Origin: an uncultured Candidatus Saccharibacteria bacterium
GTDB lineage: Bacteria > Patescibacteriota > Minisyncoccia > Phycocordibacterales > UBA9973
Length of the DNA stretch: 59,150 bases
Direction: 5' to 3'
Assembly (NCBI GenBank): GCA_964563715.1
Contig: CAZLXA010000003.1
Span: 1-59,150, forward strand
In this document: piece after piece, positions 1 through 59,150 of the stretch
Layout of the letters: every line of letters starts with the position of its first letter
How positions within the stretch are numbered: position 1 is the first letter of the stretch
Notes under the pieces: generated by a model
Told to the model about the DNA's origin: nothing
Databases searched by the model: none
The model's input: the letters and a program-made list of their open reading frames with translations, nothing else
Made by a program: the position numbers and the translations under genes

Positions 1-1297
1 TTATTTCTTTGCCTAAATATTTTTGCAAAACTTCTGGAATTTTAATTGTCCCATCTTCTTGCTGGTAGTTTTCTAGAATTGCAATTAATGTTCTTTGCGC
101 AACGACAGTTGCATCATTCATATGCACTGGTTCTATTTTGCCATCACTTCTTCTGACTCTCGTGTTTAAACGACGAGCCTGAAACCCTCCAGTTGAATCC
201 GCACTATGTGTTTCCCGATATTTATTTTGCCCAGGCATCCATGTCTCAATATCGATTTGTCTTGTATCCGGAAAACCCATATCACCAGTACAAACAGCCA
301 CAGCCTGATACGGTAATTCTAATTTTTGTAATATATATTCCTGAATTGCTACGAGAAAATTTTGTTCTTGCATTGAATTTTCTGGCAAAGAAAAAACTTC
401 CATTTCTAATTTATCAAATTGGTGTAAACGAAAAATTCCACTAGTATCTTTCCCTGCCGTACCGGCTTCTCTACGAAATGCTGTTGAATACCCTGCATAA
501 CGAATTGGTAATTCACTTTCTTCAAAAATTTTATTCATGTGCATAGAACCAAGTGTATGCTCAGCGCTACCAATAAGCATTAAATCATCTTCGGGAAAAA
601 GGTAATGTTCTTCGGGTGTCATATATCGAGCCATTTTAACTTGGACAAGTGGTCGGACAAAAACTGGAGGTAAAATAGGCATGAACCTTGAAACATTTAT
701 TGATAAATTTGCTCCTTCGGCAATTTTTTTTAGTGTTTCTTCGTTCGTTAAAATATCCCAACACATTTGAATCAAAGCAAAATGCAAAAGAACTAAATCT
801 CCTTTCAGATAAGCAAATCGTGACGAAGCAACTTCACCGGCAGTTTCTGTATCAATAATTCCTAAAGCTTTTCCTAATTCAAAATGTTCCTTTGGGGTAA
901 AAGAAAAATCCTTCTTTTGGCCCCATTGACGAATGACCATATTTCCAGAATCATCCGGACCAACAGGTGTATCAACCGAAGGAATATTTGGTATTTTTAA
1001 CATTATTGCTTGCCAATTGGAAACAACATTTCTCAATTCTTCTTCTTGTTCTTTTAATTCCTCTTTAACCAAACGCATTTCTTCGATCAATTGACCTCGA
1101 GCTGCCTCAGTTAAGGTTCCACCCATTGAAACACTGACTTTATTTTGTTCAGCTCGCAAAGATTCAACTCGAGATAGAATTTCTAGTCTTTTTTCATCAA
1201 TTGCCAACAATTCATCAATATCAACAGTGGAAAACTTTTTTTGTATTCCCTCCTTAATTATCTCTTTATTTTCACGTATAAATTTAATATCTAACAT
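1..1297 (-). CDS. serS: seryl-tRNA synthetase; C-terminal end runs off the left window edge
   Basis: The minus-strand frame is open to position 2, so it has no stop in the window and is absent from the ORF track. My translation starts MLDIKFIRENKEIIKEG (ATG at 1297..1295). It contains the class II motif-2-like AFRREAGTAGKDTSGIFRLHQFDKLE. It ends TLIAILENYQQEDGTIKIPEVLQKYLGKEI. Confidence 0.9.
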   Translation of the reverse strand, partial: MLDIKFIRENKEIIKEGIQKKFSTVDIDELLAIDEKRLEILSRVESLRAEQNKVSVSMGGTLTEAARGQLIEEMRLVKEELKEQEEELRNVVSNWQAIMLKIPNIPSVDTPVGPDDSGNMVIRQWGQKKDFSFTPKEHFELGKALGIIDTETAGEVASSRFAYLKGDLVLLHFALIQMCWDILTNEETLKKIAEGANLSINVSRFMPILPPVFVRPLVQVKMARYMTPEEHYLFPEDDLMLIGSAEHTLGSMHMNKIFEESELPIRYAGYSTAFRREAGTAGKDTSGIFRLHQFDKLEMEVFSLPENSMQEQNFLVAIQEYILQKLELPYQAVAVCTGDMGFPDTRQIDIETWMPGQNKYRETHSADSTGGFQARRLNTRVRRSDGKIEPVHMNDATVVAQRTLIAILENYQQEDGTIKIPEVLQKYLGKEI

Positions 1298-1303
1298 TTT
1301 TGT

Positions 1304-1331
1304 ATTATACCGCGATATTAAGTTTTCTCAA
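1304..1331 (-). promoter_or_regulatory. candidate sigma70-type promoter of serS, only 6 nt from the ATG (leaderless or near-leaderless mRNA)
   Basis: On the minus strand: TTGAGA (1331..1326), 16 nt, TATAAT (1309..1304), ACAAAA, then ATG. No Shine-Dalgarno sequence can fit in that gap. Confidence 0.4.
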
Positions 1332-1365
1332 AACTATTACTTGCTAAATAAAAAGTGGTATAATT

Positions 1366-1374
1366 TAAAATATA
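1366..1374 (+). promoter_or_regulatory. extended -10 element TGGTATAAT upstream of the structured leader and dprA
   Basis: Exact TGnTATAAT match. TTACTT lies 16 nt upstream as a possible -35. Confidence 0.4.
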
Positions 1375-1395
1375 ATTATGTGTTTGAAATAAGTA

Positions 1396-1482
1396 GTCTT
1401 ATCAGAGGGGGGCGCGCAAGACTGACGAGTCGAGCCAGAGCAAATTTTCAACAGAAAATTATGCGGTCCCTCTGGAAAGAGC
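1396..1482 (+). ncRNA. candidate structured leader RNA (three-way junction) upstream of dprA; class unknown
   Basis: A GC-rich island in an AT-rich spacer. The closing helix pairs CAGAGGG (1403-1409) with CCCTCTG (1468-1474). One internal hairpin is GACU-GACG-AGUC (1420-1431). The other is AAUUUUC-AACA-GAAAAUU (1443-1460). Confidence 0.35.
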
Positions 1483-1512
1483 TATTTATTTCAATAACTT
1501 ATACAAAATTTT

Positions 1513-2376
1513 ATGGAAGATGTTTGCAAATTAAAATTTGAACAATTTCCGAAAGCCCTACTCGAAATTCCCCAACCACCAAAAACTCTATATATTAGAG
1601 GAAAACTTCCTGATCCTGATTTTATATATTTAGCCGTCGTTGGATCGAGAAGATACACTTCCTATGGCAAAGATATCTGTCAAAAATTAATCCGTGGATT
1701 AAAAAATTATCCTATCGTTATTGTTTCGGGTTTGGCTATTGGAATAGATAGTATTGCTCATAAGACAGCTTTGGAAGTCGGACTTCCAACAATTTCATTC
1801 CCAGGCTCGGGACTTGATAATAATGTTTTATTTCCAAAAACAAATATAAAACTAGCGCAAGAGATTGTGGATAGTGGTGGATGTCTTATTTCAGAATTCG
1901 AACCAAATTTCGTTGCTACAACTTATTCTTTCCCCCAAAGAAATAGATTAATGGCGGGAATCTCCAAAGCTGTCCTTATCATCGAAGCTGAAGAAAAATC
2001 TGGCTCATTAATAACAGCTCGAATGGCTCTTGATTATAATCGTGATGTATTGGCCGTCCCCGGCTCAGCTTTTTCATCAAATTCAAATGGAACAAATGCT
2101 CTTATTAAGCAAGGAGCAATACCAGTGACTAGTAGTGATGATGTACTTGAAGCATTAGGTTTTGAAGTCGAAAAAATAATTCAATCAGATAAAGAAAAAT
2201 ATGCCGATTGTTCTAAAGATGAATTAAAAATAATTGAATTACTTCGAGAACCAATGGAACGCGATGACTTAATAAGAGAATTAAAAATAGATACAGCCAC
2301 AGCCAATGCTCTACTTTCGATGATGGAATTGAAAGAATTAATCAAACAAGAACTCGGACAAATCAGAAAAATTTAA
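1513..2376 (+). CDS. dprA: DNA processing protein DprA/Smf
   Basis: 287 aa. DprA Rossmann-core motifs are present: VSGLAIGIDSIAHKTAL, FPQRNRLMAGIS and VPGSAFS. A C-terminal winged-helix-like tail follows. The gene sits next to topA, the common synteny. Confidence 0.9.
   Translation: MEDVCKLKFEQFPKALLEIPQPPKTLYIRGKLPDPDFIYLAVVGSRRYTSYGKDICQKLIRGLKNYPIVIVSGLAIGIDSIAHKTALEVGLPTISFPGSGLDNNVLFPKTNIKLAQEIVDSGGCLISEFEPNFVATTYSFPQRNRLMAGISKAVLIIEAEEKSGSLITARMALDYNRDVLAVPGSAFSSNSNGTNALIKQGAIPVTSSDDVLEALGFEVEKIIQSDKEKYADCSKDELKIIELLREPMERDDLIRELKIDTATANALLSMMELKELIKQELGQIRKI
1771..1789 (+). repeat. 19-nt perfect palindrome TTGGAAGTCGGACTTCCAA inside dprA (family A coding-region palindrome)
   Basis: The same 19-mer on the coding strand occurs in tatD (34673-34691) and argS (52079-52097). 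In all three genes it is translated as LEVGLP. Confidence 0.75.
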
Positions 2377-2420
2377 GATAAATAAGTTATCCACATACTA
2401 TTTACGATATTAATAAAATA

Positions 2421-2429
2421 TGGTATTAT
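2421..2429 (+). promoter_or_regulatory. extended -10 element TGGTATTAT in front of a small structured RNA
   Basis: TGnTATTAT match placed 6-7 nt before the first helix of the 2436-2493 structure. Confidence 0.35.
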
Positions 2430-2435
2430 CTAAAT

Positions 2436-2493
2436 GTGCCTGTGGGCGAAAGCCCCTTCTCGGCTAAGGATTTCCTAAGCTGAAAACAGGTAC
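2436..2493 (+). ncRNA. candidate small structured RNA (three-way junction) downstream of dprA; class unknown
   Basis: P1 pairs GUGCCUGU (2436-2443) with ACAGGUAC (2486-2493), including one G-U pair. Inside are a GNRA hairpin, GGGC-GAAA-GCCC (2444-2455), and the hairpin GCUAAGG-AUUU-CCUAAGC (2463-2480), which has one mismatch. An intrinsic terminator follows. Confidence 0.35.
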
Positions 2494-2502
2494 ATAAAAG
2501 AA

Positions 2503-2527
2503 CCCCAGATTCCTGGGATTTTTTTAT
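2503..2527. terminator. intrinsic terminator hairpin, usable in both directions
   Basis: Stem CCCAG-ATTC-CTGGG followed by ATTTTTTTAT on the plus strand. The complement also has a T-rich tail. The hairpin sits between the dprA-side transcript and the convergent ORF 2536..3003. Confidence 0.6.
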
Positions 2528-2535
2528 ATAAAATT

Positions 2536-3003
2536 TTAATCTTCATCAATTCCATCTGAATACAACCTTTTCCTATTGTCTGACATAACACTCCAAAAAA
2601 TTATTTTGCCATCACCAATTTGTCTTAAAACTACAATAACTTTACTTTTCTTTTCTGGAAAAATCGCATGAAAGCCCCAATATTGAACTTGTTTTGTTTT
2701 ATAAAAATTGTCTCTTCCTTTATTCCCAATTTTTTCAGATACTATCCTATATTCTTGTAATGTTCCCATTTTGGGAATTATTTCAATTACTTTCTTTAAT
2801 AATGTTAATTTTCTAATTTGAGCGTTCACATTTCTAGGCATACGATTAGGTTTATACTGTAGGTGATTAAATCCATCAGAATTTAATGTAATTTTTTGTT
2901 GAAAATATGGACAGTAAATTTCATTATTTTTAGAATAAATAATTTTGGCTTTTTCTAGACACTCTTTTAATTTTAAATTATCATCTAAAGTATATTCTTC
3001 CAT
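2536..3003 (-). CDS. hypothetical protein, 155 aa; no family recognised
   Basis: A long ORF with coding-like composition, in opposite orientation between dprA and topA. I recognise no motif. Confidence 0.55.
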   Translation of the reverse strand: MEEYTLDDNLKLKECLEKAKIIYSKNNEIYCPYFQQKITLNSDGFNHLQYKPNRMPRNVNAQIRKLTLLKKVIEIIPKMGTLQEYRIVSEKIGNKGRDNFYKTKQVQYWGFHAIFPEKKSKVIVVLRQIGDGKIIFWSVMSDNRKRLYSDGIDED

Positions 3004-3186
3004 CCATATATTATCTCAAATAGATTATCAAAATACAAACACATCTCAATGCCCTACTTTCAAAGATGTAATTAATGAAGAATAAGGCCAAATAAGAAAA
3101 AATTAAATAATATTTGCAAAAAAAATGATTTCATGTAATTCTTGTCTTAAGGAGCTAGCAACTAATACTAGAACCTAAAAATATTT

Positions 3187-5436
3187 ATGAAATTATTAAT
3201 TGTTGAGTCACCATCAAAAGCTAAAACTATCGAAAAATACCTGTCCGCCGACAAGGCGGGTTTAGATTCATCTTGGACTGTCCGCGCCTCTGTTGGACAC
3301 ATTCGTGATTTACCGAAATCAAATAAAGATGCTATTGATATTTTGGCTGGTTTTGTTCCTCGTTACGAAATTTCAAAAGGTAAAGAAAAAGTTGTTAATG
3401 AACTTAGGTTGCTCTCAGTTAAGGCCACAGAAATAATGTTGGCGACTGACCCGGACCGCGAAGGAGAAGCGATTTCATGGCATTTGAAAGAATTGCTCGA
3501 TGCAGATAAAAAAATTAAAGCTCCAATCAAGAGAGTTACTTTTCACGAAATAACAAAAGAAGCAGTTTTGGAGGCTCTCGATAAACCTCGAGATATTGAT
3601 AACAATTTAGTAAAAGCCCAGGAAGCCCGTCGTGTTCTCGATCGACTTGTGGGTTATGATTTATCGGGAATAATTTGGAAGAAAGTTCGCTATGGTCTCT
3701 CGGCTGGACGAGTTCAATCCCCTGCCCTTCGAATTATAATGGAACGCGAAAGAGAAATCAGGGCTTTTATTCCTGAACAATATTGGACGCTCGAAGGAAT
3801 TTTTGATACTCAAAAAAAGACCAGGCTAACGCTTTCTTGCACCGAAGAGCCTCGAGATGAAAAAGTTGTTGAAAATATATTGAAATTAGGAAAAAGTGAA
3901 AAATGGCATGTAACAGATATTAAAGAAAGTGAACAAAAAAGATCCCCTCGAGCCCCTTTTACAACTTCGACACTCCAACAAACCGCCAGTTCACGCTTGG
4001 GCTTTTCCCCATCAAGAACAATGCAAACAGCTCAAAAACTTTACGAGGCGGGACACATTACGTATATGCGTACAGATAGTACAAATTTATCGGTCGCGGC
4101 CCAAAATCAAATTCTTAAACTTGTAGAAAGTAAATACGGCAAAGAATATACAGAATTACACATTTATAAAACTAAGTCTAAAAATGCTCAAGAAGCCCAT
4201 GAAGCAATTCGTCCAACCCATATAGAACAAATTTCAGTCGGAACAACTGAAGACCAGAAAAAACTTTATAAGCTTATCTGGGAAAGAACTGTCTCATCTC
4301 AAATGTCTGATGCCAAGTTATTAAAAACAAAAATTGTCGCCAATATACAAGATGGTCAAATTCCTGATTTCACAGCCAATGGCTCTCAAGTCTTATTCTT
4401 AGGATGGCTAAAATGTGATACCGGGGCTCGGGGTGAAGATGTTGAGCTGCCTAAAATAGAAATTGGCGAAGAATTAAAATTAATCGAACTTACAAGTACA
4501 GAAAAATTTACTGAGCCACCAAATCGCTATTCTGAAGCAGGACTCATTAAAGAGCTCGAAGCCCGAGGAATTGGTCGTCCTTCAACTTATGCTTCAATAA
4601 TGAAAACTATAGAAGACAGAGGCTATGTCCGAAAAGAAGGCCGAACACTCTTCCCAACTGATACTGGTGATGTCGTCTCTTCATTCTTGGAAAATAATTT
4701 TGCTAATTATATTAGTGATACATTCACCGCTGAAATGGAAGATGAGCTTGATGATATTTCAAATGGTAAACGTGAATATGTAAAAACTTTAAGTGATTTT
4801 TATACACCCTTCCAAAAAGAGGTAAAAGAAAAAGACAAATTAGCCAAAGCGACTAATATGGGTGAAGCCCCAAGTGATATGCTTTGTCCAAAATGTCAGA
4901 GTTCGATGATAATTAAACTTTCCCGCGGTGGAAAATTTTATTCATGTTCAAAATACCCTGATTGTGACGGAGCCAGAAATATGGAAGGTAATGTTTTGGA
5001 AGGTCCTAAAGAAACTGGTGAGATGTGCCCGCTTTGTGGAGAGAAGAAGGGTAAATCAGGAGGTGGTAAATTAGTCATTAGAGAAAGACGCGATGGAACT
5101 GGAACTTTTATTTCATGTTCGCGTTATCCAAAATGTAAATTTGTAAAACAAGACGAAGAAGAAATGAAAAGAAAAATGACCGATGTCACTTGTCCTATGT
5201 GCCAAAAAGGTAAAATGATGGAGCGTCGAGGACGTTTTGGAATTTTTTATTCATGTTCTGATTACCCAGATTGTAAAAATGCCATTAAAACCAAACCAAC
5301 CGGCAATATCTGCGACCTCTGTGGTTCCCTCATGATGGAAGGTACAAAAACTATCCCAGAGCGATGTTCAAACAAAATGTGTAAAAACCACAATCCTCAT
5401 AAACATGGTGACAATATAAAGAATAATAAGATATAA
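3187..5436 (+). CDS. topA: DNA topoisomerase I with four C-terminal Cys4 zinc ribbons
   Basis: 749 aa. TOPRIM N-terminus MKLLIVESPSKAKTIEKYL and DPDREGEAISWH. Active-site Tyr region GHITYMRTDS. Four CxxC...CxxxxC zinc-ribbon modules. Confidence 0.95.
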   Translation: MKLLIVESPSKAKTIEKYLSADKAGLDSSWTVRASVGHIRDLPKSNKDAIDILAGFVPRYEISKGKEKVVNELRLLSVKATEIMLATDPDREGEAISWHLKELLDADKKIKAPIKRVTFHEITKEAVLEALDKPRDIDNNLVKAQEARRVLDRLVGYDLSGIIWKKVRYGLSAGRVQSPALRIIMEREREIRAFIPEQYWTLEGIFDTQKKTRLTLSCTEEPRDEKVVENILKLGKSEKWHVTDIKESEQKRSPRAPFTTSTLQQTASSRLGFSPSRTMQTAQKLYEAGHITYMRTDSTNLSVAAQNQILKLVESKYGKEYTELHIYKTKSKNAQEAHEAIRPTHIEQISVGTTEDQKKLYKLIWERTVSSQMSDAKLLKTKIVANIQDGQIPDFTANGSQVLFLGWLKCDTGARGEDVELPKIEIGEELKLIELTSTEKFTEPPNRYSEAGLIKELEARGIGRPSTYASIMKTIEDRGYVRKEGRTLFPTDTGDVVSSFLENNFANYISDTFTAEMEDELDDISNGKREYVKTLSDFYTPFQKEVKEKDKLAKATNMGEAPSDMLCPKCQSSMIIKLSRGGKFYSCSKYPDCDGARNMEGNVLEGPKETGEMCPLCGEKKGKSGGGKLVIRERRDGTGTFISCSRYPKCKFVKQDEEEMKRKMTDVTCPMCQKGKMMERRGRFGIFYSCSDYPDCKNAIKTKPTGNICDLCGSLMMEGTKTIPERCSNKMCKNHNPHKHGDNIKNNKI

Positions 5437-5443
5437 TATAATT

Positions 5444-6910
5444 ATGATTCCAACAGCAGAAGAAATCATATCTTTAACTTACGGCCTTAAAGAAAGAGAT
5501 AAAGCTTTAATAGAAAAAGCTTATAATTTTGCTAAACAGGCTCATGAGGGACAACTACGAAAAAGTGGTGAACCATATTTTTTACATGTGGCAACTACAG
5601 CCAAAAATCTAGCCGACCTTGATATGAGTTCTGTTGTTATTGCCGCTGGTTTACTTCACGATGTTTTAGAAGATGCAGGCGTGACAGAAGAGGAATTAAA
5701 AAAAGAATTCGGAGACGAAATAGTTGGATTAGTCGAAGGAGTAACAAAACTTGGTAAGGTTAAATATAAAGGTGTAGAAAGGAATGTTGAGAATTTAAGA
5801 AAATTTTTCATTTCAGTTGCAAAAGATTTGCGGGTTTTGGTCATCAAATTAGCCGATCGCTTACACAATATTGAAACCTTAGAGCATGTTCGGCCAGATA
5901 AACAAAAACGAATCGCCCTTGAAACTCTTGAAATTTATGCCCCCCTGGCTAATCGTTTATCGATGGGTCGATTAAAAGGTAAACTCGAGGACGCTGCATT
6001 CCGATTTGCTTTTCCGAAAGAATACGCTCAAGTTAAAGAATTACTTTTATCTAAAAAAGATGCTGAAGAAAAATATTTAATTGAAGTTAAAGATAAAATT
6101 GATCAAAAAATAAAAGAATCAAGAATTAAAGACACTAAAATAGACTACCGACAAAAACATTTATATTCTTTGTGGCGGAAACTTCAAAAATATAATATGG
6201 ATATCGGTAAAATCTATGATATTATTGCTCTCCGTATCATGGTTGATAGTGTGGCTGATTGTTATCATATCTTAGGTTTAATTCACGGTGAATGGACTCC
6301 GGTTCCTAATCGAATTAAAGATTATATTGCTTCGCCAAAAACAAACGGTTATCAAAGTTTACATACCACTATCTTTACTGGTACTGGTGGAATTGTCGAG
6401 ATTCAAATCAGGACTCATGAAATGCATGAAAAAGCCGAAAATGGTATTGCTGCTCATTTTTTCTATAAAGAGGAACATCATACCGATAAAACCATTCCAA
6501 AAGAATTCGAATGGGTTCATCAACTTCATGATTTAAACCAAAATAATGAAAACCCGGAAAAATTTTTAAAATCAATTAAAATGGATTTTTTTAGCGACCG
6601 ACTTTTCGTCTTCACTCCCAAGGGCGACATCATAGATTTACCAGAAGAATCGAGTGTTATTGACTTTGCTTATGCTATTCACACTGATGTTGGTGACCAC
6701 GCTCAAGGGGCCAAGGTTAATGGTAAAAATTCTTCACTCGGCACAAAATTAAAATCAAACGATATCGTTGAAATCCAAATAAATAAAAATGCTAAACCAT
6801 CATCAAAGTGGTTAGATTATGCGAAAACATCCTTGGCTAGAAAAAGAATTAACCTGCACTTAAAATCAAACAGTCTTTTATCAAAATTCTTATCTTTCGG
6901 TAAAAACTAA
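5444..6910 (+). CDS. rel: RelA/SpoT-homolog (p)ppGpp synthetase/hydrolase, truncated after the TGS domain
   Basis: 488 aa. HD hydrolase motif LLHDVLED. Synthetase motifs GYQSLHTTI and VEIQIRTHEMH. TGS domain FVFTPKGDIIDLPEESSVIDFAYAIHTDVG. There is no ACT/RRM tail. Confidence 0.9.
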   Translation: MIPTAEEIISLTYGLKERDKALIEKAYNFAKQAHEGQLRKSGEPYFLHVATTAKNLADLDMSSVVIAAGLLHDVLEDAGVTEEELKKEFGDEIVGLVEGVTKLGKVKYKGVERNVENLRKFFISVAKDLRVLVIKLADRLHNIETLEHVRPDKQKRIALETLEIYAPLANRLSMGRLKGKLEDAAFRFAFPKEYAQVKELLLSKKDAEEKYLIEVKDKIDQKIKESRIKDTKIDYRQKHLYSLWRKLQKYNMDIGKIYDIIALRIMVDSVADCYHILGLIHGEWTPVPNRIKDYIASPKTNGYQSLHTTIFTGTGGIVEIQIRTHEMHEKAENGIAAHFFYKEEHHTDKTIPKEFEWVHQLHDLNQNNENPEKFLKSIKMDFFSDRLFVFTPKGDIIDLPEESSVIDFAYAIHTDVGDHAQGAKVNGKNSSLGTKLKSNDIVEIQINKNAKPSSKWLDYAKTSLARKRINLHLKSNSLLSKFLSFGKN

Positions 6911-6939
6911 AAAATCACAGGTCTGACCTGTGATTTTTT
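6910..6939. terminator. bidirectional intrinsic terminator between convergent rel and parB
   Basis: AAAAA-TCACAGG-TCTGA-CCTGTGA-TTTTTT. Confidence 0.75.
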
Positions 6940-6942
6940 AGT

Positions 6943-7968
6943 TTAAAGTGAGAAATTTTTAATATTGTATAAATCAATATCCTCTTCAGCTTTTTTAACT
7001 TCTTCTTTTGTTCTATCATCAACAAGATGTGAATCACCTTCTTCAATTAGAGTTATTTCATTTGGCATCTCTGTCGTTGTTGAAATTACAACTTCTGGTT
7101 CTTGACTAGCTACATATTTATCAAGCATGGCATTTGGGTTTCCATTTTCAGTTGATTTAATTAAATTAAGAATTGTGTGAAGATCGTCATTCGTAAAGAA
7201 ATCTATCGTAATATATCCCCCATTTTCTTTTTTCTCAATGTGAACTCGTGTTCCAAGTGATTCCTGAAGTTTCTCTTCCATTTCAGCGATTTCAGGATCG
7301 GGCATATACTCTTTTTTGCGAACTTTATCAAAAGCAATTTTACGAGCGGCTTTTTCAGCATCACGAACTGTCATTTTCTTAAACATTATTTCTTTAAACA
7401 AAACCATTTGCTCTTCTGGTCGATCAATCAACATTAATATTGGCCTGGTATGACCTTCACTAATTTTACGAGTAGATAAAGCGTCTAGTATTTCTTGAGG
7501 TAAAGCAAGTAGTCTTAGAGTGTTTGAAACATATTCCCGACTTTTACCAACTTTTTTTCCAATTTGAGTATGATTAAATTTAAATTCTTCAACGAGTCGC
7601 ATAAAGGCTCGAGCTCGCTCAACAGCATTTAAATCTTCGCGTTGTAAATTTTCAATAATAGCTAATTCCAGTTTAGCCATATTGTCATCACCGACTCGAA
7701 TGATGACTGGGATTTGTTCCAAACCAGCTATTTTTGAAGCTCTCAACCGACGCTCACCCGCAATCAATTCATACTCAACTGCCACTCCATCTTCCTTTTG
7801 AATTTCTTCACGGGATACAACAAGCGGTTGAAGAACCCCATACTGACGAATTGAATCAGCTAAATCACGAAGTCGATCTTCATCAAACTCGCGACGAGGC
7901 TGAAAAGGGTTTGGTTTAATTTTTTCAATATCTACCCAAAAAATTGAATTATTATAAAGCTGTGACAT
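6943..7968 (-). CDS. parB: ParB/Spo0J-family partition protein with a long acidic C-terminal extension
   Basis: 341 aa. N-terminus NPFQPRREFDEDRLRDLADSIRQYGVLQPLVV. ParB box LIAGERRLRASKIAG. An HTH region follows. Confidence 0.9.
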   Translation of the reverse strand: MSQLYNNSIFWVDIEKIKPNPFQPRREFDEDRLRDLADSIRQYGVLQPLVVSREEIQKEDGVAVEYELIAGERRLRASKIAGLEQIPVIIRVGDDNMAKLELAIIENLQREDLNAVERARAFMRLVEEFKFNHTQIGKKVGKSREYVSNTLRLLALPQEILDALSTRKISEGHTRPILMLIDRPEEQMVLFKEIMFKKMTVRDAEKAARKIAFDKVRKKEYMPDPEIAEMEEKLQESLGTRVHIEKKENGGYITIDFFTNDDLHTILNLIKSTENGNPNAMLDKYVASQEPEVVISTTTEMPNEITLIEEGDSHLVDDRTKEEVKKAEEDIDLYNIKNFSL

Positions 7969-7985
7969 ATGTTTATTATACCTCT

Positions 7986-8012
7986 TAGTAGAATTTTCTC
8001 AAAATTCTACTA
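7986..8012. promoter_or_regulatory. perfect 12-bp inverted repeat in the parB / LAGLIDADG divergent spacer (possible operator)
   Basis: TAGTAGAATTTT-CTC-AAAATTCTACTA, starting 18 nt upstream of the parB start codon. Confidence 0.3.
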
Positions 8013-8103
8013 TAAAATAAAATTATTATTTATAATAACAATTTAATATCAGATAGTAAAGTGGTCAATTGTAATTTTTGTTTAAAATTGCTATTATTAA
8101 ATA

Positions 8104-8922
8104 ATGGCTAATCGTTGGACAAAAGAAGAAGAGTATAAATATCGGTCAGAGCTTTTAGATTATTATGTTAAACAAAATAAAAGTTTACGTGACATTTCAG
8201 AAATTCTAAATATTCCAGAATCAACAATTTTCAAAAGAATGGAACGTTTACAAATAAAAACAAAGCCTCATTTAAAAGAGAATTATTTAAAGAAAAGAAA
8301 GGGCATAAAAATTCCTAATAAATATTCTGTGGATTTGGCCGAATTTTTTGGAATAATGCTAGGAGATGGACATATAAGTCACTTTCAAATTGTTGTCAGT
8401 TTGGGAAATAAAGAAGAAGAATATGCAAAATATGTTAGTTTGCTTATAAAAAAGATATTCGAAACAGATGCAAAAATTTCTATTCGTAAGACCGGATATA
8501 GAGACGTTTATCTTGGTTCAGTTGATATAACTTCATGGTTATTTAAAAAAGGGCTAGTTTCAAATAAAGTTAAATCCCAAGTAAATGTTCCTTCGTGGAT
8601 TTTTAGTAAAGATAAATATATGAAAAGTTTTTTAAGAGGATTCTTTGATACAGATGGATCAGTGTATAAATTAAAATACGGTATCCAGATATCTTTTTGT
8701 AATAGATCATTACCTATTCTTAAATCTTTACAATTAATGTTAAAAAGGTTAAGATATAATCCATCGAGTGTTAGTTTATATAATCTATACCTTACCAGAA
8801 GGAAAGATGTAAAAAGATTTTTTGAAGAAATAAAACCTTCAAACCATAAGCATACAAGTCGATATTTAAAAATTGAAAACGATTTGCGCCGATCGGATAG
8901 CGGCTATTCCAGGAGACTGTAA
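8104..8922 (+). CDS. free-standing LAGLIDADG homing-endonuclease-like protein with an N-terminal HTH
   Basis: 272 aa. Two LAGLIDADG motifs are present: LAEFFGIMLGDGHIS and FLRGFFDTDGSV. The N-terminal SLRDISEILNIPESTIFKRMERL looks HTH-like. The 3' end overlaps tRNA-Tyr by 37 nt. Confidence 0.85.
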   Translation: MANRWTKEEEYKYRSELLDYYVKQNKSLRDISEILNIPESTIFKRMERLQIKTKPHLKENYLKKRKGIKIPNKYSVDLAEFFGIMLGDGHISHFQIVVSLGNKEEEYAKYVSLLIKKIFETDAKISIRKTGYRDVYLGSVDITSWLFKKGLVSNKVKSQVNVPSWIFSKDKYMKSFLRGFFDTDGSVYKLKYGIQISFCNRSLPILKSLQLMLKRLRYNPSSVSLYNLYLTRRKDVKRFFEEIKPSNHKHTSRYLKIENDLRRSDSGYSRRL

Positions 8923-8968
8923 ATCTCCCACCCTTTGGGTATCGTTGGTTCGAGTCCAACTCGGCGCA
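8886..8968 (+). tRNA. tRNA-Tyr (anticodon GTA), long variable arm, no encoded CCA
   Basis: Acceptor stem GCGCCGA/TCGGCGC with discriminator A. Anticodon stem GGAGA/TCTCC with loop CTGTAAA. Long variable arm. T arm GTTGG-TTCGAGT-CCAAC. Confidence 0.9.
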
Positions 8969-8992
8969 CAAAACAAACAAACCCTGAAAAGT

Positions 8993-9021
8993 AAAAAACA
9001 CAGGCCTTGCCTGTGCTATTT
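8993..9021. terminator. intrinsic terminator, best on the minus strand for clpB
   Basis: AAAAAA-CACAGGC-CTT-GCCTGTG. On the minus strand the hairpin is followed by TTTTTT. Confidence 0.7.
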
Positions 9022-9025
9022 AATA

Positions 9026-11719
9026 TTATTTACTACTTTTAATTCCTGTTTTTGAAATTCGTATATTTGACTTAACTTTTAGTTTTTTCATTTCAATCAC
9101 TAATTCGTTGTTTTTGAAAGTTACATAAACTGTATCCCCTTTTTTGACTCCTCCCGAAATTATAAACATCGCTACCGGATTAAGAATTTTATCTTGAATC
9201 AGTCTGCCCAGAGGTCGAGCTCCATAATGTGGGTCATATCCCTCTTTAGCAAGATAGGTAAGAGCTTCATCTGAAATATCGAGAATAATATTTTTACCTA
9301 ATAAACGCTCACGAATAACTTTAATTTTTATATCAACAATATTCCTAATTACTTCTGGAGAAAGAATATCGAAGACAATGATATCATCGAGTCGATTCAA
9401 AAATTCTGGACGAAAATGTTCTTTTAAAGAATCCAAAACTTTTTCTTTAGTTTGAGCATATTCATCTTTTTTAGTTTTATTAGTAAAACCAAGCGATTCC
9501 ATTTTTTCAATATAATTTGAACCCAAATTTGATGTCAAAATTATAATCGTATTTTTAAAGTTAACGATTCTGCCTTTGGCATCAGTTAAGCGCCCTTCAT
9601 CGAGTACTTGGAGTAAAACATTAAAAACTTCTGGGTGGGCTTTCTCTATTTCATCAAATAAGACAACTGAATATGGACGATGCCGAACAGCTTCAGTTAA
9701 ATTACCCGATTCATCGTAACCAACATATCCAGGGGGTGAACCAATAAGTTTTGAAATACTATGGCGTTCGGTATATTCACTCATATCAACTCGCACTAGA
9801 GCCTTATCATCATTAAATAAAAACTGGGCCAGAGCTTTAGTTAATTCAGTTTTCCCAACCCCTGTTGGCCCCAAGAAAATAAATGAACCCATCGGTTTAT
9901 TGGGGTCTGAAATTCCCGCTCGACTTCTTCGAACAACATCAGCAATTTTTTTAATTGCTAAATCTTGTCCGACAACTCGCTCTCTCAATTCATTTTCAAT
10001 TTGAGCTAACTTTTTTAATTCTTCTTCAAGCATCTTTTCAAGTGGCACTCCAGTCCAACGCGAAACGACAGAAGCTATATCTTCAGTCGTAATTTCTTCT
10101 TTCAAAATTCGACGCGATTTTTGTAATTTCTTTAAGCGAGTAAGCTTAACCTGTAACTTATTTTTTAAATCAGGAATTTCTCCATAGCGTATTTCAGCTG
10201 CTCTGCCTAAGTCGGCTTTCATTTCAGAATTCTCAGCTTCAATTCGTAAAGATTCCAATTCTTTTTTAATTTCTCGAATTTCTAGCACTGTCTCTTTTTC
10301 ATTTTTCCATTTAAGTTCAAGCTCGTGAGTTTTTTCTTTTAAATTAGCAATTTCTTTTTCAATTTCTTTCATTCGAGCTCTTGTCTCTTTGCCTTCCGCT
10401 TGATTAACTCTTGCCATTTCATTATTAAGTGCTTGTTTTTCAACTTCAAAACGCATTATCTTACGATCTGCTTCTTCTAAAATTTGTGGCTTATTTTCAA
10501 GAGCCAAACGAAGTGATGAGGAAGCCTCGTCAATTAAATCGACAGCCTTATCAGGTAAATATCGATTTGTAATATATCTGGAACTTAAATTAACCGCTGA
10601 AATAATTGCCTCATCAGTAATTCTTACTCCGTGGAATAATTCGTATTTTTCTTTCAACCCTCGCAAAATTGCAATTGCATCATCTATATTTGGTTCATCA
10701 ATATAAACCGGTTGAAAACGTCGAGCCAAAGCAGGATCTTTTTCAATATGTTTTTGATATTCTTTTAAGGTGGTGGCCCCTATCGCTCGAAGCTCACCAC
10801 GCGCCAAAGCTGGCTTTAGCATATTTGAAGCATCAAGTGAACCTTCAGACGAACCAGCCCCAACAATGGTATGGATCTCATCAATAAAAAGAATTATTTT
10901 GCCATCTGATTTTTCTATTTCTTTCATAATGCCTCGCAATCTTTCTTCAAATTCTCCGCGGTATTTTGTTCCCGATAAAAGCAAGCCCAAATCAAGAGCA
11001 ACAACTTCTTTATCTTTCAAACTCTCGGGCACATCGTTCTTGGCAATTCGAATAGCTAGGGCTTCTGCTACGGCAGTTTTTCCTGTTCCGGCCTCCCCTA
11101 TTAAAATTGGGTTATTTTTTGTTCGGCGAGATAAAATCTGCATCATTCTCATAATTTCTATATCTCGACCTATAACAGGATCGAGTTTATCTTCTTTTGC
11201 TAAGTCAGTTAGATTACGAGTGAATTTAACCAATAATTTTGGTTTTCGAGAAGAAGTATTTTCCGAAATATTTTCACTGCGTAATAATTTCAAAACATTT
11301 AAAACTTTTTCTTTGTTTATTTTAAAGCGCCCCAACAATTCGCGAGCCTCACCTGGAACTTCCAAAAGTGAAACAAATAAATGTTCAGTTGAAACAAATT
11401 CATCTTTTAAAGCCAATGCCACCTTACTAGAATTCTCAATCACTTGGGCTAAATCTGGAGTTAAATAAATTTGATATGATGGCGATAAAGTATTTCTATT
11501 TTCTGGTGATTCAGTCATTTCTATTAAATTATCAGTCAGAAGCATAGTATCTACTTCCATTTTATCTAGTATTGATATTACTAATGAATCCTCTTGAATA
11601 AGAAGAGCTGTTAATAAATGCAAAGAATTAACATGGTTTTGGCCACGTTCAATAGCTAGCTCGTGAGCTTTTCTTATTACTTCTTTTGCTTTAGTTGTAA
11701 AATTGTTAAATGGTGGCAT
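9026..11719 (-). CDS. clpB: ClpB disaggregase (AAA+ chaperone)
   Basis: 897 aa. Clp_N repeats. Walker A sites GEAGTGKTA and GPTGVGKTE. A long coiled-coil middle domain lies between the two AAA modules. Confidence 0.95.
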   Translation of the reverse strand: MPPFNNFTTKAKEVIRKAHELAIERGQNHVNSLHLLTALLIQEDSLVISILDKMEVDTMLLTDNLIEMTESPENRNTLSPSYQIYLTPDLAQVIENSSKVALALKDEFVSTEHLFVSLLEVPGEARELLGRFKINKEKVLNVLKLLRSENISENTSSRKPKLLVKFTRNLTDLAKEDKLDPVIGRDIEIMRMMQILSRRTKNNPILIGEAGTGKTAVAEALAIRIAKNDVPESLKDKEVVALDLGLLLSGTKYRGEFEERLRGIMKEIEKSDGKIILFIDEIHTIVGAGSSEGSLDASNMLKPALARGELRAIGATTLKEYQKHIEKDPALARRFQPVYIDEPNIDDAIAILRGLKEKYELFHGVRITDEAIISAVNLSSRYITNRYLPDKAVDLIDEASSSLRLALENKPQILEEADRKIMRFEVEKQALNNEMARVNQAEGKETRARMKEIEKEIANLKEKTHELELKWKNEKETVLEIREIKKELESLRIEAENSEMKADLGRAAEIRYGEIPDLKNKLQVKLTRLKKLQKSRRILKEEITTEDIASVVSRWTGVPLEKMLEEELKKLAQIENELRERVVGQDLAIKKIADVVRRSRAGISDPNKPMGSFIFLGPTGVGKTELTKALAQFLFNDDKALVRVDMSEYTERHSISKLIGSPPGYVGYDESGNLTEAVRHRPYSVVLFDEIEKAHPEVFNVLLQVLDEGRLTDAKGRIVNFKNTIIILTSNLGSNYIEKMESLGFTNKTKKDEYAQTKEKVLDSLKEHFRPEFLNRLDDIIVFDILSPEVIRNIVDIKIKVIRERLLGKNIILDISDEALTYLAKEGYDPHYGARPLGRLIQDKILNPVAMFIISGGVKKGDTVYVTFKNNELVIEMKKLKVKSNIRISKTGIKSSK

Positions 11720-11734
11720 AAATATATAATTAAA

Positions 11735-11760
11735 AATTACGAATTAATAATTACGAATTA
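11735..11760. repeat. two copies of AATTACGAATTA (14-nt period) just upstream of the clpB start
   Basis: Copies at 11735-11746 and 11749-11760. This is the same heptad family as the arrays at 13388-13415 and 42728-42755. Confidence 0.7.
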
Positions 11761-11783
11761 AAATACAAAAATTTTATAATTGT

Positions 11784-12365
11784 TTACTGTGTTTTAATTG
11801 TAGAGTCAGTATTTTCTGTGTTTTCAGTTGTCTCTGTGGTGGTAGGTTCTATTGGAGAAATTTTAAGAATAGTAAAACCATTATTAAACTTTTTTAAAAC
11901 TTCTACACTAAAGTCGGTTTTATTTAAAATTACTTTATATTTATCTGTCTCATTAACTAAGCTTGAATCAATTAAAATTAAACCAACTTCCGAAATAATA
12001 ATCCCTTGACCAATTGGCTCAATTGCTGAACTCTCACTTATCTGATCAGAATTTTGGATTGTTTCAATTTTATTATTTAAATAAATAGAAACAAGAGCAT
12101 TACTATCACCTAATGTCACAATAGAGTTTGAGACGGAATTATTTGAATTACCATTTGAATATATCCCACCATTATTTGCCGGAACTTCAACTGTTGTAAC
12201 TTTTTCTATCGTCCGTTCGATAACATTGTTTATAGCTTGAGGTACACTAGCGGGCATTTGCTTCATAAGTGAAACCGTAACAATACCAGTGGCAATCGAA
12301 ACCACAAAAGTTATCAATAAAACCAATAAAATAAGCTGTTTTTTGTCTAATTCTTTAATATCCAT
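11784..12365 (-). CDS. membrane-anchored hypothetical protein; possible degenerate N-terminal half of a trypsin-like (HtrA-type) fold
   Basis: 193 aa with an N-terminal TM helix LILLVLLITFVVSIATGIVTV. GQGIIISEVGLILID and FTILKI faintly resemble S1C protease strands. No catalytic His or Ser is seen. Confidence 0.5.
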   Translation of the reverse strand: MDIKELDKKQLILLVLLITFVVSIATGIVTVSLMKQMPASVPQAINNVIERTIEKVTTVEVPANNGGIYSNGNSNNSVSNSIVTLGDSNALVSIYLNNKIETIQNSDQISESSAIEPIGQGIIISEVGLILIDSSLVNETDKYKVILNKTDFSVEVLKKFNNGFTILKISPIEPTTTETTENTENTDSTIKTQ

Positions 12366-12391
12366 GTCAGAATTATATCATATACTCACCC

Positions 12392-13696
12392 TTATTTCCA
12401 CTTTTTATATTTCTCTAAAATCTTTTTTAATTCCTTATATAATACATCGATGTCTTCTTTTTTATTACCCCTTCCCAAGGAAATTCGAAGTGAACCTTCT
12501 TCTATTCCATCTTTGGGACAAATTTTTCGAATAGCCTTAATAACATATGAACCTTGATCGTCGTCACTTTTGCACGCACTTTTTTCCGAAACATAAATAC
12601 CTCGAGCAGAAAGTTCAATAACTAAAAGTTCGCTTGATATCCCTCTGATTGAAATATTTATATTATTGGGTAATCTTTTTTCCTTATCGCCATTTAAAAT
12701 TATTTTGTAACCTGAAGTATCAGAGAGTGATAGTAATTTTTCGATTCCATAATCTCTAATTTTTGTCAGCCTCTCTGTTTCTTTTTGTTTAATTTTATTT
12801 GTTATTTCAAAAGCAGAAGTTACTCCGGCAATTAAAGAAACACTTTCCGTGCCAGAATGTAAACCAAATTCTTGACCTCCCCCACTATATAATGGAGACA
12901 AATCTATATTTCTTTTTTTATATAAAATACCAATTCCTTTCGGTCCATAAATTTTTGAGCTATTGAAGGTCATTAAATCAACACCCAATTTCTCAATATT
13001 TTCAGTCGGTAAATAATTCATTGCCTGACATGCATCCGTATGGAAAACAGGAAGAAGAGCGGGAAAAGGCCTTGCCTCAATAGAGCCCGAGGCAAGGCCT
13101 TGAGGAGCTCTTTTTATTTTCCTAAACCTTCTAATTATTTTTGCGATTTCTTCTATTGGTTCTATTGTTCCAATTTCATTATTAGCGTACATAACTGAAA
13201 CTAAAACTGTATTTTCTTTTAGTGATTCTTCCAACTCAGAAAGATCTACAATTCCATTTTTATCAACCGAAACATATGTCACTTCGGCCTGCCCTCTTTC
13301 TTCGAGCATTTTACAATTTTCAAGTACGGCAGGGTGTTCTATTTTCGTCGTCACAATATGTGGAATTTTGTATTCTGTATTTTCATTCTTAATTCTTAAT
13401 TCGTAATTCGTAATTATCCCTATTATTGCAAGAGCATCGCTTTCTGTTCCGCTTCCGGTAAATATTATTTCATCACTATGCGCATTTATTAATTTAGCAA
13501 CTTTTTTTCTTGACTCTTCTATAATATTTCTTGCTTTTACACCCCTATCATAAATAGCGCTTGGGTTTGCAAAAAATTCTCGCTCATAAAAAGCGACTTG
13601 TCTGCCAACCTTTTTATCAATGGGTGTAGACCCTGCATGATCTAAATATATTATTTTCTTTCTAAACATATTATTACTATACCATATTTCCATCAC
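12392..13696 (-). CDS. class V aminotransferase / cysteine desulfurase (NifS/IscS-like)
   Basis: 434 aa. Motifs: YLDHAGSTP, FTGSGTESD, FHTDACQ, PLP-lysine region FNSSKIYGPKGIG and Cys loop SEKSACKSD. The likely true start is the MFRKKIIYLD ATG at 13669. Confidence 0.9.
   Translation of the reverse strand: MMEIWYSNNMFRKKIIYLDHAGSTPIDKKVGRQVAFYEREFFANPSAIYDRGVKARNIIEESRKKVAKLINAHSDEIIFTGSGTESDALAIIGIITNYELRIKNENTEYKIPHIVTTKIEHPAVLENCKMLEERGQAEVTYVSVDKNGIVDLSELEESLKENTVLVSVMYANNEIGTIEPIEEIAKIIRRFRKIKRAPQGLASGSIEARPFPALLPVFHTDACQAMNYLPTENIEKLGVDLMTFNSSKIYGPKGIGILYKKRNIDLSPLYSGGGQEFGLHSGTESVSLIAGVTSAFEITNKIKQKETERLTKIRDYGIEKLLSLSDTSGYKIILNGDKEKRLPNNINISIRGISSELLVIELSARGIYVSEKSACKSDDDQGSYVIKAIRKICPKDGIEEGSLRISLGRGNKKEDIDVLYKELKKILEKYKKWK
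13066..13101. repeat. GC-rich 13-bp perfect inverted repeat inserted in-frame in the cysteine desulfurase gene
   Basis: AAGGCCTTGCCTC-(10 nt)-GAGGCAAGGCCTT. It encodes part of the extra loop RAPQGLASGSIEARPFP just before the conserved FHTDACQ. Confidence 0.75.
13388..13415. repeat. four tandem heptamers C[T/G]TAATT inside the cysteine desulfurase CDS
   Basis: cttaatt cttaatt cgtaatt cgtaatt, read on the coding strand as ITNYELRIKN. Confidence 0.75.
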
Positions 13697-13770
13697 TACC
13701 CAACCTCAAATGACAAGAAATTATTTTCTTATTGTAAAAAAAGCCTTATTGGTATATACTCTTTTAGTAT

Positions 13771-14217
13771 ATGAATACTATTATCTTATTTTATATAATT
13801 TCAGCGGTTGTTATTATCATTTTACTATGGATTTTAATGATTGAGATTCGATTAAAAAAAATCTTTGCAGGTACGAAGGCTCGTAATTTAGAAGAAATGA
13901 TTGTGATCGTTGGTAAAAAAATAAATCAACTTGAAGAAAAAGAAGAAAAAATAGATAATCACTTAAAAACAATTGACGACAGATTAAATAAGTCAATTCG
14001 AAGTATAGAAACAGTTCGTTTTAATCCATTCGTTGATGCTGGAAGTAATCAAAGTTTTGCAATTTCTTTTATGAACGATGAGGGCAATGGAGTGGTCATG
14101 TCGTCATTATATGCACGCGACCGAATGAGTATTTTTGCTAAACCAATCGTCAAAGGGAAATCAGAATTTGAATTATCAAGTGAAGAAAAAGAAGTATTAG
14201 ATCGATCAATAAAATAA
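13771..14217 (+). CDS. DUF4446-like small membrane-anchored protein
   Basis: 148 aa. N-terminal TM helix, then a coiled segment, then VRFNPFVDAGSNQSFAISFMNDEGNGVVMSSLYARD. Confidence 0.65.
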   Translation: MNTIILFYIISAVVIIILLWILMIEIRLKKIFAGTKARNLEEMIVIVGKKINQLEEKEEKIDNHLKTIDDRLNKSIRSIETVRFNPFVDAGSNQSFAISFMNDEGNGVVMSSLYARDRMSIFAKPIVKGKSEFELSSEEKEVLDRSIK

Positions 14218-14251
14218 ATAAATTTATATTTTCAAAAATAAATACAAGCTA

Positions 14252-14336
14252 CACAAATTATATTCCGAAAAAAGTCCTCGGATGAGGGAGGACGAGGAGC
14301 CAGACATTTTTTCGTAAAATAATTTGTTCCGCTTTA
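14252..14336 (+). repeat. hairpin-forming leader element, copy A, ending 7 nt before the infB ATG
   Basis: The 22-nt left arm CACAAATTATATTCCGAAAAAA and the 35-nt right arm AGACATTTTTTCGTAAAATAATTTGTTCCGCTTTA are identical to copy B. ACAAATTAT pairs with ATAATTTGT, and CGAAAAAA pairs with TTTTTTCG. Confidence 0.8.
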
Positions 14337-14343
14337 AACTTTT

Positions 14344-15852
14344 ATGCCAGAAAAAACACAAACAATTGAAAAAGTTCGCCCACCCGTCGTTGTTGTTATG
14401 GGGCATGTTGATCATGGTAAATCAACTCTTTTAGACTATATTCGTAAATCAAACATAGTTGAAGGTGAAGCCGGTGGAATTACCCAACATATCAGCGCTT
14501 ATGAAGTGATGAGTATAGATGATAATGGAGAAAATAGATTAATTACTTTTTTAGACACTCCTGGCCATGAAGCTTTTTCAAAAATGAGAACCAGAGGGGC
14601 CGCAGTAGCCGATATTGCTATCCTTGTCGTTTCAGCCGAAGACAGCGTCAAAGCTCAAACACTCGAAGCTTATAATACAATCATTGAAAGTAAAACTCCT
14701 TATATTGTGGCTATTAATAAAATCGATCGCCCAAATGCCAATATCGAAAAAACGAAAATGGATTTAGTCGAAAAAGGCATATATTTAGAAGGTTTAGGTG
14801 GAGACATTCCTTTTGTCTTAATCTCTGCTAAAGCCGGTACTGGTATTGATGACCTTTTAAGTATGATTATTCTGGTGGCTGATTTAAATGAATTTAAGGC
14901 TAATCCTCAATTAAATGCCTCCGGTGTTATTATTGAAGCCAAGCGTGAACCAAAACGTGGAATTTCTGCTACGGGCGTCATAAAAAATGGAACTTTAAAA
15001 TCTGGAATGTTTGTGGCTTGCGGTGAAGCTATCGTCACAACTCGAATACTAGAAAATTTTAAAGGTTTACCTATTAAAGAAGCAACTTTCTCTTCACCTA
15101 TTAAACTTATTGGTTTTGAATCAATGCCAGAAGTTGGTAATATTTTTCAATCATTTAAAACAAAAAAGGAAGCTGAAAATTATGTTGAAAAAATAAAAGA
15201 AGAAAATTTAAATAATAAAAGTAACGAAAAACAAGAAACAACGACTGGGAAAATTATTCCGATAATTATAAAAACTGATGTTTCAGGAACAATTGAGGCA
15301 ATTGAAAAAGAAATTAGTAAATTAAATACTTTAGAATTATCATTTAAAATAATTACTAAAGGAGTTGGAGCCATAAATGAGTCTGATCTTAAGATGGGTA
15401 ATGTTAATAAAGAAAGTGTTATTGTTGGATTCAATACAAAATTAGATAATGGAGCTCGTGATTTAAATGAAACACTAAAAGTTAGAGTTGAAACATTTAA
15501 CATTATTTATAAATTGATAGATTGGCTAAAAGAAATCGTTGAGGAACGCCGTCCTCGCCAGGAAACAATTGAGGTTATTGGATCACTTAAAATTTTAAAA
15601 ACTTTTGGAGGAAGTAAAGGGAAACATATAGTTGGAGGTAAGGTTACAATTGGAAAAATTACTTATGGAAGTAATATTCGTATCATTCGTCGTGATTTTG
15701 AAATCGGCACAGGGAAAATTGTTGAATTACAAGTTAATAAAATAAAATCAAAGGAAGTTCAGGAAGGGTCAGATTGTGGACTCCAAGTTGAAACCAAAAT
15801 GGATATTGCCGCCGGTGATGTGCTTGAAGCGTTTGAAATTAAAATCGTTTAA
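14344..15852 (+). CDS. infB: translation initiation factor IF-2 (short form, no N-terminal extension)
   Basis: 502 aa. G1 GHVDHGKSTLLD, G3 DTPGHEAF, G4 NKIDR. Confidence 0.95.
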   Translation: MPEKTQTIEKVRPPVVVVMGHVDHGKSTLLDYIRKSNIVEGEAGGITQHISAYEVMSIDDNGENRLITFLDTPGHEAFSKMRTRGAAVADIAILVVSAEDSVKAQTLEAYNTIIESKTPYIVAINKIDRPNANIEKTKMDLVEKGIYLEGLGGDIPFVLISAKAGTGIDDLLSMIILVADLNEFKANPQLNASGVIIEAKREPKRGISATGVIKNGTLKSGMFVACGEAIVTTRILENFKGLPIKEATFSSPIKLIGFESMPEVGNIFQSFKTKKEAENYVEKIKEENLNNKSNEKQETTTGKIIPIIIKTDVSGTIEAIEKEISKLNTLELSFKIITKGVGAINESDLKMGNVNKESVIVGFNTKLDNGARDLNETLKVRVETFNIIYKLIDWLKEIVEERRPRQETIEVIGSLKILKTFGGSKGKHIVGGKVTIGKITYGSNIRIIRRDFEIGTGKIVELQVNKIKSKEVQEGSDCGLQVETKMDIAAGDVLEAFEIKIV

Positions 15853-15861
15853 CAAAAGCTT

Positions 15862-15936
15862 CACAAATTATATTCCGAAAAAACTGTAAGAGGAAAAGGG
15901 TAGACATTTTTTCGTAAAATAATTTGTTCCGCTTTA
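15862..15936 (+). repeat. hairpin-forming leader element, copy B, ending 9 nt before the rbfA ATG
   Basis: Same arms as copy A, with a different and shorter central segment (CTGTAAGAGGAAAAGGGT). Confidence 0.8.
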
Positions 15937-15945
15937 TTTATATGT

Positions 15946-16272
15946 ATGTCAGAATATAGAAATGAAAAAATAAAAAATAATATCAAAGAACTGGCCGCTT
16001 TATATATTGAGCGTGAAGCTGGCCCGACTTCGATGATTACTGTCACTCGAGTTTTGATGTCCCCTGACGGAAAAAGAGCCAGTATTATGATTAGTGTCTT
16101 GCCGACAGAAAAAGAAAAAGCTGCCTACGGTTTTATCAAAAGAAACTTAGGTGAGTTACGGAAACACATCACTAAAAATTTACGGATAAATCCTATCCCC
16201 TTCCTAGATGTAGAAATTGATGAAGGTGAAAAAAATCGCCAAAAGATTGACGATTTGTTAATGAACGGTTAG
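15946..16272 (+). CDS. rbfA: ribosome-binding factor A
   Basis: 108 aa. KH-like core ITVTRVLMSPDGKRASIMISV. Located directly after infB, the conserved order. Confidence 0.85.
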   Translation: MSEYRNEKIKNNIKELAALYIEREAGPTSMITVTRVLMSPDGKRASIMISVLPTEKEKAAYGFIKRNLGELRKHITKNLRINPIPFLDVEIDEGEKNRQKIDDLLMNG

Positions 16273-16283
16273 GATAAAAATAA

Positions 16284-16355
16284 GGCGTGGTAGCCAAGTG
16301 GTAAGGCATTCCTCTGCAAAAGGAATATACGGCGGTTCGATTCCGCCTCACGCCT
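16284..16355 (+). tRNA. tRNA-Cys (anticodon GCA)
   Basis: Acceptor stem GGCGTGG/TCACGCC. Anticodon stem TTCCT/AGGAA with loop CTGCAAA. T arm GGCGG-TTCGATT-CCGCC. Confidence 0.9.
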
Positions 16356-16401
16356 CAAAGAGCTTTCAAAAGTTCTTAAAATGTAATAAGATGAAAAATA
16401 C

Positions 16402-16485
16402 GCCGGGGTGGCGAAATTGGTAGACGCACTGCTCTTAGGAAGCAGCGAGAGTAATCTCATGGAAGTTCAAGTCTTCTCCCCGGCA
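16402..16485 (+). tRNA. tRNA-Leu (anticodon TAG), long variable arm
   Basis: Acceptor stem GCCGGGG/CCCCGGC. Anticodon stem CTGCT/AGCAG with loop CTTAGGA. Long variable arm. T loop TTCAAGT. Confidence 0.9.
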
Positions 16486-16493
16486 CAAAATTT

Positions 16494-17363
16494 ATGTCTC
16501 ACCAAAAAACAGCGGTTAAAACTATCTATTTCAGTATTTTAAGTAATGCTGTACTGGCAGCCATAAAATGGACTGCTGGATTTTTTGGCAATTCATATGC
16601 CCTAATTGCTGACGCTATTGAATCAACTACTGATATTGTCTCTTCAATTTTAGTATTATTTGGTATTAAATATTCAGGTAAACCAGCTGACAAAAATCAC
16701 CCTTATGGCCACGGCCGAATCGAGCCATTAGTTACATTTTTAGTTGTCGGATTTTTAATTGTCTCGGCCATCATCATTGCCATCCATGCAATAGAAAATA
16801 TTCAAATTCCTCACCACATGCCAAAATTTTATACTTTATTTATTTTGGCTGGGATAATTGCCTGGAAAGAAATTTCATATAGGCTAGTTGTCAAAAAAAG
16901 TAAGGAGACAAAAAGTACATCGCTTAAAGCCGATGCTTGGCATCATCGAAGTGATGCTATTACTTCAGTCGCTGCATTTATTGGTATTAGTATTGCTTTA
17001 ATATTAGGACCTGGTTATGAGGCAGCCGACGACTGGGCGGCTTTATTTGCAGCTTTATTTATTCTATACAATTGCTATTTAATTTTCAGGCCGGCCCTAG
17101 GTGAAATCATGGATGAACATACTCACGATGAGATCGTTCTCCAAATCAGAGAAATTTCAAAAAAAGTTGATGGAGTTATCGACACTGAGAAATGTTGGGT
17201 GCGTAAAACTGGTATGAAATTTTATGTTGACCTACATATCACTGTAAATTCTGAATTATCAGTCCGACATGGTCATAAAATTTCACATGAACTTAAAAAA
17301 TCTCTCTTGCGTGAAATACCAGAATTATCGAATGTTTTAATTCATGTTGAACCAAATGAATAA
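16494..17363 (+). CDS. cation diffusion facilitator (CDF) family metal efflux transporter
   Basis: 289 aa with six predicted TM helices. Metal-site motifs LIADAIESTTD and HHRSDAITS. A C-terminal cytoplasmic domain follows. Confidence 0.85.
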   Translation: MSHQKTAVKTIYFSILSNAVLAAIKWTAGFFGNSYALIADAIESTTDIVSSILVLFGIKYSGKPADKNHPYGHGRIEPLVTFLVVGFLIVSAIIIAIHAIENIQIPHHMPKFYTLFILAGIIAWKEISYRLVVKKSKETKSTSLKADAWHHRSDAITSVAAFIGISIALILGPGYEAADDWAALFAALFILYNCYLIFRPALGEIMDEHTHDEIVLQIREISKKVDGVIDTEKCWVRKTGMKFYVDLHITVNSELSVRHGHKISHELKKSLLREIPELSNVLIHVEPNE

Positions 17364-17416
17364 TATTTTAGCTTTACGTATTGCTTCTTGGCTTAAAATA
17401 TAGTATACTCAAAAAT

Positions 17417-17650
17417 ATGACGATTATAGTTAATATCTTACCTTATTTACAGATTATTCTATCAATTATTTTAATAGCTGCAATTTTACTCCAAAAATCT
17501 AGTGCTGGAGTCGGAGGAGCATTAGGAGGAGGTGATGGGGGTGGTCTTTATAATACCCGTCGTGGTTTTGAAAAATTTCTATTTGTCTTAACGATTGTTA
17601 TCAGTCTATTTTTTGTTATATCCTCATTTATCGCAATTTTCGTTAAATAA
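17417..17650 (+). CDS. secG: preprotein translocase subunit SecG
   Basis: Two TM helices flank the Gly-rich loop LLQKSSAGVGGALGGGDGGG. I prefer the ATG at 17417 over the ORF-track start at 17381. Confidence 0.75.
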   Translation: MTIIVNILPYLQIILSIILIAAILLQKSSAGVGGALGGGDGGGLYNTRRGFEKFLFVLTIVISLFFVISSFIAIFVK

Positions 17651-17691
17651 TTAATGGGTTACACCAAAAAGTTGTTTTGATTCTGTGTCTT

Positions 17692-19491
17692 ATGCATAAA
17701 TTTATTCTATTTATTAAAGAATTTCGTATTTATAAAAAGAAAGAACTCTTAGGTGCCGTGGCATCTTTTTCAAGGAAACAACTTCTGATTTTTTATATGA
17801 TCATGGCAGTAGCTATTGGTTCTACAATAGTTTTACTTAGTAAAATAAATAATATGTTTTTGGTTGATGTCCCTATAAGCGGCGGAACAATCACGGAAGG
17901 GATTATTGGTGTTCCAACTTTAATTAATCCTATTATTGCTATATCTGATGCTGATAAAGATTTAACCGCTCTTGTATATTCAGGTTTAATGAGAAAAAAT
18001 TCTCTCGGTGAACTGATTCCTGATTTAGCTGAATCTTATACTATTTCACCCGATGGAATAAATTATACTTTTATAATAAAAAAAGATGCTAGATTTCATA
18101 ATGGTGATAAGGTTACTGCCGATGATATAATTTTTACCATCGAAAAAATTAAAGACCCCTTAATAAAAAGTCCTCGAAAAAATGGTTGGGGTGGAGTCAA
18201 TGTCAGTAAGGTTGACGATAGTACTGTGGTCTTTACTTTAATTCAACCTTATATTTCATTTTTAGATAATACAACAATTGGAATATTGCCTTTTAATGTT
18301 TGGAAAAATGTTAAGACCGAAGAATTTAATTTATCCCCTCTTAATATTAAAGCAGTTGGTTCGGGCCCATATAAAATTAAGTCCGTAACCAAAAACAATG
18401 AAGATATTCCTGAGCGTTACAAACTTGAGAGTTTTAATAATTTTACTCTTGGAAAGCCATTAATAAAAAATATAAATATTATATCTTATGCCAACGAAAA
18501 AGATTTACTAAAAGCCTTAAATAATAATGATATTGATCAAGCGGGAGGAATTAGTTCTGAAAATATCTCGGGGGTGAAAGAAGGAAAATATTTAATTTAT
18601 ACTGCAACATTACCTAGAGTTTTTGGAATATTTTTTAATGCCAATAATAATAAAATTTTTACCGATCAATCTGTTGTTAAAGCTATAGATTTAGCTTTAA
18701 ACCGACAAGAAATTATTGATCAGGTTTTAAATGGCTATGGAAAGATAGTCCACAATCCAATTCCAAATGAAATGACTGAAGATAAATTATTGGAGAAATA
18801 TAGTCAGTCTCAAATTGATGAAGCCAATGCTATTTTAGAAAAAGCTGGATGGGTTATGGGAGAAGATGGAATCAGGTCTAAGGGCGGAACTACCACAACT
18901 AAGGTCACAAAAAAAGTTAATGGTAAAACTGTAACCCAAACAGTTAAAAGTACTGCACCACAAACTAGACTAACTTTTTCTTTAATGACCGGTGATACTC
19001 CTGAACTAAAACAAACAACAGTTCTATTGGCAGAACAGTTCAAGAAAGTTGGGATAGAAGTAGATATTAAAAAAGTTTATGAATCAGGCCAATTAAATCA
19101 ATTAATTAGAGCACGAGAATACGAGGCTCTTCTCTTTGGACAACTCGTAAATTATGAATCTGATTTATATTCGTATTGGCATTCTTCACAAAGAACCGAC
19201 CCAGGCCGAAATATTTCTATGTATAACAATAAAAAAGTTGATAATCTTTTAGAAATAATTCAAAAAATTTTAAAAAGTGAAGATAGGCAAGATAAATATA
19301 AAGATCTTTGGACAGAATTTAATATAAACATTCCAGCTGTTTTAATTTATTCTCCCGAATATTTATATTTAACAAATCATAATCTAAATAATATTAAGAT
19401 TGAAAATATAACTATCCCCTCAGATCGATTCTCATCAGTCTATCTCTGGGCCGCAGATACCGATAAAGTCTGGAAAATTTTTACTAAATAA
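17692..19491 (+). CDS. ABC transporter substrate-binding protein, family 5 (peptide/nickel type), membrane-anchored
   Basis: About 600 aa with an N-terminal TM anchor. Overall OppA/DppA-like layout, for example LVYSGLMRKN...LAESYTISPDGINYTF.IKKDARFHNGDKVTADD. The first ATG is at 17692, because the ORF-track start at 17677 is TTG. There is no adjacent permease or ATPase. Confidence 0.75.
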   Translation: MHKFILFIKEFRIYKKKELLGAVASFSRKQLLIFYMIMAVAIGSTIVLLSKINNMFLVDVPISGGTITEGIIGVPTLINPIIAISDADKDLTALVYSGLMRKNSLGELIPDLAESYTISPDGINYTFIIKKDARFHNGDKVTADDIIFTIEKIKDPLIKSPRKNGWGGVNVSKVDDSTVVFTLIQPYISFLDNTTIGILPFNVWKNVKTEEFNLSPLNIKAVGSGPYKIKSVTKNNEDIPERYKLESFNNFTLGKPLIKNINIISYANEKDLLKALNNNDIDQAGGISSENISGVKEGKYLIYTATLPRVFGIFFNANNNKIFTDQSVVKAIDLALNRQEIIDQVLNGYGKIVHNPIPNEMTEDKLLEKYSQSQIDEANAILEKAGWVMGEDGIRSKGGTTTTKVTKKVNGKTVTQTVKSTAPQTRLTFSLMTGDTPELKQTTVLLAEQFKKVGIEVDIKKVYESGQLNQLIRAREYEALLFGQLVNYESDLYSYWHSSQRTDPGRNISMYNNKKVDNLLEIIQKILKSEDRQDKYKDLWTEFNINIPAVLIYSPEYLYLTNHNLNNIKIENITIPSDRFSSVYLWAADTDKVWKIFTK

Positions 19492-19522
19492 CAATATACC
19501 GGCTTAATAAGCCAATAAAAAT

Positions 19523-21496
19523 ATGAATGAATCACCCAAAAAAAATGTAAGCCCTAAAATAAAAGCCGGGCAAAAATTTAATTATCATAAACACGGAAAT
19601 ATTCGTGTCTTGCATAAAACAGAAGTGCCTACAACTAAAGTTGTAGCTAAACACACAGCCTATACAAGTAAAACACCTCAAAATAATAAAAAGATAAGCC
19701 GAGGGAGTTTTCAATATAATAATACAAAAGGAAATCGTCGCCCAAAGCAAGAAAATTCTAATCAACAAAACAAATCTACTTATACAAAAAATAAACCCTT
19801 ACCTATTCCCCCACCTGAAAAAGGTGTCATCAGAATAATCCCTCTAGGTGGAGTTGAAGAAATTGGAAAAAATATGACTGCGATTGAAATTGGCGATGAT
19901 ATTATTGTCGTTGACGCAGGAATGCAATTCAAAACTGAAAACACCCCCGGCATCGATTATATTATTCCCAATACTACCTACTTAGAAGAAAGAAAAGATA
20001 AGGTCAGAGCAATGCTTGTTACCCATGGACACTTAGACCACATTGGTGGTATTCCTCTTGTTATGAGTCGAATTGGTAACCCTCCTCTTTATTCTCGTAA
20101 TCTTTCTATTTTGGTTATGAAGAAACGCCAAGAAGAATTTCCTCACCTACCGGCACTTAATACTCATGTTGTTGAAACAAATTCAGTTATCACTGTCGGT
20201 AATATTCGTGTTCGTTTTTTTGGTGTGACTCATACAATGCCAGACTCTATGGGAATTATAATTGAAACTCCTTATGGTTCAATAATTACACCTGGAGATT
20301 ACAAACTAGACCAAATAGATGGCGTTGTGTCACCTGAAGAAGAAAAAGAATATGCTTTTTTTGACAAAGAAAAAGTTCTTTTGCTTTTAACTGATTCCAC
20401 CAATATTGAAAATGAAGGATTTTCGCTACCCGAAGTTCGTGTTCATGAAGGTTTAGATAAAGTCATCCGCCAAGGAACTGGCCGAATTATTATTTCAGCT
20501 TTTGCTTCTTCTATTACTCGCTTAATGAAAATTGTTGAAATTGCTGAATCGCTAGGCAAAAAAGTTGTTCTTGATGGTCGGTCACTAAAAACAAACATGG
20601 AAGTCTGTGAACAAGCTGGAATCTTTACTCCCAAAAAAGGTACTATTATTCCAGTTGAAGAAGTTGATAATTATCCACCAAATAAAGTTTTAATAATGAT
20701 GACCGGTGCTCAAGGTGAAGAATTTGCTGCTCTTGGTCGAGCTGCAAATAAAACTCACAAAAAATTTACCATTCGTCCCGGAGATACCATTATTCTTTCT
20801 TCTTCAATTGTTCCTGGTAATGAAATCGCAGTCCAACACTTAAAAGACAATTTATCTCGTCATGGTGTTCGAATTATAAGTTACCGAACAAGTGAAGAAT
20901 ATATTCACGCTACAGGCCACGGAAATCAAGAAGATATAAAATGGTTGCATCGTAAAACCCACCCTAAATTCTTTATTCCAATTCATGGCTGGCACTCAAT
21001 GCTAGTTAAACACAAAGAAGTAGCTATGTCGCTCGGAATGTCGAGCGATAATATTATTGTCCCTGATAATGGCTCAATTATTGAAATAATTGATAATGGA
21101 GAGAAAATGGTTTTAAGGAAAGAAAAGGCTCCATCTGGTCCAATGATGGTAGACGGTTTTTCTGTCGGAGACGAACAAGATGTCGTTATCCGTGACAGAG
21201 TTATGCTTGCTCAAGATGGAATGTTTGTTTTAATTGCTACAATTGATTCTACTACTGGTAAGTTAAGAAAATCGCCAGATATTATTTCTCGAGGTTTTAT
21301 TTATTTAAAAGAAAACCAAGAACTATTACACCAAGTTCGTTTAATAATTAAAAAAACAATCGAAGATGAAGCAAGTGGAATGAATCCAATTGATTTCGAT
21401 GTTGTCAAAAGTGCTCTAGGAGACAATATTTCAAAATTTCTTTTTCAAAAAACTGCCAAGCGTCCAATCGTTATACCAGTATTATTAAGTATATAA
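19523..21496 (+). CDS. rnj: ribonuclease J with a basic ~100-aa N-terminal extension
   Basis: 657 aa. Metallo-beta-lactamase motif VTHGHLDHIGG. Beta-CASP layout with HATGHG near the end. Confidence 0.9.
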   Translation: MNESPKKNVSPKIKAGQKFNYHKHGNIRVLHKTEVPTTKVVAKHTAYTSKTPQNNKKISRGSFQYNNTKGNRRPKQENSNQQNKSTYTKNKPLPIPPPEKGVIRIIPLGGVEEIGKNMTAIEIGDDIIVVDAGMQFKTENTPGIDYIIPNTTYLEERKDKVRAMLVTHGHLDHIGGIPLVMSRIGNPPLYSRNLSILVMKKRQEEFPHLPALNTHVVETNSVITVGNIRVRFFGVTHTMPDSMGIIIETPYGSIITPGDYKLDQIDGVVSPEEEKEYAFFDKEKVLLLLTDSTNIENEGFSLPEVRVHEGLDKVIRQGTGRIIISAFASSITRLMKIVEIAESLGKKVVLDGRSLKTNMEVCEQAGIFTPKKGTIIPVEEVDNYPPNKVLIMMTGAQGEEFAALGRAANKTHKKFTIRPGDTIILSSSIVPGNEIAVQHLKDNLSRHGVRIISYRTSEEYIHATGHGNQEDIKWLHRKTHPKFFIPIHGWHSMLVKHKEVAMSLGMSSDNIIVPDNGSIIEIIDNGEKMVLRKEKAPSGPMMVDGFSVGDEQDVVIRDRVMLAQDGMFVLIATIDSTTGKLRKSPDIISRGFIYLKENQELLHQVRLIIKKTIEDEASGMNPIDFDVVKSALGDNISKFLFQKTAKRPIVIPVLLSI

Positions 21497-21502
21497 ACAT
21501 AG

Positions 21503-22672
21503 ATGATAAAAATTGCTAAAATAAAAAAAATGTATGTATTGTCATTTATCTTCGCTTTACATATTTCTATTTCGGCCTATATCAGTTCTGTTTTTTTAAC
21601 TCAATTTATTAGCGAAAAATATGTTGGTATATTATATACCCTAGCCTCACTATTAACATTAATACTTCTAATTAAAAGTTCCGGGATCTTAAAAAATCTT
21701 GGGAATCGTAGGCTTACTCTAATTTTTCTATTAATAAATATGTTTTCTCTGGTAGGGCTAATAACCTCCCAAAATCCATATATTATTGGAACTTCGTTTA
21801 TATTATTTATGACGACCAATACATTGGTATATTTTTGTATCGATATTTTTATCGAACATTTTGGTAATCCTGCGACAATTGGTAAAACTAGAGGTCTATA
21901 CTTAACAATTATAAATATTGCTTGGATGGTATCTCCAATTATTTCGGTTTTTCTAATTACGAAAGAAGGAGGTTATAAGGCTATATATATACTTGCTTTT
22001 GTTATGGTTATGTTAATGGCTATCGGCCTATTCTTTTCGGTTAAAACATTTAAAGACAAGGTATATAAAAAAACTCCTTTCCTTGAGACATTTAAATACT
22101 TAAGAACAAATCCTCATATGTTTGCGATAGTAATTATTAATTTTATATTACAGTTCTTTTTTGCTTGGATGGTTGTTTATACTCCTATTTATTTATTTAG
22201 TCATTTAAATTTTACCTGGAATCAAATTGGCATTATTTTTACGATAATGTTAACACCGTTTGTTATATTAGGATTACCAACAGGTATACTAATAGATAAA
22301 TATCATGTTAACAAAAGAACATTACTTTATATTGGATTTATAATTATAATTATTTCGACTTTTATAATTTCATTTATTACCACAAAAAATATAGCTATAT
22401 GGGCAATTATTTTATTTATGACTCGTGTTGGTGCTAGTTTTATCGAAACAACTTCAGAAACTTATTTCTTTACCCACATACAAGAAGAAGATGCTTACCT
22501 CTTAGGAATCTTTCGTGATATGAATCCGATCGCTTACATCATTGCTCCCCTAATTGCCACAAGTATATTTTTAGTATTACCATTTAATTATCTTTTTATT
22601 GTTTTAAGTCTTATTTTATTAATCGGTCTATACTATATACCAAAATTAAAACATAACCATGGATCCCGTTAG
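21503..22672 (+). CDS. MFS-type transporter
   Basis: 389 aa with about 12 hydrophobic helices. Confidence 0.7.
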   Translation: MIKIAKIKKMYVLSFIFALHISISAYISSVFLTQFISEKYVGILYTLASLLTLILLIKSSGILKNLGNRRLTLIFLLINMFSLVGLITSQNPYIIGTSFILFMTTNTLVYFCIDIFIEHFGNPATIGKTRGLYLTIINIAWMVSPIISVFLITKEGGYKAIYILAFVMVMLMAIGLFFSVKTFKDKVYKKTPFLETFKYLRTNPHMFAIVIINFILQFFFAWMVVYTPIYLFSHLNFTWNQIGIIFTIMLTPFVILGLPTGILIDKYHVNKRTLLYIGFIIIIISTFIISFITTKNIAIWAIILFMTRVGASFIETTSETYFFTHIQEEDAYLLGIFRDMNPIAYIIAPLIATSIFLVLPFNYLFIVLSLILLIGLYYIPKLKHNHGSR

Positions 22673-22787
22673 AAGTCATACATGTTAGCTTAATAAAAAA
22701 GATTATGCTAAGCTATAAACTATATATTTTGATATTATTATTTAATCAAAGTACGGGAATCTAAAGATTCCCTACTTCTAACGGGAT
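22663..22787 (+). repeat. inverted-repeat leader element E1 (14-bp arms, ~97-nt spacer); the 3' arm ends on the ATG of the pseudouridine synthase
   Basis: ATCCCGTTAGAAGT (22663-22676, overlapping the MFS stop codon) pairs with ACTTCTAACGGGAT (22774-22787). Hairpin GGGAATC-TAAA-GATTCCC (22755-22772) sits 1 nt before the 3' arm. Confidence 0.8.
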
Positions 22788-23487
22788 GGAACCAATTAGA
22801 ATAAATAAATATTTAGCCCAAAAAAATTATTCCACCCGTGTTGGTGGTGATGAACTTATTAAAAAAGGTTTAGTTTTTATTAATGGTAAAAAGGCTGTCT
22901 TAGGTGATAAGGTGTACGAAAATGATGAGGTGGTAGTTAAATCAAAAGGATCAAAAAAAGAATATGTTTACTATGCTTACAATAAAAATGTAAATGTTTC
23001 AACTAATCCCGATACAACAAGTAAAGACATCCTTCAGGTCACAAAATTTCCCGTCCGAGTATTCCCCGTCGGAAGGCTCGACAAAGATTCACACGGACTA
23101 ATATTAATGACAAACGATGGTCGTGTTACCGACCGATTACTTTCTCCACGTTTTGTTCATGAAAAAGAATATACAGTTAAAGTCGATAAGCCATTTTCTG
23201 ACACTTTCATAGAATTAATGCAAAATGGTGTCCATTTTGACGGTTTCATCAGTAAAAAGTGTAAAGTCTGGAGAATGGGTAAATCCAAAGATATCTTCCA
23301 TATAGTGCTAACAGAGGGCAAAAAACGCCAAATAAGGCGTATGTGTGAGGCTTTACACCATAATGTCATTGACCTTAAAAGAATCCGAATCTTAAATATT
23401 GAGCTCGATAAAATCCCTCTTGGAGAATTTAGAGAAATAAAAGGCAAAGAATTAAATGAACTTCTCAAGCAATTAAATCTACTATAA
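22786..23487 (+). CDS. pseudouridine synthase, RsuA/RluB family
   Basis: 233 aa. N-terminal S4 domain IRINKYLAQ. Catalytic-Asp motif GRLDKDSHGLILMTNDG. Confidence 0.9.
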   Translation: MEPIRINKYLAQKNYSTRVGGDELIKKGLVFINGKKAVLGDKVYENDEVVVKSKGSKKEYVYYAYNKNVNVSTNPDTTSKDILQVTKFPVRVFPVGRLDKDSHGLILMTNDGRVTDRLLSPRFVHEKEYTVKVDKPFSDTFIELMQNGVHFDGFISKKCKVWRMGKSKDIFHIVLTEGKKRQIRRMCEALHHNVIDLKRIRILNIELDKIPLGEFREIKGKELNELLKQLNLL

Positions 23488-23490
23488 AAC

Positions 23491-23524
23491 AAAAAATCTC
23501 CACAGAACCTGTGGAGATTTTTTG
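23491..23524. terminator. bidirectional intrinsic terminator
   Basis: AAAAA-ATCTCCACAG-AAC-CTGTGGAGAT-TTTTTT, between convergent genes. Confidence 0.8.
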
Positions 23525-23533
23525 TTATCTCTA

Positions 23534-24838
23534 TTATTGTACTAATCCGGCTTTTACGCGACTTGCTGGACCGAATACTCCATCTGGGTTTAACCCATTT
23601 ATTGCTTGCCATTCTCTTACCTTCGCAGCAGTTAATCTTCCATAAAATCCATCTGTCTTAATACCAAAGAAAGACTGAAGAATTCTAACATCTTCTCCTT
23701 TTACTCCGATTCTAAGAGTTCTTTCAAATGCCCTTGGTGTGAAATATGTATTCCCGACGTTAACACTTAAACTTGTTTCTGCACTTAATCCACTTTCATT
23801 TGTGACCCTAAAAACAGGACTATAAACTCCAGCTCTCGAGTAAGTGTGTGTAAATGTTGCTTGCTGGTCTATTTTTTCAAATGGAGGTAAGGAAGCAGTT
23901 GCTGAATTACGAAAATATTCATCTCCCCAATTAACAGAGTAAGAAAGATTTTCTTCTTTTGAGCCAGAGACTAATACTTTCCATGTCCCCATTTGGTTGA
24001 CACTTAAGTTTTGTGGCCCACTAATTCCACTGATAACTGGTGTATTTGTTGTATTTTTAATTAACTTAAAATGATCATCGCTTTCATCGCATATGTTTGA
24101 CCTTGCTGAACAAACTTTTATTCTATAGTTTGCGCCCGCAATGACAGTGTAACTATTTGGCCCCCCAGGACCAAACAAATTTTTATTTGTATCCCATAAA
24201 TAACTTCCATCATTATTGGTAGGTCCAGTAATAGCAACAGCGTTCCAACAACCAGTTATACCAGGTCGACAATAAACACTATCATTTTTCAAATAAATGT
24301 TTACATTCTGATCATTTAAGTTATTCGATTTCCATTTGATGTTATACTTTTGTCCAATTATTATTTTCTCACCTCCATTTGGAGAAATAACTTTTATCAT
24401 TTGATTATTTGTCTCAAGTGGAATTACCTCTGTGGCAACGATTCCCCAAAAACCAGCCCCAAGTGGAATCCACTCCAATGTCCCAATAATTTTAACTCTA
24501 CTATTTTCATATTTAATTAAATCCGCTAAAACTGAATCCGAACCACCTGGGTTTACTAAATATGAAAGATTAGCCGACGGGCAAGGAGCCATAATGCAAA
24601 CAGCATAACCATCATTGGTAATTACGTGAGTTCCCCACATAGTATTTGAAGGGCCACTCTCTGTTAGAAAACCGGTAAATTGTTGTTCTCTTTGGCACAA
24701 AGCTCCTGTTGTAGAACTGTAGTTTTGATTATTAGAACATCCATCTTCGTAGGTCGATGCAAAAACAGAACTTTTTAATAACAAAAATCCTCCAATAATA
24801 AAAACAAACGCAAAAATACTACCTAATATTTTTTTCAT
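23534..24838 (-). CDS. secreted protein with a PKD-like domain and a C-terminal peptidoglycan-binding domain
   Basis: 434 aa. Signal/anchor MKKILGSIFAFVFIIGGFLLL. PKD-like YSVNWGDE...FTHTYSRAGVYSPVFRVTNESG. PG_binding_1-like GEDVRILQSFFGIKTDGFYGRLTAAKVREWQAINGLNPDGVFG. Confidence 0.75.
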   Translation of the reverse strand: MKKILGSIFAFVFIIGGFLLLKSSVFASTYEDGCSNNQNYSSTTGALCQREQQFTGFLTESGPSNTMWGTHVITNDGYAVCIMAPCPSANLSYLVNPGGSDSVLADLIKYENSRVKIIGTLEWIPLGAGFWGIVATEVIPLETNNQMIKVISPNGGEKIIIGQKYNIKWKSNNLNDQNVNIYLKNDSVYCRPGITGCWNAVAITGPTNNDGSYLWDTNKNLFGPGGPNSYTVIAGANYRIKVCSARSNICDESDDHFKLIKNTTNTPVISGISGPQNLSVNQMGTWKVLVSGSKEENLSYSVNWGDEYFRNSATASLPPFEKIDQQATFTHTYSRAGVYSPVFRVTNESGLSAETSLSVNVGNTYFTPRAFERTLRIGVKGEDVRILQSFFGIKTDGFYGRLTAAKVREWQAINGLNPDGVFGPASRVKAGLVQ

Positions 24839-24991
24839 ACAACTTATAATAAATGTAAATTATTAATATCGACATAAAACTATCTATAAGTGGAGTTTTT
24901 ATAGCTCCAACATGTATAATGACGTCTGATATTTCGTTTTCTTACATTAATATTTTCCACAGATCTAACCTATGAAAAACATGGCTATAAC

Positions 24992-25022
24992 AAAAATCCC
25001 CACTATTTGGTGGGAATTTTTG
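24992..25022. terminator. intrinsic terminator downstream of rpsR
   Basis: AAAAATCCCCAC-TATT-TGGTGGGAATTTTT, a stem with one bulge and A/T runs on both sides. Confidence 0.6.
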
Positions 25023-25052
25023 TTATTTTGCAATGTATGGCTACCTGATTAC

Positions 25053-25253
25053 CTATTTGGCAATGTAGGGTAGTAATCCCATAAACCGTGCTCTTTTGAT
25101 AGCTTCAGCCAACTTTCTTTGATTTTTAGCTGTCACATCTGTTCGTTTACGCGCAAGCATTCGAGCGCTAGGTGAAAGAAATCTTTTTAGAACTTCTACA
25201 TCTTTGTAATCAATATGTTTTATATTGTTTGATGAAAAATAATCTTGTTTCAT
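25053..25253 (-). CDS. rpsR: 30S ribosomal protein S18
   Basis: 66 aa, with IDYKDVEVLKRFLS and RKRTDVTAKNQRKLAEAIKRARFMGLLPY. Confidence 0.95.
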   Translation of the reverse strand: MKQDYFSSNNIKHIDYKDVEVLKRFLSPSARMLARKRTDVTAKNQRKLAEAIKRARFMGLLPYIAK

Positions 25254-25298
25254 GTTTTTAATTCTTAATTTTAACTTTATAAACTTTATAACTTTTTA

Positions 25299-25766
25299 CT
25301 AAAAAGGAATATCTTCTGCGTTGATTTGTTCATCTGGATAATCAATAGTATCTAATCCACTTTGATCATCTGCTTGTGGGGCATTGCCCTTAGGAGCAGA
25401 TTGGTCGGAATTTCCTCCGGTCTTAGGTCCTCCATTACCACTTGAACCAAATTGAACACGGTCGGCGATAACTTCTGTGCGATATTTTTTAGTATTGGTT
25501 GCAGCATCATCCCATGACCTTGTCTGCATCCGACCCTCAACCATAACCTGGCTACCTTTTTTCATATATTGAGCTACTGTCTCAGCCTGGCGACCGAAAA
25601 CTACAATATTATGATAATCAGTTGCTTCTTGTCGAGCTCCATTTTTGTCTTTCCAAACTCGATTAGTAGCAACAGAAAAACTACAAACTTTGATACCTGA
25701 AGGAATTGCTTTCAACTCTGGATCTCGGGTTAAATTCCCTATTATAAATACTTTGTTTAAATACAT
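25299..25766 (-). CDS. ssb: single-stranded DNA-binding protein
   Basis: OB fold beginning MYLNKVFIIGNLTRDPE (ATG at 25766, internal to the ORF-track call). Acidic tail ending DIPF. Confidence 0.9.
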   Translation of the reverse strand: MYLNKVFIIGNLTRDPELKAIPSGIKVCSFSVATNRVWKDKNGARQEATDYHNIVVFGRQAETVAQYMKKGSQVMVEGRMQTRSWDDAATNTKKYRTEVIADRVQFGSSGNGGPKTGGNSDQSAPKGNAPQADDQSGLDTIDYPDEQINAEDIPF

Positions 25767-25776
25767 ATATAGATAT

Positions 25777-25858
25777 GTAGAAAGTAGAATGTAGAATGTA
25801 GAAAGGAAAACAATTTGCATTTAACCTTACTACTTGCTACCTACTACCTACTACTTAT
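25777..25858. repeat. two opposed blocks of four tandem heptamers in the rpsF-ssb spacer
   Basis: GTAGAA[A/T] x4 at 25777-25804 and TAC[C/T]T[A/G][C/T] x4 at 25831-25858. The two blocks are imperfectly complementary and could form a long mismatched hairpin. Confidence 0.7.
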
Positions 25859-25876
25859 TATTTATTAATAATAATA

Positions 25877-26377
25877 TTATACCACCAAAGCATCAATTTC
25901 TTTATCAATTGTCTCTTCGTTTATTGGAGTAGACTCTTCGTGCTTTTGAAGAGGACGACGTTTCGCTCCGTCTTGCTTATTATATGAACGCTTAACTGAC
26001 ATGGTATTTTCACGAACGGTTTTAATCATTAAATAACGAACAAGCTTTTCATTCTTGTCCAAAATATCTTTTATAATCTTGGCCGCGCTAGTTGTACATT
26101 CAAACTTTACCCATCCAAAATAACCATAAGTAAACTTTTGTTTCTTATTGTTAATTGAACGAGTCATTTCATACGCAAGTTCTATTAGTTTAGGATACTC
26201 ATCAGAAATGAAAACTGCTCCATTTTCGATAAACATGTCCTTAAATAATGTGACTTCCCCTCCCAAATTTTCTTCTGCAATAGTTGGTAACATCAAGTAA
26301 CCAACTTCATAAACACTAAGACGAATTTCTTTTTCTTCGCCGTCATTTTCCTCAACAACTTTTTTTGTTTTTGCCAT
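25877..26377 (-). CDS. rpsF: 30S ribosomal protein S6 with N- and C-terminal extensions
   Basis: 166 aa. Core YEVGYLMLP...GYFGWVKFE. Heads the conserved rpsF-ssb-rpsR arrangement. Confidence 0.85.
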   Translation of the reverse strand: MAKTKKVVEENDGEEKEIRLSVYEVGYLMLPTIAEENLGGEVTLFKDMFIENGAVFISDEYPKLIELAYEMTRSINNKKQKFTYGYFGWVKFECTTSAAKIIKDILDKNEKLVRYLMIKTVRENTMSVKRSYNKQDGAKRRPLQKHEESTPINEETIDKEIDALVV

Positions 26378-26418
26378 TAAATAGTGCGTAAAATACGCGT
26401 TAATTGTTATTTTTAATA

Positions 26419-26471
26419 TATCTCGCTATGGACCAGTGTGTACCGACTTCAGGGTCGGGACAAACGAGATA
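26419..26471 (-). promoter_or_regulatory. candidate rpsF leader hairpin (possible S6:S18 autoregulatory site)
   Basis: The minus strand reads UAUCUCG ... CCGAC-CCUGAA-GUCGG ... CGAGAUA. It is a GC-rich island about 40 nt upstream of the rpsF ATG. Confidence 0.4.
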
Positions 26472-26520
26472 GGACATATATTAACAAATATAAGTCATTT
26501 TGTCTACTTTCCTTATTTTA

Positions 26521-29500
26521 CTAATTCTCTGACGGTATTGTGTTTGAGTCATCTGAAACAGGGCTTTCAGGAAGAGATACTACCACTGTTGTGTCATTAA
26601 TAGGTTCCGTTACTGTTTCAATAGATGGAGTAATAACCGGCTCTGTATCGATAAGAGGAAGTGGATTTGTAACGATTTCATTTTCAACTACTGGGGGATT
26701 TTCTGTTTCAATAGGAGGAGTAGCGACAGGTGGAGGCACCACAGTCGGTGTAACTTCAATTTCAGGGGTAGTGACATCTGTATTTGCTGTTCCCTTTGCA
26801 TTTATCAACATTTGTTTAAATTCTTCTTTTGTAATGCAGACATCATCAACACAAACATCACCGTTGACATGAAAAATATTGGCGGTAAATTCTTTGGCGA
26901 AAGTAGCTTGCTCTGCTAAAAATCGAGTAATAAGAGAACCGAGAGAATTATCCTTACTTGTATCTAAAGATGAAAGTTCTTTCACTATAAGGTCCATCTC
27001 TTGTATGGCCTTCACAGTGTAAGGTATTAAATTTGTATAAGAAATAGATTTCAAATTTGTATTCGGATCTGTAAAAACAATATCAGGGAATATTTGTTCT
27101 ACCTCTTGAGCAATAAATCCGACATGCTTATTTGTATTATCATTTTCATTATTCCAGTTATACATTACAGGTGTCAAAGCAAGTATTTTTTCTAGAGATT
27201 TCGAAGATGTATCAATATTTTCTTTTAAAATAAATTCAGAATTTTCGAGTGTTGTTATATTTTTCTTTAAATTTATATCTGAAGAACAAGCAAGTGATGC
27301 GGTTGTCGGATTTATATCGCAAGTCCCAGTACTGTTTTCAAATCTTACAACGATTCCAGAAACTGTATTATTACCAACTTGGAGTTGATATGAAGGACTG
27401 GTATTTCCAATTCCGACATTGCCTAAATTATCAACAGACATCAAATCAATTAAAGAATTTTTAAACCTAATACCACCAATTGATTGATTTAAAATCTCGA
27501 CATAACTAGTTATCCCTGAACCTGCATGATTGAGTCTACCATTTCCTCCAAACGCGATTGTTGATGATGATTTAATGTTACCCAATACATCTAAATTTGC
27601 AGCCGGAGTAGCTGTCCCAATTCCGACATTGCCGCCAAAATAACTTATAGCAGTACCTGCACCATAATATCCATACCTTCCTGTACCACTTGCAACATTA
27701 GTTTCTATCGCTCTAAAATCTGGAGCCGAGGTGAGAGTTGGATTAACATAAATCCCTCTTGTAATTCCATTTGCTGTTCCAGTTTGATTTACCGTAGGTG
27801 CGATATTTAATACATTAAATGTTGTACTATTTGACGCTGTAGCAATAGTTGGAGTTGAAGTAATTATATTTTGAGTTATACCATTAGTAGCCCCAGTTGC
27901 CATCGTACCATTCCCTAATCTTATAAAATTGGTAATTGTAGCACTTGCGTTTATGTCATAATCAATTATTGGACCAATGGAATTCGAGGTAACATTATTT
28001 ACAAAAAATGTTCCTGATCCTGCTGACAATTTTATAATATCTGTAGCAACAGTTGAAGTACCAACTACATGTAATTTACCCGTTGGTGTCGTCGTACCAA
28101 TACCTACATTACCGGATCCTGTTATCCTCATATTCTCCCTGAGAGTAGCTCCTCCTGTATCATAATTTTTAAATGCAAGGTCATAAGTTGCATTTGTTAT
28201 GGCAGCATTACCAGACCAGTTTAAAGTAAGCCCACCTCCAGAGAAAGCTATATCTCCAACTACTGTTAATTTACTACTCGGACTCGTCGTCCCAATTCCG
28301 ACATTACCAGAACTATTAATTCTCATCATTGTTGAACCAATTGTATTATTATTATTCCAAGAACCAACCTTAAAATCTAAATAATTTGTAGTTCCAATAT
28401 CAGTATGACCAGCAACAATTTGAGCCATCGATGTATTGGTATTACCCCCACCTGCTGTATTGCCATTAAATTTTATTATCCCTCTATCTCCATATGCCGT
28501 AGTATTATTATATAAACGTAACGAGGTACCAGCGGTAGATATTCCTGTTATATCAAGTAATTCACTTGGACTCGTCGTCCCGATGCCGACATTGCCGTTA
28601 GTATTATCTATCGCCATCCTTGTAGTAGCACCAGTTGAAACAGTACCTCCTGCTCCAAAGAAAAACTTTCCATTGAAAGTACCTATGTTAACGTCACCAT
28701 TGTTCCAACCAAAATAAGCTAAACCAGGAACTGTGGTACTTTTTGTATCATTAAAAAATCCAGCCATATAAGGTGATTCACTTGGGGCATGAACGGCTAA
28801 AGCAAAAGGGGTAACATTATATAAATCTACACTCTTAACTTCCAATTTTCCTAAAGTCGGTGTCGTCGTCCCAATCCCGACATTGCCGCTTGCCAAAACA
28901 TTAAGTAGATTATCATTATTGTACATTCCGATTGAAAAACGATTACTTGTTGAACCATCAGAAACATGCACATAATCAAAATGAGCTGAGTTATTTGTTG
29001 ACTTCGCTTTTCCAAGAAGGAACAATGATCCACTATTATTCACAATGTTTGGAGTCAATCCTTCGTATACCCATGAGAATACTCCACTTGAACCAGCAGA
29101 CGTATTTGATGTAATGAATGGAGCAACTTGAGTCGAAGCTGATGTTGCTCTGACAACACCATTTACGTCAAGAGGGTACGCAGGAGTTGTCGTCCCAATG
29201 CCGACATTGCCATTACCCATTACAGCAAATCTATTACCACCTATTAAAGTATAAGATAATCCTGAAGCTGTATTTGAGAAAGCAACTGAAACAGTAAGAA
29301 CTGTATCACTTGCAATTGTTGAAATTATTCTAGCTGTTTCTCCTGATACTGTAACTGTATCTCCGACCTTAAAAGTGCTCAAGAATGATGTGTTGGTTCC
29401 AGTCAGTGTCGTTGTTCCTGTAGTTGCGACTGTTCCGTTACCTGTTGTACTTTGTATAACATTATATAGGCCACTTAATCCAGTGCTTGATCCCGTCGCA

Positions 29501-32500
29501 AATCTACCTGCGGTATCAGAATAAAACATATAATTACCACCAGCGGTACGAAAACCACCACTAAGATTAGATAAATAATATTCATTACCTTTAATAGGCC
29601 CACTCGTTCTAACTCCATAACTACCATTAGTTGTTGTATTAAATTCTGTCAAGAAAGTACTATTTACTTCAAGTTTTGCAGCTGGATTAGTAATTCCAAT
29701 ACCTACGTTGCCTGCACTTGTAATTCTCATTTTTTCTGAGGTCACAGAATCTAAAGCAGAGCCGAAAGAAATAAAACTATCGTTAGTTGTATTTGTAGTA
29801 GTCCACTCCTGTTCTTTACCGAACCTCAAATACCCAGCAGAAATAGGAGCTGAAGAAGTTGTTCTAGCAAAATATGCATCTTGAGTAATAGAATGCGATA
29901 TGCCCGACGATTGGTCCATATTTCGTAGGGTAATAGGGATAGCATCTCCGTTATTATTATAATTCACGAGCAACTGACCATTTGAATTTATTTGAGTATA
30001 TCTTATTGTAGAATTCGTACTTCCTACATGCAAAAGGGCTCCCGGTGCCGTCGTCCCGATGCCAACATTACCAGAAGGATTTATAACAAATTCACTTGTT
30101 CCTCTAACATTTTCACCAGAAAAAATTTTAAAATTATTATCTGAATTATCAAGACCAATACTGTATTCAACTGCAGCATTAGTATTTGCAGAAAATTGCA
30201 CTTGAGAATCATAAGCAGAGCTACTAAAAGCATATAATTTCAAATTAGCATTTTCTCCCGCTTTGTATATTTCCAAATTTGCCCCTGGCGTTGTTGTTCC
30301 AATACCGACGTTGCCTGTACTTCTATTTATTGTCAATCTATCAACAAAGCCAGCACCTTCCATACTTTGTACATTAAAAGTATTTGCAGAAGCCCCATTA
30401 TAAAATAATTTGAAACCATAACTTGTTCCAGTTATTAAAGAACCAGCACCTTCTGCCATTACAAAACCGCTATCCTGATTTGCCCCAGACACTAACCCAA
30501 CTAAGGCATTATTAGCAAAAGCACTATCTCCAATTTGCAACGGAACTGTTGGCGTTGTCGTTCCAATACCAATATTACTAACCCCAATCGACATAATAGT
30601 CGTCGCTGCTCGAGAAATTTCTAAATTTCCAGTTAATGCGCTTAACGCAATTGTCGCTCTACTAGCACCGACTCTTTCTATTCTTATACCATCATTCGCT
30701 GTATCCCCTGACTGTAATATACTTAGTAACCCTGTAGGAGTATTTGTCCCAATCCCGACATTACCACCATCAATAACAGATAAAGCCGAGTTTGCTCCAT
30801 CTAAAAATTCTACAATCTTTCCTGTTCCATTTTGATTCACAGTCAAACCAGTAAGAGTAGAATTTCTTGTTATATCAATACCACCAGAACTTACCGTCAT
30901 ATTGCCGTTCGGTAGAAAAATGCTACCATTTTCAATTCTAAAATTACCCGTTCCAAGATTTAATAATGTTGTTGGACTCGTCGTCCCAATGCCGACGTTA
31001 TTTCCAGATGGATTTAAAGCAAGATTACTATTATACGATTGTATTGAAGAATATGTATTAGTTGCACCGAGATTAAAAGAAAGAGTCGTATCACTTCCTC
31101 CTGGTCCTATTTGCAATTTTGCAATCGGACTCGTCGTCCCAATCCCAACGTTACCATTCAATAACGTCTTTGTGATATTTGTATTTCCAAGAGTCACAGT
31201 ATTACTCCCTTGCCCTATTGCATTATATCCAATAACAATTTCATTATCAGTTCCATTGTCACTAGCCTTAGAATTACCACCTAAATATAATCCATTATTA
31301 CCAGTTGTTCTTTCTGTTATCCCATCTGAAATATACCTGGCTGACTGATAGCCATAAGCTGTATTTAAAGAACCGGTTGTATTTGAAACCATAGAGGCGT
31401 AACCACTCGCAGTATTGTTTCCAGCAGTAGTTGAAGAGAGTGCGTAAGCGCCATTTGCCGTATTATTACTACTAGTAACATTAGCAAACAAAGACTCTCT
31501 ACCTATTGCAGTATTGTTTGTTCCTGTTGTATTAGAATATAATGCAAGTATTCCAATAGCCATATTATTATTACCTGTCGTGTTTGAAGTTAATGTTCTA
31601 TAACCTAAAGAAGTATTATTAAATCCGGTAGTATTTGAGGTAAATGACTCACTACCAATAACTGTATTCAGTGAAGATTGTGAAGCCATAGTAGCAGTTG
31701 AACCAGTTGTAAGATTGCCAGCCCCGATTCCAATAAAAATATTATTACCAGTTGGAGTTATTGAATTACTATTTAATCCATAACTAAAATCAGAAATAAA
31801 AGGCGATGATCCTTTATAAATTATTCCATACGGAGTACTCCCTGTTGTTGTTGGTAGTCTAAAGTTTTTTGTAATTTCTAATTGCTGATTTGGTGTTGTT
31901 GTTCCAATGCCGACGTTACCATCTTTATCAATCCTCATTTTTTCTGAATTAACAGAACCATTGTTTGTTTGGAAAATCAAATACCCTTCAAGATTTGTAG
32001 TATAGTTTGCATATATACCTGCAATATTACCCCAAGATGGTCGTCGAAAATTTATCGATTGACCATTTTCTATTATTAGATTACCTGCTGAAATATGTAA
32101 TTTTTCTAATGGATTTGTCGTTCCAATGCCGACGTTTCCATTATTTAAAATAGTAACTTTATCAGAACCGCCAATCATAAAATGAAGTGGGTAAAGTCCA
32201 ATATTATTTATATATCCATCTCCTGTATTGGTATTAGAATATAACTCCATATAATTTCCACCACCACTTCCATCATATCCAAAAATAAGTTTTGGTGTGT
32301 TCCCAATCGTTGTTGCTCCTATTCTTATTCCTTTATCGGTAAGATGTAATCCTGCGGTCGGTGCCGTCGTTCCGATACCCACATTACCTGTGTTGTCAAT
32401 CAACATCCTAGTAAGAGAATCAGAACCGAAACCACCTGTTCTGAATGCTAATGTTCTTCCAGATGCGCTACCTAGAATCATTCTAGAAGACCCATCAAAA

Positions 32501-34215
32501 AACAAAGCTCCTTGTGAATTTGAAAATAAAAATTGATGACTATCTGTGGAATCATTTCCAATTAAAACATTTCCCTCAACTTCTAATTTTTGAGTTGGGT
32601 TTGTTGTTCCGATTCCAATATTTCCATTACCATTCATTCTCATATATTCTGTACTTCCAACCATAAATTTAACTGCGTAAGAAGAAGAATATGGTTTTAT
32701 AAAAAAATCTGTAGAACCAATAACCCCTGCAATACTACTAATTTGCCCCGATCCCATATTTAAACCAGCGATATAACTTGTAGTCCAATATTTACTAGGA
32801 ATTCCGAGTGAACCACCAGATGATACTGTTGGAACAATATTCCCAGTCACAGTTAATGCATCAGTTGGTGATGTCGTTCCCATTCCAACTCGGTGATTCA
32901 CACTATCAACAAATAAAGTATTCGTATCAACAGTTAAATTATGTAGACCCAAATCAACATTGGTATTTCCACCTGTATAAGGAATTAATCCTGACAAATT
33001 AGAAGGGGTTAAATAATTTCCCGCTGGTTGTTTATTATTAAAAGTTAACCAATCTGTTGATGCTAGATATCCATCAACCAAATTTGTGGCCACTCCTAAT
33101 TTTGTTTTTATAGAAGAATTTGTTTCATCTCCTGTATTTGTCCCAGAAAGATTTGAGCCAATAATATTTCCTGTGGCTAAAATATTCCCGTCTACACTTA
33201 TTTTCTCTGAAGGAGTACTTGTCCCTATTCCCAACCTAGAATTCGTACTATCCCAAAATAAATTTGTATTATCCTCTGTAAGTCCAGATGCTCCCTGGAA
33301 TGGAATTGAACCGAAAGTAAATGCGGGGTTAATAGTCCCAACTACATTTCCCGTGAGGTTACCGGTGATAGTTAGATCTCCGTTGATATTTGCATCACCT
33401 GAAACAATAAGAGATTTTGTCTCTACTTCATCTGCTAGTGAATTAGATAACCCTTTGATGCTGTCTGATATAGAATCAAATATTTTACTGACTTGTCGAG
33501 AAAAAAATACTTCTGAGACAAAATTAGAAACATCGATACTGTTTCCGTTTTCACCTTTCGGTCCTTGAGGGCCAACTGGCCCAATCAAACCTTGTGAACC
33601 TTGAATTATTTTTGTATCTGTTTTAGTTATTTGGATTGCTGGTGGAATAATTTCGTTTTTTGTTGTTTTTGGATTTTCTTTATTTGATGAGGGAATACTA
33701 GGAACAGTTTTCTTTGAAGTATTATTATCAGAAATAATTGTATCAGTATTTTTATTGTCGATTCCTATAACTGCTTGATTAAGAGCAATTCTTGTTTCAA
33801 CAAAATTGTTTATTAGTCCTTTTATAAAATAGTTCCAACCATAAGCTAGGTCGCCAGCGACTGAGACTAGAGACGATCCGAGTGAGGTATTATTTGTATA
33901 TTCTTTATTAGAAAGTGGGATAGAAATATCGATAGCAGTTGCAGTAAGATTTGTTTTCTTATTTACAGAAAATTCTGTTGTTTTGATTTCAAATTGATTA
34001 TCTAAATTAGAAAAATCTGGAATATTTTTCTTAAACAATGAAAGTGAATCATTTATTAAACATGCAACATCTGTATCATTGCATACGATTCTTTCTGTTA
34101 TCTTTTCGTTATTATAAGCAAGTAATATTTTAATGGGAAAAGTCACAAAAATAACAAAAATCAGTATAATGAAAAATGTATACTTATAATTTTTTATTTT
34201 TTTATTTTTTTCCAT
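26521..34215 (-). CDS. giant membrane-anchored fibre protein: collagen-like stretch, ~20 GNVGIGTT repeats, C-terminal tail-fibre-type intramolecular chaperone (Peptidase S74-like) domain, Pro-rich tail
   Basis: 2564 aa. TM anchor FFIILIFVIFVTFPIKILLAY. Collagen-like run GSQGLIGPVGPQGPKGENG. The motif GNVGIGTTxPxxxLxV recurs about 18-20 times by my count. The C-terminal module reads CSSDINLKKNITTLEN...LTPVMYNWNN...HVGFIAQEVEQIFPDIV...YTNLIPYTVKAIQEM. Confidence 0.9.
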   Translation of the reverse strand: MEKNKKIKNYKYTFFIILIFVIFVTFPIKILLAYNNEKITERIVCNDTDVACLINDSLSLFKKNIPDFSNLDNQFEIKTTEFSVNKKTNLTATAIDISIPLSNKEYTNNTSLGSSLVSVAGDLAYGWNYFIKGLINNFVETRIALNQAVIGIDNKNTDTIISDNNTSKKTVPSIPSSNKENPKTTKNEIIPPAIQITKTDTKIIQGSQGLIGPVGPQGPKGENGNSIDVSNFVSEVFFSRQVSKIFDSISDSIKGLSNSLADEVETKSLIVSGDANINGDLTITGNLTGNVVGTINPAFTFGSIPFQGASGLTEDNTNLFWDSTNSRLGIGTSTPSEKISVDGNILATGNIIGSNLSGTNTGDETNSSIKTKLGVATNLVDGYLASTDWLTFNNKQPAGNYLTPSNLSGLIPYTGGNTNVDLGLHNLTVDTNTLFVDSVNHRVGMGTTSPTDALTVTGNIVPTVSSGGSLGIPSKYWTTSYIAGLNMGSGQISSIAGVIGSTDFFIKPYSSSYAVKFMVGSTEYMRMNGNGNIGIGTTNPTQKLEVEGNVLIGNDSTDSHQFLFSNSQGALFFDGSSRMILGSASGRTLAFRTGGFGSDSLTRMLIDNTGNVGIGTTAPTAGLHLTDKGIRIGATTIGNTPKLIFGYDGSGGGNYMELYSNTNTGDGYINNIGLYPLHFMIGGSDKVTILNNGNVGIGTTNPLEKLHISAGNLIIENGQSINFRRPSWGNIAGIYANYTTNLEGYLIFQTNNGSVNSEKMRIDKDGNVGIGTTTPNQQLEITKNFRLPTTTGSTPYGIIYKGSSPFISDFSYGLNSNSITPTGNNIFIGIGAGNLTTGSTATMASQSSLNTVIGSESFTSNTTGFNNTSLGYRTLTSNTTGNNNMAIGILALYSNTTGTNNTAIGRESLFANVTSSNNTANGAYALSSTTAGNNTASGYASMVSNTTGSLNTAYGYQSARYISDGITERTTGNNGLYLGGNSKASDNGTDNEIVIGYNAIGQGSNTVTLGNTNITKTLLNGNVGIGTTSPIAKLQIGPGGSDTTLSFNLGATNTYSSIQSYNSNLALNPSGNNVGIGTTSPTTLLNLGTGNFRIENGSIFLPNGNMTVSSGGIDITRNSTLTGLTVNQNGTGKIVEFLDGANSALSVIDGGNVGIGTNTPTGLLSILQSGDTANDGIRIERVGASRATIALSALTGNLEISRAATTIMSIGVSNIGIGTTTPTVPLQIGDSAFANNALVGLVSGANQDSGFVMAEGAGSLITGTSYGFKLFYNGASANTFNVQSMEGAGFVDRLTINRSTGNVGIGTTTPGANLEIYKAGENANLKLYAFSSSAYDSQVQFSANTNAAVEYSIGLDNSDNNFKIFSGENVRGTSEFVINPSGNVGIGTTAPGALLHVGSTNSTIRYTQINSNGQLLVNYNNNGDAIPITLRNMDQSSGISHSITQDAYFARTTSSAPISAGYLRFGKEQEWTTTNTTNDSFISFGSALDSVTSEKMRITSAGNVGIGITNPAAKLEVNSTFLTEFNTTTNGSYGVRTSGPIKGNEYYLSNLSGGFRTAGGNYMFYSDTAGRFATGSSTGLSGLYNVIQSTTGNGTVATTGTTTLTGTNTSFLSTFKVGDTVTVSGETARIISTIASDTVLTVSVAFSNTASGLSYTLIGGNRFAVMGNGNVGIGTTTPAYPLDVNGVVRATSASTQVAPFITSNTSAGSSGVFSWVYEGLTPNIVNNSGSLFLLGKAKSTNNSAHFDYVHVSDGSTSNRFSIGMYNNDNLLNVLASGNVGIGTTTPTLGKLEVKSVDLYNVTPFALAVHAPSESPYMAGFFNDTKSTTVPGLAYFGWNNGDVNIGTFNGKFFFGAGGTVSTGATTRMAIDNTNGNVGIGTTSPSELLDITGISTAGTSLRLYNNTTAYGDRGIIKFNGNTAGGGNTNTSMAQIVAGHTDIGTTNYLDFKVGSWNNNNTIGSTMMRINSSGNVGIGTTSPSSKLTVVGDIAFSGGGLTLNWSGNAAITNATYDLAFKNYDTGGATLRENMRITGSGNVGIGTTTPTGKLHVVGTSTVATDIIKLSAGSGTFFVNNVTSNSIGPIIDYDINASATITNFIRLGNGTMATGATNGITQNIITSTPTIATASNSTTFNVLNIAPTVNQTGTANGITRGIYVNPTLTSAPDFRAIETNVASGTGRYGYYGAGTAISYFGGNVGIGTATPAANLDVLGNIKSSSTIAFGGNGRLNHAGSGITSYVEILNQSIGGIRFKNSLIDLMSVDNLGNVGIGNTSPSYQLQVGNNTVSGIVVRFENSTGTCDINPTTASLACSSDINLKKNITTLENSEFILKENIDTSSKSLEKILALTPVMYNWNNENDNTNKHVGFIAQEVEQIFPDIVFTDPNTNLKSISYTNLIPYTVKAIQEMDLIVKELSSLDTSKDNSLGSLITRFLAEQATFAKEFTANIFHVNGDVCVDDVCITKEEFKQMLINAKGTANTDVTTPEIEVTPTVVPPPVATPPIETENPPVVENEIVTNPLPLIDTEPVITPSIETVTEPINDTTVVVSLPESPVSDDSNTIPSEN

Positions 34216-34340
34216 TTATATGTATAAAATACAAGTATATTATACAATATTTTGAGTAAAAAAGGATTAAATTTATGTGGATAAGTAAAAGAAAAAACCC
34301 ATATCTCGTGGTTTAATTTTAACTTCAAAAATTTGTAATA

Positions 34341-35246
34341 TTAAAGATTAAAAATTCTCTTCGCATTAGCGAAAATCGCTTCCGAAACTTCATTTTCAGG
34401 TAAGTTTTTTATCTCTGCGATTTTTTTAACTATTTCTTTTACATACACTGGCTCGTTTCTCTTGCCTCTATGAGGGACTGGAGCTACATATGGGCTATCT
34501 GTATCAGTTAGAATCATATCAAGTGGTGTTTCTTTAATAACCCGTAAATAATCACAAATTTCTGGTTTAGGCTTATAGGTTATCGGTCCTGCAAAAGAAA
34601 TATATACTCCTATCTCTACAAATCTTTCCATATCCTCTACACTGCCAGCAAAAAAATGCGACACTCCAATCTTTGGAAGTCCGACTTCCAAAGATTTTGA
34701 ATATTTCTTAAGTAATTCATAAACATCAAAATAAGCATTGCGAGTTTTATCAGTCGGCCCGCCTTGACCCGCGTCAGTCGAGGCAGGATTGTTTCGAACA
34801 TGAAGCATGAGGGGAAGACCAAGTTCATTGGCAAGTTCGATTTGAGCAATAAAAGCAATTTTTTGTTTCTCAATACTCTCTTCATCCATGTGATAATAAT
34901 CAAGACCACATTCCCCTATACCAACAACTTTGCCGAGCTTTATTAATTCTCTGTATTTTTCTTTATCGAAAACTTCACCACGTGAGACAAACTCTTTTCC
35001 TTCCTCTCCGAGCTCATTCACATCATGATATGAAGCTCCCGTATGAATTGGATGAAGTCCAATCGTTGAATAAACTCCTTCGGGATAATCATTCGTCATC
35101 TCAACTGCTTTTTTCGAAGTGTCATATTGAGTACCGATATTTATGACCCAAGTATCATTATCCAAAGCCCGACGAATAACCATATCCCTATCATCATCGT
35201 ATGCTTTAAAATTTGTATGCGCATGTATGTCTATGTATTTAGGCAT
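34341..35246 (-). CDS. tatD: TatD-family metal-dependent hydrolase/DNase
   Basis: 301 aa. Motifs IDIHAHTNF, GECGLDYY, LMLHVRN, VSHFFAGS and TDSPY. Confidence 0.9.
   Translation of the reverse strand: MPKYIDIHAHTNFKAYDDDRDMVIRRALDNDTWVINIGTQYDTSKKAVEMTNDYPEGVYSTIGLHPIHTGASYHDVNELGEEGKEFVSRGEVFDKEKYRELIKLGKVVGIGECGLDYYHMDEESIEKQKIAFIAQIELANELGLPLMLHVRNNPASTDAGQGGPTDKTRNAYFDVYELLKKYSKSLEVGLPKIGVSHFFAGSVEDMERFVEIGVYISFAGPITYKPKPEICDYLRVIKETPLDMILTDTDSPYVAPVPHRGKRNEPVYVKEIVKKIAEIKNLPENEVSEAIFANAKRIFNL
34669..34695. repeat. 27-nt perfect palindrome ATCTTTGGAAGTCCGACTTCCAAAGAT in-frame in tatD (family A)
   Basis: Identical 27-mer at 52075-52101 in argS. On the coding strand it is translated SLEVGLPKI in both proteins. 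Confidence 0.9.
34758..34787. repeat. second GC-rich imperfect palindrome in-frame in tatD
   Basis: CCCGCCTTGAC-(8 nt)-GTCGAGGCAGG. It encodes part of the extra loop NPASTDAGQGGPTDKT immediately after the conserved LHVRN. Confidence 0.55.
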
Positions 35247-35283
35247 AAAGTAAATATATCACTTCTTTTAATAAATTAGAAAT

Positions 35284-35322
35284 AAAAAAACCTGTTAAAA
35301 CTTTCGTCGAAACAGATTTTTT
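35284..35322. terminator. probable intrinsic terminator after tatD
   Basis: AAAAAAA-CCTGTT...AACAG-ATTTTTT. Confidence 0.4.
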
Positions 35323-35326
35323 AATT

Positions 35327-36172
35327 TTATCCAAAAATGAAATAAAATGGAGTAATTATTAATCCAACTAAAAAGGAAAGAGCAAATATAGATAATATAG
35401 TTCGTGCATCTTCATATTCAGCTGGCATCAGATATTTATTCAACCATGTCCAATCATTATAATAAATGAAATTATTTTTCATGAATAATATGATTAATCT
35501 ATAAAATCTTTGGGTTATTAAGAATAATCCAATTGCAATTAGCCCCAAAATAATGACGATCAACTTTTCTGTGAAGTTATATTGTGTCAACCCTAAAGTT
35601 AGTCCAACTAAGGTTAATACAATAACTCTTATTTTAAGAAGATAAGCAATGGACCTAGATACTCTGAATTTTAAAGGATAACAATGATCCTCCCATGTCT
35701 CTTTTTCCGACATCTCCCAAAAAAATTTTATTGACCCAAAAATATAGGCAATAATTGGAATAAATATTATTGGTAATTCTTTAAACACGATAACCATAAT
35801 AAAAAATCCCAACATGAACCATAAAATAGAGTCTAAAATTGATCCCATCAATAATCTTATATTTGAAACTCGTGGATAGTAGTACCAGTGATTTTCATAA
35901 CTTATCCGAATTAGTTTTTTTTCATTTATCTTAATGATAAAAAAATTTGTGAAAAAAAATAAGATAGCAGTTCCAAAAATCAGAGTAAAAATTACGGACC
36001 ATAAAATATTATTTCCGATGGGGATATTTACAACAATTGGTGAATTTCCAATTAATTCTGTTTCTTCCAACAGAACTAGGAAAATCAAACTTTTTGCTTG
36101 AGTTATTAAATAAATAACTCCGATAGCAACCACTAAAAATAGTGTCCCGTACCAAATTTTTATGTTTTTCAT
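35327..36172 (-). CDS. polytopic membrane protein, function unknown
   Basis: 281 aa, with multiple hydrophobic helices throughout. Confidence 0.6.
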   Translation of the reverse strand: MKNIKIWYGTLFLVVAIGVIYLITQAKSLIFLVLLEETELIGNSPIVVNIPIGNNILWSVIFTLIFGTAILFFFTNFFIIKINEKKLIRISYENHWYYYPRVSNIRLLMGSILDSILWFMLGFFIMVIVFKELPIIFIPIIAYIFGSIKFFWEMSEKETWEDHCYPLKFRVSRSIAYLLKIRVIVLTLVGLTLGLTQYNFTEKLIVIILGLIAIGLFLITQRFYRLIILFMKNNFIYYNDWTWLNKYLMPAEYEDARTILSIFALSFLVGLIITPFYFIFG

Positions 36173-36214
36173 TTTTTCTGCCCATTTTATTGAGCGTGTT
36201 TGATTGTTAGTATA

Positions 36215-36267
36215 TTTTTGTTAGCTATTCTAAAAGCTCTTAATACCCTTAGAATAGCCAGCAAAAA
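36215..36267 (-). promoter_or_regulatory. 19-bp hairpin in the probable 5' leader of the membrane-protein gene
   Basis: TTTTTGTTAGCTATTCTAA-(15 nt)-TTAGAATAGCCAGCAAAAA, 17 of 19 complementary. A TTGACA-16-TAATAT promoter lies upstream on the minus strand at about 36340-36313. Confidence 0.4.
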
Positions 36268-36347
36268 CTAACCCAAAAATCTTATTTCAAGGTACTTAGT
36301 AAAATCTGTTTTTATATTACAACTACAATAATATTTGTCAATGACTA

Positions 36348-37853
36348 TTATTTCCTTAAAAACAAAGGAGTTTCTGGTTTTTTATTTTGTTTTATTAATT
36401 CTTGAATTTTTAGAGATGTCGCGGGGAGCATTGGCTCTATGGCAAGAGAAGCTTTATATAAATGGAACAATAAGTAATGCACATCTTTCTCGGCTTCTTC
36501 TTTGTTTATTTTAATTTTTTTAAATGGCTCATTTGTTTGAATATATTTATCGAGAGCTCCTAAGCATTCCCAAATCCAATTTATAAATTTATTGATATCA
36601 TAATTTTCTAAATCATCTTTTGGCTCACTAAAATATTTTATATTCATTTCTTCTTCCGATAATTTGACGTCATAATTTACAGCCATGGTCATAATACGAC
36701 TAACTAAATTTCCTAAACCATTTGCGAGTCCTGAATTGTAAGCATCTTTGAATCGCTCAATAGTAAATGGACTATCTTCAAAACTTCCTACTTCACGAAG
36801 AAGAAAATACCTGAGTGCGTCTGTACCATATTCAGAAACTACATCACGAGGGTCAACAACATTGCCGAGTGTTTTCGACATTCTTATTCCACCCTCACCT
36901 GTTATAAAACCATTCACAATTATTTGATGAGAATTGGGTACTCCTGCTGCCATAAGCATGGCTTGCCACATAGCACTTTGGAAGCGAGTATTGTCTTTAC
37001 CGCAATACTGAGTGGGGGTACCATTAACCCAATATTTTTCAAATAAATTTTCAGTATTTGGCCTAAAACCTTCATCAGTAGATGAAGGTTCGGCCGAACT
37101 TGTGCCATTTGCACAAGTTTTAGGCCATCCAAGAGTTGAAATATAATTTACAAGTGCATCAAACCATACATACATAACTTGATTCTCATCACCAGGGACG
37201 GTTATACCCCAAGGCATTTTTTCTTTCAATCGAGAAATTGAAAAATCCTGTAAGCCATTTTTAACAAAATTTTTAATTTCATTTAAGCGAAATTCAGGAA
37301 TAACAAAATTTGGATGCTCGTCGTAGAATCTTAATAATCGATCCCCAAATTCTGAATATTTGAAAAAATAATTCTCTTCATTTATTATTTTAAGCGATAT
37401 TCCGGGATGCTCAGGACAAAAACCATCTACAAGCTCACTATCTGTTTTTTCACTCTCACATCCTACGCAATATTTAGCTTCATAAGTTTTTTTATAAATA
37501 TAACCGTTATCGTTTACCCTCTTCCAAAACTCTTGTGCTGCTTTCTCATGATTCTCATCAGTCGTTCGAATAAAATGTATTATACTTTCATCAACGCCAA
37601 ACATTTTTAATTGTTCTTTAAAAGTTTCAAAACCAAGATCCACAAATTTTTGGGGAGAAAGACCTTGTTCTTTGGCTTTTTCAAATATTTTCATACCATG
37701 CTCATCAGTCCCTGTATTAAAATAAACATCGTACCCAATAAGCTTTTTATATCGAGCAATAGTATCTGCCCGGACAAATTCAAGAGCATGCCCCATGTGA
37801 AGCGGTGCATTTACATAAGGAAGTGTAGTTGTAAGGAAAAAAGGTTTTTTCAT
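36348..37853 (-). CDS. metG: methionyl-tRNA synthetase
   Basis: HIGH-type PLHMGHA and KMSKS-type RMSKTLGN. I prefer the ATG at 37853 (MKKPFFLTT), which abuts the upstream stop codon, over the ORF-track start at 37895. Confidence 0.95.
   Translation of the reverse strand: MKKPFFLTTTLPYVNAPLHMGHALEFVRADTIARYKKLIGYDVYFNTGTDEHGMKIFEKAKEQGLSPQKFVDLGFETFKEQLKMFGVDESIIHFIRTTDENHEKAAQEFWKRVNDNGYIYKKTYEAKYCVGCESEKTDSELVDGFCPEHPGISLKIINEENYFFKYSEFGDRLLRFYDEHPNFVIPEFRLNEIKNFVKNGLQDFSISRLKEKMPWGITVPGDENQVMYVWFDALVNYISTLGWPKTCANGTSSAEPSSTDEGFRPNTENLFEKYWVNGTPTQYCGKDNTRFQSAMWQAMLMAAGVPNSHQIIVNGFITGEGGIRMSKTLGNVVDPRDVVSEYGTDALRYFLLREVGSFEDSPFTIERFKDAYNSGLANGLGNLVSRIMTMAVNYDVKLSEEEMNIKYFSEPKDDLENYDINKFINWIWECLGALDKYIQTNEPFKKIKINKEEAEKDVHYLLFHLYKASLAIEPMLPATSLKIQELIKQNKKPETPLFLRK
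37097..37119. repeat. 9-bp palindrome within an extra loop of metG
   Basis: AACTTGTGC-CATTT-GCACAAGTT flanked by GGCC...GGCC. It encodes part of WPKTCANGTSSAEPSSTDEG. Confidence 0.4.
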
Positions 37854-37854
37854 A

Positions 37855-38922
37855 TTAATCAGTTTTAGAAAGAATCTTTTTCTTTTCCAAATCATCTAAA
37901 AATTCTAATAAACAAACTGCTACTGGAATAGCAAGTATGACTCCCATAAAACCAGCAAGTTCTGCTCCAATAATAATCGACAATATAACAACAAGTGGAG
38001 ATATTCCTATAACTTTTTTAATAATTAATGGGTATATTAAATAATTTTCAAATTGATGAAGAATAAAATATAACCCAAAAGATAATAGTGCCATCGTCAC
38101 TCCACCATCAAGATATCCAAATAAGGTTACAGGCACCATGGCCAAGAAAATACCAAATGGTACAAGCTCACAAAAGGCCGTCAAAATAGCAAGAACAAGT
38201 GAATACTTCACCCCTAAAATCGTAAGCCCCAAATAAGCAAGAATTCCAATAATAAGACCGAGTAACATTTGCCCTTGAACCCAGCGACCAATCTTGTGCT
38301 CTGTGCGTTGCCAAAGATCAATAATATATTCTTCACTTTTTCTTGGAGTAATAATTCTCAAGAAATTTTCTATACCCTTCTCAGTAATAGAAAGATAAAA
38401 TGAAATAATGATGATAAAGAAAAAATTCAAAATTCCACCAAAGGCCCCACTAAAGACATCCATAAATCCACCAGAAAATCCATTGATTAACACTTGGGTA
38501 CTTTTTATAACTTCCCCAATTGAAGCATTGCGAGAAATATCGGAAACTACATCTTTAGCCCCAGTAATAGCATCAGGTTGAAATGAATTTAAAATACTAC
38601 TATTTGGAATATATTGGGAAAGTGATGAAACTAAAGCCGACATTTCTTCAATAAAAATCGGCATGAAAACAGAGAGAAGTCCAATGATAATACTAATTGT
38701 TGTAACATAAATTAAAAATACAGCTAATGATCTATTTTTAATATATGGTTTAATCCTTTTGTAAGCTGATTCAACAAAAGAAGCGATAACAATAGCAATA
38801 AGGATAACGAGCACAACATTATACAATTTTATAATAGCTATAACTAAAACCCCCAAAAGGAGGATTTTTATTAAAGTATTTGTCGAAATACTTATGTGCA
38901 TATTATTTTGTTTGTTTTCCAT
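37855..38922 (-). CDS. AI-2E family (PerM-like) transporter
   Basis: Polytopic membrane protein with the typical AI-2E layout. I prefer the ATG at 38922 (MENKQNN), because the ORF-track start at 38958 is a TTG lying inside a repeat. Confidence 0.75.
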   Translation of the reverse strand: MENKQNNMHISISTNTLIKILLLGVLVIAIIKLYNVVLVILIAIVIASFVESAYKRIKPYIKNRSLAVFLIYVTTISIIIGLLSVFMPIFIEEMSALVSSLSQYIPNSSILNSFQPDAITGAKDVVSDISRNASIGEVIKSTQVLINGFSGGFMDVFSGAFGGILNFFFIIIISFYLSITEKGIENFLRIITPRKSEEYIIDLWQRTEHKIGRWVQGQMLLGLIIGILAYLGLTILGVKYSLVLAILTAFCELVPFGIFLAMVPVTLFGYLDGGVTMALLSFGLYFILHQFENYLIYPLIIKKVIGISPLVVILSIIIGAELAGFMGVILAIPVAVCLLEFLDDLEKKKILSKTD

Positions 38923-38937
38923 TTCTTTATAATAACA

Positions 38938-39038
38938 CCCTGTAGTGAATTTTGCCAATGCATATATAATGCGTAAATTTTCTTAAAATTTACTTTGGCA
39001 AAATCTACTACCGGGAACACCCGGTAGTGAATTTTGCC
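38938..39038. repeat. long GC-cored hairpin (38993-39038) plus an orphan half-copy of one arm (38938-38959)
   Basis: TTGGCAAAATCTACTACCGGG-AACA-CCCGGTAGTGAATTTTGCCAA. The arm GTAGTGAATTTTGCCAA recurs at 38942-38958. Confidence 0.7.
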
Positions 39039-39043
39039 AATAA

Positions 39044-40315
39044 TTAGAATTTTAATATTTTTTTGAATTCTATTTCACTCTTATATGGACCGATAATTGC
39101 GAGATTTAATTTTTCTGTCTGAAAAATAACTTTTGCCATTTTCTGTATATCACTTGAAGTAACACTATTAATTTCTTTTATTTTTTCATCTAAAGTTTTT
39201 ATCTCATTTTTCATCAATTCTTGACCACCATAGAAATTTGCCACATCGTCGGTTGATTCAAGAGACATTTTCATATTTCCAATTAAAAAAGACTTTACTT
39301 TATTTAATTCTCGATCCTCTACTTTATGAATTTTTAAATCATTGCATTCCTTCAAAATCTCCTTCACCACCTCAGCTGTTCTTGTATTATTTACCCCGGC
39401 TGATATTTGAAAACTTCCATAATCAAGTGATGGATCATTGTATGCTCTAACATAATAAGCCACACCCATTTCCTCACGAAGTTTATTAAACAACCGTGAA
39501 CTCATCCCCGCCCCAAGCACAGCCCCCAGTAATGAAATAGTCGTATTTCTTTTATCCATTAAAGGGAAAGTTCTAACTCCTAATACAAAGTGAGTTTGGT
39601 CTGTTTCTTTATACAAAATTTTGACTTTTGGTTTATTTTCGGTGTTTTTAGTTTTTTCTTTCTTTAGACTTTTATTTGAAGGTATATTTTTAAAATATTT
39701 ATCGACTTCTTTATAGACATCATTATTTTTTATATTCCCCGCGACTATAATTACAGTATTTGAAGAAACATAGTGACCAGCTTTATAATTCACAAAATTA
39801 TCTCGAATCATTTTACTGATATTTTCTTTTGGTCCTAAAGTACTACGTCCTGCTGGTTGGTCGCCATAAAGAACTTCACTCCATAAATCTTGAACATGGG
39901 CTTGTGGCATATCTTCATACATATTTATTTCTTCTATAATGACACCTTTTTCTTTTTCCATTTCAGCTTCTGGAAAAGTCGAATTTAAATAAACATCAGA
40001 AACAATATCAAAAATCTGGGCAAAATTTTTAGCATCCCCTTTAGCATAATAACCCGTCATTTGATTCCCGGTAAAAGCATTATATTGACAACCAAGTGCA
40101 TCAAGTTCGTGAGAAATCAATTGAGCATTTGGCCTTTTTTTTGTGCCCTTGAAACACATATGCTCCAAAAAGTGTGATATACCGTTTATTTCTTTCGGCT
40201 CATAATCACTACCAGTACCAACTAAGACAAGGACGGTAACAGTTGGATTGTCTTTCATTGGTATCGTCACGACGCGTAAACCATTTTTATATGTCTTTTT
40301 TTTAGCTTTTATCAT
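39044..40315 (-). CDS. M16-family (pitrilysin-like) zinc peptidase
   Basis: 423 aa, with the inverted zinc motif HFLEHMCFKGT. Confidence 0.9.
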   Translation of the reverse strand: MIKAKKKTYKNGLRVVTIPMKDNPTVTVLVLVGTGSDYEPKEINGISHFLEHMCFKGTKKRPNAQLISHELDALGCQYNAFTGNQMTGYYAKGDAKNFAQIFDIVSDVYLNSTFPEAEMEKEKGVIIEEINMYEDMPQAHVQDLWSEVLYGDQPAGRSTLGPKENISKMIRDNFVNYKAGHYVSSNTVIIVAGNIKNNDVYKEVDKYFKNIPSNKSLKKEKTKNTENKPKVKILYKETDQTHFVLGVRTFPLMDKRNTTISLLGAVLGAGMSSRLFNKLREEMGVAYYVRAYNDPSLDYGSFQISAGVNNTRTAEVVKEILKECNDLKIHKVEDRELNKVKSFLIGNMKMSLESTDDVANFYGGQELMKNEIKTLDEKIKEINSVTSSDIQKMAKVIFQTEKLNLAIIGPYKSEIEFKKILKF

Positions 40316-40409
40316 ATGGTGATATTACCATATTAAATGGTATAAAAAAACTTTGACATTGTATCAGATATGAGATAATCTTGTATTTAAATAACCTAAA
40401 ATAATAATC

Positions 40410-40775
40410 ATGGCTGAAATTCAAGACGAAAAACAGGACGAAATAGTATTGTCCATATCAGAATTACTTGATATGTTAGCATTTGATCCAACGAATCAAG
40501 GAACCAGGGAATCTATCGAGAAAATTATCTCGAAAAATTACGAGCTAAAACCTTTAGTTAGGTTTAATAAATCATTGAAAAATTTGGAAAAGGAATTATC
40601 TTCTCAGGAGTCGATAGATACAGTTGAGTCTGCTAGGACTTGTGCTCTGCAAATTATCGAGAATTTTGGTGATTTTAACCCTATTCTTACAATTCGTGAT
40701 GTTGAGATTATCGTCAACCATCAAATTGGAACAGCAAAAAAATTAATGACAATTAATGCTTTTAAAAAAAGTTAG
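40410..40775 (+). CDS. hypothetical protein, 121 aa
   Basis: ORF with a plausible TTGACA-17-TAATCT promoter upstream and a terminator downstream. No recognised motif. Confidence 0.5.
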   Translation: MAEIQDEKQDEIVLSISELLDMLAFDPTNQGTRESIEKIISKNYELKPLVRFNKSLKNLEKELSSQESIDTVESARTCALQIIENFGDFNPILTIRDVEIIVNHQIGTAKKLMTINAFKKS

Positions 40776-40777
40776 TA

Positions 40778-40806
40778 AAACAGCAGGCTTGTCCTGCTTT
40801 TTTTAT
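40778..40806. terminator. intrinsic terminator between convergent genes
   Basis: AGCAGG-CTTGT-CCTGCT-TTTTTTT. Confidence 0.75.
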
Positions 40807-41060
40807 TTATATATATCATGTGTCCCGATAGCATGAAAATGTACCAAATCCCCATCTATAAATGTAAAACCGATACGATAATTATAAGAAATAGAGAATG
40901 CCCAATATTCTTTCATTGTGCCGTGAAGTTTGTGAGTTTTTAATTTTGGGTCAAATGGATTTTTACGAAATAATTTCTCACACAATAAAGCATTTTCTTT
41001 TACATCTTTCGGTAATTTCTTAAACTGCTTTTGAAACTTAGGAGAATATTCTATTTCCAT
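40803..41060 (-). CDS. RelE/YafQ-family type II toxin (mRNA interferase)
   Basis: 85 aa. Motifs FKKLPKDVKE, LKTHKLHGTMKEYWAFSISYNYRIGF and HAIGTHD. Sits 3 nt downstream of a ribbon-helix-helix gene. Confidence 0.8.
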   Translation of the reverse strand: MEIEYSPKFQKQFKKLPKDVKENALLCEKLFRKNPFDPKLKTHKLHGTMKEYWAFSISYNYRIGFTFIDGDLVHFHAIGTHDIYK

Positions 41061-41063
41061 ATA

Positions 41064-41279
41064 TTACATTAAATCTTTTAGAGAGTGTAGCTTCTTTCCT
41101 TTTCCAAGGGAAAACTCTCTTTCACTTTCCATAATATTCTTTATTAAAATATCTTCTTCAAGTGAGCGCATAGCATCACGAAAAAGTTCACTCGTTGAAG
41201 CATAATTACTCTCTTTCATAATATTATCCATCCTCTTCTTCAAAGAAGGTGGAATTGATATTGACATAATATTTCTCAT
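41064..41279 (-). CDS. ribbon-helix-helix antitoxin
   Basis: 71 aa. SISIPPSLKKRMDNIMKESNYASTSELFRDAMRSL fits an RHH fold. Confidence 0.75.
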   Translation of the reverse strand: MRNIMSISIPPSLKKRMDNIMKESNYASTSELFRDAMRSLEEDILIKNIMESEREFSLGKGKKLHSLKDLM

Positions 41280-41286
41280 ATTTAAA

Positions 41287-41307
41287 GTGTATTACATTGT
41301 AATACAC
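41287..41307. promoter_or_regulatory. palindromic operator candidate of the TA operon
   Basis: GTGTATTAC-ATT-GTAATACAC, 8 nt upstream of the antitoxin start codon. Confidence 0.5.
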
Positions 41308-41322
41308 AAGTCAATCCCCTTT

Positions 41323-42702
41323 TTAATTCATTCTTTCTTTTATATAATCGGCTATTTCTTCTTTTTTGATACGGACTTGTTCACCAGTGTCGCGGTCACG
41401 AATAGTAACAGAGTCGTCAGTTAGAGTATCAAAATCGATAACTATACACCAAGGTGTACCAATTTCATCTTGCCTACGGTAACGTTTACCAATATTACCA
41501 TTGTCATCCCATGCTACCCAGCCAAATTCTTTTTTTAATTCTCCAAAAACATTCCTTGCATAAGAAACAAGCTCAGGTTTATTTTTCAAAAGTGGTGAGA
41601 CACACACTTTATATGGAGCGATAGCTGGCGGAATTTTTAAATAAACACGGACATTATCTCCTTCCCCACTTTCTCGATACACGGAGCACAAAAGTGCTAG
41701 TATGGCTCTATCAACACTTATAGTAGGTTCAATAACATGTGGAATAAATTTTTCAGCAGTTTGCTCATTTAGCATTTCCATCGATTCACCAGAAAATTCC
41801 TGGTGTCTCTTTAAATCATAATCACCCCGATGTGAAAGCCCCGTTAATTCTTTTGTGCCAAAAGGATATTCAAATTCTAAGTCAACTGTCTTTCGACTAT
41901 AATGCGCTCGAGCCGTATCTGGATGCTCTAGTGGATGAAGTTTGGAAACATCAACACCTATTTTAGAAAGCCAATCTTTTTGTTCTAATAAAAAATTATC
42001 AAAAAAAGCTTCCCATGGATCGTTGGGGTGAATAAAATATTCAAATTCCATTATTTCGAATTCTCTTAATCGATAAATAAAATCTCGAGGTGTAATCTCA
42101 TTTCGAAAAGCTTTACCAATCTGAGCAATCCCAAAAGGAATTTTAGGAGACAACGATTGTAAAACATTTTTAAAACAAACAAACATACTTTGAGCTTCTT
42201 CGGGTCGGAGATAAGTTTTTATTGAAGATTCTTCAACTGCCCCCATTTTCGTCTCGAGCATTAAATTAAAAGTGCGAACCTCAGAAAGTGGATTGCCATC
42301 AGGACTTTTAAGCTTTAACTCTTTAATTTTAATGTCCATTTCATCAATCGTTAATTTCTCAGAATTTACTCCGGCCTCTTCCAGTAAATGGTCTGCTCGA
42401 TAACGCTTTTTTGTCACAAGATCATCAACAAGTGGGTCAATAAATTCGCTAGTATGACCCGAGGCATCCCAAACCCTTGGGTGCATTAAAATAGGTGTAT
42501 CGATTAAATAAATATTCTCTCGACTTCGGACAAAATAATTAATCCAAGATTCCTCGATATTTTTTTTCAACAATGACCCTAATGGCCCGTAATCATATGT
42601 TCCAGCTAAACCACCATAAATTTCTGAACCCGGATATATAAAACCTCTTCTTTTACAAAGTGAAATAATTTTATCCATCAATTTTTCGTCTTTTTCAGGC
42701 AT
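41323..42702 (-). CDS. glyQS: glycyl-tRNA synthetase (dimeric class II GlyQS type)
   Basis: 459 aa, with N-terminus MDKIISLCKRRGFIYPGSEIYGGLAGTYDYGPLGSLLKKNI. Confidence 0.95.
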   Translation of the reverse strand: MPEKDEKLMDKIISLCKRRGFIYPGSEIYGGLAGTYDYGPLGSLLKKNIEESWINYFVRSRENIYLIDTPILMHPRVWDASGHTSEFIDPLVDDLVTKKRYRADHLLEEAGVNSEKLTIDEMDIKIKELKLKSPDGNPLSEVRTFNLMLETKMGAVEESSIKTYLRPEEAQSMFVCFKNVLQSLSPKIPFGIAQIGKAFRNEITPRDFIYRLREFEIMEFEYFIHPNDPWEAFFDNFLLEQKDWLSKIGVDVSKLHPLEHPDTARAHYSRKTVDLEFEYPFGTKELTGLSHRGDYDLKRHQEFSGESMEMLNEQTAEKFIPHVIEPTISVDRAILALLCSVYRESGEGDNVRVYLKIPPAIAPYKVCVSPLLKNKPELVSYARNVFGELKKEFGWVAWDDNGNIGKRYRRQDEIGTPWCIVIDFDTLTDDSVTIRDRDTGEQVRIKKEEIADYIKERMN

Positions 42703-42727
42703 TTTATTTTAATTTTTATTTATAATT

Positions 42728-42755
42728 GGTAATTCGTAATTCGTAATTCGTAATT
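42728..42755. repeat. four tandem heptamers [G/C]GTAATT in the spacer upstream of glyQS
   Basis: ggtaatt cgtaatt cgtaatt cgtaatt. Confidence 0.8.
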
Positions 42756-44655
42756 ATTTTATCACTTGTCCATTCCCTGGTGTAAAATTTGGGTCATTAT
42801 ATAATGTAGTTGTAATCGAATTATGTTTACTATTTATCGTCGTATTTGTAAATGAATCAACCCCTGTAAGAAAAACATCTTTCATTAATTGTGGGACACT
42901 TCCAACTTGAGAAAGTGATGGTTTGAGAGCTATAACAAAAGAAATTTCTCGGTTTGAACTAATTCCAGTATTGGGTACTACCTGGCCAATATTCCAAACA
43001 ACTTCGCGAGTCACATCGTTATAAGATAGATTATCATTTGTTCCAACTGCTAACCCTACCCATTTAACATATACAGGTAATGCTGAACGAGCAGTTGCCC
43101 CGGTTATACTATTGGCAGAATTTGATAGTGTCCAGGTCACAATGTATTTTGTTTCAGTTTCGGCTTTAGGTGGCATATTACCAGTCAAATACACGGCTGA
43201 TGAGGCAATTTGGAAATCTGAAACAACCTTAACTACTTTTTCTGAAAAATTATTTATATCGTTATATGTCGAACCAAAAAGTGGCTCACGACCCTTGATG
43301 CTAACCTTAATTGAAACTTGGGGATTTTTAATAGTTGATAAACCAATGAGAGAAGTAGGCACAAAACTAAATGAGACTGTCCCATCTTCACCAGGATTAA
43401 TTTCCGATAATTCAGACATAGAATTTCTGTCCCAAATTATTTGATTATTCGCAGAATCATAAAAACCGTTCGTAGCTTTGACGGTATTTTTATCAAAAAC
43501 ATTTCCAGACAAATTAACGATTATTTGTCCATCTGTCACTCGAGTGGTTAAATTATTAGCCCAAGCGATTTCCACATTAACGGTTTTCCCTCCTGAGACT
43601 GCATACTCTTTCTGGTCACGACTATCAACTAAGATTTTTGCTTCTAAAAATGGTTTAGTAATTAATATTTTATGTAAAACCGAACTATAGACAACTCCAA
43701 CTTGTGATTGATTTGTTCCATTTGTTGTTCCGGCATAAGCATGAAATACTTGTTCTTCATTATCCTCCCCAACTAAACGCCCCCGTACTTCAATCATGAT
43801 TGGATTCTCTTCCGTTATCGTCGACAAATCCCAAATTGAATTTCCAACAATAGGAGCTGGTAATGCTTCATCAAAGACGAAATTATTTGGATAAGTCATT
43901 TGTAAAATCGGATTTTCTTCAGGTAATGAGGTATTTAATGTGGTGGTAACTTTAAATACAACAGGCTGATTTGAAGTAGTAGTATTTGGAGCTTCAAGAT
44001 TAATCGAAAGTGGTGCAATACTTATCGTAACTGGATAAAATTTATCTTTCGTAAAAATAGCATTAGACCCTTCAGGGTGATACTCTAAACTAACCTTAAT
44101 GTTACGGATTGACTTCTCTTGACCATAAAGTTTAACTTTAACATTACGCATCACCGTTTCTCCAGATTTAATGGTGCCGATTGGATCTTTTGGCAAGCGA
44201 ACAACTTCCAGGGTATTATCTTCAGCTCCCTTTGGATACTCAACAATTAAATTTGTAAACTCTAAACTAGCCGTATTATTATTTGTTATTTCAATTTGGA
44301 GTGGCAATTCTTCTCCCCCTTTGGTAAAAGCACTACCAATAACTTCTATATTTATTTTCTGACCCGAGACTGAAGTATCATTATAATAAAATTTATAAAA
44401 AGCAAAACCTACTGCGGCCAAGAAAAAAATAACCGAGATAAGAAAAAATTTTTTAAAGACTGAAACTGGTGGTTTTTTAAATTTATGATTCATATCAGTA
44501 TTTTCTTTTAGCTGACTATCTTCTTTCCATTTATCATTAAAATCGTGGTCTACTCTATGTAATATACCTTCTCTTTGATGACTTATATCCTTTTCGTTCG
44601 GGTCATAAAGATTCATTTTAACATCTTCGATTTTATTTTTTTCACCTTCTTTCAT
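42754..44655 (-). CDS. membrane-anchored extracytoplasmic protein, function unknown (beta-rich)
   Basis: 633 aa. Charged N-terminus, then one TM helix FFLISVIFFLAAVGFAFY, then a long beta-strand-like sequence. Confidence 0.65.
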   Translation of the reverse strand: MKEGEKNKIEDVKMNLYDPNEKDISHQREGILHRVDHDFNDKWKEDSQLKENTDMNHKFKKPPVSVFKKFFLISVIFFLAAVGFAFYKFYYNDTSVSGQKINIEVIGSAFTKGGEELPLQIEITNNNTASLEFTNLIVEYPKGAEDNTLEVVRLPKDPIGTIKSGETVMRNVKVKLYGQEKSIRNIKVSLEYHPEGSNAIFTKDKFYPVTISIAPLSINLEAPNTTTSNQPVVFKVTTTLNTSLPEENPILQMTYPNNFVFDEALPAPIVGNSIWDLSTITEENPIMIEVRGRLVGEDNEEQVFHAYAGTTNGTNQSQVGVVYSSVLHKILITKPFLEAKILVDSRDQKEYAVSGGKTVNVEIAWANNLTTRVTDGQIIVNLSGNVFDKNTVKATNGFYDSANNQIIWDRNSMSELSEINPGEDGTVSFSFVPTSLIGLSTIKNPQVSIKVSIKGREPLFGSTYNDINNFSEKVVKVVSDFQIASSAVYLTGNMPPKAETETKYIVTWTLSNSANSITGATARSALPVYVKWVGLAVGTNDNLSYNDVTREVVWNIGQVVPNTGISSNREISFVIALKPSLSQVGSVPQLMKDVFLTGVDSFTNTTINSKHNSITTTLYNDPNFTPGNGQVIK

Positions 44656-44677
44656 TTATATAGTATAACACAAAAAA

Positions 44678-45277
44678 TTATAATTGACTCTCAGTTAGGG
44701 CTTTATTTATATGGGCAACTATAGACTGTCGTTCACTTAAAAGAAGCTCTGTTTTGTCTTCATTAAATGAGGACCCCAAATATTTCGCCAATATATCTGA
44801 ATCGCCAATATATCCAAGACTATTCATTATACGAAGTACTAAGTGTAACTCAAGAGCTTCGCGAGATTTTGATTCTAGGCTTTCAATATCAAGTATATAC
44901 AGAGCCTGAATAAAATCATCAAAAATATCTTCACTTGGACCCTCCCCATTACAAAGTCTTTCAAGTAAACTACTCACTCTAGTCATCAGTAAAAGTGATT
45001 GCGAACTTGCTCGTGCCAACGGAAATGATGTTATATGTTTAGCTGATGTTACTCGCCACATTTCTTTACCACGAACAAGATCGACATTCACATACGAAAA
45101 ATCCTGAAGTGTAAAACGGAGTTTTGATTTATGTAACCGAATCCCCTGCGCCGCTGCTCGAACCAGCCCCATCTCTCTGGTATAAATCGTCAACATCTTA
45201 TTCGCCTCACCTCGATTGCGAGATGAAAGTATAAATCCATGTGTGTGGTGAATGTGGTGCATATTATTAATCTTCAC
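44678..45277 (-). CDS. recO: DNA repair protein RecO (short)
   Basis: 199 aa, with OB-fold region GFILSSRNRGEANKMLTIYTREMGLVRAAAQGIR. Confidence 0.8.
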   Translation of the reverse strand: MKINNMHHIHHTHGFILSSRNRGEANKMLTIYTREMGLVRAAAQGIRLHKSKLRFTLQDFSYVNVDLVRGKEMWRVTSAKHITSFPLARASSQSLLLMTRVSSLLERLCNGEGPSEDIFDDFIQALYILDIESLESKSREALELHLVLRIMNSLGYIGDSDILAKYLGSSFNEDKTELLLSERQSIVAHINKALTESQL

Positions 45278-45833
45278 TAGATAGTCTATTTAATAACTCG
45301 TTAATTAATTTATATTGACTACTTAATTCATTTTTTGAAACCTCAAGACTTAATGCATTCCATTTTTCTTCAACTTTATTATTTAACAACTTTATCAAAT
45401 CCTCAAATGGCATGTCTCTCAAATATCTCATAGCATATGAAAAGCCTTTAATAGAAATAAACCTATAACAATCCGCATTACAACAAATCTCAGATTCTAT
45501 AGAATAGAATTTCGTTACTCCATGATGTTCTAATATACAATTTCTTATGTTTTCCTTATCATTCTCCGAAAGAGTAGATTTATTCAATAACTCATTTACT
45601 TTTTCTAAAGACATCTCAATATGCTCACTAGAACGGTTTTCTTTTAAGGCTTGCCCTATTAAACAATCCATAAGTAGTGTCCCTGCTTCAACAATCTCTA
45701 TACTAGCTCCCAATTATTTAGCTAACTTCTTTGCTGTTTCTACCGCTAAATCAACATGTAATTTAACTGGCATTCCTGTTTTTTTCACCTCACTATATGC
45801 TAATTTTCTTGCTTCAATTAAAAAATTTTTCAT
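45267..45833 (-). pseudogene. HD-domain-like gene interrupted by one in-frame TAA
   Basis: The ATG at 45833 opens MKNFLIEARKLAYSEVKKTGMPVKLHVDLAVETAKKLAK. A TAA at 45716..45714 follows. The same frame then continues as LGASIEIVEAGTLLMDCLIG...ILEHHG to 45267. Confidence 0.55.
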
Positions 45834-45836
45834 AAT

Positions 45837-46421
45837 TTATTCTGTAATTTTCAAAACAATATCTAATAATTCTGGAAGTTGATAACAAATCGGTTCTGCT
45901 AAAATGAAAAAGTGTCCACCTTTTTCAACTTTAACAAGTTCACAATCAAGACTATTTGAAATTATTTCTGCATGAGAAAATGGTACGGCCGGATCATCAG
46001 TACTATGTAGAACAATAAATTTTTGTGTTTTATTTTTTACTTCATTAAAATTTATTGTTGGTACAACAAAAGAATCAATTAGACGGTAATTACTATTTAT
46101 ATTATCGGGTTCTAATGGACTAACTAATCCGGAAACCAAAACAGCACCAGATATTTTTTTATTTTCTTTTATAAATTCAAGATATTTCAATACTGCTGTA
46201 GCTCCAAGACTGTGCCCAACTAGAAATATCTCATCTTCTGGTGAATTATCCAAAGCAAAAGAAATTTCTTCTATCCATTTTGAGACAACTGGTTTTTTTG
46301 ATTCTGGCATAGGTAAAGCACAAGCATAAATTTTCTTTTTTGCTAACTCTTCCATCAACCAAGGAATCCATCCTCCATTAGGTATTCCGCCAAATCCATG
46401 AACAATAAATACTTTTTTCAT
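45837..46421 (-). CDS. alpha/beta-fold serine hydrolase (YdeN/RBBP9-like)
   Basis: 194 aa, with nucleophile elbow VGHSLG and a late HS.DD/GGH. Confidence 0.8.
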   Translation of the reverse strand: MKKVFIVHGFGGIPNGGWIPWLMEELAKKKIYACALPMPESKKPVVSKWIEEISFALDNSPEDEIFLVGHSLGATAVLKYLEFIKENKKISGAVLVSGLVSPLEPDNINSNYRLIDSFVVPTINFNEVKNKTQKFIVLHSTDDPAVPFSHAEIISNSLDCELVKVEKGGHFFILAEPICYQLPELLDIVLKITE

Positions 46422-46447
46422 AATCCTATTTTATCACATTTTTTATA

Positions 46448-49400
46448 CTATTTCTCAATTAGTATCTTAAACACAAATTCATCGATTTTTATTTCTTGAC
46501 CATCGTTTTCTTTAATAAATATATCTTTTGCTCCGATAGATTTCATAAATTCTTTCTCATCGAAAGTATTTATTAATTCTTGGCCATCTACACCTGTCTC
46601 AATAAGTAAATTAATTATATCATTTGGATTCAACCCATTCTTTTTTCTCATATCCTGTATAGCTCGTAGAAGTTCTCGGTATTGACCCTCTTGTTTTAGC
46701 TCAGGTGTGATATCAGGATTCAACTCAATTTTTTCTGAAATAAAATTATCAGTGATGATCATTTTAATATTCAACTCGTCTTTTATAATTTTTGTATATT
46801 CTTTATCTAAATCATAATCTCTAACTTTTATACCAATAAGGGGCTGACGAACGGCAATACCAGCTTTTTGCCTTTCTTTTAATCCGAGTGATACAATCTC
46901 GCGGGCTTGTTTCATTTCATCAATAACTTTCACATCAATATTATCTATTTTGATATCTAAAAAGAAATCGGTCAGATGAACACTGATAGGGTCAGATGGA
47001 AATCTTATTTTATTCCAAATTTCTTCTGCCACAAATGGCATAAATGGGGCAAAAAGCTGAGCAGTTACTTTTATAACAAAATATAATGTATGTTTTGCTT
47101 CTTCATCCCCTTCTTTTAATCGATCACGAGAACGACGTAAATACCATGTGGAAAGATCTTCAATAAATAAATCAAAGGGCTTTGTTGCTTGAGCTAAATC
47201 ATAAGATTCCATTCCGTTTTTAACATCGAGCACAAATTGCGAGATCCGAGCAAGTATCCATCGGTCTAGAATATTTTTGCTTAATACTTGTTGCTCACTA
47301 CTTTCTACTTCCTTGTCTCTATATAATTCATAAAAAGAAACAACATTATCAAATCTATTAATTATTTTACTTGATACTTCTTGAACAAGTTTTTCTGAAA
47401 AATTTACATCTTCACCCTTCATCAAAGTACTTGAAATTAAATAAAAACGAAGAGCATCAACACCATATTTATCAAATAAAACCCATGGATCTGGATAATT
47501 ATTTTTAGATTTAGACATTTTACTTCCATCTTCAGCTAAAACTGTCCCTGTTGTAACTACGTTTTCAAAAGGGGCTTTACCAAAAAGAATTGTCGAAATA
47601 GCATGAGTATAGTAAAACCAAGTTCTGGTTTGAGCTATATATTCAGCAACAAAGCCAGCAGGAAAATTATTCTTTTGCCAATTCAAGTTTTCAAAAGGAA
47701 AATGATCTTGAGCAAAAGGCATCGAGCCTGATTCAAACCAACAGTCTATAACTTCTGGAATTCTCTTGTATTCTTCTTTATTTTCATCTAAAAGAATAAT
47801 TGAATCAATATAGGGCCGGTGCAAATCGAACTTATAATCTCCAGTATGTGGTAATGGGACGAAAGGTAATTCAATAAAATCCCCATTACTAACATAATTG
47901 AAATTTTTCTCGTTTTTTACTATTCCAAGAGATTCTTCTGTACTTAACATATTTACATCTGAAAACATTTGCCAAACAGGACTACCATGAGTAACCACAA
48001 GAATATTTTTATCTTCGTATTTTTTTTCTATATCATATAAAAAACTCATTGACCTGCGTCTAACATCTTCATAGGATTCATTCCCGTCTGGTGCGTAATA
48101 AAAATTCTCAACCGTCTTAGCGAATGCGTCATGATATTCTTTCCATTTTTTCCCTTCATACATTGGGACAGACATTTCATGAAGCCTATCATCAAAAACA
48201 ATTTTTTCTTTCTCATAACCTATTTTTTCAGCAATCAATTCTGCTGTTTCTCGTGTTCTTATAAAAGGAGAAGATATTATGTAATCAATTTTTTTATTTA
48301 TTAATTCTCGTGCAGATTTTTCAACTTGTTCTATCCCCTTCGCAGTTAGGTGATCATCATTGTTTACAGTCGAACTCACTTCACCACGCACATTACACTC
48401 TGTCTCGCCATGGCGCATGACAAAATATTTATTCCCAGATTTTTTAGTTTTTGATTTTAAATCTTCAACCGAATTTACCATCATTACCTTTCCATTTTTA
48501 TTCTTCCAAATTGGAAGAGGGCTGGCCCAATAGCGATTTCTAGAAATAGTCCAATCAGGAGCATTCTCCATTGTATGTTTAAACCGTCCTTCTTTTAAAT
48601 GGCTAGGAATCCAATTCATATCTTCACCTTTTGCAAGTAAATCATTTTTAACTTTCTGAATATTCACAAACCACGAAGGGAGAGCATAGTATAGAAGTGG
48701 TGTCTCACAACGGTAACAATGTGGGTAGGAGTGAATAATTTTTTCTTTAGCAAAAAGACTCCCAGCATGAGCAAGATACTTAATAATTAAAATATCGGTT
48801 GACTGATGATCTTCTTTTGATTTTGCTTTAACGTTTGGAAAATCTACTACCTCTTTAGAAAAATCACCATTAGGCTCCACGTGTCGAATAAAAGGGATAT
48901 TATGCTCTTTAGCTAAATTCATATCATCTTCTCCAAAAGCTGGAGCTTCATGAGCAATCCCTGTTCCTTTATCTAGAGTCACGAATGGAGCATGCCAAAC
49001 TTTCCAAATATTTTCTTTATTAGGCATGTCGATATTTTTATAATAATTAAATACTGGCTCATATGAAAGGCCCACAAGCTCATTTCCAGATACTTCTTTT
49101 AATATTTTTCCATCATTAAATTTATCTTTTAATGTTTCAAATAAATCATTTACAACAATAAGTATTTCTTTCCCGGCATCTGTTTTATTTTCAACAAAAA
49201 GATATTTTAATTCTTTATTAATTGCAATCGCTGTATTACCCGGGAGAGTCCATGGTGTTGTTGTCCACGCAAGCAAATAGGTATCTTTATATTGTTCATT
49301 TATAATTTTAAATTTTACATAAACAGAAATATCGGTAATATCCTTATAAGAATTATCCATGGCAATTTCAGAATTTGCTATTGGGGTTTCGCATCGAGGG

Positions 49401-49942
49401 CAATAAGCAAGAACTCTAACACCTTCATAAAGTAAACCTTTTTTATTCATCTCCCCGAGCGCCCACCAAACACTTTCAATAAAAGTGTTATCCATTGTCA
49501 TATAAGAATTATCAAAATCAACCCAACGTCCCATACGATCAATAGTTTTTTTCCACTCTCCGACATATTTAAGAACCTTGCTTCGAGCATGTTCAGTAAA
49601 TTTATCAATTCCTAATTCTTCAATTGCTTTTTTTCCGGAAATACCCAATTCTTTCTCAACAATATTTTCAATCGGCAAACCATGGCAATCCCAACCCCAA
49701 CGTCGTGGGACATTATATCCACTCATAGTTTTATATCTACCAATTACATCCTTAACAGTACTTCCAAGAATATGCCCATAATGTGGTAATCCTGTCGCAA
49801 AAGGAGGACCATCATAAAAAACATACTCCCCTTTGGGTGAATCCTTTTCTAAACTCTTTTTGAAAATGTCGTTTTCTTTCCAAAATTTTAAAACCTCTTC
49901 TTCTCGAAGTGCACTATTTGTTTTTTGGGTTTTTTCTTCCAT
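46448..49942 (-). CDS. ileS: isoleucyl-tRNA synthetase carrying an inserted histidine-phosphatase (PGAM-like) domain
   Basis: 1164 aa. HIGH-type PHYGHILG. CP1 editing motif TTPWTLPGNTAIA. KMSKS is present. The insert at about aa 505-700 contains FVMRHGETECN, SSPFIRTRETAE and VVTHGSPV. Confidence 0.95.
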   Translation of the reverse strand: MEEKTQKTNSALREEEVLKFWKENDIFKKSLEKDSPKGEYVFYDGPPFATGLPHYGHILGSTVKDVIGRYKTMSGYNVPRRWGWDCHGLPIENIVEKELGISGKKAIEELGIDKFTEHARSKVLKYVGEWKKTIDRMGRWVDFDNSYMTMDNTFIESVWWALGEMNKKGLLYEGVRVLAYCPRCETPIANSEIAMDNSYKDITDISVYVKFKIINEQYKDTYLLAWTTTPWTLPGNTAIAINKELKYLFVENKTDAGKEILIVVNDLFETLKDKFNDGKILKEVSGNELVGLSYEPVFNYYKNIDMPNKENIWKVWHAPFVTLDKGTGIAHEAPAFGEDDMNLAKEHNIPFIRHVEPNGDFSKEVVDFPNVKAKSKEDHQSTDILIIKYLAHAGSLFAKEKIIHSYPHCYRCETPLLYYALPSWFVNIQKVKNDLLAKGEDMNWIPSHLKEGRFKHTMENAPDWTISRNRYWASPLPIWKNKNGKVMMVNSVEDLKSKTKKSGNKYFVMRHGETECNVRGEVSSTVNNDDHLTAKGIEQVEKSARELINKKIDYIISSPFIRTRETAELIAEKIGYEKEKIVFDDRLHEMSVPMYEGKKWKEYHDAFAKTVENFYYAPDGNESYEDVRRRSMSFLYDIEKKYEDKNILVVTHGSPVWQMFSDVNMLSTEESLGIVKNEKNFNYVSNGDFIELPFVPLPHTGDYKFDLHRPYIDSIILLDENKEEYKRIPEVIDCWFESGSMPFAQDHFPFENLNWQKNNFPAGFVAEYIAQTRTWFYYTHAISTILFGKAPFENVVTTGTVLAEDGSKMSKSKNNYPDPWVLFDKYGVDALRFYLISSTLMKGEDVNFSEKLVQEVSSKIINRFDNVVSFYELYRDKEVESSEQQVLSKNILDRWILARISQFVLDVKNGMESYDLAQATKPFDLFIEDLSTWYLRRSRDRLKEGDEEAKHTLYFVIKVTAQLFAPFMPFVAEEIWNKIRFPSDPISVHLTDFFLDIKIDNIDVKVIDEMKQAREIVSLGLKERQKAGIAVRQPLIGIKVRDYDLDKEYTKIIKDELNIKMIITDNFISEKIELNPDITPELKQEGQYRELLRAIQDMRKKNGLNPNDIINLLIETGVDGQELINTFDEKEFMKSIGAKDIFIKENDGQEIKIDEFVFKILIEK

Positions 49943-49959
49943 ATATTAATAAATTAAAT

Positions 49960-50095
49960 TTATAAAGTTAATGCTTGATAATAATTTCTCGAGTGAGCCA
50001 CCGCGGAAGCTGTCGAGCTGAGCAATGAGGAAATTTCTAGTAAGAAATTATCCGTTGGCGAATCCGAGAATATTTTTATAAAGCATTTTGCTTTA
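49960..50095 (-). other. unexplained structured, GC-enriched segment between the T-box terminator and the ileS start
   Basis: On the minus strand the closing helix is UUCUCG/CGAGAA. Internal hairpins are GGAUAAUUUCU-UACU-AGAAAUUUCC and AGCU-CGAC-AGCU. GCCA pairs with UGGC. Confidence 0.35.
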
Positions 50096-50330
50096 TAAAT
50101 AAAAAACTCGTCCCCGTACAACAATTAAAATAATTGCTATACAAGGACGAGTTTCTCTCGTGGTACCACCTTGATTACTTCTCATTTAATAGGGTTCTAC
50201 TCATTTATTTGGTCCGCCAACGGCGAGATAAACTTTCTTCCCAATGCCTGTCCGAAATAAATACCTGTATTTACGTCGGGCTCTAGGGTGATAACCCTTT
50301 CACTGCATATACTTTAAGAATACTATAAAA
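50095..50330 (-). promoter_or_regulatory. T-box riboswitch leader of ileS
   Basis: The minus strand carries AATCAAGGTGGTACCACGAG (50176..50156), matching the T-box consensus AAnnnGGGUGGUACCGCG. It is followed by the terminator ACTCGTCCTT...CGGGGACGAGT-TTTTT. Confidence 0.85.
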
Positions 50331-50373
50331 TCACAAAATTGCAAGAAATATTATTTTGTTGTAATATCTAATC

Positions 50374-50616
50374 GAATTGCACTTTTGTGACGTCCAAAAG
50401 GAAATCGCCTTCGAAGTCAACGCGAAACAGGCTTCATAGGAGGTCGTGAAAATTAGAATAGTGAAGAAGTTATTCTAATTTCATTTAGATTTCAGCAACT
50501 CAATGCTTTGGATTGATCGTCAGCGAAAGCAAGTCCTAATAGGGCGAAAAGATGGCGTTCATAAAACCAAAGCAGAAAGCCCTCTACAAAATCTTCGGAT
50601 GCGTGAGGGCTTTTTA
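50374..50616 (+). ncRNA. promoter- and terminator-delimited ~240-nt non-coding RNA candidate, class unknown (6S-like size for the paired core)
   Basis: Promoter TTGCAA (50339-50344)-17 nt-TAATAT (50362-50367). Terminator AGCCCUC...GAGGGCU-UUUUU (50578-50615) with an inner UUCG hairpin. A perfect 10-bp hairpin AATTAGAATA/TATTCTAATT sits at 50451-50482. UUUUGUGACGUCC (50384-96) pairs at long range with GGCGUUCAUAAAA (50554-66). Confidence 0.45.
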
Positions 50617-50643
50617 TTATGTTTCCTTACTAATTTCTACTTG

Positions 50644-50895
50644 CTACTTATTTTTAATCCAAGATTTTTTTATTATAGGGATTGATTGAGTAGATAAAAT
50701 AAATCCAAGTACTGGAATTATGGAACTTAAATATGGTTTATTGGCCCCAATACTATATAAAGCAAAAAATGCCGCCACATAAGTAATCACACTAATAGAC
50801 AAAATTCTAACAAAACTCGTCTCCCATGCCTTATCGAGTTCTACTCTTTTATTTCTTTCTTCAATTTTATTTAATCTTTCTTCTATTATTTCCAT
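50644..50895 (-). CDS. small two-TM membrane protein
   Basis: 83 aa. A charged N-terminal helix is followed by two hydrophobic segments. The gene is 5 nt downstream of argS. Confidence 0.6.
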   Translation of the reverse strand: MEIIEERLNKIEERNKRVELDKAWETSFVRILSISVITYVAAFFALYSIGANKPYLSSIIPVLGFILSTQSIPIIKKSWIKNK

Positions 50896-50900
50896 AAATC

Positions 50901-52637
50901 CTACATTTTTTCTGGTGTTTCAATACCAAGCAACCAAAGACCGTTTTTCATTGTTTGATAAAATGCTTTAATTAATTCAAGGTGATAACTCACATACTTA
51001 TTTTCATCATCAAGGATTTTTGTATTTCCATAAAAATTATTAAAAGAGCTTGCAAGTTGGGTTAGATAAGTTGCGATATGATGTGGTTGTAATGTCTCGT
51101 ATGAACGCTCTACAATTTCTGGAAATTGATAAATCAATTTTTCTAAATCTGTCGTCTCTAGATTAGTTTCTAGCGAAGAGGTTCTAGTTTCTAGTTTAAA
51201 TTCTTTGGATTTTTCTAAAATCGAATTGGCACGAACAGCAGTATATTGTAGATACGGACCTGAATCTCCATCAAAAGAAATTGATTTCTCAAAATCATAA
51301 ACTATATCACTTCCAAGTGATGAACGAAGTATAGAATATTTAAGTGCCGCCACACCAACAATTTCAGATATTTTCTTTTTTTCTTCATCCGAAAAATCTC
51401 TGTCTTTTACTTTCTCAAGGACAATATCCATTGAGTCACGTAATAATGACTCCCCTGTTATAACATTACCTTTTCGTGAGGACATCTTACCTGTGGCAAG
51501 ACGCATCATCCCATGAGTAATGTGCTTCATTCTACTTTCCAAATCTGGATGCATAAGTGAGATAGCTTTCTGAACAACTTTCATATACTCAGCTTGCTCA
51601 ATCGCTGTCGTAACAATAGAAATATCTGGATTTTCTTTTTCGAATTTCGTCATGGTTAGACCGATCTCTTTTGTCTCATAAGTTGGTAGTCCTTGAGAAT
51701 TTATAAATACACGAGTGTGAAGCTTTTTATCATAATTCTCCCCATGAAAAACTATTGCTCCGGCTGATTCTTCAAATACATTACCCGTATTCCCCCGGAC
51801 AACCTTCTCCCCCTTTACGGCCATTTCACTCTCAAAAAAATAGTGATCAAATTTTGTACCTAGAAGTTTGTATATTCCCTCAAATGCCTCTAGTGTTATC
51901 TTTCTTCCCCAATCATAAATTTTATTTATTTCATCATCAGACTTATCATAGATTTTTTTATTAATTTCATCTATTTTTTTCTTGGCATTTTCATCGTTAT
52001 CATACAAATTGCTTCCTTTGGAATAACACTCACCCATGTATTGAGCCAATTCATTATAGGAAGTCCGACTTCCTATCTTTGGAAGTCCGACTTCCAAAGA
52101 TTCTTTTGAATTTAAAATTGAATATATAGCTTTAGCAACATGAGGGCCAACGTCACCTTGGTAATTTGCCCGAACAGTTTTAGCACCAGAAAATTCAACA
52201 ATTCGAGAAATGGATTCCCCTATCGCATTACTCATTAAATGACCAATATGAAAAGGCTTAAATGGATTTGGCTGAGTATATTCAACCATCACTTTTTTAC
52301 CAGTTAGTATTTCATTTTTTCCCCAATTTTCTTTTTTATTTAAAATTTCATTTATACTTTTTGTAAAAAATTCTCGTGATAAATAAAAGTTTATAAACCC
52401 AGCACCGGCGACTTCAACCTTTTCAATTTCTTTTATTAAATTCTTTTCAATTTCTTTTTTAATAGTTTCTGCTAATTCTTTAGGATTTTTACCAAACTTT
52501 TTAGCACATACCATCGCTACATTCGTAGAGTAATCTCCATTCACAAAACTCTCAGGATGTTCAACAGAAAAAGAAACATCTTCCATCCCAAGATTTTTTA
52601 GAGCATTTTGTATTTGTTTCTTGATTTCTTCTTTCAT
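50901..52637 (-). CDS. argS: arginyl-tRNA synthetase
   Basis: 578 aa. HIGH-type NPFKPFHIGHL. MSSRKGN. C-terminal anticodon-binding (DALR-like) domain. Confidence 0.95.
   Translation of the reverse strand: MKEEIKKQIQNALKNLGMEDVSFSVEHPESFVNGDYSTNVAMVCAKKFGKNPKELAETIKKEIEKNLIKEIEKVEVAGAGFINFYLSREFFTKSINEILNKKENWGKNEILTGKKVMVEYTQPNPFKPFHIGHLMSNAIGESISRIVEFSGAKTVRANYQGDVGPHVAKAIYSILNSKESLEVGLPKIGSRTSYNELAQYMGECYSKGSNLYDNDENAKKKIDEINKKIYDKSDDEINKIYDWGRKITLEAFEGIYKLLGTKFDHYFFESEMAVKGEKVVRGNTGNVFEESAGAIVFHGENYDKKLHTRVFINSQGLPTYETKEIGLTMTKFEKENPDISIVTTAIEQAEYMKVVQKAISLMHPDLESRMKHITHGMMRLATGKMSSRKGNVITGESLLRDSMDIVLEKVKDRDFSDEEKKKISEIVGVAALKYSILRSSLGSDIVYDFEKSISFDGDSGPYLQYTAVRANSILEKSKEFKLETRTSSLETNLETTDLEKLIYQFPEIVERSYETLQPHHIATYLTQLASSFNNFYGNTKILDDENKYVSYHLELIKAFYQTMKNGLWLLGIETPEKM
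51160..51203. repeat. CTAGAAAC-type heptamer repeats inside the argS CDS
   Basis: The coding strand reads AAACTAGAAACTAGAACC...GCTAGAAACTAATCTAGAG, translated KLETRTSSLETNLETT. The same AAACTAGAAACTAGAA string lies in the spacer at 53418-53434. Confidence 0.65.
52059..52101. repeat. family A palindrome in argS: full 27-nt copy (52075-52101) plus a 15-nt core copy GGAAGTCCGACTTCC (52059-52073)
   Basis: The 27-mer is identical to tatD 34669-34695. The two units are read in different frames and give SLEVGLPKIGSRTSY. Confidence 0.9.
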
Positions 52638-52705
52638 ACGTATTTTGTAACCCGCCTACTCCCAAACTATCGTGAGGGTAGGCAGGTTATTAATTTTTAA
52701 TTGTC

Positions 52706-53131
52706 TTAATGTCCAGTTGTACCAAAACCTCCGCGTGCAACTTCCTTCATCTTATCTACCTCTTCCCACTCGGCCTTTTCAACTTTTACAAAAACACCTT
52801 GGCCGAGGCGTTCACCTTTTTCTATTTTAACATCATTATCTGTTAGATTATAGACCTGAAGCAATATTTCATCTTCTTCTCCATGAAAATCATTATCAAT
52901 ATAACCAGTGCTGACCAATAATCCCTTTCTCTTTAAAGTACTCGAGCGGTCCTTTATTTCAAGCATATATCCTTTAGGAATTTCAATAATAATATTTGTT
53001 GGCAGTCTTTCAAGTGTCTTTGGTTTTATTTCAACATCAACTCGCGAATACAAATCAAAAGCCACAGCACCAGAAGTCTGATATTCTGGCAACGGTAAAC
53101 TATTGTCGATTCTTTTAATATTAACTTTCAT
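52706..53131 (-). CDS. dut: dUTP diphosphatase
   Basis: 141 aa, with AVAFDLYS, RSS, GYIDNDFHGE and a C-terminal RGGFGTTG. Confidence 0.9.
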   Translation of the reverse strand: MKVNIKRIDNSLPLPEYQTSGAVAFDLYSRVDVEIKPKTLERLPTNIIIEIPKGYMLEIKDRSSTLKRKGLLVSTGYIDNDFHGEEDEILLQVYNLTDNDVKIEKGERLGQGVFVKVEKAEWEEVDKMKEVARGGFGTTGH

Positions 53132-53140
53132 AATTTTATA

Positions 53141-53392
53141 TTAACATTTATAACCACTGTCTAACATCTCTGCTAGTCCGCCGCCATTTTTAATATTTGT
53201 AAATCCAATCTGCTCCATCATTGATTTGGCAATAGTTGCTCTACTTCCAGATTCGCAATATAAAAGTATTTCTTCATCTTTTAAAAATTCTGGAAATTTT
53301 CCATACATCATATCCATAATATCAAAAAGTATGGCATCTTTTATATGCCCACAATCATATTCACCTTTCGTTCTGACATCTATAATTTTCAT
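53141..53392 (-). CDS. single-domain rhodanese-like sulfurtransferase
   Basis: 83 aa, with active-site loop LYCESGSRA. Confidence 0.8.
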   Translation of the reverse strand: MKIIDVRTKGEYDCGHIKDAILFDIMDMMYGKFPEFLKDEEILLYCESGSRATIAKSMMEQIGFTNIKNGGGLAEMLDSGYKC

Positions 53393-53406
53393 AATATTTT
53401 TTATTT

Positions 53407-53441
53407 CTAGAACCTAGCCACTAGAAACTAGAAACTAATTC
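53407..53441. repeat. five tandem CTAGnnn heptamers in the tmk-rhodanese spacer
   Basis: ctagaac ctagcca ctagaaa ctagaaa ctaattc. Confidence 0.7.
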
Positions 53442-54145
53442 TTTAATATTTTTTTAACTTCCTTATAAACCATTTCGTGGACATCTTCGCGCGATAAAAT
53501 TTTACCTTTTTCTGAACATTCAATTCTTCGGAAATTGGGAATTTCTTTTTCTAATTTAAGTGCACTTTTTCTTGAATTAATTAAAAAATTAACATCACTC
53601 TCGTGAACATCTTTTTTCTTTTTTAAATATTCTCTTTTCATTTTACTACTTTCGCGTTTTTCTAAAAGCTCCAAAACTATTTTAATTGGCAAACTCAAAT
53701 AAAAAGTTAAATCGGGTCGAGGAAGGCCAAAAACTTCATATTCCATATGATTAAGCCACTTAATGAAATCAGCTCTTTTTTTGGCGCTTTTAACTTTACC
53801 TCCTTGATGAATTTGATTGGCTGAAACATAACGATTGGCGATGACAATATACCCTTTCTCAAGCCATTCTCTCATTTCTTTGCTTGATTCCCATCTATCA
53901 GCGGCAAAAATTATCGAAACAATTTTTGGATGAACATTTAGAAAATTATAATATTGCTCAGAAAGACAATGGCCAATAAATTTACCAAAGAAATTTTTAT
54001 AATACTCAGGAAAATCGACAATTTTTACTTTATAACCATCTTTTTTTAAATGCTCCGTCAGATAAGACACCTGAGTAGCTTTCCCACTTCCATCTGTTCC
54101 ATCTATCACTATTAATTTCCCTTTATATTTTTGCTTTCTATTCAT
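53435..54145 (-). CDS. tmk: thymidylate kinase
   Basis: 236 aa, with P-loop IVIDGTDGSGKATQ and a DRW-type motif. Confidence 0.85.
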   Translation of the reverse strand: MNRKQKYKGKLIVIDGTDGSGKATQVSYLTEHLKKDGYKVKIVDFPEYYKNFFGKFIGHCLSEQYYNFLNVHPKIVSIIFAADRWESSKEMREWLEKGYIVIANRYVSANQIHQGGKVKSAKKRADFIKWLNHMEYEVFGLPRPDLTFYLSLPIKIVLELLEKRESSKMKREYLKKKKDVHESDVNFLINSRKSALKLEKEIPNFRRIECSEKGKILSREDVHEMVYKEVKKILKN

Positions 54146-54170
54146 ATAATAATTTTTTAATATTGTATAA

Positions 54171-54632
54171 TTAATTAGATAATTCCCTTAAAGCTTCTAA
54201 TGCGTAATATTTAATATTCGGCCTTAAGTCCATATTTTCTATTTCTTCTTTAGTAAACCATTTCATTTCAACTCCCCTCTCATGTTCCAAAAGAGATTCA
54301 TTCACAATATCTGTTTTAGATTTAGCAAAATAAACAAACACAACATGCTGGTGTATATTATTAACGTGATGTTTTCCAACATACCTTGGTGTTCTAATAG
54401 CCTTATATTCTAAATCATGATAATCAGGCTTTTCACCATAAAGTTCTACTTCAAGTCCGGTCTCTTCTTTTATCTCACGAATGATAGCTTGCTCAGGATC
54501 TTCATCAAGTTCAATGTGCCCTCCAACAGACATCCATATATGAAATTTATCATGCATTCTTAAAAGAATCTTATTTTTATAGACAATAAAAGCTTCAACT
54601 GTAAAATCAATTTTTTCATGTATATGTGCCAT
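54171..54632 (-). CDS. Nudix hydrolase
   Basis: 153 aa, with Nudix box GGHIELDEDPEQAIIREIKEETGL. Confidence 0.9.
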   Translation of the reverse strand: MAHIHEKIDFTVEAFIVYKNKILLRMHDKFHIWMSVGGHIELDEDPEQAIIREIKEETGLEVELYGEKPDYHDLEYKAIRTPRYVGKHHVNNIHQHVVFVYFAKSKTDIVNESLLEHERGVEMKWFTKEEIENMDLRPNIKYYALEALRELSN

Positions 54633-54633
54633 A

Positions 54634-55830
54634 TTATTTTCTTAAAATTTTATCCATTTTAACTGCAATCTTTATCATATCTTTTTCTTTTCTTCCTCTG
54701 GTTGTTTCGGCACAAGTACCAAGTCGAATCCCCGATGGGTCCATAACACTTCTGGTATCTCCTGGAATTGTATTCATATTCACAATGATTCCTGCTTTTT
54801 CAAGTTTTATACTTGCTTCTTTGCCTGAAATACCTTTCCCATTGAGCCATGTATCCATCAATATCAAATGTGAGTCCGTCCCACCTGAGATAATATGCCA
54901 GCCGAGTTTTTGTAATTCTTTGGCCAAAACTTTTGCATTTTTAATAACTTGCTTTGTATATTTTTTAAATTCTGGCTTCATAGCTTCAGCAAGTGCTACC
55001 GCGACTCCAGCAATATTATTTTCATGTGGTCCACCAAAAAGTCCAGGGATAACCATCTTGTCTAGTTTTTTGTCAAAACCTCGCTCGTCTTTTTTAACAA
55101 ATAAAATTGCTTGTCTTGGGCCACGAAGAGATTTATGAGTTGTAGTCATCACAGAATCCGCATATGGAAATGGAGATGGATAAGCACCACCCGCAATAAG
55201 CCCTGCAAAGTGTGAAATATCAGCGTGGAGAATAGCACCACAAGCATCTGCAATTTCTCTGAACTTTTTAAAATCAACTACTCTCGGATAAGCAGTAAAA
55301 CCACAAACAATGATGTCTGGTTTTTCAGCTATGGCAATTTTTTTCAAATCATCATAATCAATAACTTCAGTTTTAGGGTCAAGTTCAAATTGCAAAGGCT
55401 TCCAAAGTTTACCGGTCATAGAAAGTGGATGCCCATGAGTTAAATGTCCGCCGGAAGTTAATTTCATTCCCATTATCTTTCCTTGCCCGACACCAGTTTT
55501 AGGGTCCCCAATTGGAACAAGGGCTGAGTACAAAGCAAAGTTTGCAGGCGATCCTGAGAGAAGTTGAACATTCACATGCCAGTCTTCTTTTTTTAATTTA
55601 AAAAGTTTTAAAGCACGTTCCATACAAAGGACTTCAACTTTGTCTATAATTTCATTACCACCATAATATCGGCGTCCTGGATAGCCCTCAGCATATTTAT
55701 TTGTCAGTTTAGAACCGACAGCCTTAAGAACATCATCAGATACATAGTTCTCCGAAGCTATAAGGTTTATAACGCTTTTTTGCCTTTTTTCTTCACTCTT
55801 TATAAGTTTTTCTATTTGTTTATCTCGCAT
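54634..55830 (-). CDS. glyA: serine hydroxymethyltransferase
   Basis: Motifs LIASENYVS and TTTHKSLRGPR (PLP lysine). I prefer the second ATG at 55830 (MRDKQIEKL) over the ORF-track start at 55857. That upstream ATG lies inside the E2 leader hairpin. Confidence 0.95.
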   Translation of the reverse strand: MRDKQIEKLIKSEEKRQKSVINLIASENYVSDDVLKAVGSKLTNKYAEGYPGRRYYGGNEIIDKVEVLCMERALKLFKLKKEDWHVNVQLLSGSPANFALYSALVPIGDPKTGVGQGKIMGMKLTSGGHLTHGHPLSMTGKLWKPLQFELDPKTEVIDYDDLKKIAIAEKPDIIVCGFTAYPRVVDFKKFREIADACGAILHADISHFAGLIAGGAYPSPFPYADSVMTTTHKSLRGPRQAILFVKKDERGFDKKLDKMVIPGLFGGPHENNIAGVAVALAEAMKPEFKKYTKQVIKNAKVLAKELQKLGWHIISGGTDSHLILMDTWLNGKGISGKEASIKLEKAGIIVNMNTIPGDTRSVMDPSGIRLGTCAETTRGRKEKDMIKIAVKMDKILRK

Positions 55831-55947
55831 CCCATTAGAAGTAGTCCTTTCGGACATACATATATTTAGTTAATAAAAATCAAAATATGACTAACTTCTT
55901 GATACATTCCCGTTTTCTTAATATAACATATATGACTTCTAACGGGA
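55829..55947 (-). repeat. inverted-repeat leader element E2 (same family as E1, opposite orientation); its 3' arm ends on the glyA ATG
   Basis: On the minus strand CCCGUUAGAAGU (55946..55935) pairs with ACUUCUAAUGGG (55842..55831), with one G-U wobble. Hairpin GUCC-GAAA-GGAC (55855..55844) sits 1 nt before the 3' arm. Confidence 0.8.
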
Positions 55948-56004
55948 CAAGTTCCTTAATTTTATCACAGTTGGCAAAAAAGAAGAAAAGGTTATAATAG
56001 GCTT

Positions 56005-56877
56005 ATGAGAAGCTATTTAGATATTGTTGAAAAAATATTAAAAGAGGGCAAAAAAGTATCAACTAGACAAGGAACACCAGCATTTACAATTGCAGGGGCT
56101 ATATTTGAACACGATATGTCAAAAGGCTTTCCATTACTAACTACAAAAAAAGTTCCATTTCGTTTAATAGCAAGCGAGTTAGAATTTTTTATAAATGGTA
56201 TCACTGATAAAAAATGGCTACAAGATCGCAACAATCATATTTGGGACGAATGGGCCAAGCCACAACTTGCCCCATATGGTCACGATGAAGAATCTAAAAA
56301 AAAGATGCTAGAAGAAAGAGACCTTGGTCCTATTTATGGTTTTCAATGGAGACATTTTAATGCTCCATATGAAAAATTTGATTCTGACTACACAGGAAAA
56401 GGAATTGACCAACTTAAAAAAATAGTTGAAACATTAAAAACAAATCCACGAGACAGAAGAATGATTGTCAGCGCTTGGAATCCATTACAATTTGACGAGA
56501 TGGCTCTTCCCCCTTGCCACTATTCTTATCAAGTGACGGCAATAAACGGAAAATTAAATCTTTTGTGGAATCAAAGATCTGTCGACACAATGCTTGGTCT
56601 TCCTTTTAACATTGCCAGTTACGCATTATTATTACATCTACTTGCAAAAGAATCAGGACTTGAAGAAGGTAAACTTGTCGGATTTCTTGCTGATGTTCAT
56701 TTATTTGAAAATCATGTTGAAGGAGCTAAAGAACAATTATCTCGTGATCCAGAAAAATTTCCACTCTCAAAAATTGAAACAGAGAATTGGAATTCAATTT
56801 TTGATTGGAAGGCAGAAAATTCTAAAGTTTTAAATTATCAAAGTTACGATCGAATTCCTTTTGAAATAGCAATATGA
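56005..56877 (+). CDS. thyA: thymidylate synthase (ThyA type)
   Basis: 290 aa, with LGPIYGFQWRHF, MALPPCH (catalytic Cys) and DVHLFENH. Confidence 0.95.
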   Translation: MRSYLDIVEKILKEGKKVSTRQGTPAFTIAGAIFEHDMSKGFPLLTTKKVPFRLIASELEFFINGITDKKWLQDRNNHIWDEWAKPQLAPYGHDEESKKKMLEERDLGPIYGFQWRHFNAPYEKFDSDYTGKGIDQLKKIVETLKTNPRDRRMIVSAWNPLQFDEMALPPCHYSYQVTAINGKLNLLWNQRSVDTMLGLPFNIASYALLLHLLAKESGLEEGKLVGFLADVHLFENHVEGAKEQLSRDPEKFPLSKIETENWNSIFDWKAENSKVLNYQSYDRIPFEIAI

Positions 56878-57398
56878 TTCTATCTATAATCTCTGCCATT
56901 GGGAAAAATAATGAAATTGGCCAAAGTAATGCTTTACTTTGGGATTTACCAGCAGATATGAAGCACTTTAAAGAAACTACTTCTAGTCATACTGTAATAA
57001 TGGGCCAAAAAACCTATGAATCTTTAGGACAAAGTAAGACTGGTGAGCTTGGCCGACCACTTCCCAACCGAAGAAACATAGTTTTAACCAAAGATGTATC
57101 TTTCCGCCGTGAGGGAATTGAAGTTATCTTTTCTATTGAAGAACTTATTAAACTATTAAACGAAACTGAAGATAAAGATAGCGAATGTTTTATTATTGGT
57201 GGAGGACAAATTTATAAATTATTCATTGATATAGCTGACCGACTTTATATCACCCATGTTGATGAATCATTCCATTTAGCTGATACATTCTTCCCTGAAA
57301 TAGATATATCTAAATGGACAAAAACATCTGAAGAAGAATATCCCTCAGATGAAAAAAATAAATACAATCTTTCGTTTGTAACATATACTAAAAAATAA
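56874..57398 (+). CDS. folA: dihydrofolate reductase
   Basis: 174 aa, with AIGKNNEIG, VIMGQKTYESLG and IIGGGQIY. Overlaps the thyA stop by 4 nt. Confidence 0.9.
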   Translation: MILSIISAIGKNNEIGQSNALLWDLPADMKHFKETTSSHTVIMGQKTYESLGQSKTGELGRPLPNRRNIVLTKDVSFRREGIEVIFSIEELIKLLNETEDKDSECFIIGGGQIYKLFIDIADRLYITHVDESFHLADTFFPEIDISKWTKTSEEEYPSDEKNKYNLSFVTYTKK

Positions 57399-57426
57399 AA
57401 CCCTCATTTGAGGGTTTTATTTTTTA
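57397..57426. terminator. bidirectional intrinsic terminator
   Basis: AAAA-CCCTCA-TT-TGAGGG-TTTTATTTTTT. Confidence 0.8.
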
Positions 57427-57984
57427 TTTATTTTTTATATTTTTAATTAATTCATCAACTTGTCTATAGAGATCTTCGAAATTTCCACTATTTTCTATTG
57501 AATACTCGGCTGTTTTCATAACTTCAGGAATTTGTTTATCTGCTTCATTCTCTTGATCTGATAAAAAATCTTCGTAAGTTTTCTTATCATCACCTGTATT
57601 TTCATTTCTTTTTTTCATTCTTTCATACCTGATTTTTGAATCAGCATCAATTTTAACTAAAATAAAATTTGGCAATGCTCTTAGATGTTCAATATCTGTA
57701 AATCTCCTTACCCCGTCGATAACTACAATCTCAGACTCAAGTTTTGAAGCATCAACAGCAATAGCTTTAGCTAGCAAATTCTCTCCAAAGTTTACTCTCA
57801 AGACAGTCGATATTTTCTGTAAATTTTCACGGCTAACAGGAATAGTTATCCTTTCTAAAACATCTCGTAAAATAGATGAAAATTTACAATCTTTTGCTCC
57901 ATATTTTTCAACTAAATGTTTTTTAATCGTTTCTTTGCCACTAGCAATAGATCCAACAATTCCAACAATTATTTTATTCTCCAT
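57424..57984 (-). CDS. P-loop nucleotide kinase (CoaE/dNMP-kinase-like)
   Basis: 186 aa, with P-loop GIVGSIASGKE. The pyrimidine-deoxynucleotide neighbourhood suggests a dNMP kinase. That role is inference only. Confidence 0.55.
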   Translation of the reverse strand: MENKIIVGIVGSIASGKETIKKHLVEKYGAKDCKFSSILRDVLERITIPVSRENLQKISTVLRVNFGENLLAKAIAVDASKLESEIVVIDGVRRFTDIEHLRALPNFILVKIDADSKIRYERMKKRNENTGDDKKTYEDFLSDQENEADKQIPEVMKTAEYSIENSGNFEDLYRQVDELIKNIKNK

Positions 57985-57985
57985 A

Positions 57986-58510
57986 TTATTTCATATTGGA
58001 GTAAGTCTCCATTTCTGTATTTAATAAAACAAATTCAACCTTTGCCTCTTTAAAAATTTCTTTACTTCGTCCACCCCCATGATAATCTTTCATCGCCACC
58101 ACCTTCTCAATTCCAGCATTAATAATACTCTGAGCACATTTATAACAAGGAACCATTTTACAATATAATGTTCCACCCTCAACTGCTACCCCAATTCGAG
58201 CCGCATTGTTTATGGCATTTTGTTCAGCGTGACTAGTTCTAATACAATGTTTTGAAACAGTCCCGTCTTCTTGAGTCACTGTGTGCATTTCGTGACCAAC
58301 TTCATCACAACTAGGTAATCCAACAGGAGCTCCAACATAACCTGTTGCTAAGATTCTTTTATTTTTTGTAATAATACAACCTGCTCGTCCCCTATCACAA
58401 GTACCTCGAGTTCCAACCATCTCTGCTAGTTGGATAAAATATTCGTCCCATGATGGCCTTACAAAACTATTTTTTTCTTCCATAAATATATTATTTATAT
58501 TAAAACTCAC
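57986..58510 (-). CDS. dCMP deaminase (ComEB-type cytidine/deoxycytidylate deaminase)
   Basis: Zinc motifs HAEQNAI and PCYKCAQ. An alternative start MEEKNSF lies at 58483. Confidence 0.9.
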   Translation of the reverse strand: MSFNINNIFMEEKNSFVRPSWDEYFIQLAEMVGTRGTCDRGRAGCIITKNKRILATGYVGAPVGLPSCDEVGHEMHTVTQEDGTVSKHCIRTSHAEQNAINNAARIGVAVEGGTLYCKMVPCYKCAQSIINAGIEKVVAMKDYHGGGRSKEIFKEAKVEFVLLNTEMETYSNMK

Positions 58511-59121
58511 CTAATAATAAAAAACCCCAGTATCATCCCAACAAAATTTAAAATTGTGTGGGAAATTGAAATTAAAACCAAATTTTTATATCGGTAATAC
58601 ATCCAAGCAAAACCAATTCCAGCAATGAAAGTCATAGGAAGAACGAATGTTGAATTTAAGTAAATAACATGGATCAAAGTAAAGACTGAAGCATTTAAAA
58701 TAATAATAAATATGGGACTAGAAAAAGCTCTTCTTAGCATATTCATTAAAACTCCACGAAAAACAATTTCTTGTATTATACTTAGAGGAATAAAAAGTAA
58801 TAAAAATTTTAGATTTTTCCACCAGCCTAAAAACGGACTATGTGGAACGATTTCAGAGAGCCAAATTAGAAACAAAACTCCCGCCACAGTAAATACAGTG
58901 TAAGGTAAAATATCTTTCATAAAATCCCTAGTCAACCCCATATCAGCGTAAGACCATTTATTGTGTTTTACAATTCCAATCAAAAGCAGGGCCACACCAA
59001 AAAGCATTATTAATCTAAAGCTTTCCGGAATAACATTAAAATATAAAAGTAGAGTAGGAATTACATACAAATATAATATTTGAATCCAAACAAGTTCTCT
59101 TTCTTTTTTTATGTCTTCCAT
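58507..59121 (-). CDS. CPBP-family intramembrane glutamic protease (CAAX protease-like)
   Basis: 204 aa, polytopic. Motifs QEIVFRGV, FTLIHV and SISHTILN. Confidence 0.8.
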   Translation of the reverse strand: MEDIKKERELVWIQILYLYVIPTLLLYFNVIPESFRLIMLFGVALLLIGIVKHNKWSYADMGLTRDFMKDILPYTVFTVAGVLFLIWLSEIVPHSPFLGWWKNLKFLLLFIPLSIIQEIVFRGVLMNMLRRAFSSPIFIIILNASVFTLIHVIYLNSTFVLPMTFIAGIGFAWMYYRYKNLVLISISHTILNFVGMILGFFIIR

Positions 59122-59150
59122 CCCGTTAGAAGTAGATAATCTTTAGATTA
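59120..59150 (-). repeat. partial third copy of the E leader element (3' arm plus hairpin), cut by the window edge
   Basis: The minus strand reads AAUCUAAAGAUUAUCUACUUCUAACGGGAUG. This is 29 of 31 identical to the E1 segment AAUCUAAAGAUUCCCUACUUCUAACGGGAUG. The ATG is the CPBP start codon. Confidence 0.75.

Follow-up and report, generated by a model that had tools for sequence, protein, structure and literature searches.

Why do two unrelated genes, tatD and argS, carry the same 27-nt palindrome base for base, and a third, dprA, its 19-nt core? The first-pass annotation of the 59,150-nt stretch of DNA analyzed here (hereafter the window) had explained this by a small palindromic element that spreads into coding regions. 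A search of the window found the 27-mer ATCTTTGGAAGTCCGACTTCCAAAGAT exactly at both sites and the 19-mer TTGGAAGTCGGACTTCCAA exactly in dprA, as had been reported, and neither was matched in 100 dinucleotide-preserving shuffles of the window (chance expectation, 0). The annotation's count of three copies proved one short, as a fourth, a 21-nt palindrome in a different frame, adjoins the 27-mer in argS. The copies and their host genes are as follows:

34669-34695, no strand: 27-nt REP-type palindrome in tatD, A-TCT-TT-GGAAGTC-C-GACTTCC-AA-AGA-T, exact match
52075-52101, no strand: 27-nt REP-type palindrome in argS, base for base the tatD copy, encoding SLEVGLPKI, the first nine residues of ArgRS segment 180-194
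52056-52076, no strand: second argS copy, 21-nt palindrome ATAGGAAGTCCGACTTCCTAT, in another frame (IGSRTSY)
1771-1789, no strand: 19-nt core TTGGAAGTCGGACTTCCAA in dprA, encoding LEVGLP, residues 87-92
34341-35246, minus strand: host gene tatD, TatD-family hydrolase (PDB TatD DNases, E 6e-42; homologs with Pfam PF01026)
50901-52637, minus strand: host gene argS, arginyl-tRNA synthetase (PDB ArgRS matches, E 3e-62)
1513-2376, plus strand: host gene dprA, DNA processing protein A (PDB DprA matches, E 7.5e-40; homologs with Pfam PF02481)

The window copies in their host genes

The 27-mer consists of two 13-nt arms flanking a single central base (the arms reach 14 nt in tatD, 34668-34696), and the first-pass annotation, with its 12-bp arms and 3-nt centre, describes the same sequence viewed as a hairpin. 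All four copies in the 59 kb are genic and three of the four share a reading frame, those in dprA, tatD and argS lying in frame 0 of their host ORFs and encoding the peptides originally given for them, ALEVGLPTI, KSLEVGLPKIG and ESLEVGLPKIG, respectively. The half-site GGAAGTC occurs five times in the whole window, and four of these occurrences belong to the palindromes. No convincing degenerate copy with up to three mismatches was present in the window, and an Rfam scan of it matched two tRNAs and no RNA family covering the palindrome. The orthologous gene positions are occupied in independent assemblies (argS in L015, L097 and L106; tatD in L090, L103, L119-L128 and P0001; dprA in L055 and L199), and because the copies recur at the same gene positions in this way an assembly artefact is ruled out. 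The presence of identical 27-mers in unrelated genes is genuine and does not stem from chimeras.

In tatD, the palindrome encodes residues 185-193, SLEVGLPKI (coding span 34668-34694), and as single-stranded DNA it folds into a hairpin (dG -11.7 kcal/mol, z -6.3). The TatD ORF is intact, in agreement with the original claim that such palindromes leave the frame unbroken, and in the predicted TatD model (pTM 0.85) the peptide lies in a loop between helix 171-182 and strand 194-196. Orthologs with 57-70% identity to this TatD have no palindrome and mostly a short loop (KVK-GVVHFF); the palindrome and its decayed remnants are limited to a close clade, in which many orthologs have lost or degraded it. 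As judged from these ortholog comparisons, the tatD copy is a lineage-specific loop insertion with a net effect of +7 aa, which bears out the earlier statement that the peptide lengthens the TatD loop. Among the tatD orthologs compared there was no clean pair of empty and filled sites differing by a precise 27-nt insertion, and close-clade alleles with a short loop (such as REGIK and LGNIK) may either predate an insertion or derive from a copy that decayed or was deleted. Between genomes, arm changes at the orthologous TatD site are compensatory.

The two argS copies share 2 nt and differ in frame, the 21-nt copy encoding GSRTSY within IGSRTSY. Their centre base is identical (direct orientation), and together they fold into neighbouring hairpins, one each (dG -15.4). 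Of the two, the 21-nt copy has degenerated in the argS orthologs of L106 and L097. When aligned with PDB structures and with representatives at 50% identity, the ArgRS site falls in a loop of naturally variable length, a variation that would fit either an insertion or native sequence, and the argS pair is probably an in-frame insertion.

A different history is apparent for dprA, where the palindrome ends at 19 nt with no further arm pairing. All 120 close DprA orthologs are 287-291 aa long (287 aa in 116 of them) and have a native segment AL[ED]xGL[TIP]T[IM]SF, which aligns without gaps to Streptococcus pneumoniae DprA (PDB). Since ortholog length is constant and the alignment is gap-free, no insertion underlies the DprA copy, and the first-pass reading of insertions in all three genes fails here. 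In relatives that are increasingly close, the dprA site agrees with the 19-mer at 9, 12, 14, 18 and finally all 19 of the 19 positions, and on this comparison the copy is best described as an overprint of native ALEVGLTTI with the length unchanged. A copy without a change in length is not what simple transposition predicts.

Anatomy and distribution of the palindrome family

The core GGAAGTC-S-GACTTCC is widespread beyond the window. The 19-mer was found at no fewer than 114 loci of genome_contigs, against about four expected by chance in 596 Gb, and nearly all of these loci are in CPR/Patescibacteria MAGs (CPR, Candidate Phyla Radiation) from independent projects. Neither an assembly chimera nor a lack of further copies, two of the outcomes that the first-pass annotation had set against its own reading, is what was found in these independent assemblies. 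The closest relatives of the source lineage are labelled Paceibacterota or Nomurabacteria, and the closest MAG, CAYVBT01, has 14 or more cores in the loci examined. Copy density is otherwise low and patchy among related lineages: distant-lineage TatD loci (301 kb) contained no core and close-clade TatD loci (79 kb) contained cores solely at the TatD site, so that in 380 kb of related loci in total there was none outside that site. No sign of a phage vector was seen, because none of 2.9 million viral contigs matched the 19-mer.

The consensus unit, A-nnn-TT-GGAAGTC-S-GACTTCC-AA-nnn-T, is a near-perfect palindrome of 27 nt, or nine codons, in which the 15-nt core is invariant, one centre base is asymmetric, and the outer arms are genome-specific yet complementary. 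The position-frequency table of 166 oriented copies gave a symmetric consensus, and among these copies there was no GTAG/CGTC or any other one-sided tag or guide motif. Arm positions -3 and +3 form a Watson-Crick pair in 83% of copies versus 38% of shuffled ones, with four pair types represented and very few G-T pairs; covariation reaches ±6 and not beyond, which delimits the unit to 27 nt. Adjacent pairs of cores (n = 24) have opposite centre bases in 18 cases and are most commonly spaced by 4 nt. No direct repeats flank the copies.

The 19-nt core contains no stop codon in any of its six frames, and among the cores in long ORFs all three frames and both orientations are represented. Depending on the frame, the encoded peptides are LEVGLP/LEVRLP, GS[PR]TSK or WKSDFQ. 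Of 171 cores, 59% lie within open frames of 150 aa or more, compared with 84% of random positions, which leaves about 40% outside long ORFs. Consequently, the frame shared by the first three copies, which might have been taken for a property of the family, is not one, whereas the more basic proposal of a palindromic family at the DNA level rather than a shared peptide is upheld by copies in all frames, in both orientations and in some intergenic positions. The host genes are housekeeping genes (aminoacyl-tRNA synthetases, TatD, DprA, FtsK, LigA, RecG, DnaG, enolase and others), unrelated to each other and occupied at arbitrary loop positions. Alignments used in the annotation and phylogenomics of CPR MAGs should have their REP-encoded loops masked.

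At orthologous sites the 15-nt core is unchanged even though the host proteins are only 72-90% identical between clades, and each genome has its own outer-arm variant. Within single MAGs the outer arms are uniform (6/6, 4/4 and 6/8 copies). The outer arms have therefore evolved in concert within genomes.

A RAYT-like transposase and a proposed mechanism

Beside cores in relatives of the source lineage is an ORF of ~240 aa that encodes a Y1 HUH transposase (Pfam PF01797 at 39 and 36.6 bits, gathering threshold 23). Its top and sole NCBIfam match is NF047646, REP-associated tyrosine transposase (RAYT), at 42.2 bits; as this is below the equivalog cut-off of 80 bits, the protein is a divergent relative of that family. 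A PDB sequence search with this RAYT gave no match even at E ≤ 1. Its predicted model is of moderate confidence (pLDDT 67), and the best Foldseek matches of the model were IS608 TnpA, 4er8 (the Escherichia coli RAYT with a REP hairpin) and ISDra2 TnpA, with a probability of 1.00 and target TM-scores of 0.49-0.61 at E-values of only 2e-3 to 5e-2. Invariant in 46 homologs are H92 and H94 (NHFH), Y116, Y119 and Y152 (YIHxNP), the assignment of the catalytic tyrosine being putative.

The association of this gene with the palindrome was observed at 13 loci whose RAYTs are 38-99% identical. A core is present upstream of the gene in all 13 (about 40 nt away), inside it in all 13, and just past the ORF in 12, the remaining downstream position, in L068, being unscorable as the sequence ends inside the RAYT gene. 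Two of these loci, L115 and L117, were retrieved by protein and so independently of the palindrome motif. The internal copy reads GAA GTC G/CGA CTT CC in nine of nine genes, for which codon usage alone would give a probability of ~1% per gene, and an EVGLP-like motif is present in all but two of 120 RAYT homologs (exact EVGLP in ~110). The order H+-PPase, nusA, RAYT, large surface protein is kept in L001, L043, L076 and L115. Distant RAYT paralogs are flanked by other palindromes, as in L049, which is from the same MAG as L001. Because neither tblastn nor a profile HMM detected a RAYT in the 59-kb window, the link between the RAYT and the source genome comes from its relatives.

Given this evidence, we consider it likely that the palindrome and the transposase constitute a REP/RAYT ("REPtron") system of a CPR lineage. 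In such a system the palindrome would be the cognate sequence of the RAYT-like Y1 HUH tyrosine transposase, whose gene would be vertically inherited beside nusA. When single-stranded, the palindrome would fold into a hairpin that the transposase may bind, and the enzyme may then cut and rejoin the DNA, giving rise to new copies, swapped copies or both, and so keeping the copies of one genome alike. We propose this mechanism because of the precedent of E. coli TnpA-REP and of IS200/IS605 TnpA, and it is in this sense that the RAYT presumably mobilises or homogenises the copies. With no tag on a symmetric hairpin, it may be asked how the transposase would choose its strand and cleavage site. The internal copy in the transposase gene and the genome-wide homogenisation at fixed sites both offer a way to test how the copying of REPs takes place.

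Copies that arrive in tolerant surface loops would survive as short in-frame peptides, since there is almost no intergenic space, the core is free of stop codons and the unit is nine codons long. In genomes with so little intergenic DNA, the palindromes persist in essential genes, to which they add loop peptides of 7-15 residues. At dprA, a native core-like sequence would have been converted to the core with its length kept. It is tempting to go further and speculate that coding sequence is the main niche of this RAYT/REP pair, that transposase-driven templated replacement prevails over classical insertion, with native look-alikes such as the DprA ALEVGLTTI being turned into the master variant of the genome at constant length, and that the RAYT-internal copy acts as a master template and/or an autoregulatory site. 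We regard this extended scenario as tentative and on balance doubtful. If it holds true, REP-type elements would have a new way to propagate, and essential CPR proteins would be steadily supplied with loop peptides.

Alternative explanations and known systems

The alternative that survives best is that the palindrome is functional for the host, as a site bound by a nucleoid-associated, repair or regulatory protein or as an mRNA or DNA hairpin that tunes expression, and is kept by selection, the transposase-like protein being a domesticated binder and no mobiliser. The invariance of the 15-nt core at orthologous sites in proteins of 72-90% identity, the compensatory arm changes at one TatD site, the retention of the copy inside the RAYT ORF in nearly all homologs, and a RAYT gene fixed like a housekeeping gene would all be expected of it. 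However, the many close orthologs in which the palindrome was lost or degraded reveal no constraint, and neither the arbitrary loop positions in unrelated genes, in all frames, nor the patchy presence among related lineages is in keeping with a selected site. We therefore judge it improbable as an account of the family. It overlaps the REP/RAYT explanation without excluding it.

We also considered whether template switching (quasi-palindrome correction) combined with short-patch gene conversion could suffice without a transposase, the RAYT gene being merely a hotspot. Such a process would readily yield arms that are almost always perfectly complementary with few G-T pairs, the overprint in DprA without a length change, and the concerted evolution within genomes. 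Intra-strand correction, however, perfects any palindrome and would not keep recreating one 15-19-nt core; at dprA it would have produced TCGAAGTC-G-GACTTCGA rather than the consensus. As it also leaves unexplained both the layout upstream of, inside and downstream of 13 RAYT genes and the paralog-specific palindromes, we think this explanation very unlikely.

Known uptake sequences such as the USS of Haemophilus and the DUS of Neisseria occur roughly once per kb. A DNA uptake signal of this kind, enriched by biased uptake and recombination in competent CPR, would accumulate in coding regions without altering their length. The palindrome resembles these signals in being a short motif found clade-wide and tolerated in coding frames, sometimes by substitution, as in DprA, where the copy grew from look-alike native sequence; in addition, the core is common to many related lineages and at least one account reports natural competence for Saccharibacteria (PMC10187176). 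Its density is nevertheless far too low (four copies in the 59-kb window, none in the related loci of 301 kb, and about a tenth or less of the density of USS/DUS), and an uptake signal would not be a 27-nt hairpin with covarying arms, show polymorphism for insertion and absence, or bracket and enter a Y1 transposase gene at 13 loci while paralogous transposases have palindromes of their own. This interpretation is scarcely credible. The least plausible alternative, to which we give practically no weight, is a convergent functional peptide LEVGLPKIG, as three of the four window copies being in one frame might hint, or an assembly or adapter artefact, the 8-mer AAGTCGGA being also the start of MGI/BGI adapters: the former is rejected by the identity at synonymous sites, the use of all frames and orientations, the intergenic copies and the dispensability of the peptide in close TatD orthologs, and the latter by orthologous copies in >100 MAGs across independent projects and assemblers.

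A 5' GTAG/CGTC tetranucleotide defines classical REPs and is required by the E. coli TnpA-REP. The CPR palindrome has no such tag and is symmetric but for one centre base. It also differs from classical REPs in being mostly genic and in frame, in its apparently low copy number, and in that one 15-nt core is common to numerous divergent lineages of the CPR, classical REPs being specific to a species. In other respects the REP/RAYT reading agrees with the REPtron of Proteobacteria, in which REP, BIME and REPIN sequences are partnered with RAYT, or TnpA-REP (Nunvar 2010; Bertels & Rainey 2011; Ton-Hoang 2012; Corneloup 2021, PMC8266576). Both have dispersed palindromes of 20-50 nt with frequent inverted dimers (BIME/REPIN) and a Y1 HUH gene at a fixed chromosomal locus that is flanked by cognate palindromes, with paralog-specific palindromes; the short, perfect palindromes are most like group-3 REPs. 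The conserved copy inside the transposase ORF is unlike the REPtron, and the score below the NCBIfam equivalog threshold sets the CPR protein apart from known RAYTs. With IS200/IS605 insertion sequences and their non-autonomous derivatives with hairpin ends the CPR system shares the transposase fold, presumably the recognition of subterminal hairpins in single-stranded DNA, and the lack of target-site duplication, but its transposase gene, which keeps its syntenic locus, is apparently neither multi-copy nor mobile, and its repeat is a single 27-nt hairpin with no distinct pair of left and right ends.

RPE-1 of Rickettsia is ~100-150 nt in size. The analogy to Rickettsia palindromic elements drawn in the first-pass annotation was apt, in that the intragenic RPE-4 and RPE-6 of R. 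conorii have been equated with CGTC-tagged REPs (Di Nocera et al. 2013, PMC3733652); the same study reported intragenic REPs from other phyla, with REP dimers encoding 20-30 aa. Like those intragenic REPs and RPE-1, RPE-4 and RPE-6 (Di Nocera et al. 2013; Ogata et al.), the CPR palindromes are found in frame in known genes, including those for tRNA synthetases and for replication and repair, as monomers or dimers, in hosts with reduced genomes that depend on other cells. They differ, the RPEs being compared by description, in their core, the lack of a tag and a unit of 27 nt (9 aa), far below the size of RPE-1, and, on the evidence of the CPR side of the comparison, in being clearly linked to a cognate RAYT. 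The annotation had also supposed that no such class was described for CPR-like genomes, which is correct insofar as our literature search found no paper on this palindrome or on REP/RAYT in CPR and none containing the 15-mer, but not insofar as the anatomy is that of REP/RAYT and intragenic REPs have been published. A phylogenomic study of HUH proteins makes no mention of CPR (PMC6006769). With intragenic REPs and RPEs already in the literature, what is new here is the lack of a GTAG/CGTC tag, the copy in the transposase ORF and the mostly genic location, and the REP/RAYT partnership, studied chiefly in Proteobacteria, would be extended to the CPR.

Several RAYT/palindrome families, some of them nested, appear to be active in the same genomes. 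Other types of palindrome that were encountered include GC-rich inserts of 24-30 nt, ACACAGGG...CCCTGTGT, CAAGGGCGGGGCTTG and GGAGGTT-S-AACCTCC.

The palindrome as a DNA repeat family

The first-pass annotation had placed an identical 27-nt palindrome in tatD and argS and its 19-nt core in dprA, all in one common frame, and this held exactly: the positions are as described and each copy lies in frame 0 of its ORF. A fourth copy, abutting that in argS, had been overlooked. The copies in the window are as follows:

34669-34695, inside tatD (34341-35246, minus strand): 27-mer palindrome ATCTTTGGAAGTCCGACTTCCAAAGAT, exact match, frame 0, encoding KSLEVGLPKIG
52075-52101, inside argS (50901-52637, minus strand): the same 27-mer, exact match, frame 0, encoding ESLEVGLPKIG
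52056-52076, abutting the argS 27-mer: fourth copy, ATAGGAAGTCCGACTTCCTAT, other frame, encoding GSRTSY
1771-1789, inside dprA (1513-2376, plus strand): 19-mer core TTGGAAGTCGGACTTCCAA, exact match, frame 0, encoding ALEVGLPTI

Neither the 27-mer nor the 19-mer was matched in 100 dinucleotide-preserving shuffles. The 27-mer has 13-nt arms around a single central base, and as single-stranded DNA the tatD copy has a predicted fold of dG -11.7 kcal/mol (z -6.3). The core common to the window copies is GGAAGTC-S-GACTTCC, and four of the five occurrences of the half-site GGAAGTC in the window (33% G+C) are within these palindromes.

In a scan of 185,579 species genomes the 19-mer was found in at least 114 loci, with about 4 expected by chance. 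Among the matches listed, nearly all were in Patescibacteria (CPR) MAGs from many independent projects, with the labels Saccharibacteria, Paceibacterota, Vogel-, Giovannoni-, Nomura-, Moran- and Niyogibacteria; the few non-CPR labels were one Omnitrophota MAG, a Lentimicrobiaceae contig, Bdellovibrionales, Chitinivibrionia and one Gammaproteobacteria MAG. The 19-mer was absent from 2.9 million viral contigs, and an Rfam scan of the window returned no family matching the palindrome. The host genes are housekeeping genes, including those for enolase, RNase HII, FtsK, a Mur ligase, TruB, YchF, RsmA, GatB, RecG, Leu/IleRS, DapF, LigA, a PBP, a XerC/D-type integrase, DprA, DnaG and the CCA-adding enzyme.

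What recurs is a DNA element rather than a peptide. Among the matches listed, cores in long ORFs occurred in either orientation and in each of the three frames, giving LEVGLP (30), LEVRLP (13), GSPTSK (23), GSRTSK (8) and WKSDFQ (16). The proposal of a small palindromic element family stands, but without a fixed frame as a family trait. The symmetric consensus is A-nnn-TT-GGAAGTC-S-GACTTCC-AA-nnn-T, and its 19-nt core, read directly, is stop-free in every frame. The outer arms are variable yet complementary: Watson-Crick pairing was observed in 83% at pair -3/+3 (four pair types) versus 38% when shuffled, in 67% versus 34% at -4/+4, in 54% versus 34% at -5/+5 and in 68% versus 52% at -6/+6. 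Beyond pair 6 it was near background, which sets the unit at 27 nt (nine codons). G-T pairs were uncommon (1-9% at pairs 1-7), which makes a constraint on RNA a poorer fit than one acting on both strands of the DNA. Among the loci listed, 59% of 171 cores were within frames of at least 150 aa, versus 84% of random positions, copies outside long ORFs were also present, and 18 of 24 adjacent copy pairs had opposite center bases (inverted dimers).

Two Bdellovibrionales loci (L013 and L084) carry the 19-mer in a large orthologous ORF (620 and 976 aa within the available locus sequence) as GWKSDFQIPNQ, with no palindromic flanks and no transposase gene of the kind described below nearby; a few matches should arise by chance in 596 Gb, and this one is probably among them.

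A transposase associated with the palindromes

An ORF of ~240 aa recurs within clusters of palindrome copies. It matched Pfam PF01797 at 39 bits (gathering threshold 23), and its sole NCBIfam match was the REP-associated tyrosine transposase (RAYT) model, at 42 bits, below the cut-off of 80. Across 46 homologs, H92 and H94 of NHFH are invariant, as are tyrosines, including that of the YIHxNP motif. The best matches of its AlphaFold model (pLDDT 67) were IS608 TnpA, 4er8 (the E. coli RAYT-REP hairpin complex) and ISDra2 TnpA. Homology and modeling together provide evidence that the ORF encodes a Y1 HUH transposase.

When the layout was compared in 13 RAYT loci (38-99% identity), a core was present upstream in 13/13 (about 23-99 nt away, most often ~38-46), within the ORF in 13/13 (at 27-37% of its length) and downstream in 12/13 (4-110 nt away), the sequence of the other locus, L068, stopping within the gene. 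L115 and L117, which were fetched by protein and not by motif, had the identical layout. Of the 120 closest homologs only 2 lack an EVGLP-like motif in the RAYT loop (exact EVGLP in ~110), and in the model the product of the internal copy is a low-confidence loop directly before the HUH strand. Its DNA reads GAA GTC G/CGA CTT CC in 9/9 genes examined, whereas codon usage alone would give this in ~1% per gene; conservation of the internal copy is therefore at the DNA level.

No RAYT was found within the 59-kb window. The RAYT of the closest relative in the collection, MAG CAYVBT01 (TatD 90% and DprA 94% identical to those of the window), has the same atct...agat arms as the window 27-mer. In four genomes the RAYT follows an H+-PPase gene and nusA and is itself followed by a large surface protein, a constancy that suggests a gene fixed in place and inherited vertically.

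Distant RAYT paralogs (36-44% identity to the main family) are without the GGAAGTC core and are flanked by other palindromes: ACACAGGG-nnn-CCCTGTGT (L163, L172 and L173), an inverted dimer of CAAGGGCGGGGCTTG (L095), a CACAGGCAAGGCCTGTG-type palindrome (L049, from the same MAG as L001) and the sister core GGAGGTT-S-AACCTCC (L066, where it is also inside the paralog's ORF). In L148, L150, L163 and L172-L174 a RAYT paralog lies directly upstream of tatD. L036 and L066 have CPR class I tRNA synthetase ORFs, probably IleRS, with a histidine-phosphatase (His_Phos_1) domain N-terminal to the synthetase domain or embedded within it.

Eight palindrome copies occur in one MAG labelled Omnitrophota, and a 232-kb contig labelled Lentimicrobiaceae carries a truncated RAYT (C-terminal half) and two copies (L007, 6330-6872). 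These observations (L007, L017, L021, L037, L038, L053 and L067) are explained by transfer across phyla or else by faulty binning or labelling.

Insertion, overprinting and exchange of copies

Among 80 TatD ortholog loci, most orthologs at 57-70% identity lack the element and read LKKYSKVK-GVVHFF, and the element (net +7 aa) is confined to a clade at least 72% identical. That clade also includes decayed copies (AIGLPNI, ESGTLNI, EVGFLNI and SEVGLPKIR) and short loop alleles (REGIK and LGNIK). Compensatory arm changes were found at the site in L126 (TCGG...CCGA), L119 and L121 (GCGG...CCGC, with the center base also flipped in L121) and L135 (GTGAAGTC...GACTTCAC). In the TatD model (pLDDT 82, pTM 0.85), residues 185-193 form a loop from helix 171-182 to strand 194-196 that, judged by general TIM-barrel geometry, would face away from the active site. 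On this evidence the TatD copy is an insertion, and the earlier suggestion that its peptide lengthens the loop before GV.H.F agrees with the net gain, the clade restriction and the modeled loop.

The same protein has other inserts. A second in-frame insert in the window, the 30-nt G+C-rich CCCGCCTTGACCCGCGTCAGTCGAGGCAGG (34758-34787; residues 154-163, PASTDAGQGG; model loop pLDDT below 50), is absent from the closest ortholog, P0001; other orthologs have differing inserts at this place (QPAPDKQGGLAGN, PSPLSPSDSSPSQ, NKIHPALQAPLNE and DLSAQAG), which are probably further small-element families. The tatD genes of L125 and L120 have nested in-frame elements, with a 24-nt G+C-rich CCTGCCTCGCCGAGTCAAGGCGGG within the center of the palindrome copy in opposite orientations (products LEVRPASPSQGGLSKI and LEARLDSARQVGLSKI). 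L137, L180, L162 and L191 have other inserts, VHPAKGLAR or VHPARMGWAR and S[ML]PAGR[RQ]G, in exactly the palindrome's loop, which is a hotspot or permissive site for several element families.

The ArgRS site is a naturally length-variable loop, and the window ArgRS exceeds the usual long form by ~6 aa; its copy may be either an insertion or native sequence. The DprA copy is not an insertion: the length of DprA is 287-291 aa in all 120 close orthologs (287 in 116/120), their native motif is AL[ED]xGL[TIP]T[IM]SF, and the segment aligns without gaps to ALQNGGKTI of S. pneumoniae. Likeness of the site to the 19-mer rises with relatedness to the window, from 9/19 in L201 through 12/19 in L202, 14/19 in L200 (CTCGAAGTCGGATTAACAA) and 18/19 in L199 to 19/19 in the window and L055. 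The constant length and graded likeness show that native sequence already resembling the core was turned into the consensus. Palindrome correction within one strand was also considered for DprA, and would not by itself yield the TTGG...CCAA ends.

Outer arms are alike within MAGs: ATATTT in 6/6 copies of CAYJQG01, ATTGTT in 4/4 of JBAYHJ01 and 6/8 of CAILJY01, AATTTT in 4/7 of CAYTEF01 and ATCTTT in 2/4 of the window. At orthologous sites, including those in TatD, a Mur ligase (L018/L079), GatB (L029/L107), RsmA (L026/L058) and DapF (L042/L046), each genome has its own arm variant, and copies have therefore been exchanged or replaced within genomes and have not simply decayed in place. Core density is low and patchy across lineages, with no cores in 301 kb of distant-lineage TatD loci and cores at the TatD site only in 79 kb of close-clade loci.

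Relation to REP/RAYT systems and other repeats of the window

REP/RAYT systems are well known, and a literature search found no report of this element, nor of REP/RAYT, in CPR. The first-pass remark that it knew of no such class in CPR-like genomes holds for the host group but not for the kind of element, which is known as REP/RAYT and of which intragenic examples are published. A transposase gene accompanied by palindromes in this layout is the REPtron known from REP/RAYT systems (PMC8266576). Published examples of REPs within genes come from Opitutus, Thauera, Xanthomonas and others, with tRNA synthetase and repair genes among the hosts, and the intragenic R. conorii elements RPE-4 and RPE-6 were equated with CGTC-tagged REPs (PMC3733652), which supports the first-pass analogy to Rickettsia. 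New here are the CPR host group, a tag-less and symmetric element in contrast to classical REPs, a conserved copy within the ORF of the transposase, a mostly genic location of the copies, a single core across many divergent lineages with genome-specific arms, and overprinting without change in length.

What the analysis shows is a 27-nt repeat that forms a hairpin, has a cognate Y1 transposase, and displays insertion polymorphism and within-genome homogenization. By analogy with the biochemistry of E. coli TnpA-REP and IS200/IS605 (PMC8266576), the transposase would bind the hairpin in single-stranded DNA, then cut and rejoin it, which could seed new copies, swap existing ones, or both; selection would then retain only stop-free, frame-preserving copies in tolerant loops. 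Counting against simple transposition are the DprA overprint without length change, the absence of a GTAG/CGTC tag from the element consensus, and that no clean 27-nt filled/empty site pair was obtained.

Other repeats were observed in the window:

3238-3260: small G+C-rich palindrome CCGCC-GACAA-GGCGG at the 5' end of ORF 3187-5436 (its L201 homolog has Toprim and Topoisom_bac domains), encoding LSADKAG near the N-terminus, a peptide resembling the TatD insert DLSAQAG
26521-34215, minus strand: giant 2564-aa ORF, probably for a repetitive surface protein, with 12-14 dispersed copies of a 45-59-nt repeat encoding a conserved motif rich in G/T/N/V/I that by eye reads roughly GNVGIGTTTPS
14241-14336 and 15851-15936: near-identical ~95-nt segments (35 nt exact plus 33 nt at 91%) preceding consecutive plus-strand ORFs 14344-15852 and 15946-16272, which may be a duplicated promoter or leader
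13367-13417 and 42693-42757: shared TAATTCG/TAATTCT heptamer-like runs (TTCTTAATTCTTAATTCGTAATTCGTAATTAT), both at or near starts of minus-strand genes
6904-6944, 23488-23526 and 57389-57426: long perfect hairpins of unique sequence, with 17-20-nt arms whose outer parts are A/T-rich; they separate convergent or consecutive genes, are unrelated to the palindrome family and look like bidirectional terminators

Follow-up and report, generated by a model that had tools for sequence, protein, structure and literature searches.

The ileS gene of the window (the whole 59,150-nucleotide stretch of DNA that was analysed) encodes an isoleucyl-tRNA synthetase (IleRS) with a histidine phosphatase domain embedded in its catalytic core, whereas in related Patescibacteria a free-standing phosphatase gene is found upstream of ileS, a relationship that is newly found here. 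The reading that we prefer, and to which we would give about even chances when all its parts are taken jointly, is that a working IleRS2 carries an inserted, catalytically competent phosphatase that came from an upstream gene, acts on a small-molecule substrate and is independent of tRNA charging. The reading frame is continuous and encodes 1164 aa, as the earlier note on this DNA had claimed, and its parts are placed as follows.

46448..49942 (including the stop codon), minus strand: ileS, 1164-aa type-2 IleRS with embedded phosphatase, one continuous ORF
48494..49942, minus strand: IleRS residues 1-483, first half of the Rossmann fold, CP1 editing domain and strand DWTISRNRYW...PIW
49772..49783, minus strand: HYGH, residues 54-57, HIGH-type motif
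47849..48493, minus strand: the insert, residues 484-698, linker, histidine-phosphatase domain and linker
47951..48424, minus strand: Pfam His_Phos_1 (PF00300) match, residues 507-664, E = 2.3e-34, 119.2 bits
48410..48415, minus strand: codons of R510-H511, RHG motif, H511 being the predicted phospho-accepting nucleophile
48257..48259, minus strand: codon of R562, second phosphate-binding Arg, 100% conserved
48176..48178, minus strand: codon of E589, predicted general acid/base, conserved in 99% of close homologues and 40/42 distant ones
47987..47989, minus strand: codon of H652, second catalytic His, 100% conserved
46451..47848, minus strand: IleRS residues 699-1164, DLHRPYID...CWFESG strand, KMSKS, anticodon-binding domain and type-2 C-terminal domain
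47507..47521, minus strand: KMSKS, residues 808-812, intact

The protein matches TIGR00392 with 846 bits (cut-off 621.4) and the Pfam families tRNA-synt_1, Anticodon_1 and DUF5915. Besides the class I signature motifs, it contains the CP1 editing motifs WTTTPWT (226-232) and GTGIAH (326-331) and the strand motifs DWTISRNRYW (463-472), DLHRPYID (706-713) and CWFESGSMPFAQ (734-745). Its affiliation to type 2 is supported by the DUF5915 match and by its closeness to the IleRS2 and cytoplasmic IleRSs of the PDB. Among solved structures, IleRS2 8c8v matches best (3.7e-211), compared with only 5e-88 for the type-1 enzyme 1ffy. The models of the MupA/MupB mupirocin-resistance IleRS (NF000257/NF000258) gave 665 and 685 bits, below the cut-off of 1900. 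The synthetase domains can all be aligned over their full length with those of the Priestia megaterium IleRS2 (8c8u/8c8v) and the Thermus thermophilus IleRS (1ile), which share the HIGH-type, KMSKS and editing motifs as well as the type-2 C-terminal domain. Judging from these intact motifs, the ileS product would be a working type-2 IleRS, with three predicted hydrolytic or synthetic sites corresponding to aminoacylation, CP1 editing and the phosphatase.

The insert occupies the zinc-knuckle loop in the second half of the Rossmann fold. This loop measures about 18 residues in ordinary type-2 IleRSs, including 8c8u/8c8v and 1ile, whereas the window IleRS has a 215-residue insert and has lost the knuckle cysteines. 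The limits of the insert (residues 484-698) were set by alignment with 8c8v and with insert-less Patescibacteria IleRSs. Query residues 3-483 correspond to residues 3-461 of the 8c8v chain and query residues 699-1065 to residues 480-850, so about 215 residues of the window protein stand in for about 18. The segment from W.ISR to WFESG is 276 aa long in the window IleRS versus 78 aa in the insert-less Patescibacteria IleRSs, a net gain of about 197 aa that agrees with the roughly 200 extra residues first noticed. The original placement at 47830-48430, inside the IleRS core, was also essentially right, compared with 47849..48493 for the insert and 47951..48424 for the His_Phos_1 match. The latter divides the tRNA-synt_1 match in two. 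The GC content of the insert (0.29-0.34) is in line with that of its flanks. The insert-less partner IleRSs retain a CxxC...CxxC knuckle and many distant carriers retain it around their insert; the window clade is devoid of all four zinc-ligand cysteines. The CP1 editing domain is likewise an autonomous hydrolytic domain within the synthetase Rossmann fold. CP1, however, is universal in IleRS, ValRS and LeuRS, has another fold and hydrolyses mischarged aminoacyl-tRNA, whereas the insert is lineage-specific, lies at another position and is a predicted phosphatase.

The profile search that the earlier note had proposed gave a highly significant His_Phos_1 match (119.2 bits against a cut-off of 21.7, covering profile positions 2-159 of 194). 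The motifs RHGE (510-513), SSPFIRTRETAE (around R562) and VTHG (650-653) contain the RHG, second Arg and second His that had been recognised by eye. Together with E589, they complete the branch-1 set (R510-H511-G512, R562, E589, H652), which is near-invariant both in about 160 carriers (120 close and 41 distant) and in the free relatives. R510-H511 is conserved in 100% of the 120 close homologues; among the distant carriers, R is found in 41/41 and H in 40/41, and the pair is invariant in free-standing relatives. Relatives thus retain the Arg-His-Arg-Glu-His set, contrary to what a degenerate linker would show. Outside these residues the domain drifts: no portion of the IleRS evolves faster than the insert (44% identity versus 80-86% for the Rossmann core), and the cap region, which is related to substrate specificity, shows little conservation and lacks a part in some carriers, although most carriers have a cap. 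As the catalytic residues are held while the remainder drifts, selection seems to act on catalysis. AlphaFold models the insert as the most confident portion of the full-length protein (pLDDT 85-96), and as a confident domain when folded alone (pLDDT 94.9, pTM 0.92), in keeping with an autonomous domain, a point that the earlier note had proposed to check in this way. The model has the alpha/beta fold of the superfamily, with Foldseek matches to PhoE, PspA and GpgP at E ~1e-12 and TM ~0.7. The insert would therefore appear, from its residues and modelled fold, to be a complete and apparently active branch-1 histidine phosphatase of about 190 aa.

The earlier note had left open whether the domain is a phosphatase or a mutase, and only the former stands. 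The nearest solved relatives in both sequence and fold are small phosphatases, namely PspA, PhoE, GpgP, CobC and TIGAR, and mutases rank beneath them in both searches. The identification as a phosphoglycerate mutase was rejected on the same grounds and with a dPGM score (NF038349) of 91.3 bits versus a cut-off of 225. Judged by these comparisons, the insert is a PhoE/PspA/CobC-type phosphatase and not a mutase. PhoE (1h2e/1ebb, Bacillus stearothermophilus), PspA (4ij5, Hydrogenobacter thermophilus), the mycobacterial GpgP (4qih) and the CobC alpha-ribazole phosphatase (6nru) share its fold (Foldseek E ~1e-12, TM 0.67-0.73), its length (~190-210 aa) and its catalytic Arg-His...Arg...Glu...His. 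They differ in being free-standing metabolite phosphatases of known substrate, while the insert is embedded in a synthetase and is 20-27% identical to them. The insert falls below every NCBIfam phosphatase equivalog cut-off, including those of PspA (NF045917, 64.4 bits versus 350) and of the alpha-ribazole phosphatase CobC (TIGR03162, 83.4 bits versus 162.9). The top-scoring model of this kind is PRK07238 (92 bits versus 326), the mycobacterial RNase H/acid phosphatase of the Rv2228c type, which resembles the window IleRS in combining a CobC-like phosphatase with a nucleic-acid enzyme; there the two are fused end to end, whereas the window phosphatase is an insertion. Going by the fold and the conserved residues, a terminal phosphoryl group would be gripped by R510, R562 and H652; its attack by H511 would yield a phospho-histidine intermediate, and E589 would first protonate the leaving group and afterwards activate water.

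The architecture is not particular to the window but lineage-wide. The insert is present in 120/120 of the closest IleRS clusters, many distant clusters have it too, and the same architecture recurs in hundreds of independent assemblies, including contigs of more than 200 kb and complete genomes. Intact carriers were recovered with the full-length query; an earlier homology search had returned only proteins of less than 600 aa, apparently a length effect. A misassembly or a chimeric join of two genes, which the earlier note had named as a possible refutation, can be practically dismissed, since the architecture recurs in all 120 closest clusters and in those independent assemblies, the frame is continuous and the base composition uniform. 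Two attributions outside Patescibacteria, to Sedimentisphaerales (P0038) and Methylomirabilis (P0049), concern contigs that measure about 1.2 kb and could stem from erroneous binning.

Of 80 species-level loci from Patescibacteria, which were gathered with a narrow phosphatase alignment and are hence biased towards the free-standing clade, 44 contain an insert-less ileS with a free-standing phosphatase gene directly upstream, and in 22 the phosphatase is embedded in IleRS. This distribution suggests that a conserved operon partner turned into a part of the synthetase. The free gene often lies 14-130 nt past argS, and in some loci (L006-L010) it is separated from ileS by only 1-2 nt; L040 and L075 also pair a free phosphatase with an insert-less IleRS. 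Among complete genomes, CP179887 has the embedded form and CP179888 the free one. Free and embedded phosphatases are collinear and have the same conserved residues. Rare variants also exist: some have the phosphatase fused to ArgRS and others have two to four catalytically intact copies, which use three further IleRS positions around the KMSKS region. All insertion sites correspond to the second half of the Rossmann fold, the KMSKS region or the anticodon-domain junction. The ArgRS-fused domains cluster with free-standing genes in the phosphatase tree and are joined at the end of the anticodon domain. The possibility that these fusions are leftovers of a deleted ileS is not supported, given this grouping and the 14-130 nt spacing to argS; a read-through fusion of the neighbouring free gene is a simpler explanation. 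Based on synteny and similarity, the embedded phosphatase would descend from the free-standing gene immediately upstream of an insert-less ileS and, in the window lineage, would have been embedded and fixed before the four zinc-ligand cysteines were lost. The phosphatase-domain tree is poorly resolved, so the number and direction of the transfers are inferential.

Some observations speak against the preferred reading, in that a genuine functional coupling to aminoacylation would suit them better than mere hitch-hiking of the phosphatase. The association with ileS is very persistent, as the phosphatase is adjacent to or embedded in ileS in 66 loci versus about 10 with a free gene elsewhere (among loci with sufficient downstream sequence). 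Moreover, an internal insertion is no simple read-through accident, other lineages have two to four intact copies near the KMSKS region, and the linkers of the insert are confidently modelled and locally conserved (for instance KKSGN at 500-504).

The genes around ileS form a conserved block, argS-[phosphatase]-ileS-recO-(~550-630 aa protein)-class II aaRS, whose synteny is seen in four loci (L001, L006, L009 and L093). In the window, the following elements lie upstream of ileS.

50901..52637, minus strand: argS, 578 aa, without a phosphatase domain according to Pfam, upstream neighbour of ileS
50101..50312, minus strand: T-box leader-like element, from Rfam RF00230 and direct reading
50101..50151, minus strand: intrinsic terminator of this element, CUCGUCC/GGACGAG followed by U6

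A fully sensitive profile search in six frames found no decayed free-standing phosphatase in the 700 bp that separate argS from ileS, which contain instead the T-box-like leader. The latter has an ultrashort Stem I, an AUC-A specifier in a loop (50292..50289) that fits ileS, a core (AGGUGGUACCACG) with the UGGN bulge and an alternative terminator. Its RF00230 score of 41.8 bits is below the gathering threshold of 93, with E = 8e-08 over the full span of the model. The element is kept in L093, with a compensatory stem change, and would probably tie the expression of the IleRS-phosphatase to uncharged tRNA-Ile. Only the window and L093 have the core motif, which is missing from all 80 loci and from L094 and L095; a T-box co-regulation of the free phosphatase-ileS operons was rejected because none of the 80 loci contains it. 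No description of a T-box in Patescibacteria was found in the full-text literature.

Several scenarios may explain the tie between phosphatase and synthetase. In the likeliest of them, the substrate of the phosphatase would be a small and diffusible phosphorylated molecule, and the domain could do its work without any involvement of tRNA charging, which its free-standing relatives necessarily do. The independence of both activities is also suggested by the collinearity of the free and embedded forms and the lack of embedded-specific conserved residues that would hint at a new interface (none was found in comparison with the free-standing forms), by the approximately 10 loci with a free gene away from ileS, by the derivation of the ArgRS fusions from a free gene beside argS, and by the other small hydrolase genes (NUDIX, HAD, Ser hydrolase) that occupy the ileS-recO interval in relatives. 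In that case, the two activities would be joined through co-expression and physical tethering rather than by an obligatory shared mechanism. Nevertheless, a coupling of the phosphatase to tRNA charging is plausible. One such possibility, which we regard as unlikely, is the repair of tRNA ends: the phosphatase would strip a 2'/3'-phosphate or pyrophosphate that blocks the CCA end of tRNA-Ile, and the synthetase would thereby restore and charge its own substrate. The lasting link with ileS and the insertion into the Rossmann fold would fit, as would the additional intact copies that flank the KMSKS region and the anticodon-domain junction, the presence of the phosphatase on ArgRS, another class I synthetase, and the weakly conserved, sometimes partly deleted specificity cap. 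The window ileS also stands behind a T-box-like leader, which would sense uncharged tRNA-Ile by its free 3' end. Phosphorylated CCA ends occur naturally and block charging, and toxSAS toxins pyrophosphorylate tRNA 3' ends (10.1101/2021.04.30.441581; PMC11559606). Yet the close structural relatives are all small-molecule enzymes, the embedded domains are on average slightly acidic without a conserved basic patch or embedded-specific residues, free-standing phosphatases occur away from ileS, the ArgRS fusions, placed at the end of the anticodon domain, look as if neighbouring genes had been read through, and it is not easy to see why a repair enzyme would serve one tRNA species only. To our knowledge, no member of the histidine phosphatase superfamily acts on RNA ends, and nothing relevant was found in the literature linking this superfamily with aminoacyl-tRNA. 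It is doubtful that the embedded phosphatase would be a third tRNA-directed site of IleRS that clears phosphate or pyrophosphate from the CCA end, for example after toxin or nuclease action; if true, it would be the first RNA-end phosphatase of its superfamily and a new type of aminoacylation quality control.

The confinement of all insertion sites to the Rossmann second half, the KMSKS region and the anticodon-domain junction could also reflect a removal of products, in which the phosphatase would hydrolyse pyrophosphate or another activation product by the KMSKS loop, pull the formation of Ile-AMP forward and possibly stand in for a missing soluble pyrophosphatase. A diffusible substrate would account for the working free, fused and embedded forms and for the usefulness of extra copies; no pyrophosphatase gene was seen within the 59-kb window, a very weak argument. 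This scenario is not very probable, since the branch-1 members nearest to the insert are phosphomonoesterases and there is no obvious need for it peculiar to IleRS and, rarely, ArgRS. HipA-type kinases inactivate other synthetases, and SixA, PGAM5 and Sts are protein-directed members of the histidine phosphatase superfamily. By analogy, the domain might remove an inhibitory phosphate from IleRS itself or from a partner protein; its tethering near the ATP-binding half of the catalytic domain and its variable or dispensable cap region would be compatible with this role. It is nonetheless improbable, as no kinase was seen in the conserved ileS neighbourhood, the nearest relatives are metabolite phosphatases and most carriers possess a cap. 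Finally, the loss of the four zinc-ligand cysteines in the window clade and the rigidly modelled linkers might suggest a purely structural role, in which the domain took over from the zinc knuckle as scaffold or as an element that binds tRNA and its catalysis does not matter. The near-invariance of the nucleophile, both Arg, the acid/base and the second His over a deep divergence, while the remainder drifts, makes this highly improbable.

Few enzymes have been studied as thoroughly as the aminoacyl-tRNA synthetases, whose acquired domains have repeatedly brought new functions to light, among them editing, tRNA binding and signalling. No description of an IleRS with an embedded histidine phosphatase was found in the full-text literature, in agreement with the earlier note, which knew of none; UniProt and NCBI already contain these proteins under automatic annotations, and it is the architecture that is apparently undescribed in papers. 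A precedent for an accessory catalytic module in IleRS is NF040702 (isoleucine--tRNA ligase, N-acetyltransferase domain-containing), for which no paper was found in the full-text literature either. Its extra domain is a GNAT and not a phosphatase, and the window IleRS scores 334 against its cut-off of 1999. Across hundreds of Patescibacteria species, an intact phosphatase is tied to IleRS as an operon partner, through single or multiple insertions and, occasionally, with a fusion to ArgRS. The persistence of this tie suggests an unrecognised phosphate-removing step linked to translation in minimal-genome symbionts. Even if the two activities are independent, as in the preferred reading, this is a clear natural case of a neighbouring gene that became an internal domain of an essential enzyme, replacing its zinc knuckle. 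The split form (free phosphatase and insert-less IleRS) is carried by Candidatus Microsyncoccus archaeolyticus (L040), a named organism that may be more tractable experimentally.

The IleRS of the window is encoded by a single uninterrupted ORF (46448..49942, minus strand) with a product of 1164 aa. In Pfam, its tRNA-synt_1 match (3e-131) is broken into two stretches, between which lies His_Phos_1 (residues 507-664, 2.3e-34, 119 bits with the cut-off at 21.7); beyond them come Anticodon_1 and DUF5915, the C-terminal domain of type 2. The protein exceeds the NCBIfam IleRS equivalog cut-off (846 bits vs 621), and it has intact HYGH (54-57), KMSKS (808-812) and editing motifs (WTTTPWT and GTGIAH). 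The solved type-2 IleRS 8c8v aligns with its residues 3-483 and 699-1065 on both sides of a gap, at which the window protein has about 215 residues whereas 8c8v has about 18; base composition is even throughout this insert. The earlier note, which had placed a PGAM-like histidine phosphatase within IleRS at 47830-48430, was correct in its coordinates and description.

Since PF00300 lies within IleRS in all of the 120 best full-length relatives (61-79% identity, 1144-1232 aa) and in more distant fragments too, a misassembly, a concern raised together with the original observation, is ruled out. Several of the relatives bearing the insert come from contigs exceeding 200 kb, and the UniProt entry of one dates back to the 2015 groundwater genomes. 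Two insert-bearing IleRS fragments (P0038 and P0049) lie on contigs of a mere 1.2 kb or so that were assigned to MAGs of Sedimentisphaerales and Methylomirabilis, and this placement outside Patescibacteria may be a binning error. Among the 120 close homologues, mean pairwise identity is 44% in the insert versus 80-86% in the Rossmann core, and R510, H511, R562 and H652 are 100% conserved (E589, 99%). These residues are also kept in 41 distant carriers with an insert identity of only 27-44% (R510 in 41/41, H511 in 40/41, R562 in 42/42, E589 in 40/42 and H652 in 42/42), which excludes the degenerate linker that had been considered as an alternative. AlphaFold models the isolated insert with a pLDDT of 94.9 and a pTM of 0.92, and the insert is the region of highest confidence in the full-length model (pLDDT 83.6, pTM 0.73). 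Its nearest solved relatives, both by sequence and by fold (TM 0.67-0.73), are PspA, PhoE, GpgP, CobC and TIGAR. We conclude that the insert is a predicted catalytically competent phosphatase-type domain, whose chemistry would follow the standard phospho-histidine mechanism, judging from its residues and fold. Of the initial proposal of a phosphatase or mutase only the former stands, as true mutases rank below these small phosphatases and the window protein reaches none of the NCBIfam phosphatase or mutase equivalogs.

In the IleRSs of Patescibacteria that lack the insert, the segment from W.ISR to WFESG is 78 aa long and contains a CxxC...CxxC (or CxC) zinc knuckle; in embedded forms it reaches 274-276 aa. 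Because of these lengths, and because many distant carriers retain cysteine pairs flanking the insert on both sides, the insertion point is placed in the loop of the zinc knuckle. Such pairs are found around the insert in none of the 120 proteins of the window's clade, and in this lineage the phosphatase domain appears to have taken over the structural role of the knuckle.

When the insert alone served as query in an exhaustive search, the matches were mainly IleRSs carrying the domain near residues 480-710; free-standing proteins of about 190 aa (34-43% identity) were retrieved as well, and these are collinear with the embedded form and share its invariant residues. Context look-ups located free genes directly upstream, with a spacing of 1-2 nt, of an insert-less ileS (product of 972-984 aa), in a block shared with the window: argS-[phosphatase]-ileS-recO-(~550-630 aa protein)-class II aaRS. 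In species-representative genomes, 348 loci gave a match when scanned, and the 80 that were kept were classified at ORF level; as they were picked with a narrow phosphatase alignment, they are biased towards the free-standing clade.

Arrangement of the phosphatase in the 80 classified loci
Free gene immediately upstream of ileS: 44/80 (in 14 of them it also directly follows argS; in two there are phosphatase genes in tandem)
Embedded in ileS: 22/80
Free gene with no ileS seen downstream: 14/80 (at least 3 at contig ends)

The tandem pairs (L038 6022..7173 and L077 6022..7174) belong to two species-level genomes. Since the ancestral zinc knuckle is kept where the phosphatase gene is free, and the insert is missing from IleRSs elsewhere, the embedded arrangement is best read as the derived state. 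As a plausible route, the phosphatase-ileS unit would first have been duplicated in tandem and then have undergone two in-frame deletions.

Phosphatase domains also occur at other positions and in another synthetase:

Interval from the downstream block to KMSKS: P0336, P0364
Interval from KMSKS to the anticodon domain: P0328, P0326, P0336
Ahead of the main site, with tandem copies (four in all): P0253
ArgRS-phosphatase fusions: P0374 (L001 10001..12070), P0383, P0384 (L002 8001..10163)

The catalytic set is kept in every copy at the variant positions, and P0328 (L091 1932..6191) and P0336 (L092 4034..8173) are complete genes within their contigs. By their residues, two to four catalytically intact domains are present in each of P0328, P0336, P0326, P0364 and P0253, which are IleRSs from other metagenomes. 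In the three ArgRS clusters the phosphatase directly follows the canonical C-terminus; 117 of the 120 closest ArgRSs have no fusion. The ArgRS-fused domains group among free-standing genes at two places of a star-like, weakly resolved neighbour-joining tree, and in L001 recO follows the fusion with no ileS in between. The fusions would be consistent with read-through of adjacent genes.

Regarding function, we give roughly an even chance to a phosphatase that is tethered to IleRS yet mechanistically independent, acting on a small substrate. The free form must act alone, some free genes lie away from ileS, the comparison of free and embedded forms revealed no embedded-specific residues, the closest relatives are metabolite phosphatases, and the interval between ileS and recO also gathers other small hydrolase genes. 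On the other hand, a coupling to aminoacylation is favored by the persistent association with ileS throughout the group, by the internal insertion with confidently modelled and locally conserved linkers, and by the multiple intact copies around the KMSKS region. The removal of a phosphate from the tRNA 3' end, for which toxSAS-type pyrophosphorylation offers a precedent of blocking phosphates at CCA ends, seems unlikely, and the removal of pyrophosphate or another reaction product is just as improbable. Smaller weight is given to a protein-phosphatase or a purely structural role.

Each of the components is well known, and synthetases with accessory domains are a familiar theme. Public databases already list insert-bearing proteins, named automatically as, for instance, 'class I tRNA ligase family protein', and a full-text literature search found no paper describing the synthetase-histidine phosphatase architecture, the phosphatase-ileS operon pairing or a T-box in Patescibacteria. 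The arrangement is of real interest to specialists of synthetases and candidate phyla, and directly testable.

Upstream of ileS, a candidate regulatory element lies in a gap free of ORFs:

50101..50312, minus strand: T-box-like leader (41.8 bits in Rfam, short of its gathering score, 93; E = 8e-08 across the whole model)

Direct reading reveals an ultrashort Stem I (GGG-UUAUCA-CCC) whose loop presents AUC-A, an Ile codon plus the conserved purine, a canonical T-box core (AGGUGGUACCACG) and an intrinsic terminator. L093, the closest relative, has the same element at about 2760..2960 with a compensatory stem change; the core motif is absent from more distant relatives and from all 80 scanned loci. 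Uncharged tRNA-Ile therefore probably induces the IleRS-phosphatase in this narrow clade. Between argS and this leader lies an 83-aa ORF without Pfam match (50644..50895, minus strand), conserved in L093 (2481..2732) with identical place and length.

A region of about 17 kb (36348..52637) contains four aminoacyl-tRNA synthetase genes, namely those of IleRS and ArgRS and the following two:

36348..37895: MetRS-like gene
41323..42702: class II synthetase

Among Patescibacteria loci, argS-ileS-recO-(large protein)-class II aaRS is a conserved gene order. In the related locus L094 (6650..8305), the stretch between ileS and recO contains genes for a NUDIX protein, a HAD phosphatase and a Ser hydrolase, and in the window it contains a Ser hydrolase (45837..46421); the interval seems to be a collecting place for small hydrolase genes. 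Elsewhere in the window, a 272-aa ORF with a LAGLIDADG_3 homing-endonuclease-like domain (8104..8922, plus strand) overlaps by about 37 nt the start of a tRNA-Tyr (8886..8969, plus strand) that is found by ARAGORN and not by Rfam at gathering score. A bifunctional Rel/SpoT homologue with HD_4, RelA_SpoT and TGS domains (5444..6910, plus strand) is also encoded, which indicates that this reduced genome retains a predicted (p)ppGpp metabolism. Finally, a giant 2564-aa ORF (26521..34215, minus strand), whose sole Pfam match is Peptidase_S74 (endosialidase chaperone) near residues 2312-2380, probably encodes a large surface or fibre protein.

What the first reader, a model, noticed from the sequence alone, without database searches (positions are those of the whole stretch)
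52059..52101. argS holds 1.5 tandem copies of the family A palindrome, read in two different frames
Seen: a 15-nt core palindrome GGAAGTCCGACTTCC lies at 52059-52073. The full 27-nt element lies at 52075-52101, 1 nt away. On the coding strand the first unit gives SLEVGLPKI. The second, shifted in frame, gives GSRTSY.

Tandem and partial copies are what a replicating or recombining element would leave behind. Selection on a protein motif would not produce them.

About 900 nt away the same gene also contains a second kind of repeat, the CTAGAAAC heptamers at 51160-51203. argS therefore appears to tolerate insertions in at least two loops.
Basis: partly seen in the sequence, partly recalled or inferred. 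Interest (0 to 1): 0.7.

Follow-up and report, generated by a model that had tools for sequence, protein, structure and literature searches.

The report
Mobile palindrome pair inside argS gene
Two adjacent copies of a short DNA palindrome sit in frame inside the essential arginyl-tRNA synthetase gene of an ultra-small (CPR) bacterium and are read as a 15-residue loop; related genomes carry the same palindrome around a transposase-like gene, so it is a new variant of the known REP/RAYT kind of selfish DNA.

Summary
argS (50901-52637, minus strand) holds a perfect 27-nt palindrome (52075-52101). Abutting it is a second perfect palindrome of 21 nt (52056-52076) with the same 15-nt core, GGAAGTCSGACTTCC. 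They are read in different frames as SLEVGLPKI and GSRTSY.

The same core occurs in the window's tatD and dprA. It also occurs in more than 114 stretches of public MAGs, mostly Patescibacteria. There it lies in all three frames, in both orientations, and between genes.

Sixteen of those stretches carry an about 240-aa IS200-like Y1 (HUH) transposase gene. Ten of these genes have the palindrome upstream, inside, and just after the stop. Related transposase genes carry different palindromes in the same places. This is the REP/RAYT pattern.

The family departs from classic REPs: it is fully symmetric, has no GTAG/CGTC tag, and about 60% of copies lie inside long ORFs. Close ArgRS orthologs lack the segment. 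Others keep it with covarying arms, or show it decaying.

Verdict: a real, translated REP-like doublet and a new variant of a known kind. Movement by the transposase is inferred, not shown. The window has no transposase gene.

The parts
52075..52101 (.). Perfect 27-nt palindrome ATCTTTGGAAGTC-C-GACTTCCAAAGAT, the full-length family unit. On the coding (minus) strand it encodes S180-I188, SLEVGLPKI.
   Evidence: It matches the 27-nt symmetric family consensus AWWTTTGGAAGTCSGACTTCCAAAWWT. It is identical to the tatD copy and to the copies inside and after the RAYT-like gene of the related MAG (L001).
52056..52076 (.). Second perfect palindrome, 21 nt, ATAGGAAGTC-C-GACTTCCTAT. It has the same 15-nt core (52059-52073) but different outer arms. 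It is read in another frame as (I)GSRTSY.
   Evidence: Direct doublet with period 22. Present in L015 and partly decayed in L106.
50901..52637 (-). Host gene argS (arginyl-tRNA synthetase, 578 aa).
   Evidence: Pfam PF03485, PF00750 and PF05746; orthologs. In the AlphaFold model the element-encoded residues 180-194 lie between helices 165-175 and 194-214, where confidence dips locally (pLDDT about 58).
34668..34696 (.). Sister copy: perfect 29-nt palindrome AATCTTTGGAAGTCCGACTTCCAAAGATT inside tatD (34341-35246, minus strand), encoding SLEVGLPKI in the same frame.
   Evidence: The window protein is 5-6 residues longer than solved TatD structures at this place. Many close orthologs have alleles without the element.
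1769..1789 (.). Sister copy: 21 nt shared with the family (a 19-nt perfect palindrome at 1771-1789) inside dprA (1513-2376, plus strand), encoding ALEVGLPT.
   Evidence: Here the element replaces a native conserved segment with no change in length.

Best explanation
The argS feature is a doublet of a REP-like palindromic repeat. The family belongs to a RAYT-like (IS200-type, HUH/Y1) tyrosine transposase found in Paceibacteria-type CPR bacteria.

Shown here:
- The family is defined by the invariant 15-nt core GGAAGTC-S-GACTTCC within a symmetric unit of about 27 nt.
- It is dispersed through genes and spacers of many related genomes.
- It brackets and interrupts its cognate transposase gene.
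- Other lineages of that transposase carry other palindromes in the same three positions.

Inferred from the known biochemistry of TnpA(REP) and IS200/IS605 enzymes: the enzyme binds the hairpin that the core forms in single-stranded DNA. It cuts and rejoins there, which copies the unit to new places or re-templates existing copies.

Because the unit has no stop codon in any of its six frames, copies that land in tolerant protein loops survive and are translated. In ArgRS the two units encode a 15-residue connector between two helices of the catalytic domain, a region that is hypervariable in length in this clade.

The second unit arose either by a second insertion next to the first or by slippage between the repeated arms. 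An independent second copy, at a different spacing and orientation, exists in another ArgRS lineage.

Palindromy is kept at the DNA level, even at the cost of amino-acid changes.
For: 1. Significance and family. There are 4 core sites in the window against 0.05 expected.

2. Not a peptide motif. Of 173 copies, 103 lie in ORFs of 150 aa or more. Frames 0/1/2 hold 36/47/20 copies, read as GS[PR]TS, LEV[GR]LP and WKSDFQ. Centre orientation is biased only where it changes the amino acid. It is 9 versus 11 where the change is synonymous.

3. Transposase link. Sixteen stretches carry an about 240-aa ORF that hits Pfam PF01797 Y1_Tnp (39 bits, cut-off 23). Its best NCBIfam hit is 'REP-associated tyrosine transposase'. 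The HUH motif and Tyr residues are invariant. No such gene occurs in the 533 kb of loci not selected for the palindrome.

4. Architecture. In 10 of these genes the palindrome lies 36-93 nt upstream of the ATG, at +177 to +237 inside, and 7-60 nt after the stop.

5. Cognate pairing. Homologous genes in L066, L046, L049 and L095 carry other palindromes upstream and at or after the stop where the contig allows (L046 ends first). L066 and L046 also carry one inside, at about +180.

6. The related MAG (ArgRS 86% identical) has this transposase gene with exactly the window's arms, ATCTTTGG...CCAAAGAT (L001).

7. Presence and absence. Most ArgRS orthologs, including the closest (P0002, 90% identical), are 18-24 nt shorter here. 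Carriers are scattered on the ArgRS tree. TatD orthologs show alleles that are empty, filled, flipped or decayed.

8. DNA-level constraint.
- The core is identical at synonymous sites in orthologs chosen by protein only: 4 of 5 codons against an 18.6% background, P about 0.005 by my arithmetic.
- The arms covary: four pairs change on both sides, 94% of cells are paired, and 0-1 of 500 shuffles reach the observed values.
- G.U-type mismatches on the sense strand are not favoured over A.C-type (25 versus 31).

9. Doublets are a family habit. Fifty of 173 copies are in doublets. L199 has an independent second copy in the same ArgRS loop.

10. Both hairpins are predicted to be stable: DNA -17.3 kcal/mol (z = -5.8) and RNA -26.2 kcal/mol (z = -4.3).
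Against: - No transposase gene lies in the 59-kb window. The link rests on related genomes.
- The transposase scores below NCBI's RAYT equivalog cut-off (42.7 against 80). It matches the solved E. coli TnpA(REP), 4er8, only weakly (E = 0.42).
- Mobility has not been observed.
- Filled and empty alleles never differ by a clean 27 nt. In dprA the element replaces native sequence with zero length change. In argS the difference is +18 or +24 nt, and in tatD +21 to +33 nt, with flanking differences. Simple cut-and-paste insertion therefore does not describe the events. Conversion, or insertion followed by trimming, is needed.
- Native sequence at several sites already resembles the element's peptide: FGLPD in ArgRS, ALQNGGKTI in DprA, EEVGG in TatD. 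This is unexplained.
- Several orthologous copies used for the conservation tests were found by exact match to the pattern, so only the protein-selected subset is a fair test.
Confidence: 0.78

Rival explanations
1. The palindrome is a host-selected cis-acting site rather than selfish DNA. It could be a binding site for a dimeric chromosome-organising protein (like matS, NBS or SBS sites), a DNA-uptake signal, or a regulatory hairpin. On this view it arises in place by mutation wherever coding constraints allow, and the transposase association is secondary.
For: - The core is conserved at synonymous sites and the arms covary at orthologous positions.
- In dprA the element occupies a native conserved segment with no length change.
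- All four window copies are perfect, and the window holds no degenerate relics.
- The density, about 1 per 15 kb, resembles that of dispersed protein-binding sites.
- CPR bacteria are thought to depend on DNA uptake (my background knowledge).
Against: - No copy occurs in 533 kb of related Paceibacteria DNA that was not selected for the palindrome. A conserved host function would not be so lineage-specific.
- Copies decay in one ArgRS clade (L201, L197).
- Each transposase lineage has its own palindrome in fixed positions.
- The paired arms extend to 13 nt or more, longer than a protein site needs.
- Doublets and nested copies are frequent.
- Known uptake sequences are about 10 times denser and are not palindromic (my background knowledge).
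Confidence: 0.12
2. The palindromes form locally, with no mobile element involved. Template switching within a strand, or inverted duplication during replication, turns quasi-palindromes into perfect ones at each site independently.
For: - The outer arms differ between copies yet stay complementary.
- In the MAFFT alignment the right arm lines up with the native FGLPD codons, as if the left arm were an inverted copy of it.
- Template-switch correction of quasi-palindromes is an established mutational process (my background knowledge).
Against: - This cannot explain why the same 15-19-nt core appears in unrelated genes and in many genomes.
- It cannot explain why the core brackets a transposase gene.
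- It remains a plausible secondary process that extends and repairs the arms.
Confidence: 0.04
3. LEVGLP is a functional peptide motif selected in ArgRS, TatD and DprA, and the nucleotide identity merely follows from codon usage.
For: In the window, three proteins show the same peptide in the same frame. Native DprA has a similar motif.
Against: - The core is translated in three frames into unrelated peptides and also lies between genes.
- The second argS copy is itself read as GSRTS.
- Most orthologs lack the peptide: 113 of 120 ArgRS and 97 of 120 TatD.
- The codons are identical, where synonymous variation would be expected.
Confidence: 0.02
4. The tandem arrangement is an assembly or chimera artefact.
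For: Short repeats can mislead assemblers, and many contigs carrying the transposase gene are only about 1 kb long.
Against: - The 43-nt doublet is far shorter than a sequencing read.
- The reading frame is preserved.
- The same doublet is present in an independent assembly of a different organism (L015), and in diverged form in L106.
Confidence: 0.01

Closest known systems
REP elements with their RAYT transposases ('REPtrons'; Nunvar 2010, Bertels & Rainey 2011 and Ton-Hoang 2012 from memory; Di Nocera 2013, PMC3733652, read)
   Same: - A short palindromic repeat dispersed through the genome.
- A Y1/HUH transposase homolog flanked by its own repeat.
- Different transposase lineages paired with different repeats.
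- Frequent doublets.
- A lineage-specific distribution.
   Different: - The unit is perfectly symmetric and has no GTAG or CGTC tag at one end.
- About 60% of copies lie inside long ORFs rather than outside genes.
- A copy sits inside the transposase gene itself: 111 of the 120 closest homologs encode EVGLP or EVRLP there.
- The hosts are CPR bacteria. No paper in the searchable library links RAYT or REPIN with CPR.
- The transposase is about 240 aa and scores below NCBI's RAYT equivalog cut-off.
Intragenic REPs ('REP-decorated proteins'; Di Nocera et al. 2013, PMC3733652)
   Same: That paper reports REPs entirely inside known genes, including tRNA synthetase genes. More than half of those inserts are dimers or groups. 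The paper judges them probably neutral insertions in modular proteins.
   Different: There they are a minority of a mainly intergenic family, and they carry GTAG or CGTC tags. Here intragenic copies are the majority, and they sit in a genome with very little spacer DNA.
Rickettsia palindromic elements (RPE; Ogata 2000 from memory; cited in PMC3733652)
   Same: Palindromic selfish DNA inserted in frame into essential genes and translated, in a small reduced genome.
   Different: As I recall, RPE-1 is roughly 100-150 bp and has no known transposase. This unit is 27 nt and has a candidate transposase.
REPINs (Bertels & Rainey 2011, PMC3116915; listed, not read)
   Same: Nineteen of 25 doublets in this family are two units in inverted orientation around a short spacer. 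Nine of them have a period of 19 nt.
   Different: Each unit here is already a perfect palindrome. The argS doublet is of the rarer direct type. As I recall, spacers in classic REPINs are longer (tens of nt) than the 4-16 nt seen here.
IS200/IS605 insertion sequences and their palindrome-associated derivatives (PATEs)
   Same: The same transposase superfamily (Pfam PF01797), which recognises hairpins in single-stranded DNA.
   Different: As I recall, IS200/IS605 ends are two different imperfect hairpins, and the whole element is multi-copy. Here the same symmetric palindrome lies on both sides of the gene, and solitary 27-nt units far outnumber the gene.
Very small dispersed repeats of cyanobacteria (SDR, 21-27 nt; Elhai 2008, from memory only)
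   Same: Similar size (about 21-27 nt), hairpin-forming, found nested or in tandem, and with mobility inferred from orthologous comparisons.
   Different: As I recall, no dedicated transposase was identified for them. Coding-region colonisation and this sequence family were not described.

Membership tests
REP/RAYT system (REPtron) | A Y1 (HUH) tyrosine transposase homolog is associated with the repeat. | tested here: met
   Pfam PF01797: E = 1e-9, 39 bits against a cut-off of 23. N-H-x-H and Tyr residues are invariant in 12 sequences. Sixteen of the first 114 palindrome-selected stretches carry the gene; none of the 80 unselected loci does.
REP/RAYT system (REPtron) | The transposase is a RAYT in the strict sense (NCBIfam equivalog NF047646, or similarity to E. 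coli TnpA(REP)). | tested here: inconclusive
   NF047646 is the best and only NCBIfam hit, but it scores 42.7 bits against a cut-off of 80. The profile search against PDB gives 4er8 at only E = 0.42.
REP/RAYT system (REPtron) | The transposase gene is flanked by its own repeat. | tested here: met
   In 10 loci, copies lie at -36 to -93 from the ATG and 7-60 nt after the stop (or just before it in L001), plus one inside the gene.
REP/RAYT system (REPtron) | Cognate pairing: different transposase lineages go with different repeat families. | tested here: met
   L066, L046, L049 and L095 carry four other palindromes at the corresponding positions.
REP/RAYT system (REPtron) | The repeat is a 20-40-nt palindrome present in many dispersed copies per genome. 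| tested here: met
   The unit is 27 nt. There are 4 copies in 59 kb and at least 12 in the fetched parts of the related MAG CAYVBT01. No closed genome was available for a true count.
REP/RAYT system (REPtron) | Copies are extragenic. | tested here: not met
   103 of 173 copies lie in ORFs of 150 aa or more. The hosts identified are ArgRS, IleRS, TatD, DprA, KsgA, GatB, RNase HII, a Mur ligase, YchF, DapF and MnmA (IleRS judged by eye from the L114 ORF).
REP/RAYT system (REPtron) | A conserved asymmetric tetranucleotide tag (GTAG or CGTC) lies at one end of the hairpin. | tested here: not met
   The position-frequency table of 167 copies is symmetric out to +/-13 and shows no flanking tag.
REP/RAYT system (REPtron) | The transposase binds and cleaves the single-stranded repeat. 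| not testable with these tools
   This needs biochemistry.
Rickettsia palindromic elements | A palindromic element inserted in frame in protein-coding genes and translated. | tested here: met
   The frame is preserved in argS, tatD and dprA. Translation itself is inferred, not shown.
Rickettsia palindromic elements | A unit of about 100-150 bp belonging to the Rickettsia sequence families. | tested here: not met
   The unit is 27 nt. The sequence occurs in no paper of the library and matches no Rfam family.
DNA uptake sequences (USS/DUS) | Very high density (about 1 per kb), shared by all members of the taxon. The known ones are not palindromic. | tested here: not met
   About 1 per 15 kb in the window. 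None in 533 kb of related genomes. The unit is a perfect palindrome.
CRISPR or other regular arrays | Regularly spaced direct repeats with unique spacers. | tested here: not met
   Copies are dispersed. Clusters at about 200-280 nt are explained by the transposase gene architecture.

The most novel reading that the evidence does not exclude
Paceibacteria may host a previously undescribed branch of REP/RAYT systems in which the repeat lives mainly inside essential genes as a translated 9-residue cassette. On this reading the enzyme does more than transpose the unit. It keeps copies perfect and can overwrite similar native sequence, in a conversion-like re-templating from a hairpin.

This would explain four observations:
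- the zero-length replacement in dprA;
- the covarying arms;
- the all-or-none perfection of copies;
- the near-universal copy inside the transposase gene, which could act as master template or autoregulatory site.

Such a process would be a DNA-level editor of protein loops in ultra-small bacteria.
Probability: 0.25. Interest if true: 0.8.

Novelty: new variant of a known kind. Interest (0 to 1): 0.6.

Why it matters
CPR bacteria have tiny, gene-dense genomes and are usually described as streamlined. Here a selfish palindromic repeat and its transposase-like gene are widespread in them: 3,573 protein clusters, annotated only as 'transposase'. The repeat persists by hiding inside essential genes as translated loop segments.

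Practical consequences:
- **Annotation and alignment.** Short LEVGLP, GSPTS or WKSDFQ segments in CPR proteins are repeat-derived, not functional motifs. They will mislead alignments, trees and motif searches.
- **Assembly.** Such repeats may break contigs.
- **REP/RAYT biology.** The family is a compact test case for the long-standing question of how REPs are made and maintained. It offers a symmetric 27-nt substrate, a small candidate enzyme, and many natural alleles that are filled, empty, flipped or decayed at the same site.

Tried and rejected
- **Protein-motif reading.** Rejected on the frame distribution.
- **Known RNA family.** Rfam finds nothing at gathering score. The only weak hit, traJ_5 at E = 0.41, is noise.
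- **Selection on the sense-strand RNA hairpin.** L201 suggested G.U-tolerant changes. Over 86 genic copies, however, G.U-type mismatches do not exceed A.C-type (25 versus 31, p = 0.5). The constraint therefore looks strand-symmetric and DNA-level.
- **Clean insertion model.** I looked for empty sites differing by exactly 27 nt and for target-site duplications. L090 has TCAAAA on both sides, but other tatD alleles and argS do not fit.
- **Solved structures for the transposase.** A single-sequence search found nothing (one search gives only weak profile hits; none).
- **Literature.** A search for the sequence itself returned no papers.
- **Degenerate relics in the window.** None were found with up to 4 mismatches.
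- **Synonymous-site test.** The first version was biased, because several orthologs had been retrieved by exact match to the pattern. I repeated it on orthologs chosen by protein sequence only.
- **The 'CTAGAAAC' repeat in argS.** It is a local heptamer duplication in a variable linker, not a dispersed family.
Full report
**1. The observation**

The window is AT-rich (about 33% G+C). Protein matches place it in Nomurabacteria/Paceibacterota-type CPR bacteria.

The minus-strand ORF 50901-52637 is arginyl-tRNA synthetase, with its N-terminal, catalytic and DALR domains. Two sequences lie inside it:
- GGAAGTCCGACTTCC at 52059-52073;
- ATCTTTGGAAGTCCGACTTCCAAAGAT at 52075-52101.

The coding strand reads SLEVGLPKI and then, in another frame relative to the core, GSRTSY.

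The 15-mer occurs at four sites in the window against 0.05 expected. The 27-mer occurs twice exactly against none expected.

A palindrome scan shows that the 'half' copy is itself a perfect 21-nt palindrome (52056-52076) overlapping the 27-mer by 2 nt. The feature is therefore two units sharing a core, arranged as a direct doublet with period 22.

An independent assembly of another organism (L015, ArgRS 86% identical) has the same doublet. L106 (83% identical) has it partly decayed. It is therefore not an assembly artefact.

**2. The family**

The other window copies lie in tatD (34668-34696, a 29-nt perfect palindrome, also read as SLEVGLPKI) and in dprA (1769-1789, ALEVGLPT).

About 4 would be expected by chance for a 19-mer in 596 Gb (my arithmetic). 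Nearly all hits are Patescibacteria MAGs: Paceibacterota, Nomura-, Vogel-, Giovannoni-, Niyogi- and Moranbacteria. A few MAGs are labelled otherwise.

In the fetched DNA I counted 173 cores:
- 103 lie in ORFs of 150 aa or more, and 56 in ORFs under 100 aa, which are probably spacers.
- Within long ORFs, frames 0/1/2 hold 36/47/20 copies, giving GS[PR]TS, LEV[GR]LP and WKSDFQ.
- Centre orientation is skewed only where it changes the residue. Gly is preferred to Arg (34:13) and Pro to Arg (26:10).
- Orientation is even (9:11) where the change is synonymous.

So the element has no polarity with respect to transcription, and the filter acts on the peptide.

A frequency table of 167 distinct copies gives a symmetric 27-nt consensus, A-W-W-T-T-T-GGAAGTC-S-GACTTCC-A-A-A-W-W-T. 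Pairing falls to background beyond +/-13, and no asymmetric tag appears.

The unit has no stop codon in any of its six frames (read directly from the sequence).

**3. The transposase link**

Clustering the host ORFs produced one family hit far more often than any other. It is an about 240-aa protein that matches Pfam Y1_Tnp (IS200-like) above threshold. Its only NCBIfam hit is 'REP-associated tyrosine transposase', although below that model's cut-off. The HUH motif and tyrosines are invariant.

Sixteen of the palindrome-selected stretches carry this gene. None of the 80 loci fetched through ArgRS homology does, and those 533 kb also contain no core.

In ten of the genes the palindrome sits in three fixed places:
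- 36-93 nt upstream of the start codon;
- at +177 to +237 inside the gene;
- 7-60 nt after the stop (in L001, just before it).

Homologous genes that lack this core carry other palindromes at the corresponding places. Examples are TTGGAGGTTSAACCTCCAA in L066 and TAGTAGTTSAACTACTA in L046, each with a copy upstream and one inside at about +180. L066 also has a copy at the stop; the L046 contig ends before the stop. L049 and L095 carry GC-rich palindromes upstream and at or after the stop only.

Cognate pairing of a Y1 transposase with its flanking palindrome is the signature of REP/RAYT systems (PMC3733652).

The MAG most closely related to the window has this gene with exactly the window's arms (L001). 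The window itself has no such gene.

The protein family is large: 3,573 clusters at E <= 1e-5, named only 'transposase'. Of the 120 closest members, 111 encode EVGLP or EVRLP at the internal site. More distant members encode the core there in another frame (GSPTS in L035 and L039). The internal copy is thus conserved as nucleic acid, not as peptide.

**4. What happened in argS**

The segment between HVAKAI[YW] and [IL]GxxY varies in length across Paceibacteria ArgRSs, from about 7 to more than 40 residues.

Most close orthologs read GLMKFGLPDESKSVSEQ. The window reads SILNSKESLEVGLPKIGSRTSYNEL, which is 8 residues longer.

| Orthologs | State at this site |
|---|---|
| P0002 (closest, 90% identical) | short form, no element |
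| P0003, P0004 | the doublet |
| P0010, P0011, P0093 | a single unit |
| P0043 (L199) | a unit plus an independent second copy 31 nt away, with opposite centre, read as GSPTS |
| P0027, P0054 and relatives | progressively decayed versions (YSEVGLSN, YLNGGLSN) |

On a neighbour-joining tree built with the loop masked, carriers are scattered among non-carriers (crude, no support values). That means repeated gain, loss or allelic exchange.

In orthologs chosen by protein sequence only, 4 of the 5 invariant-residue codons in the core are identical, against 18.6% for such codons elsewhere in the gene.

The outer arms differ between lineages but stay complementary, with the flanking amino acids changing accordingly:
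- TCT...AAG (Ser/Lys);
- TAT...AAT (Tyr/Asn);
- TTT...AAA (Phe/Lys);
- ATG...TAT (Met/Tyr);
- TCG...TCG (Ser/Ser).

Four pairs show changes on both sides and 94% of cells are paired. Zero or one of 500 shuffles reach the observed values.

Across 86 genic copies, sense-strand G.U-type mismatches are not favoured over A.C-type (25 versus 31). The constraint therefore looks DNA-level and strand-symmetric.

Both hairpins are predicted to be stable as DNA (-17.3 kcal/mol, z = -5.8). As RNA an alternative nested fold is possible (-26.2 kcal/mol, z = -4.3).

In an AlphaFold model (pTM 0.82), residues 180-194 connect helices 165-175 and 194-214, with a local dip in confidence.

**5. The sister copies show the same dynamics**

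Of the 120 closest TatD orthologs, 23 encode EVGLP or EVRLP. Many have alleles without the element, such as KKYSKVKGVSHFF and KKYSTLGEIKGV. Others carry the unit with different arms, with either centre orientation, with decay, or with extra sequence in its centre.

In dprA the unit replaces a conserved native segment with no change in length. The solved pneumococcal DprA aligns without a gap. The 72%-identical ortholog in L068 has unrelated codons of the same length. The 85%-identical ortholog in L055 has 30 identical nucleotides amid many synonymous differences.

**6. Mechanism: shown and inferred**

Shown:
- family membership;
- the transposase association and its architecture;
- presence/absence polymorphism;
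- DNA-level conservation and covariation;
- filtering at the peptide level;
- the frequency of doublets (50 of 173 copies; 19 of 25 doublets inverted, 6 direct).

Inferred from the biochemistry of TnpA(REP) and IS200/IS605 enzymes (my background knowledge, and the discussion in PMC3733652): the enzyme recognises the core hairpin in single-stranded DNA and cuts and rejoins there.

Not explained:
- Filled and empty alleles never differ by a clean unit length.
- Native sequence at several sites already resembles the element's peptide.

Three processes could account for this: a conversion-like process, insertion followed by trimming under selection, or template-switch extension of the arms. I could not separate them.

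**7. Comparison with what is known**

Di Nocera et al. (PMC3733652) already describe REPs inside genes, including tRNA synthetase genes, often as dimers. Rickettsia RPEs are the classic translated palindromes. The kind is therefore known.

Four things differ here:
- The unit is fully symmetric and lacks the GTAG/CGTC tag.
- Intragenic copies are the majority.
- A copy lies inside the transposase gene.
- The hosts are CPR bacteria.

I found no paper containing the sequence, and none linking RAYT or REPIN with CPR. The library is incomplete, however. I therefore class this as a new variant of a known kind rather than a strict member, because two defining features of REPs were tested and not met.

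**8. Verdict**

The feature is a translated doublet of a RAYT-associated palindromic repeat in a variable ArgRS loop. The side claim about a second insertion at 51160-51203 is not supported beyond a local heptamer duplication in a variable linker.

Noticed in passing
window 8999-15: The hairpin CACAGGC-CTT-GCCTGTG lies 30 nt after tRNA-Tyr (8886-8969). It equals one half of the 36-44-nt palindromes that flank a second, different RAYT-like gene in the related MAG (L049). The lineage therefore probably has at least two REP/RAYT pairs. Full window coordinates are 8999-9015.
   Followed up: partly
window 46448-49942 (minus strand): The isoleucyl-tRNA synthetase (1164 aa) carries an embedded histidine-phosphatase-like segment (..YFVMRHGETECN..). 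Orthologs in L200 and L201 are listed with PF00300 His_Phos_1 between the two halves of tRNA-synt_1. I did not run the window protein itself against Pfam.
   Followed up: partly
window 22663-22680, 22772-22791, 55931-55947, 59116-59135: A 13-nt motif, ACTTCTAACGGGA, occurs four times. In two cases it lies directly against a start codon (..TCTAACGGGATGGAA..). It also occurs in L048. It may be a shared 5' leader or translation-initiation motif.
   Followed up: partly
window 51160-51203 and 53420-53433: A tandem heptamer (AACTAGA x2, CTAGAAACTAGAA) lies in the ArgRS linker before the DALR domain, which is about 3 residues longer than usual. The same 13-mer occurs in the spacer upstream of the thymidylate kinase gene and in L195. 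I found no dispersed family.
   Followed up: yes
L202 (tatD ortholog P0297), element site: The family unit is split at its centre by about 24 extra nt (SLEV-RPASPSQG-GLSKI). The extra sequence includes CAAGGCGGGCTT, which resembles the GC-rich palindrome flanking the RAYT-like gene of L095. This may be a nested insertion of a second repeat family into the hairpin loop.
   Followed up: partly
L007 (contig JBAZWY010000004.1, 232 kb, labelled Lentimicrobiaceae): A truncated RAYT-like ORF (64% identical over its C-terminal half) with two family palindromes sits on a long contig labelled as non-CPR. One MAG labelled Omnitrophota supplies several palindrome loci (L017, L021, L037, L038, L053, L067). 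This could be horizontal transfer, mis-binning or mislabelling; I did not resolve it.
   Followed up: no
window 37067-37119 (minus-strand ORF of 515 aa): Two adjacent near-perfect hairpins lie in frame inside a gene: AACCTTCATC-AGTA-GATGAAGGTT and AACTTGTGC-CATTT-GCACAAGTT. They are not repeated elsewhere in the window or in the fetched loci.
   Followed up: partly
window 26521-34215 (minus strand): A giant 2564-aa ORF carries dozens of GNVGIGTT-type repeats, which at the DNA level are the GTCCCAATNCCGACATTGCC repeats. It is probably a surface protein.
   Followed up: no
window 6904-6944, 23488-23526, 57389-57426: Long perfect palindromes (arms of 18-20 nt) with A/T runs on both sides look like bidirectional terminators. 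Their cores are unrelated to family A.
   Followed up: no
host proteins at element sites (DprA, TatD, KsgA, ArgRS): Distant homologs without the element often already have a similar peptide at the same place: DprA ALQNGGKTI and TatD EEVGG, ArgRS FGLPD, and E. coli KsgA SVEVL (from memory). Whether this reflects a selection filter or homology-assisted conversion is unexplained.
   Followed up: partly
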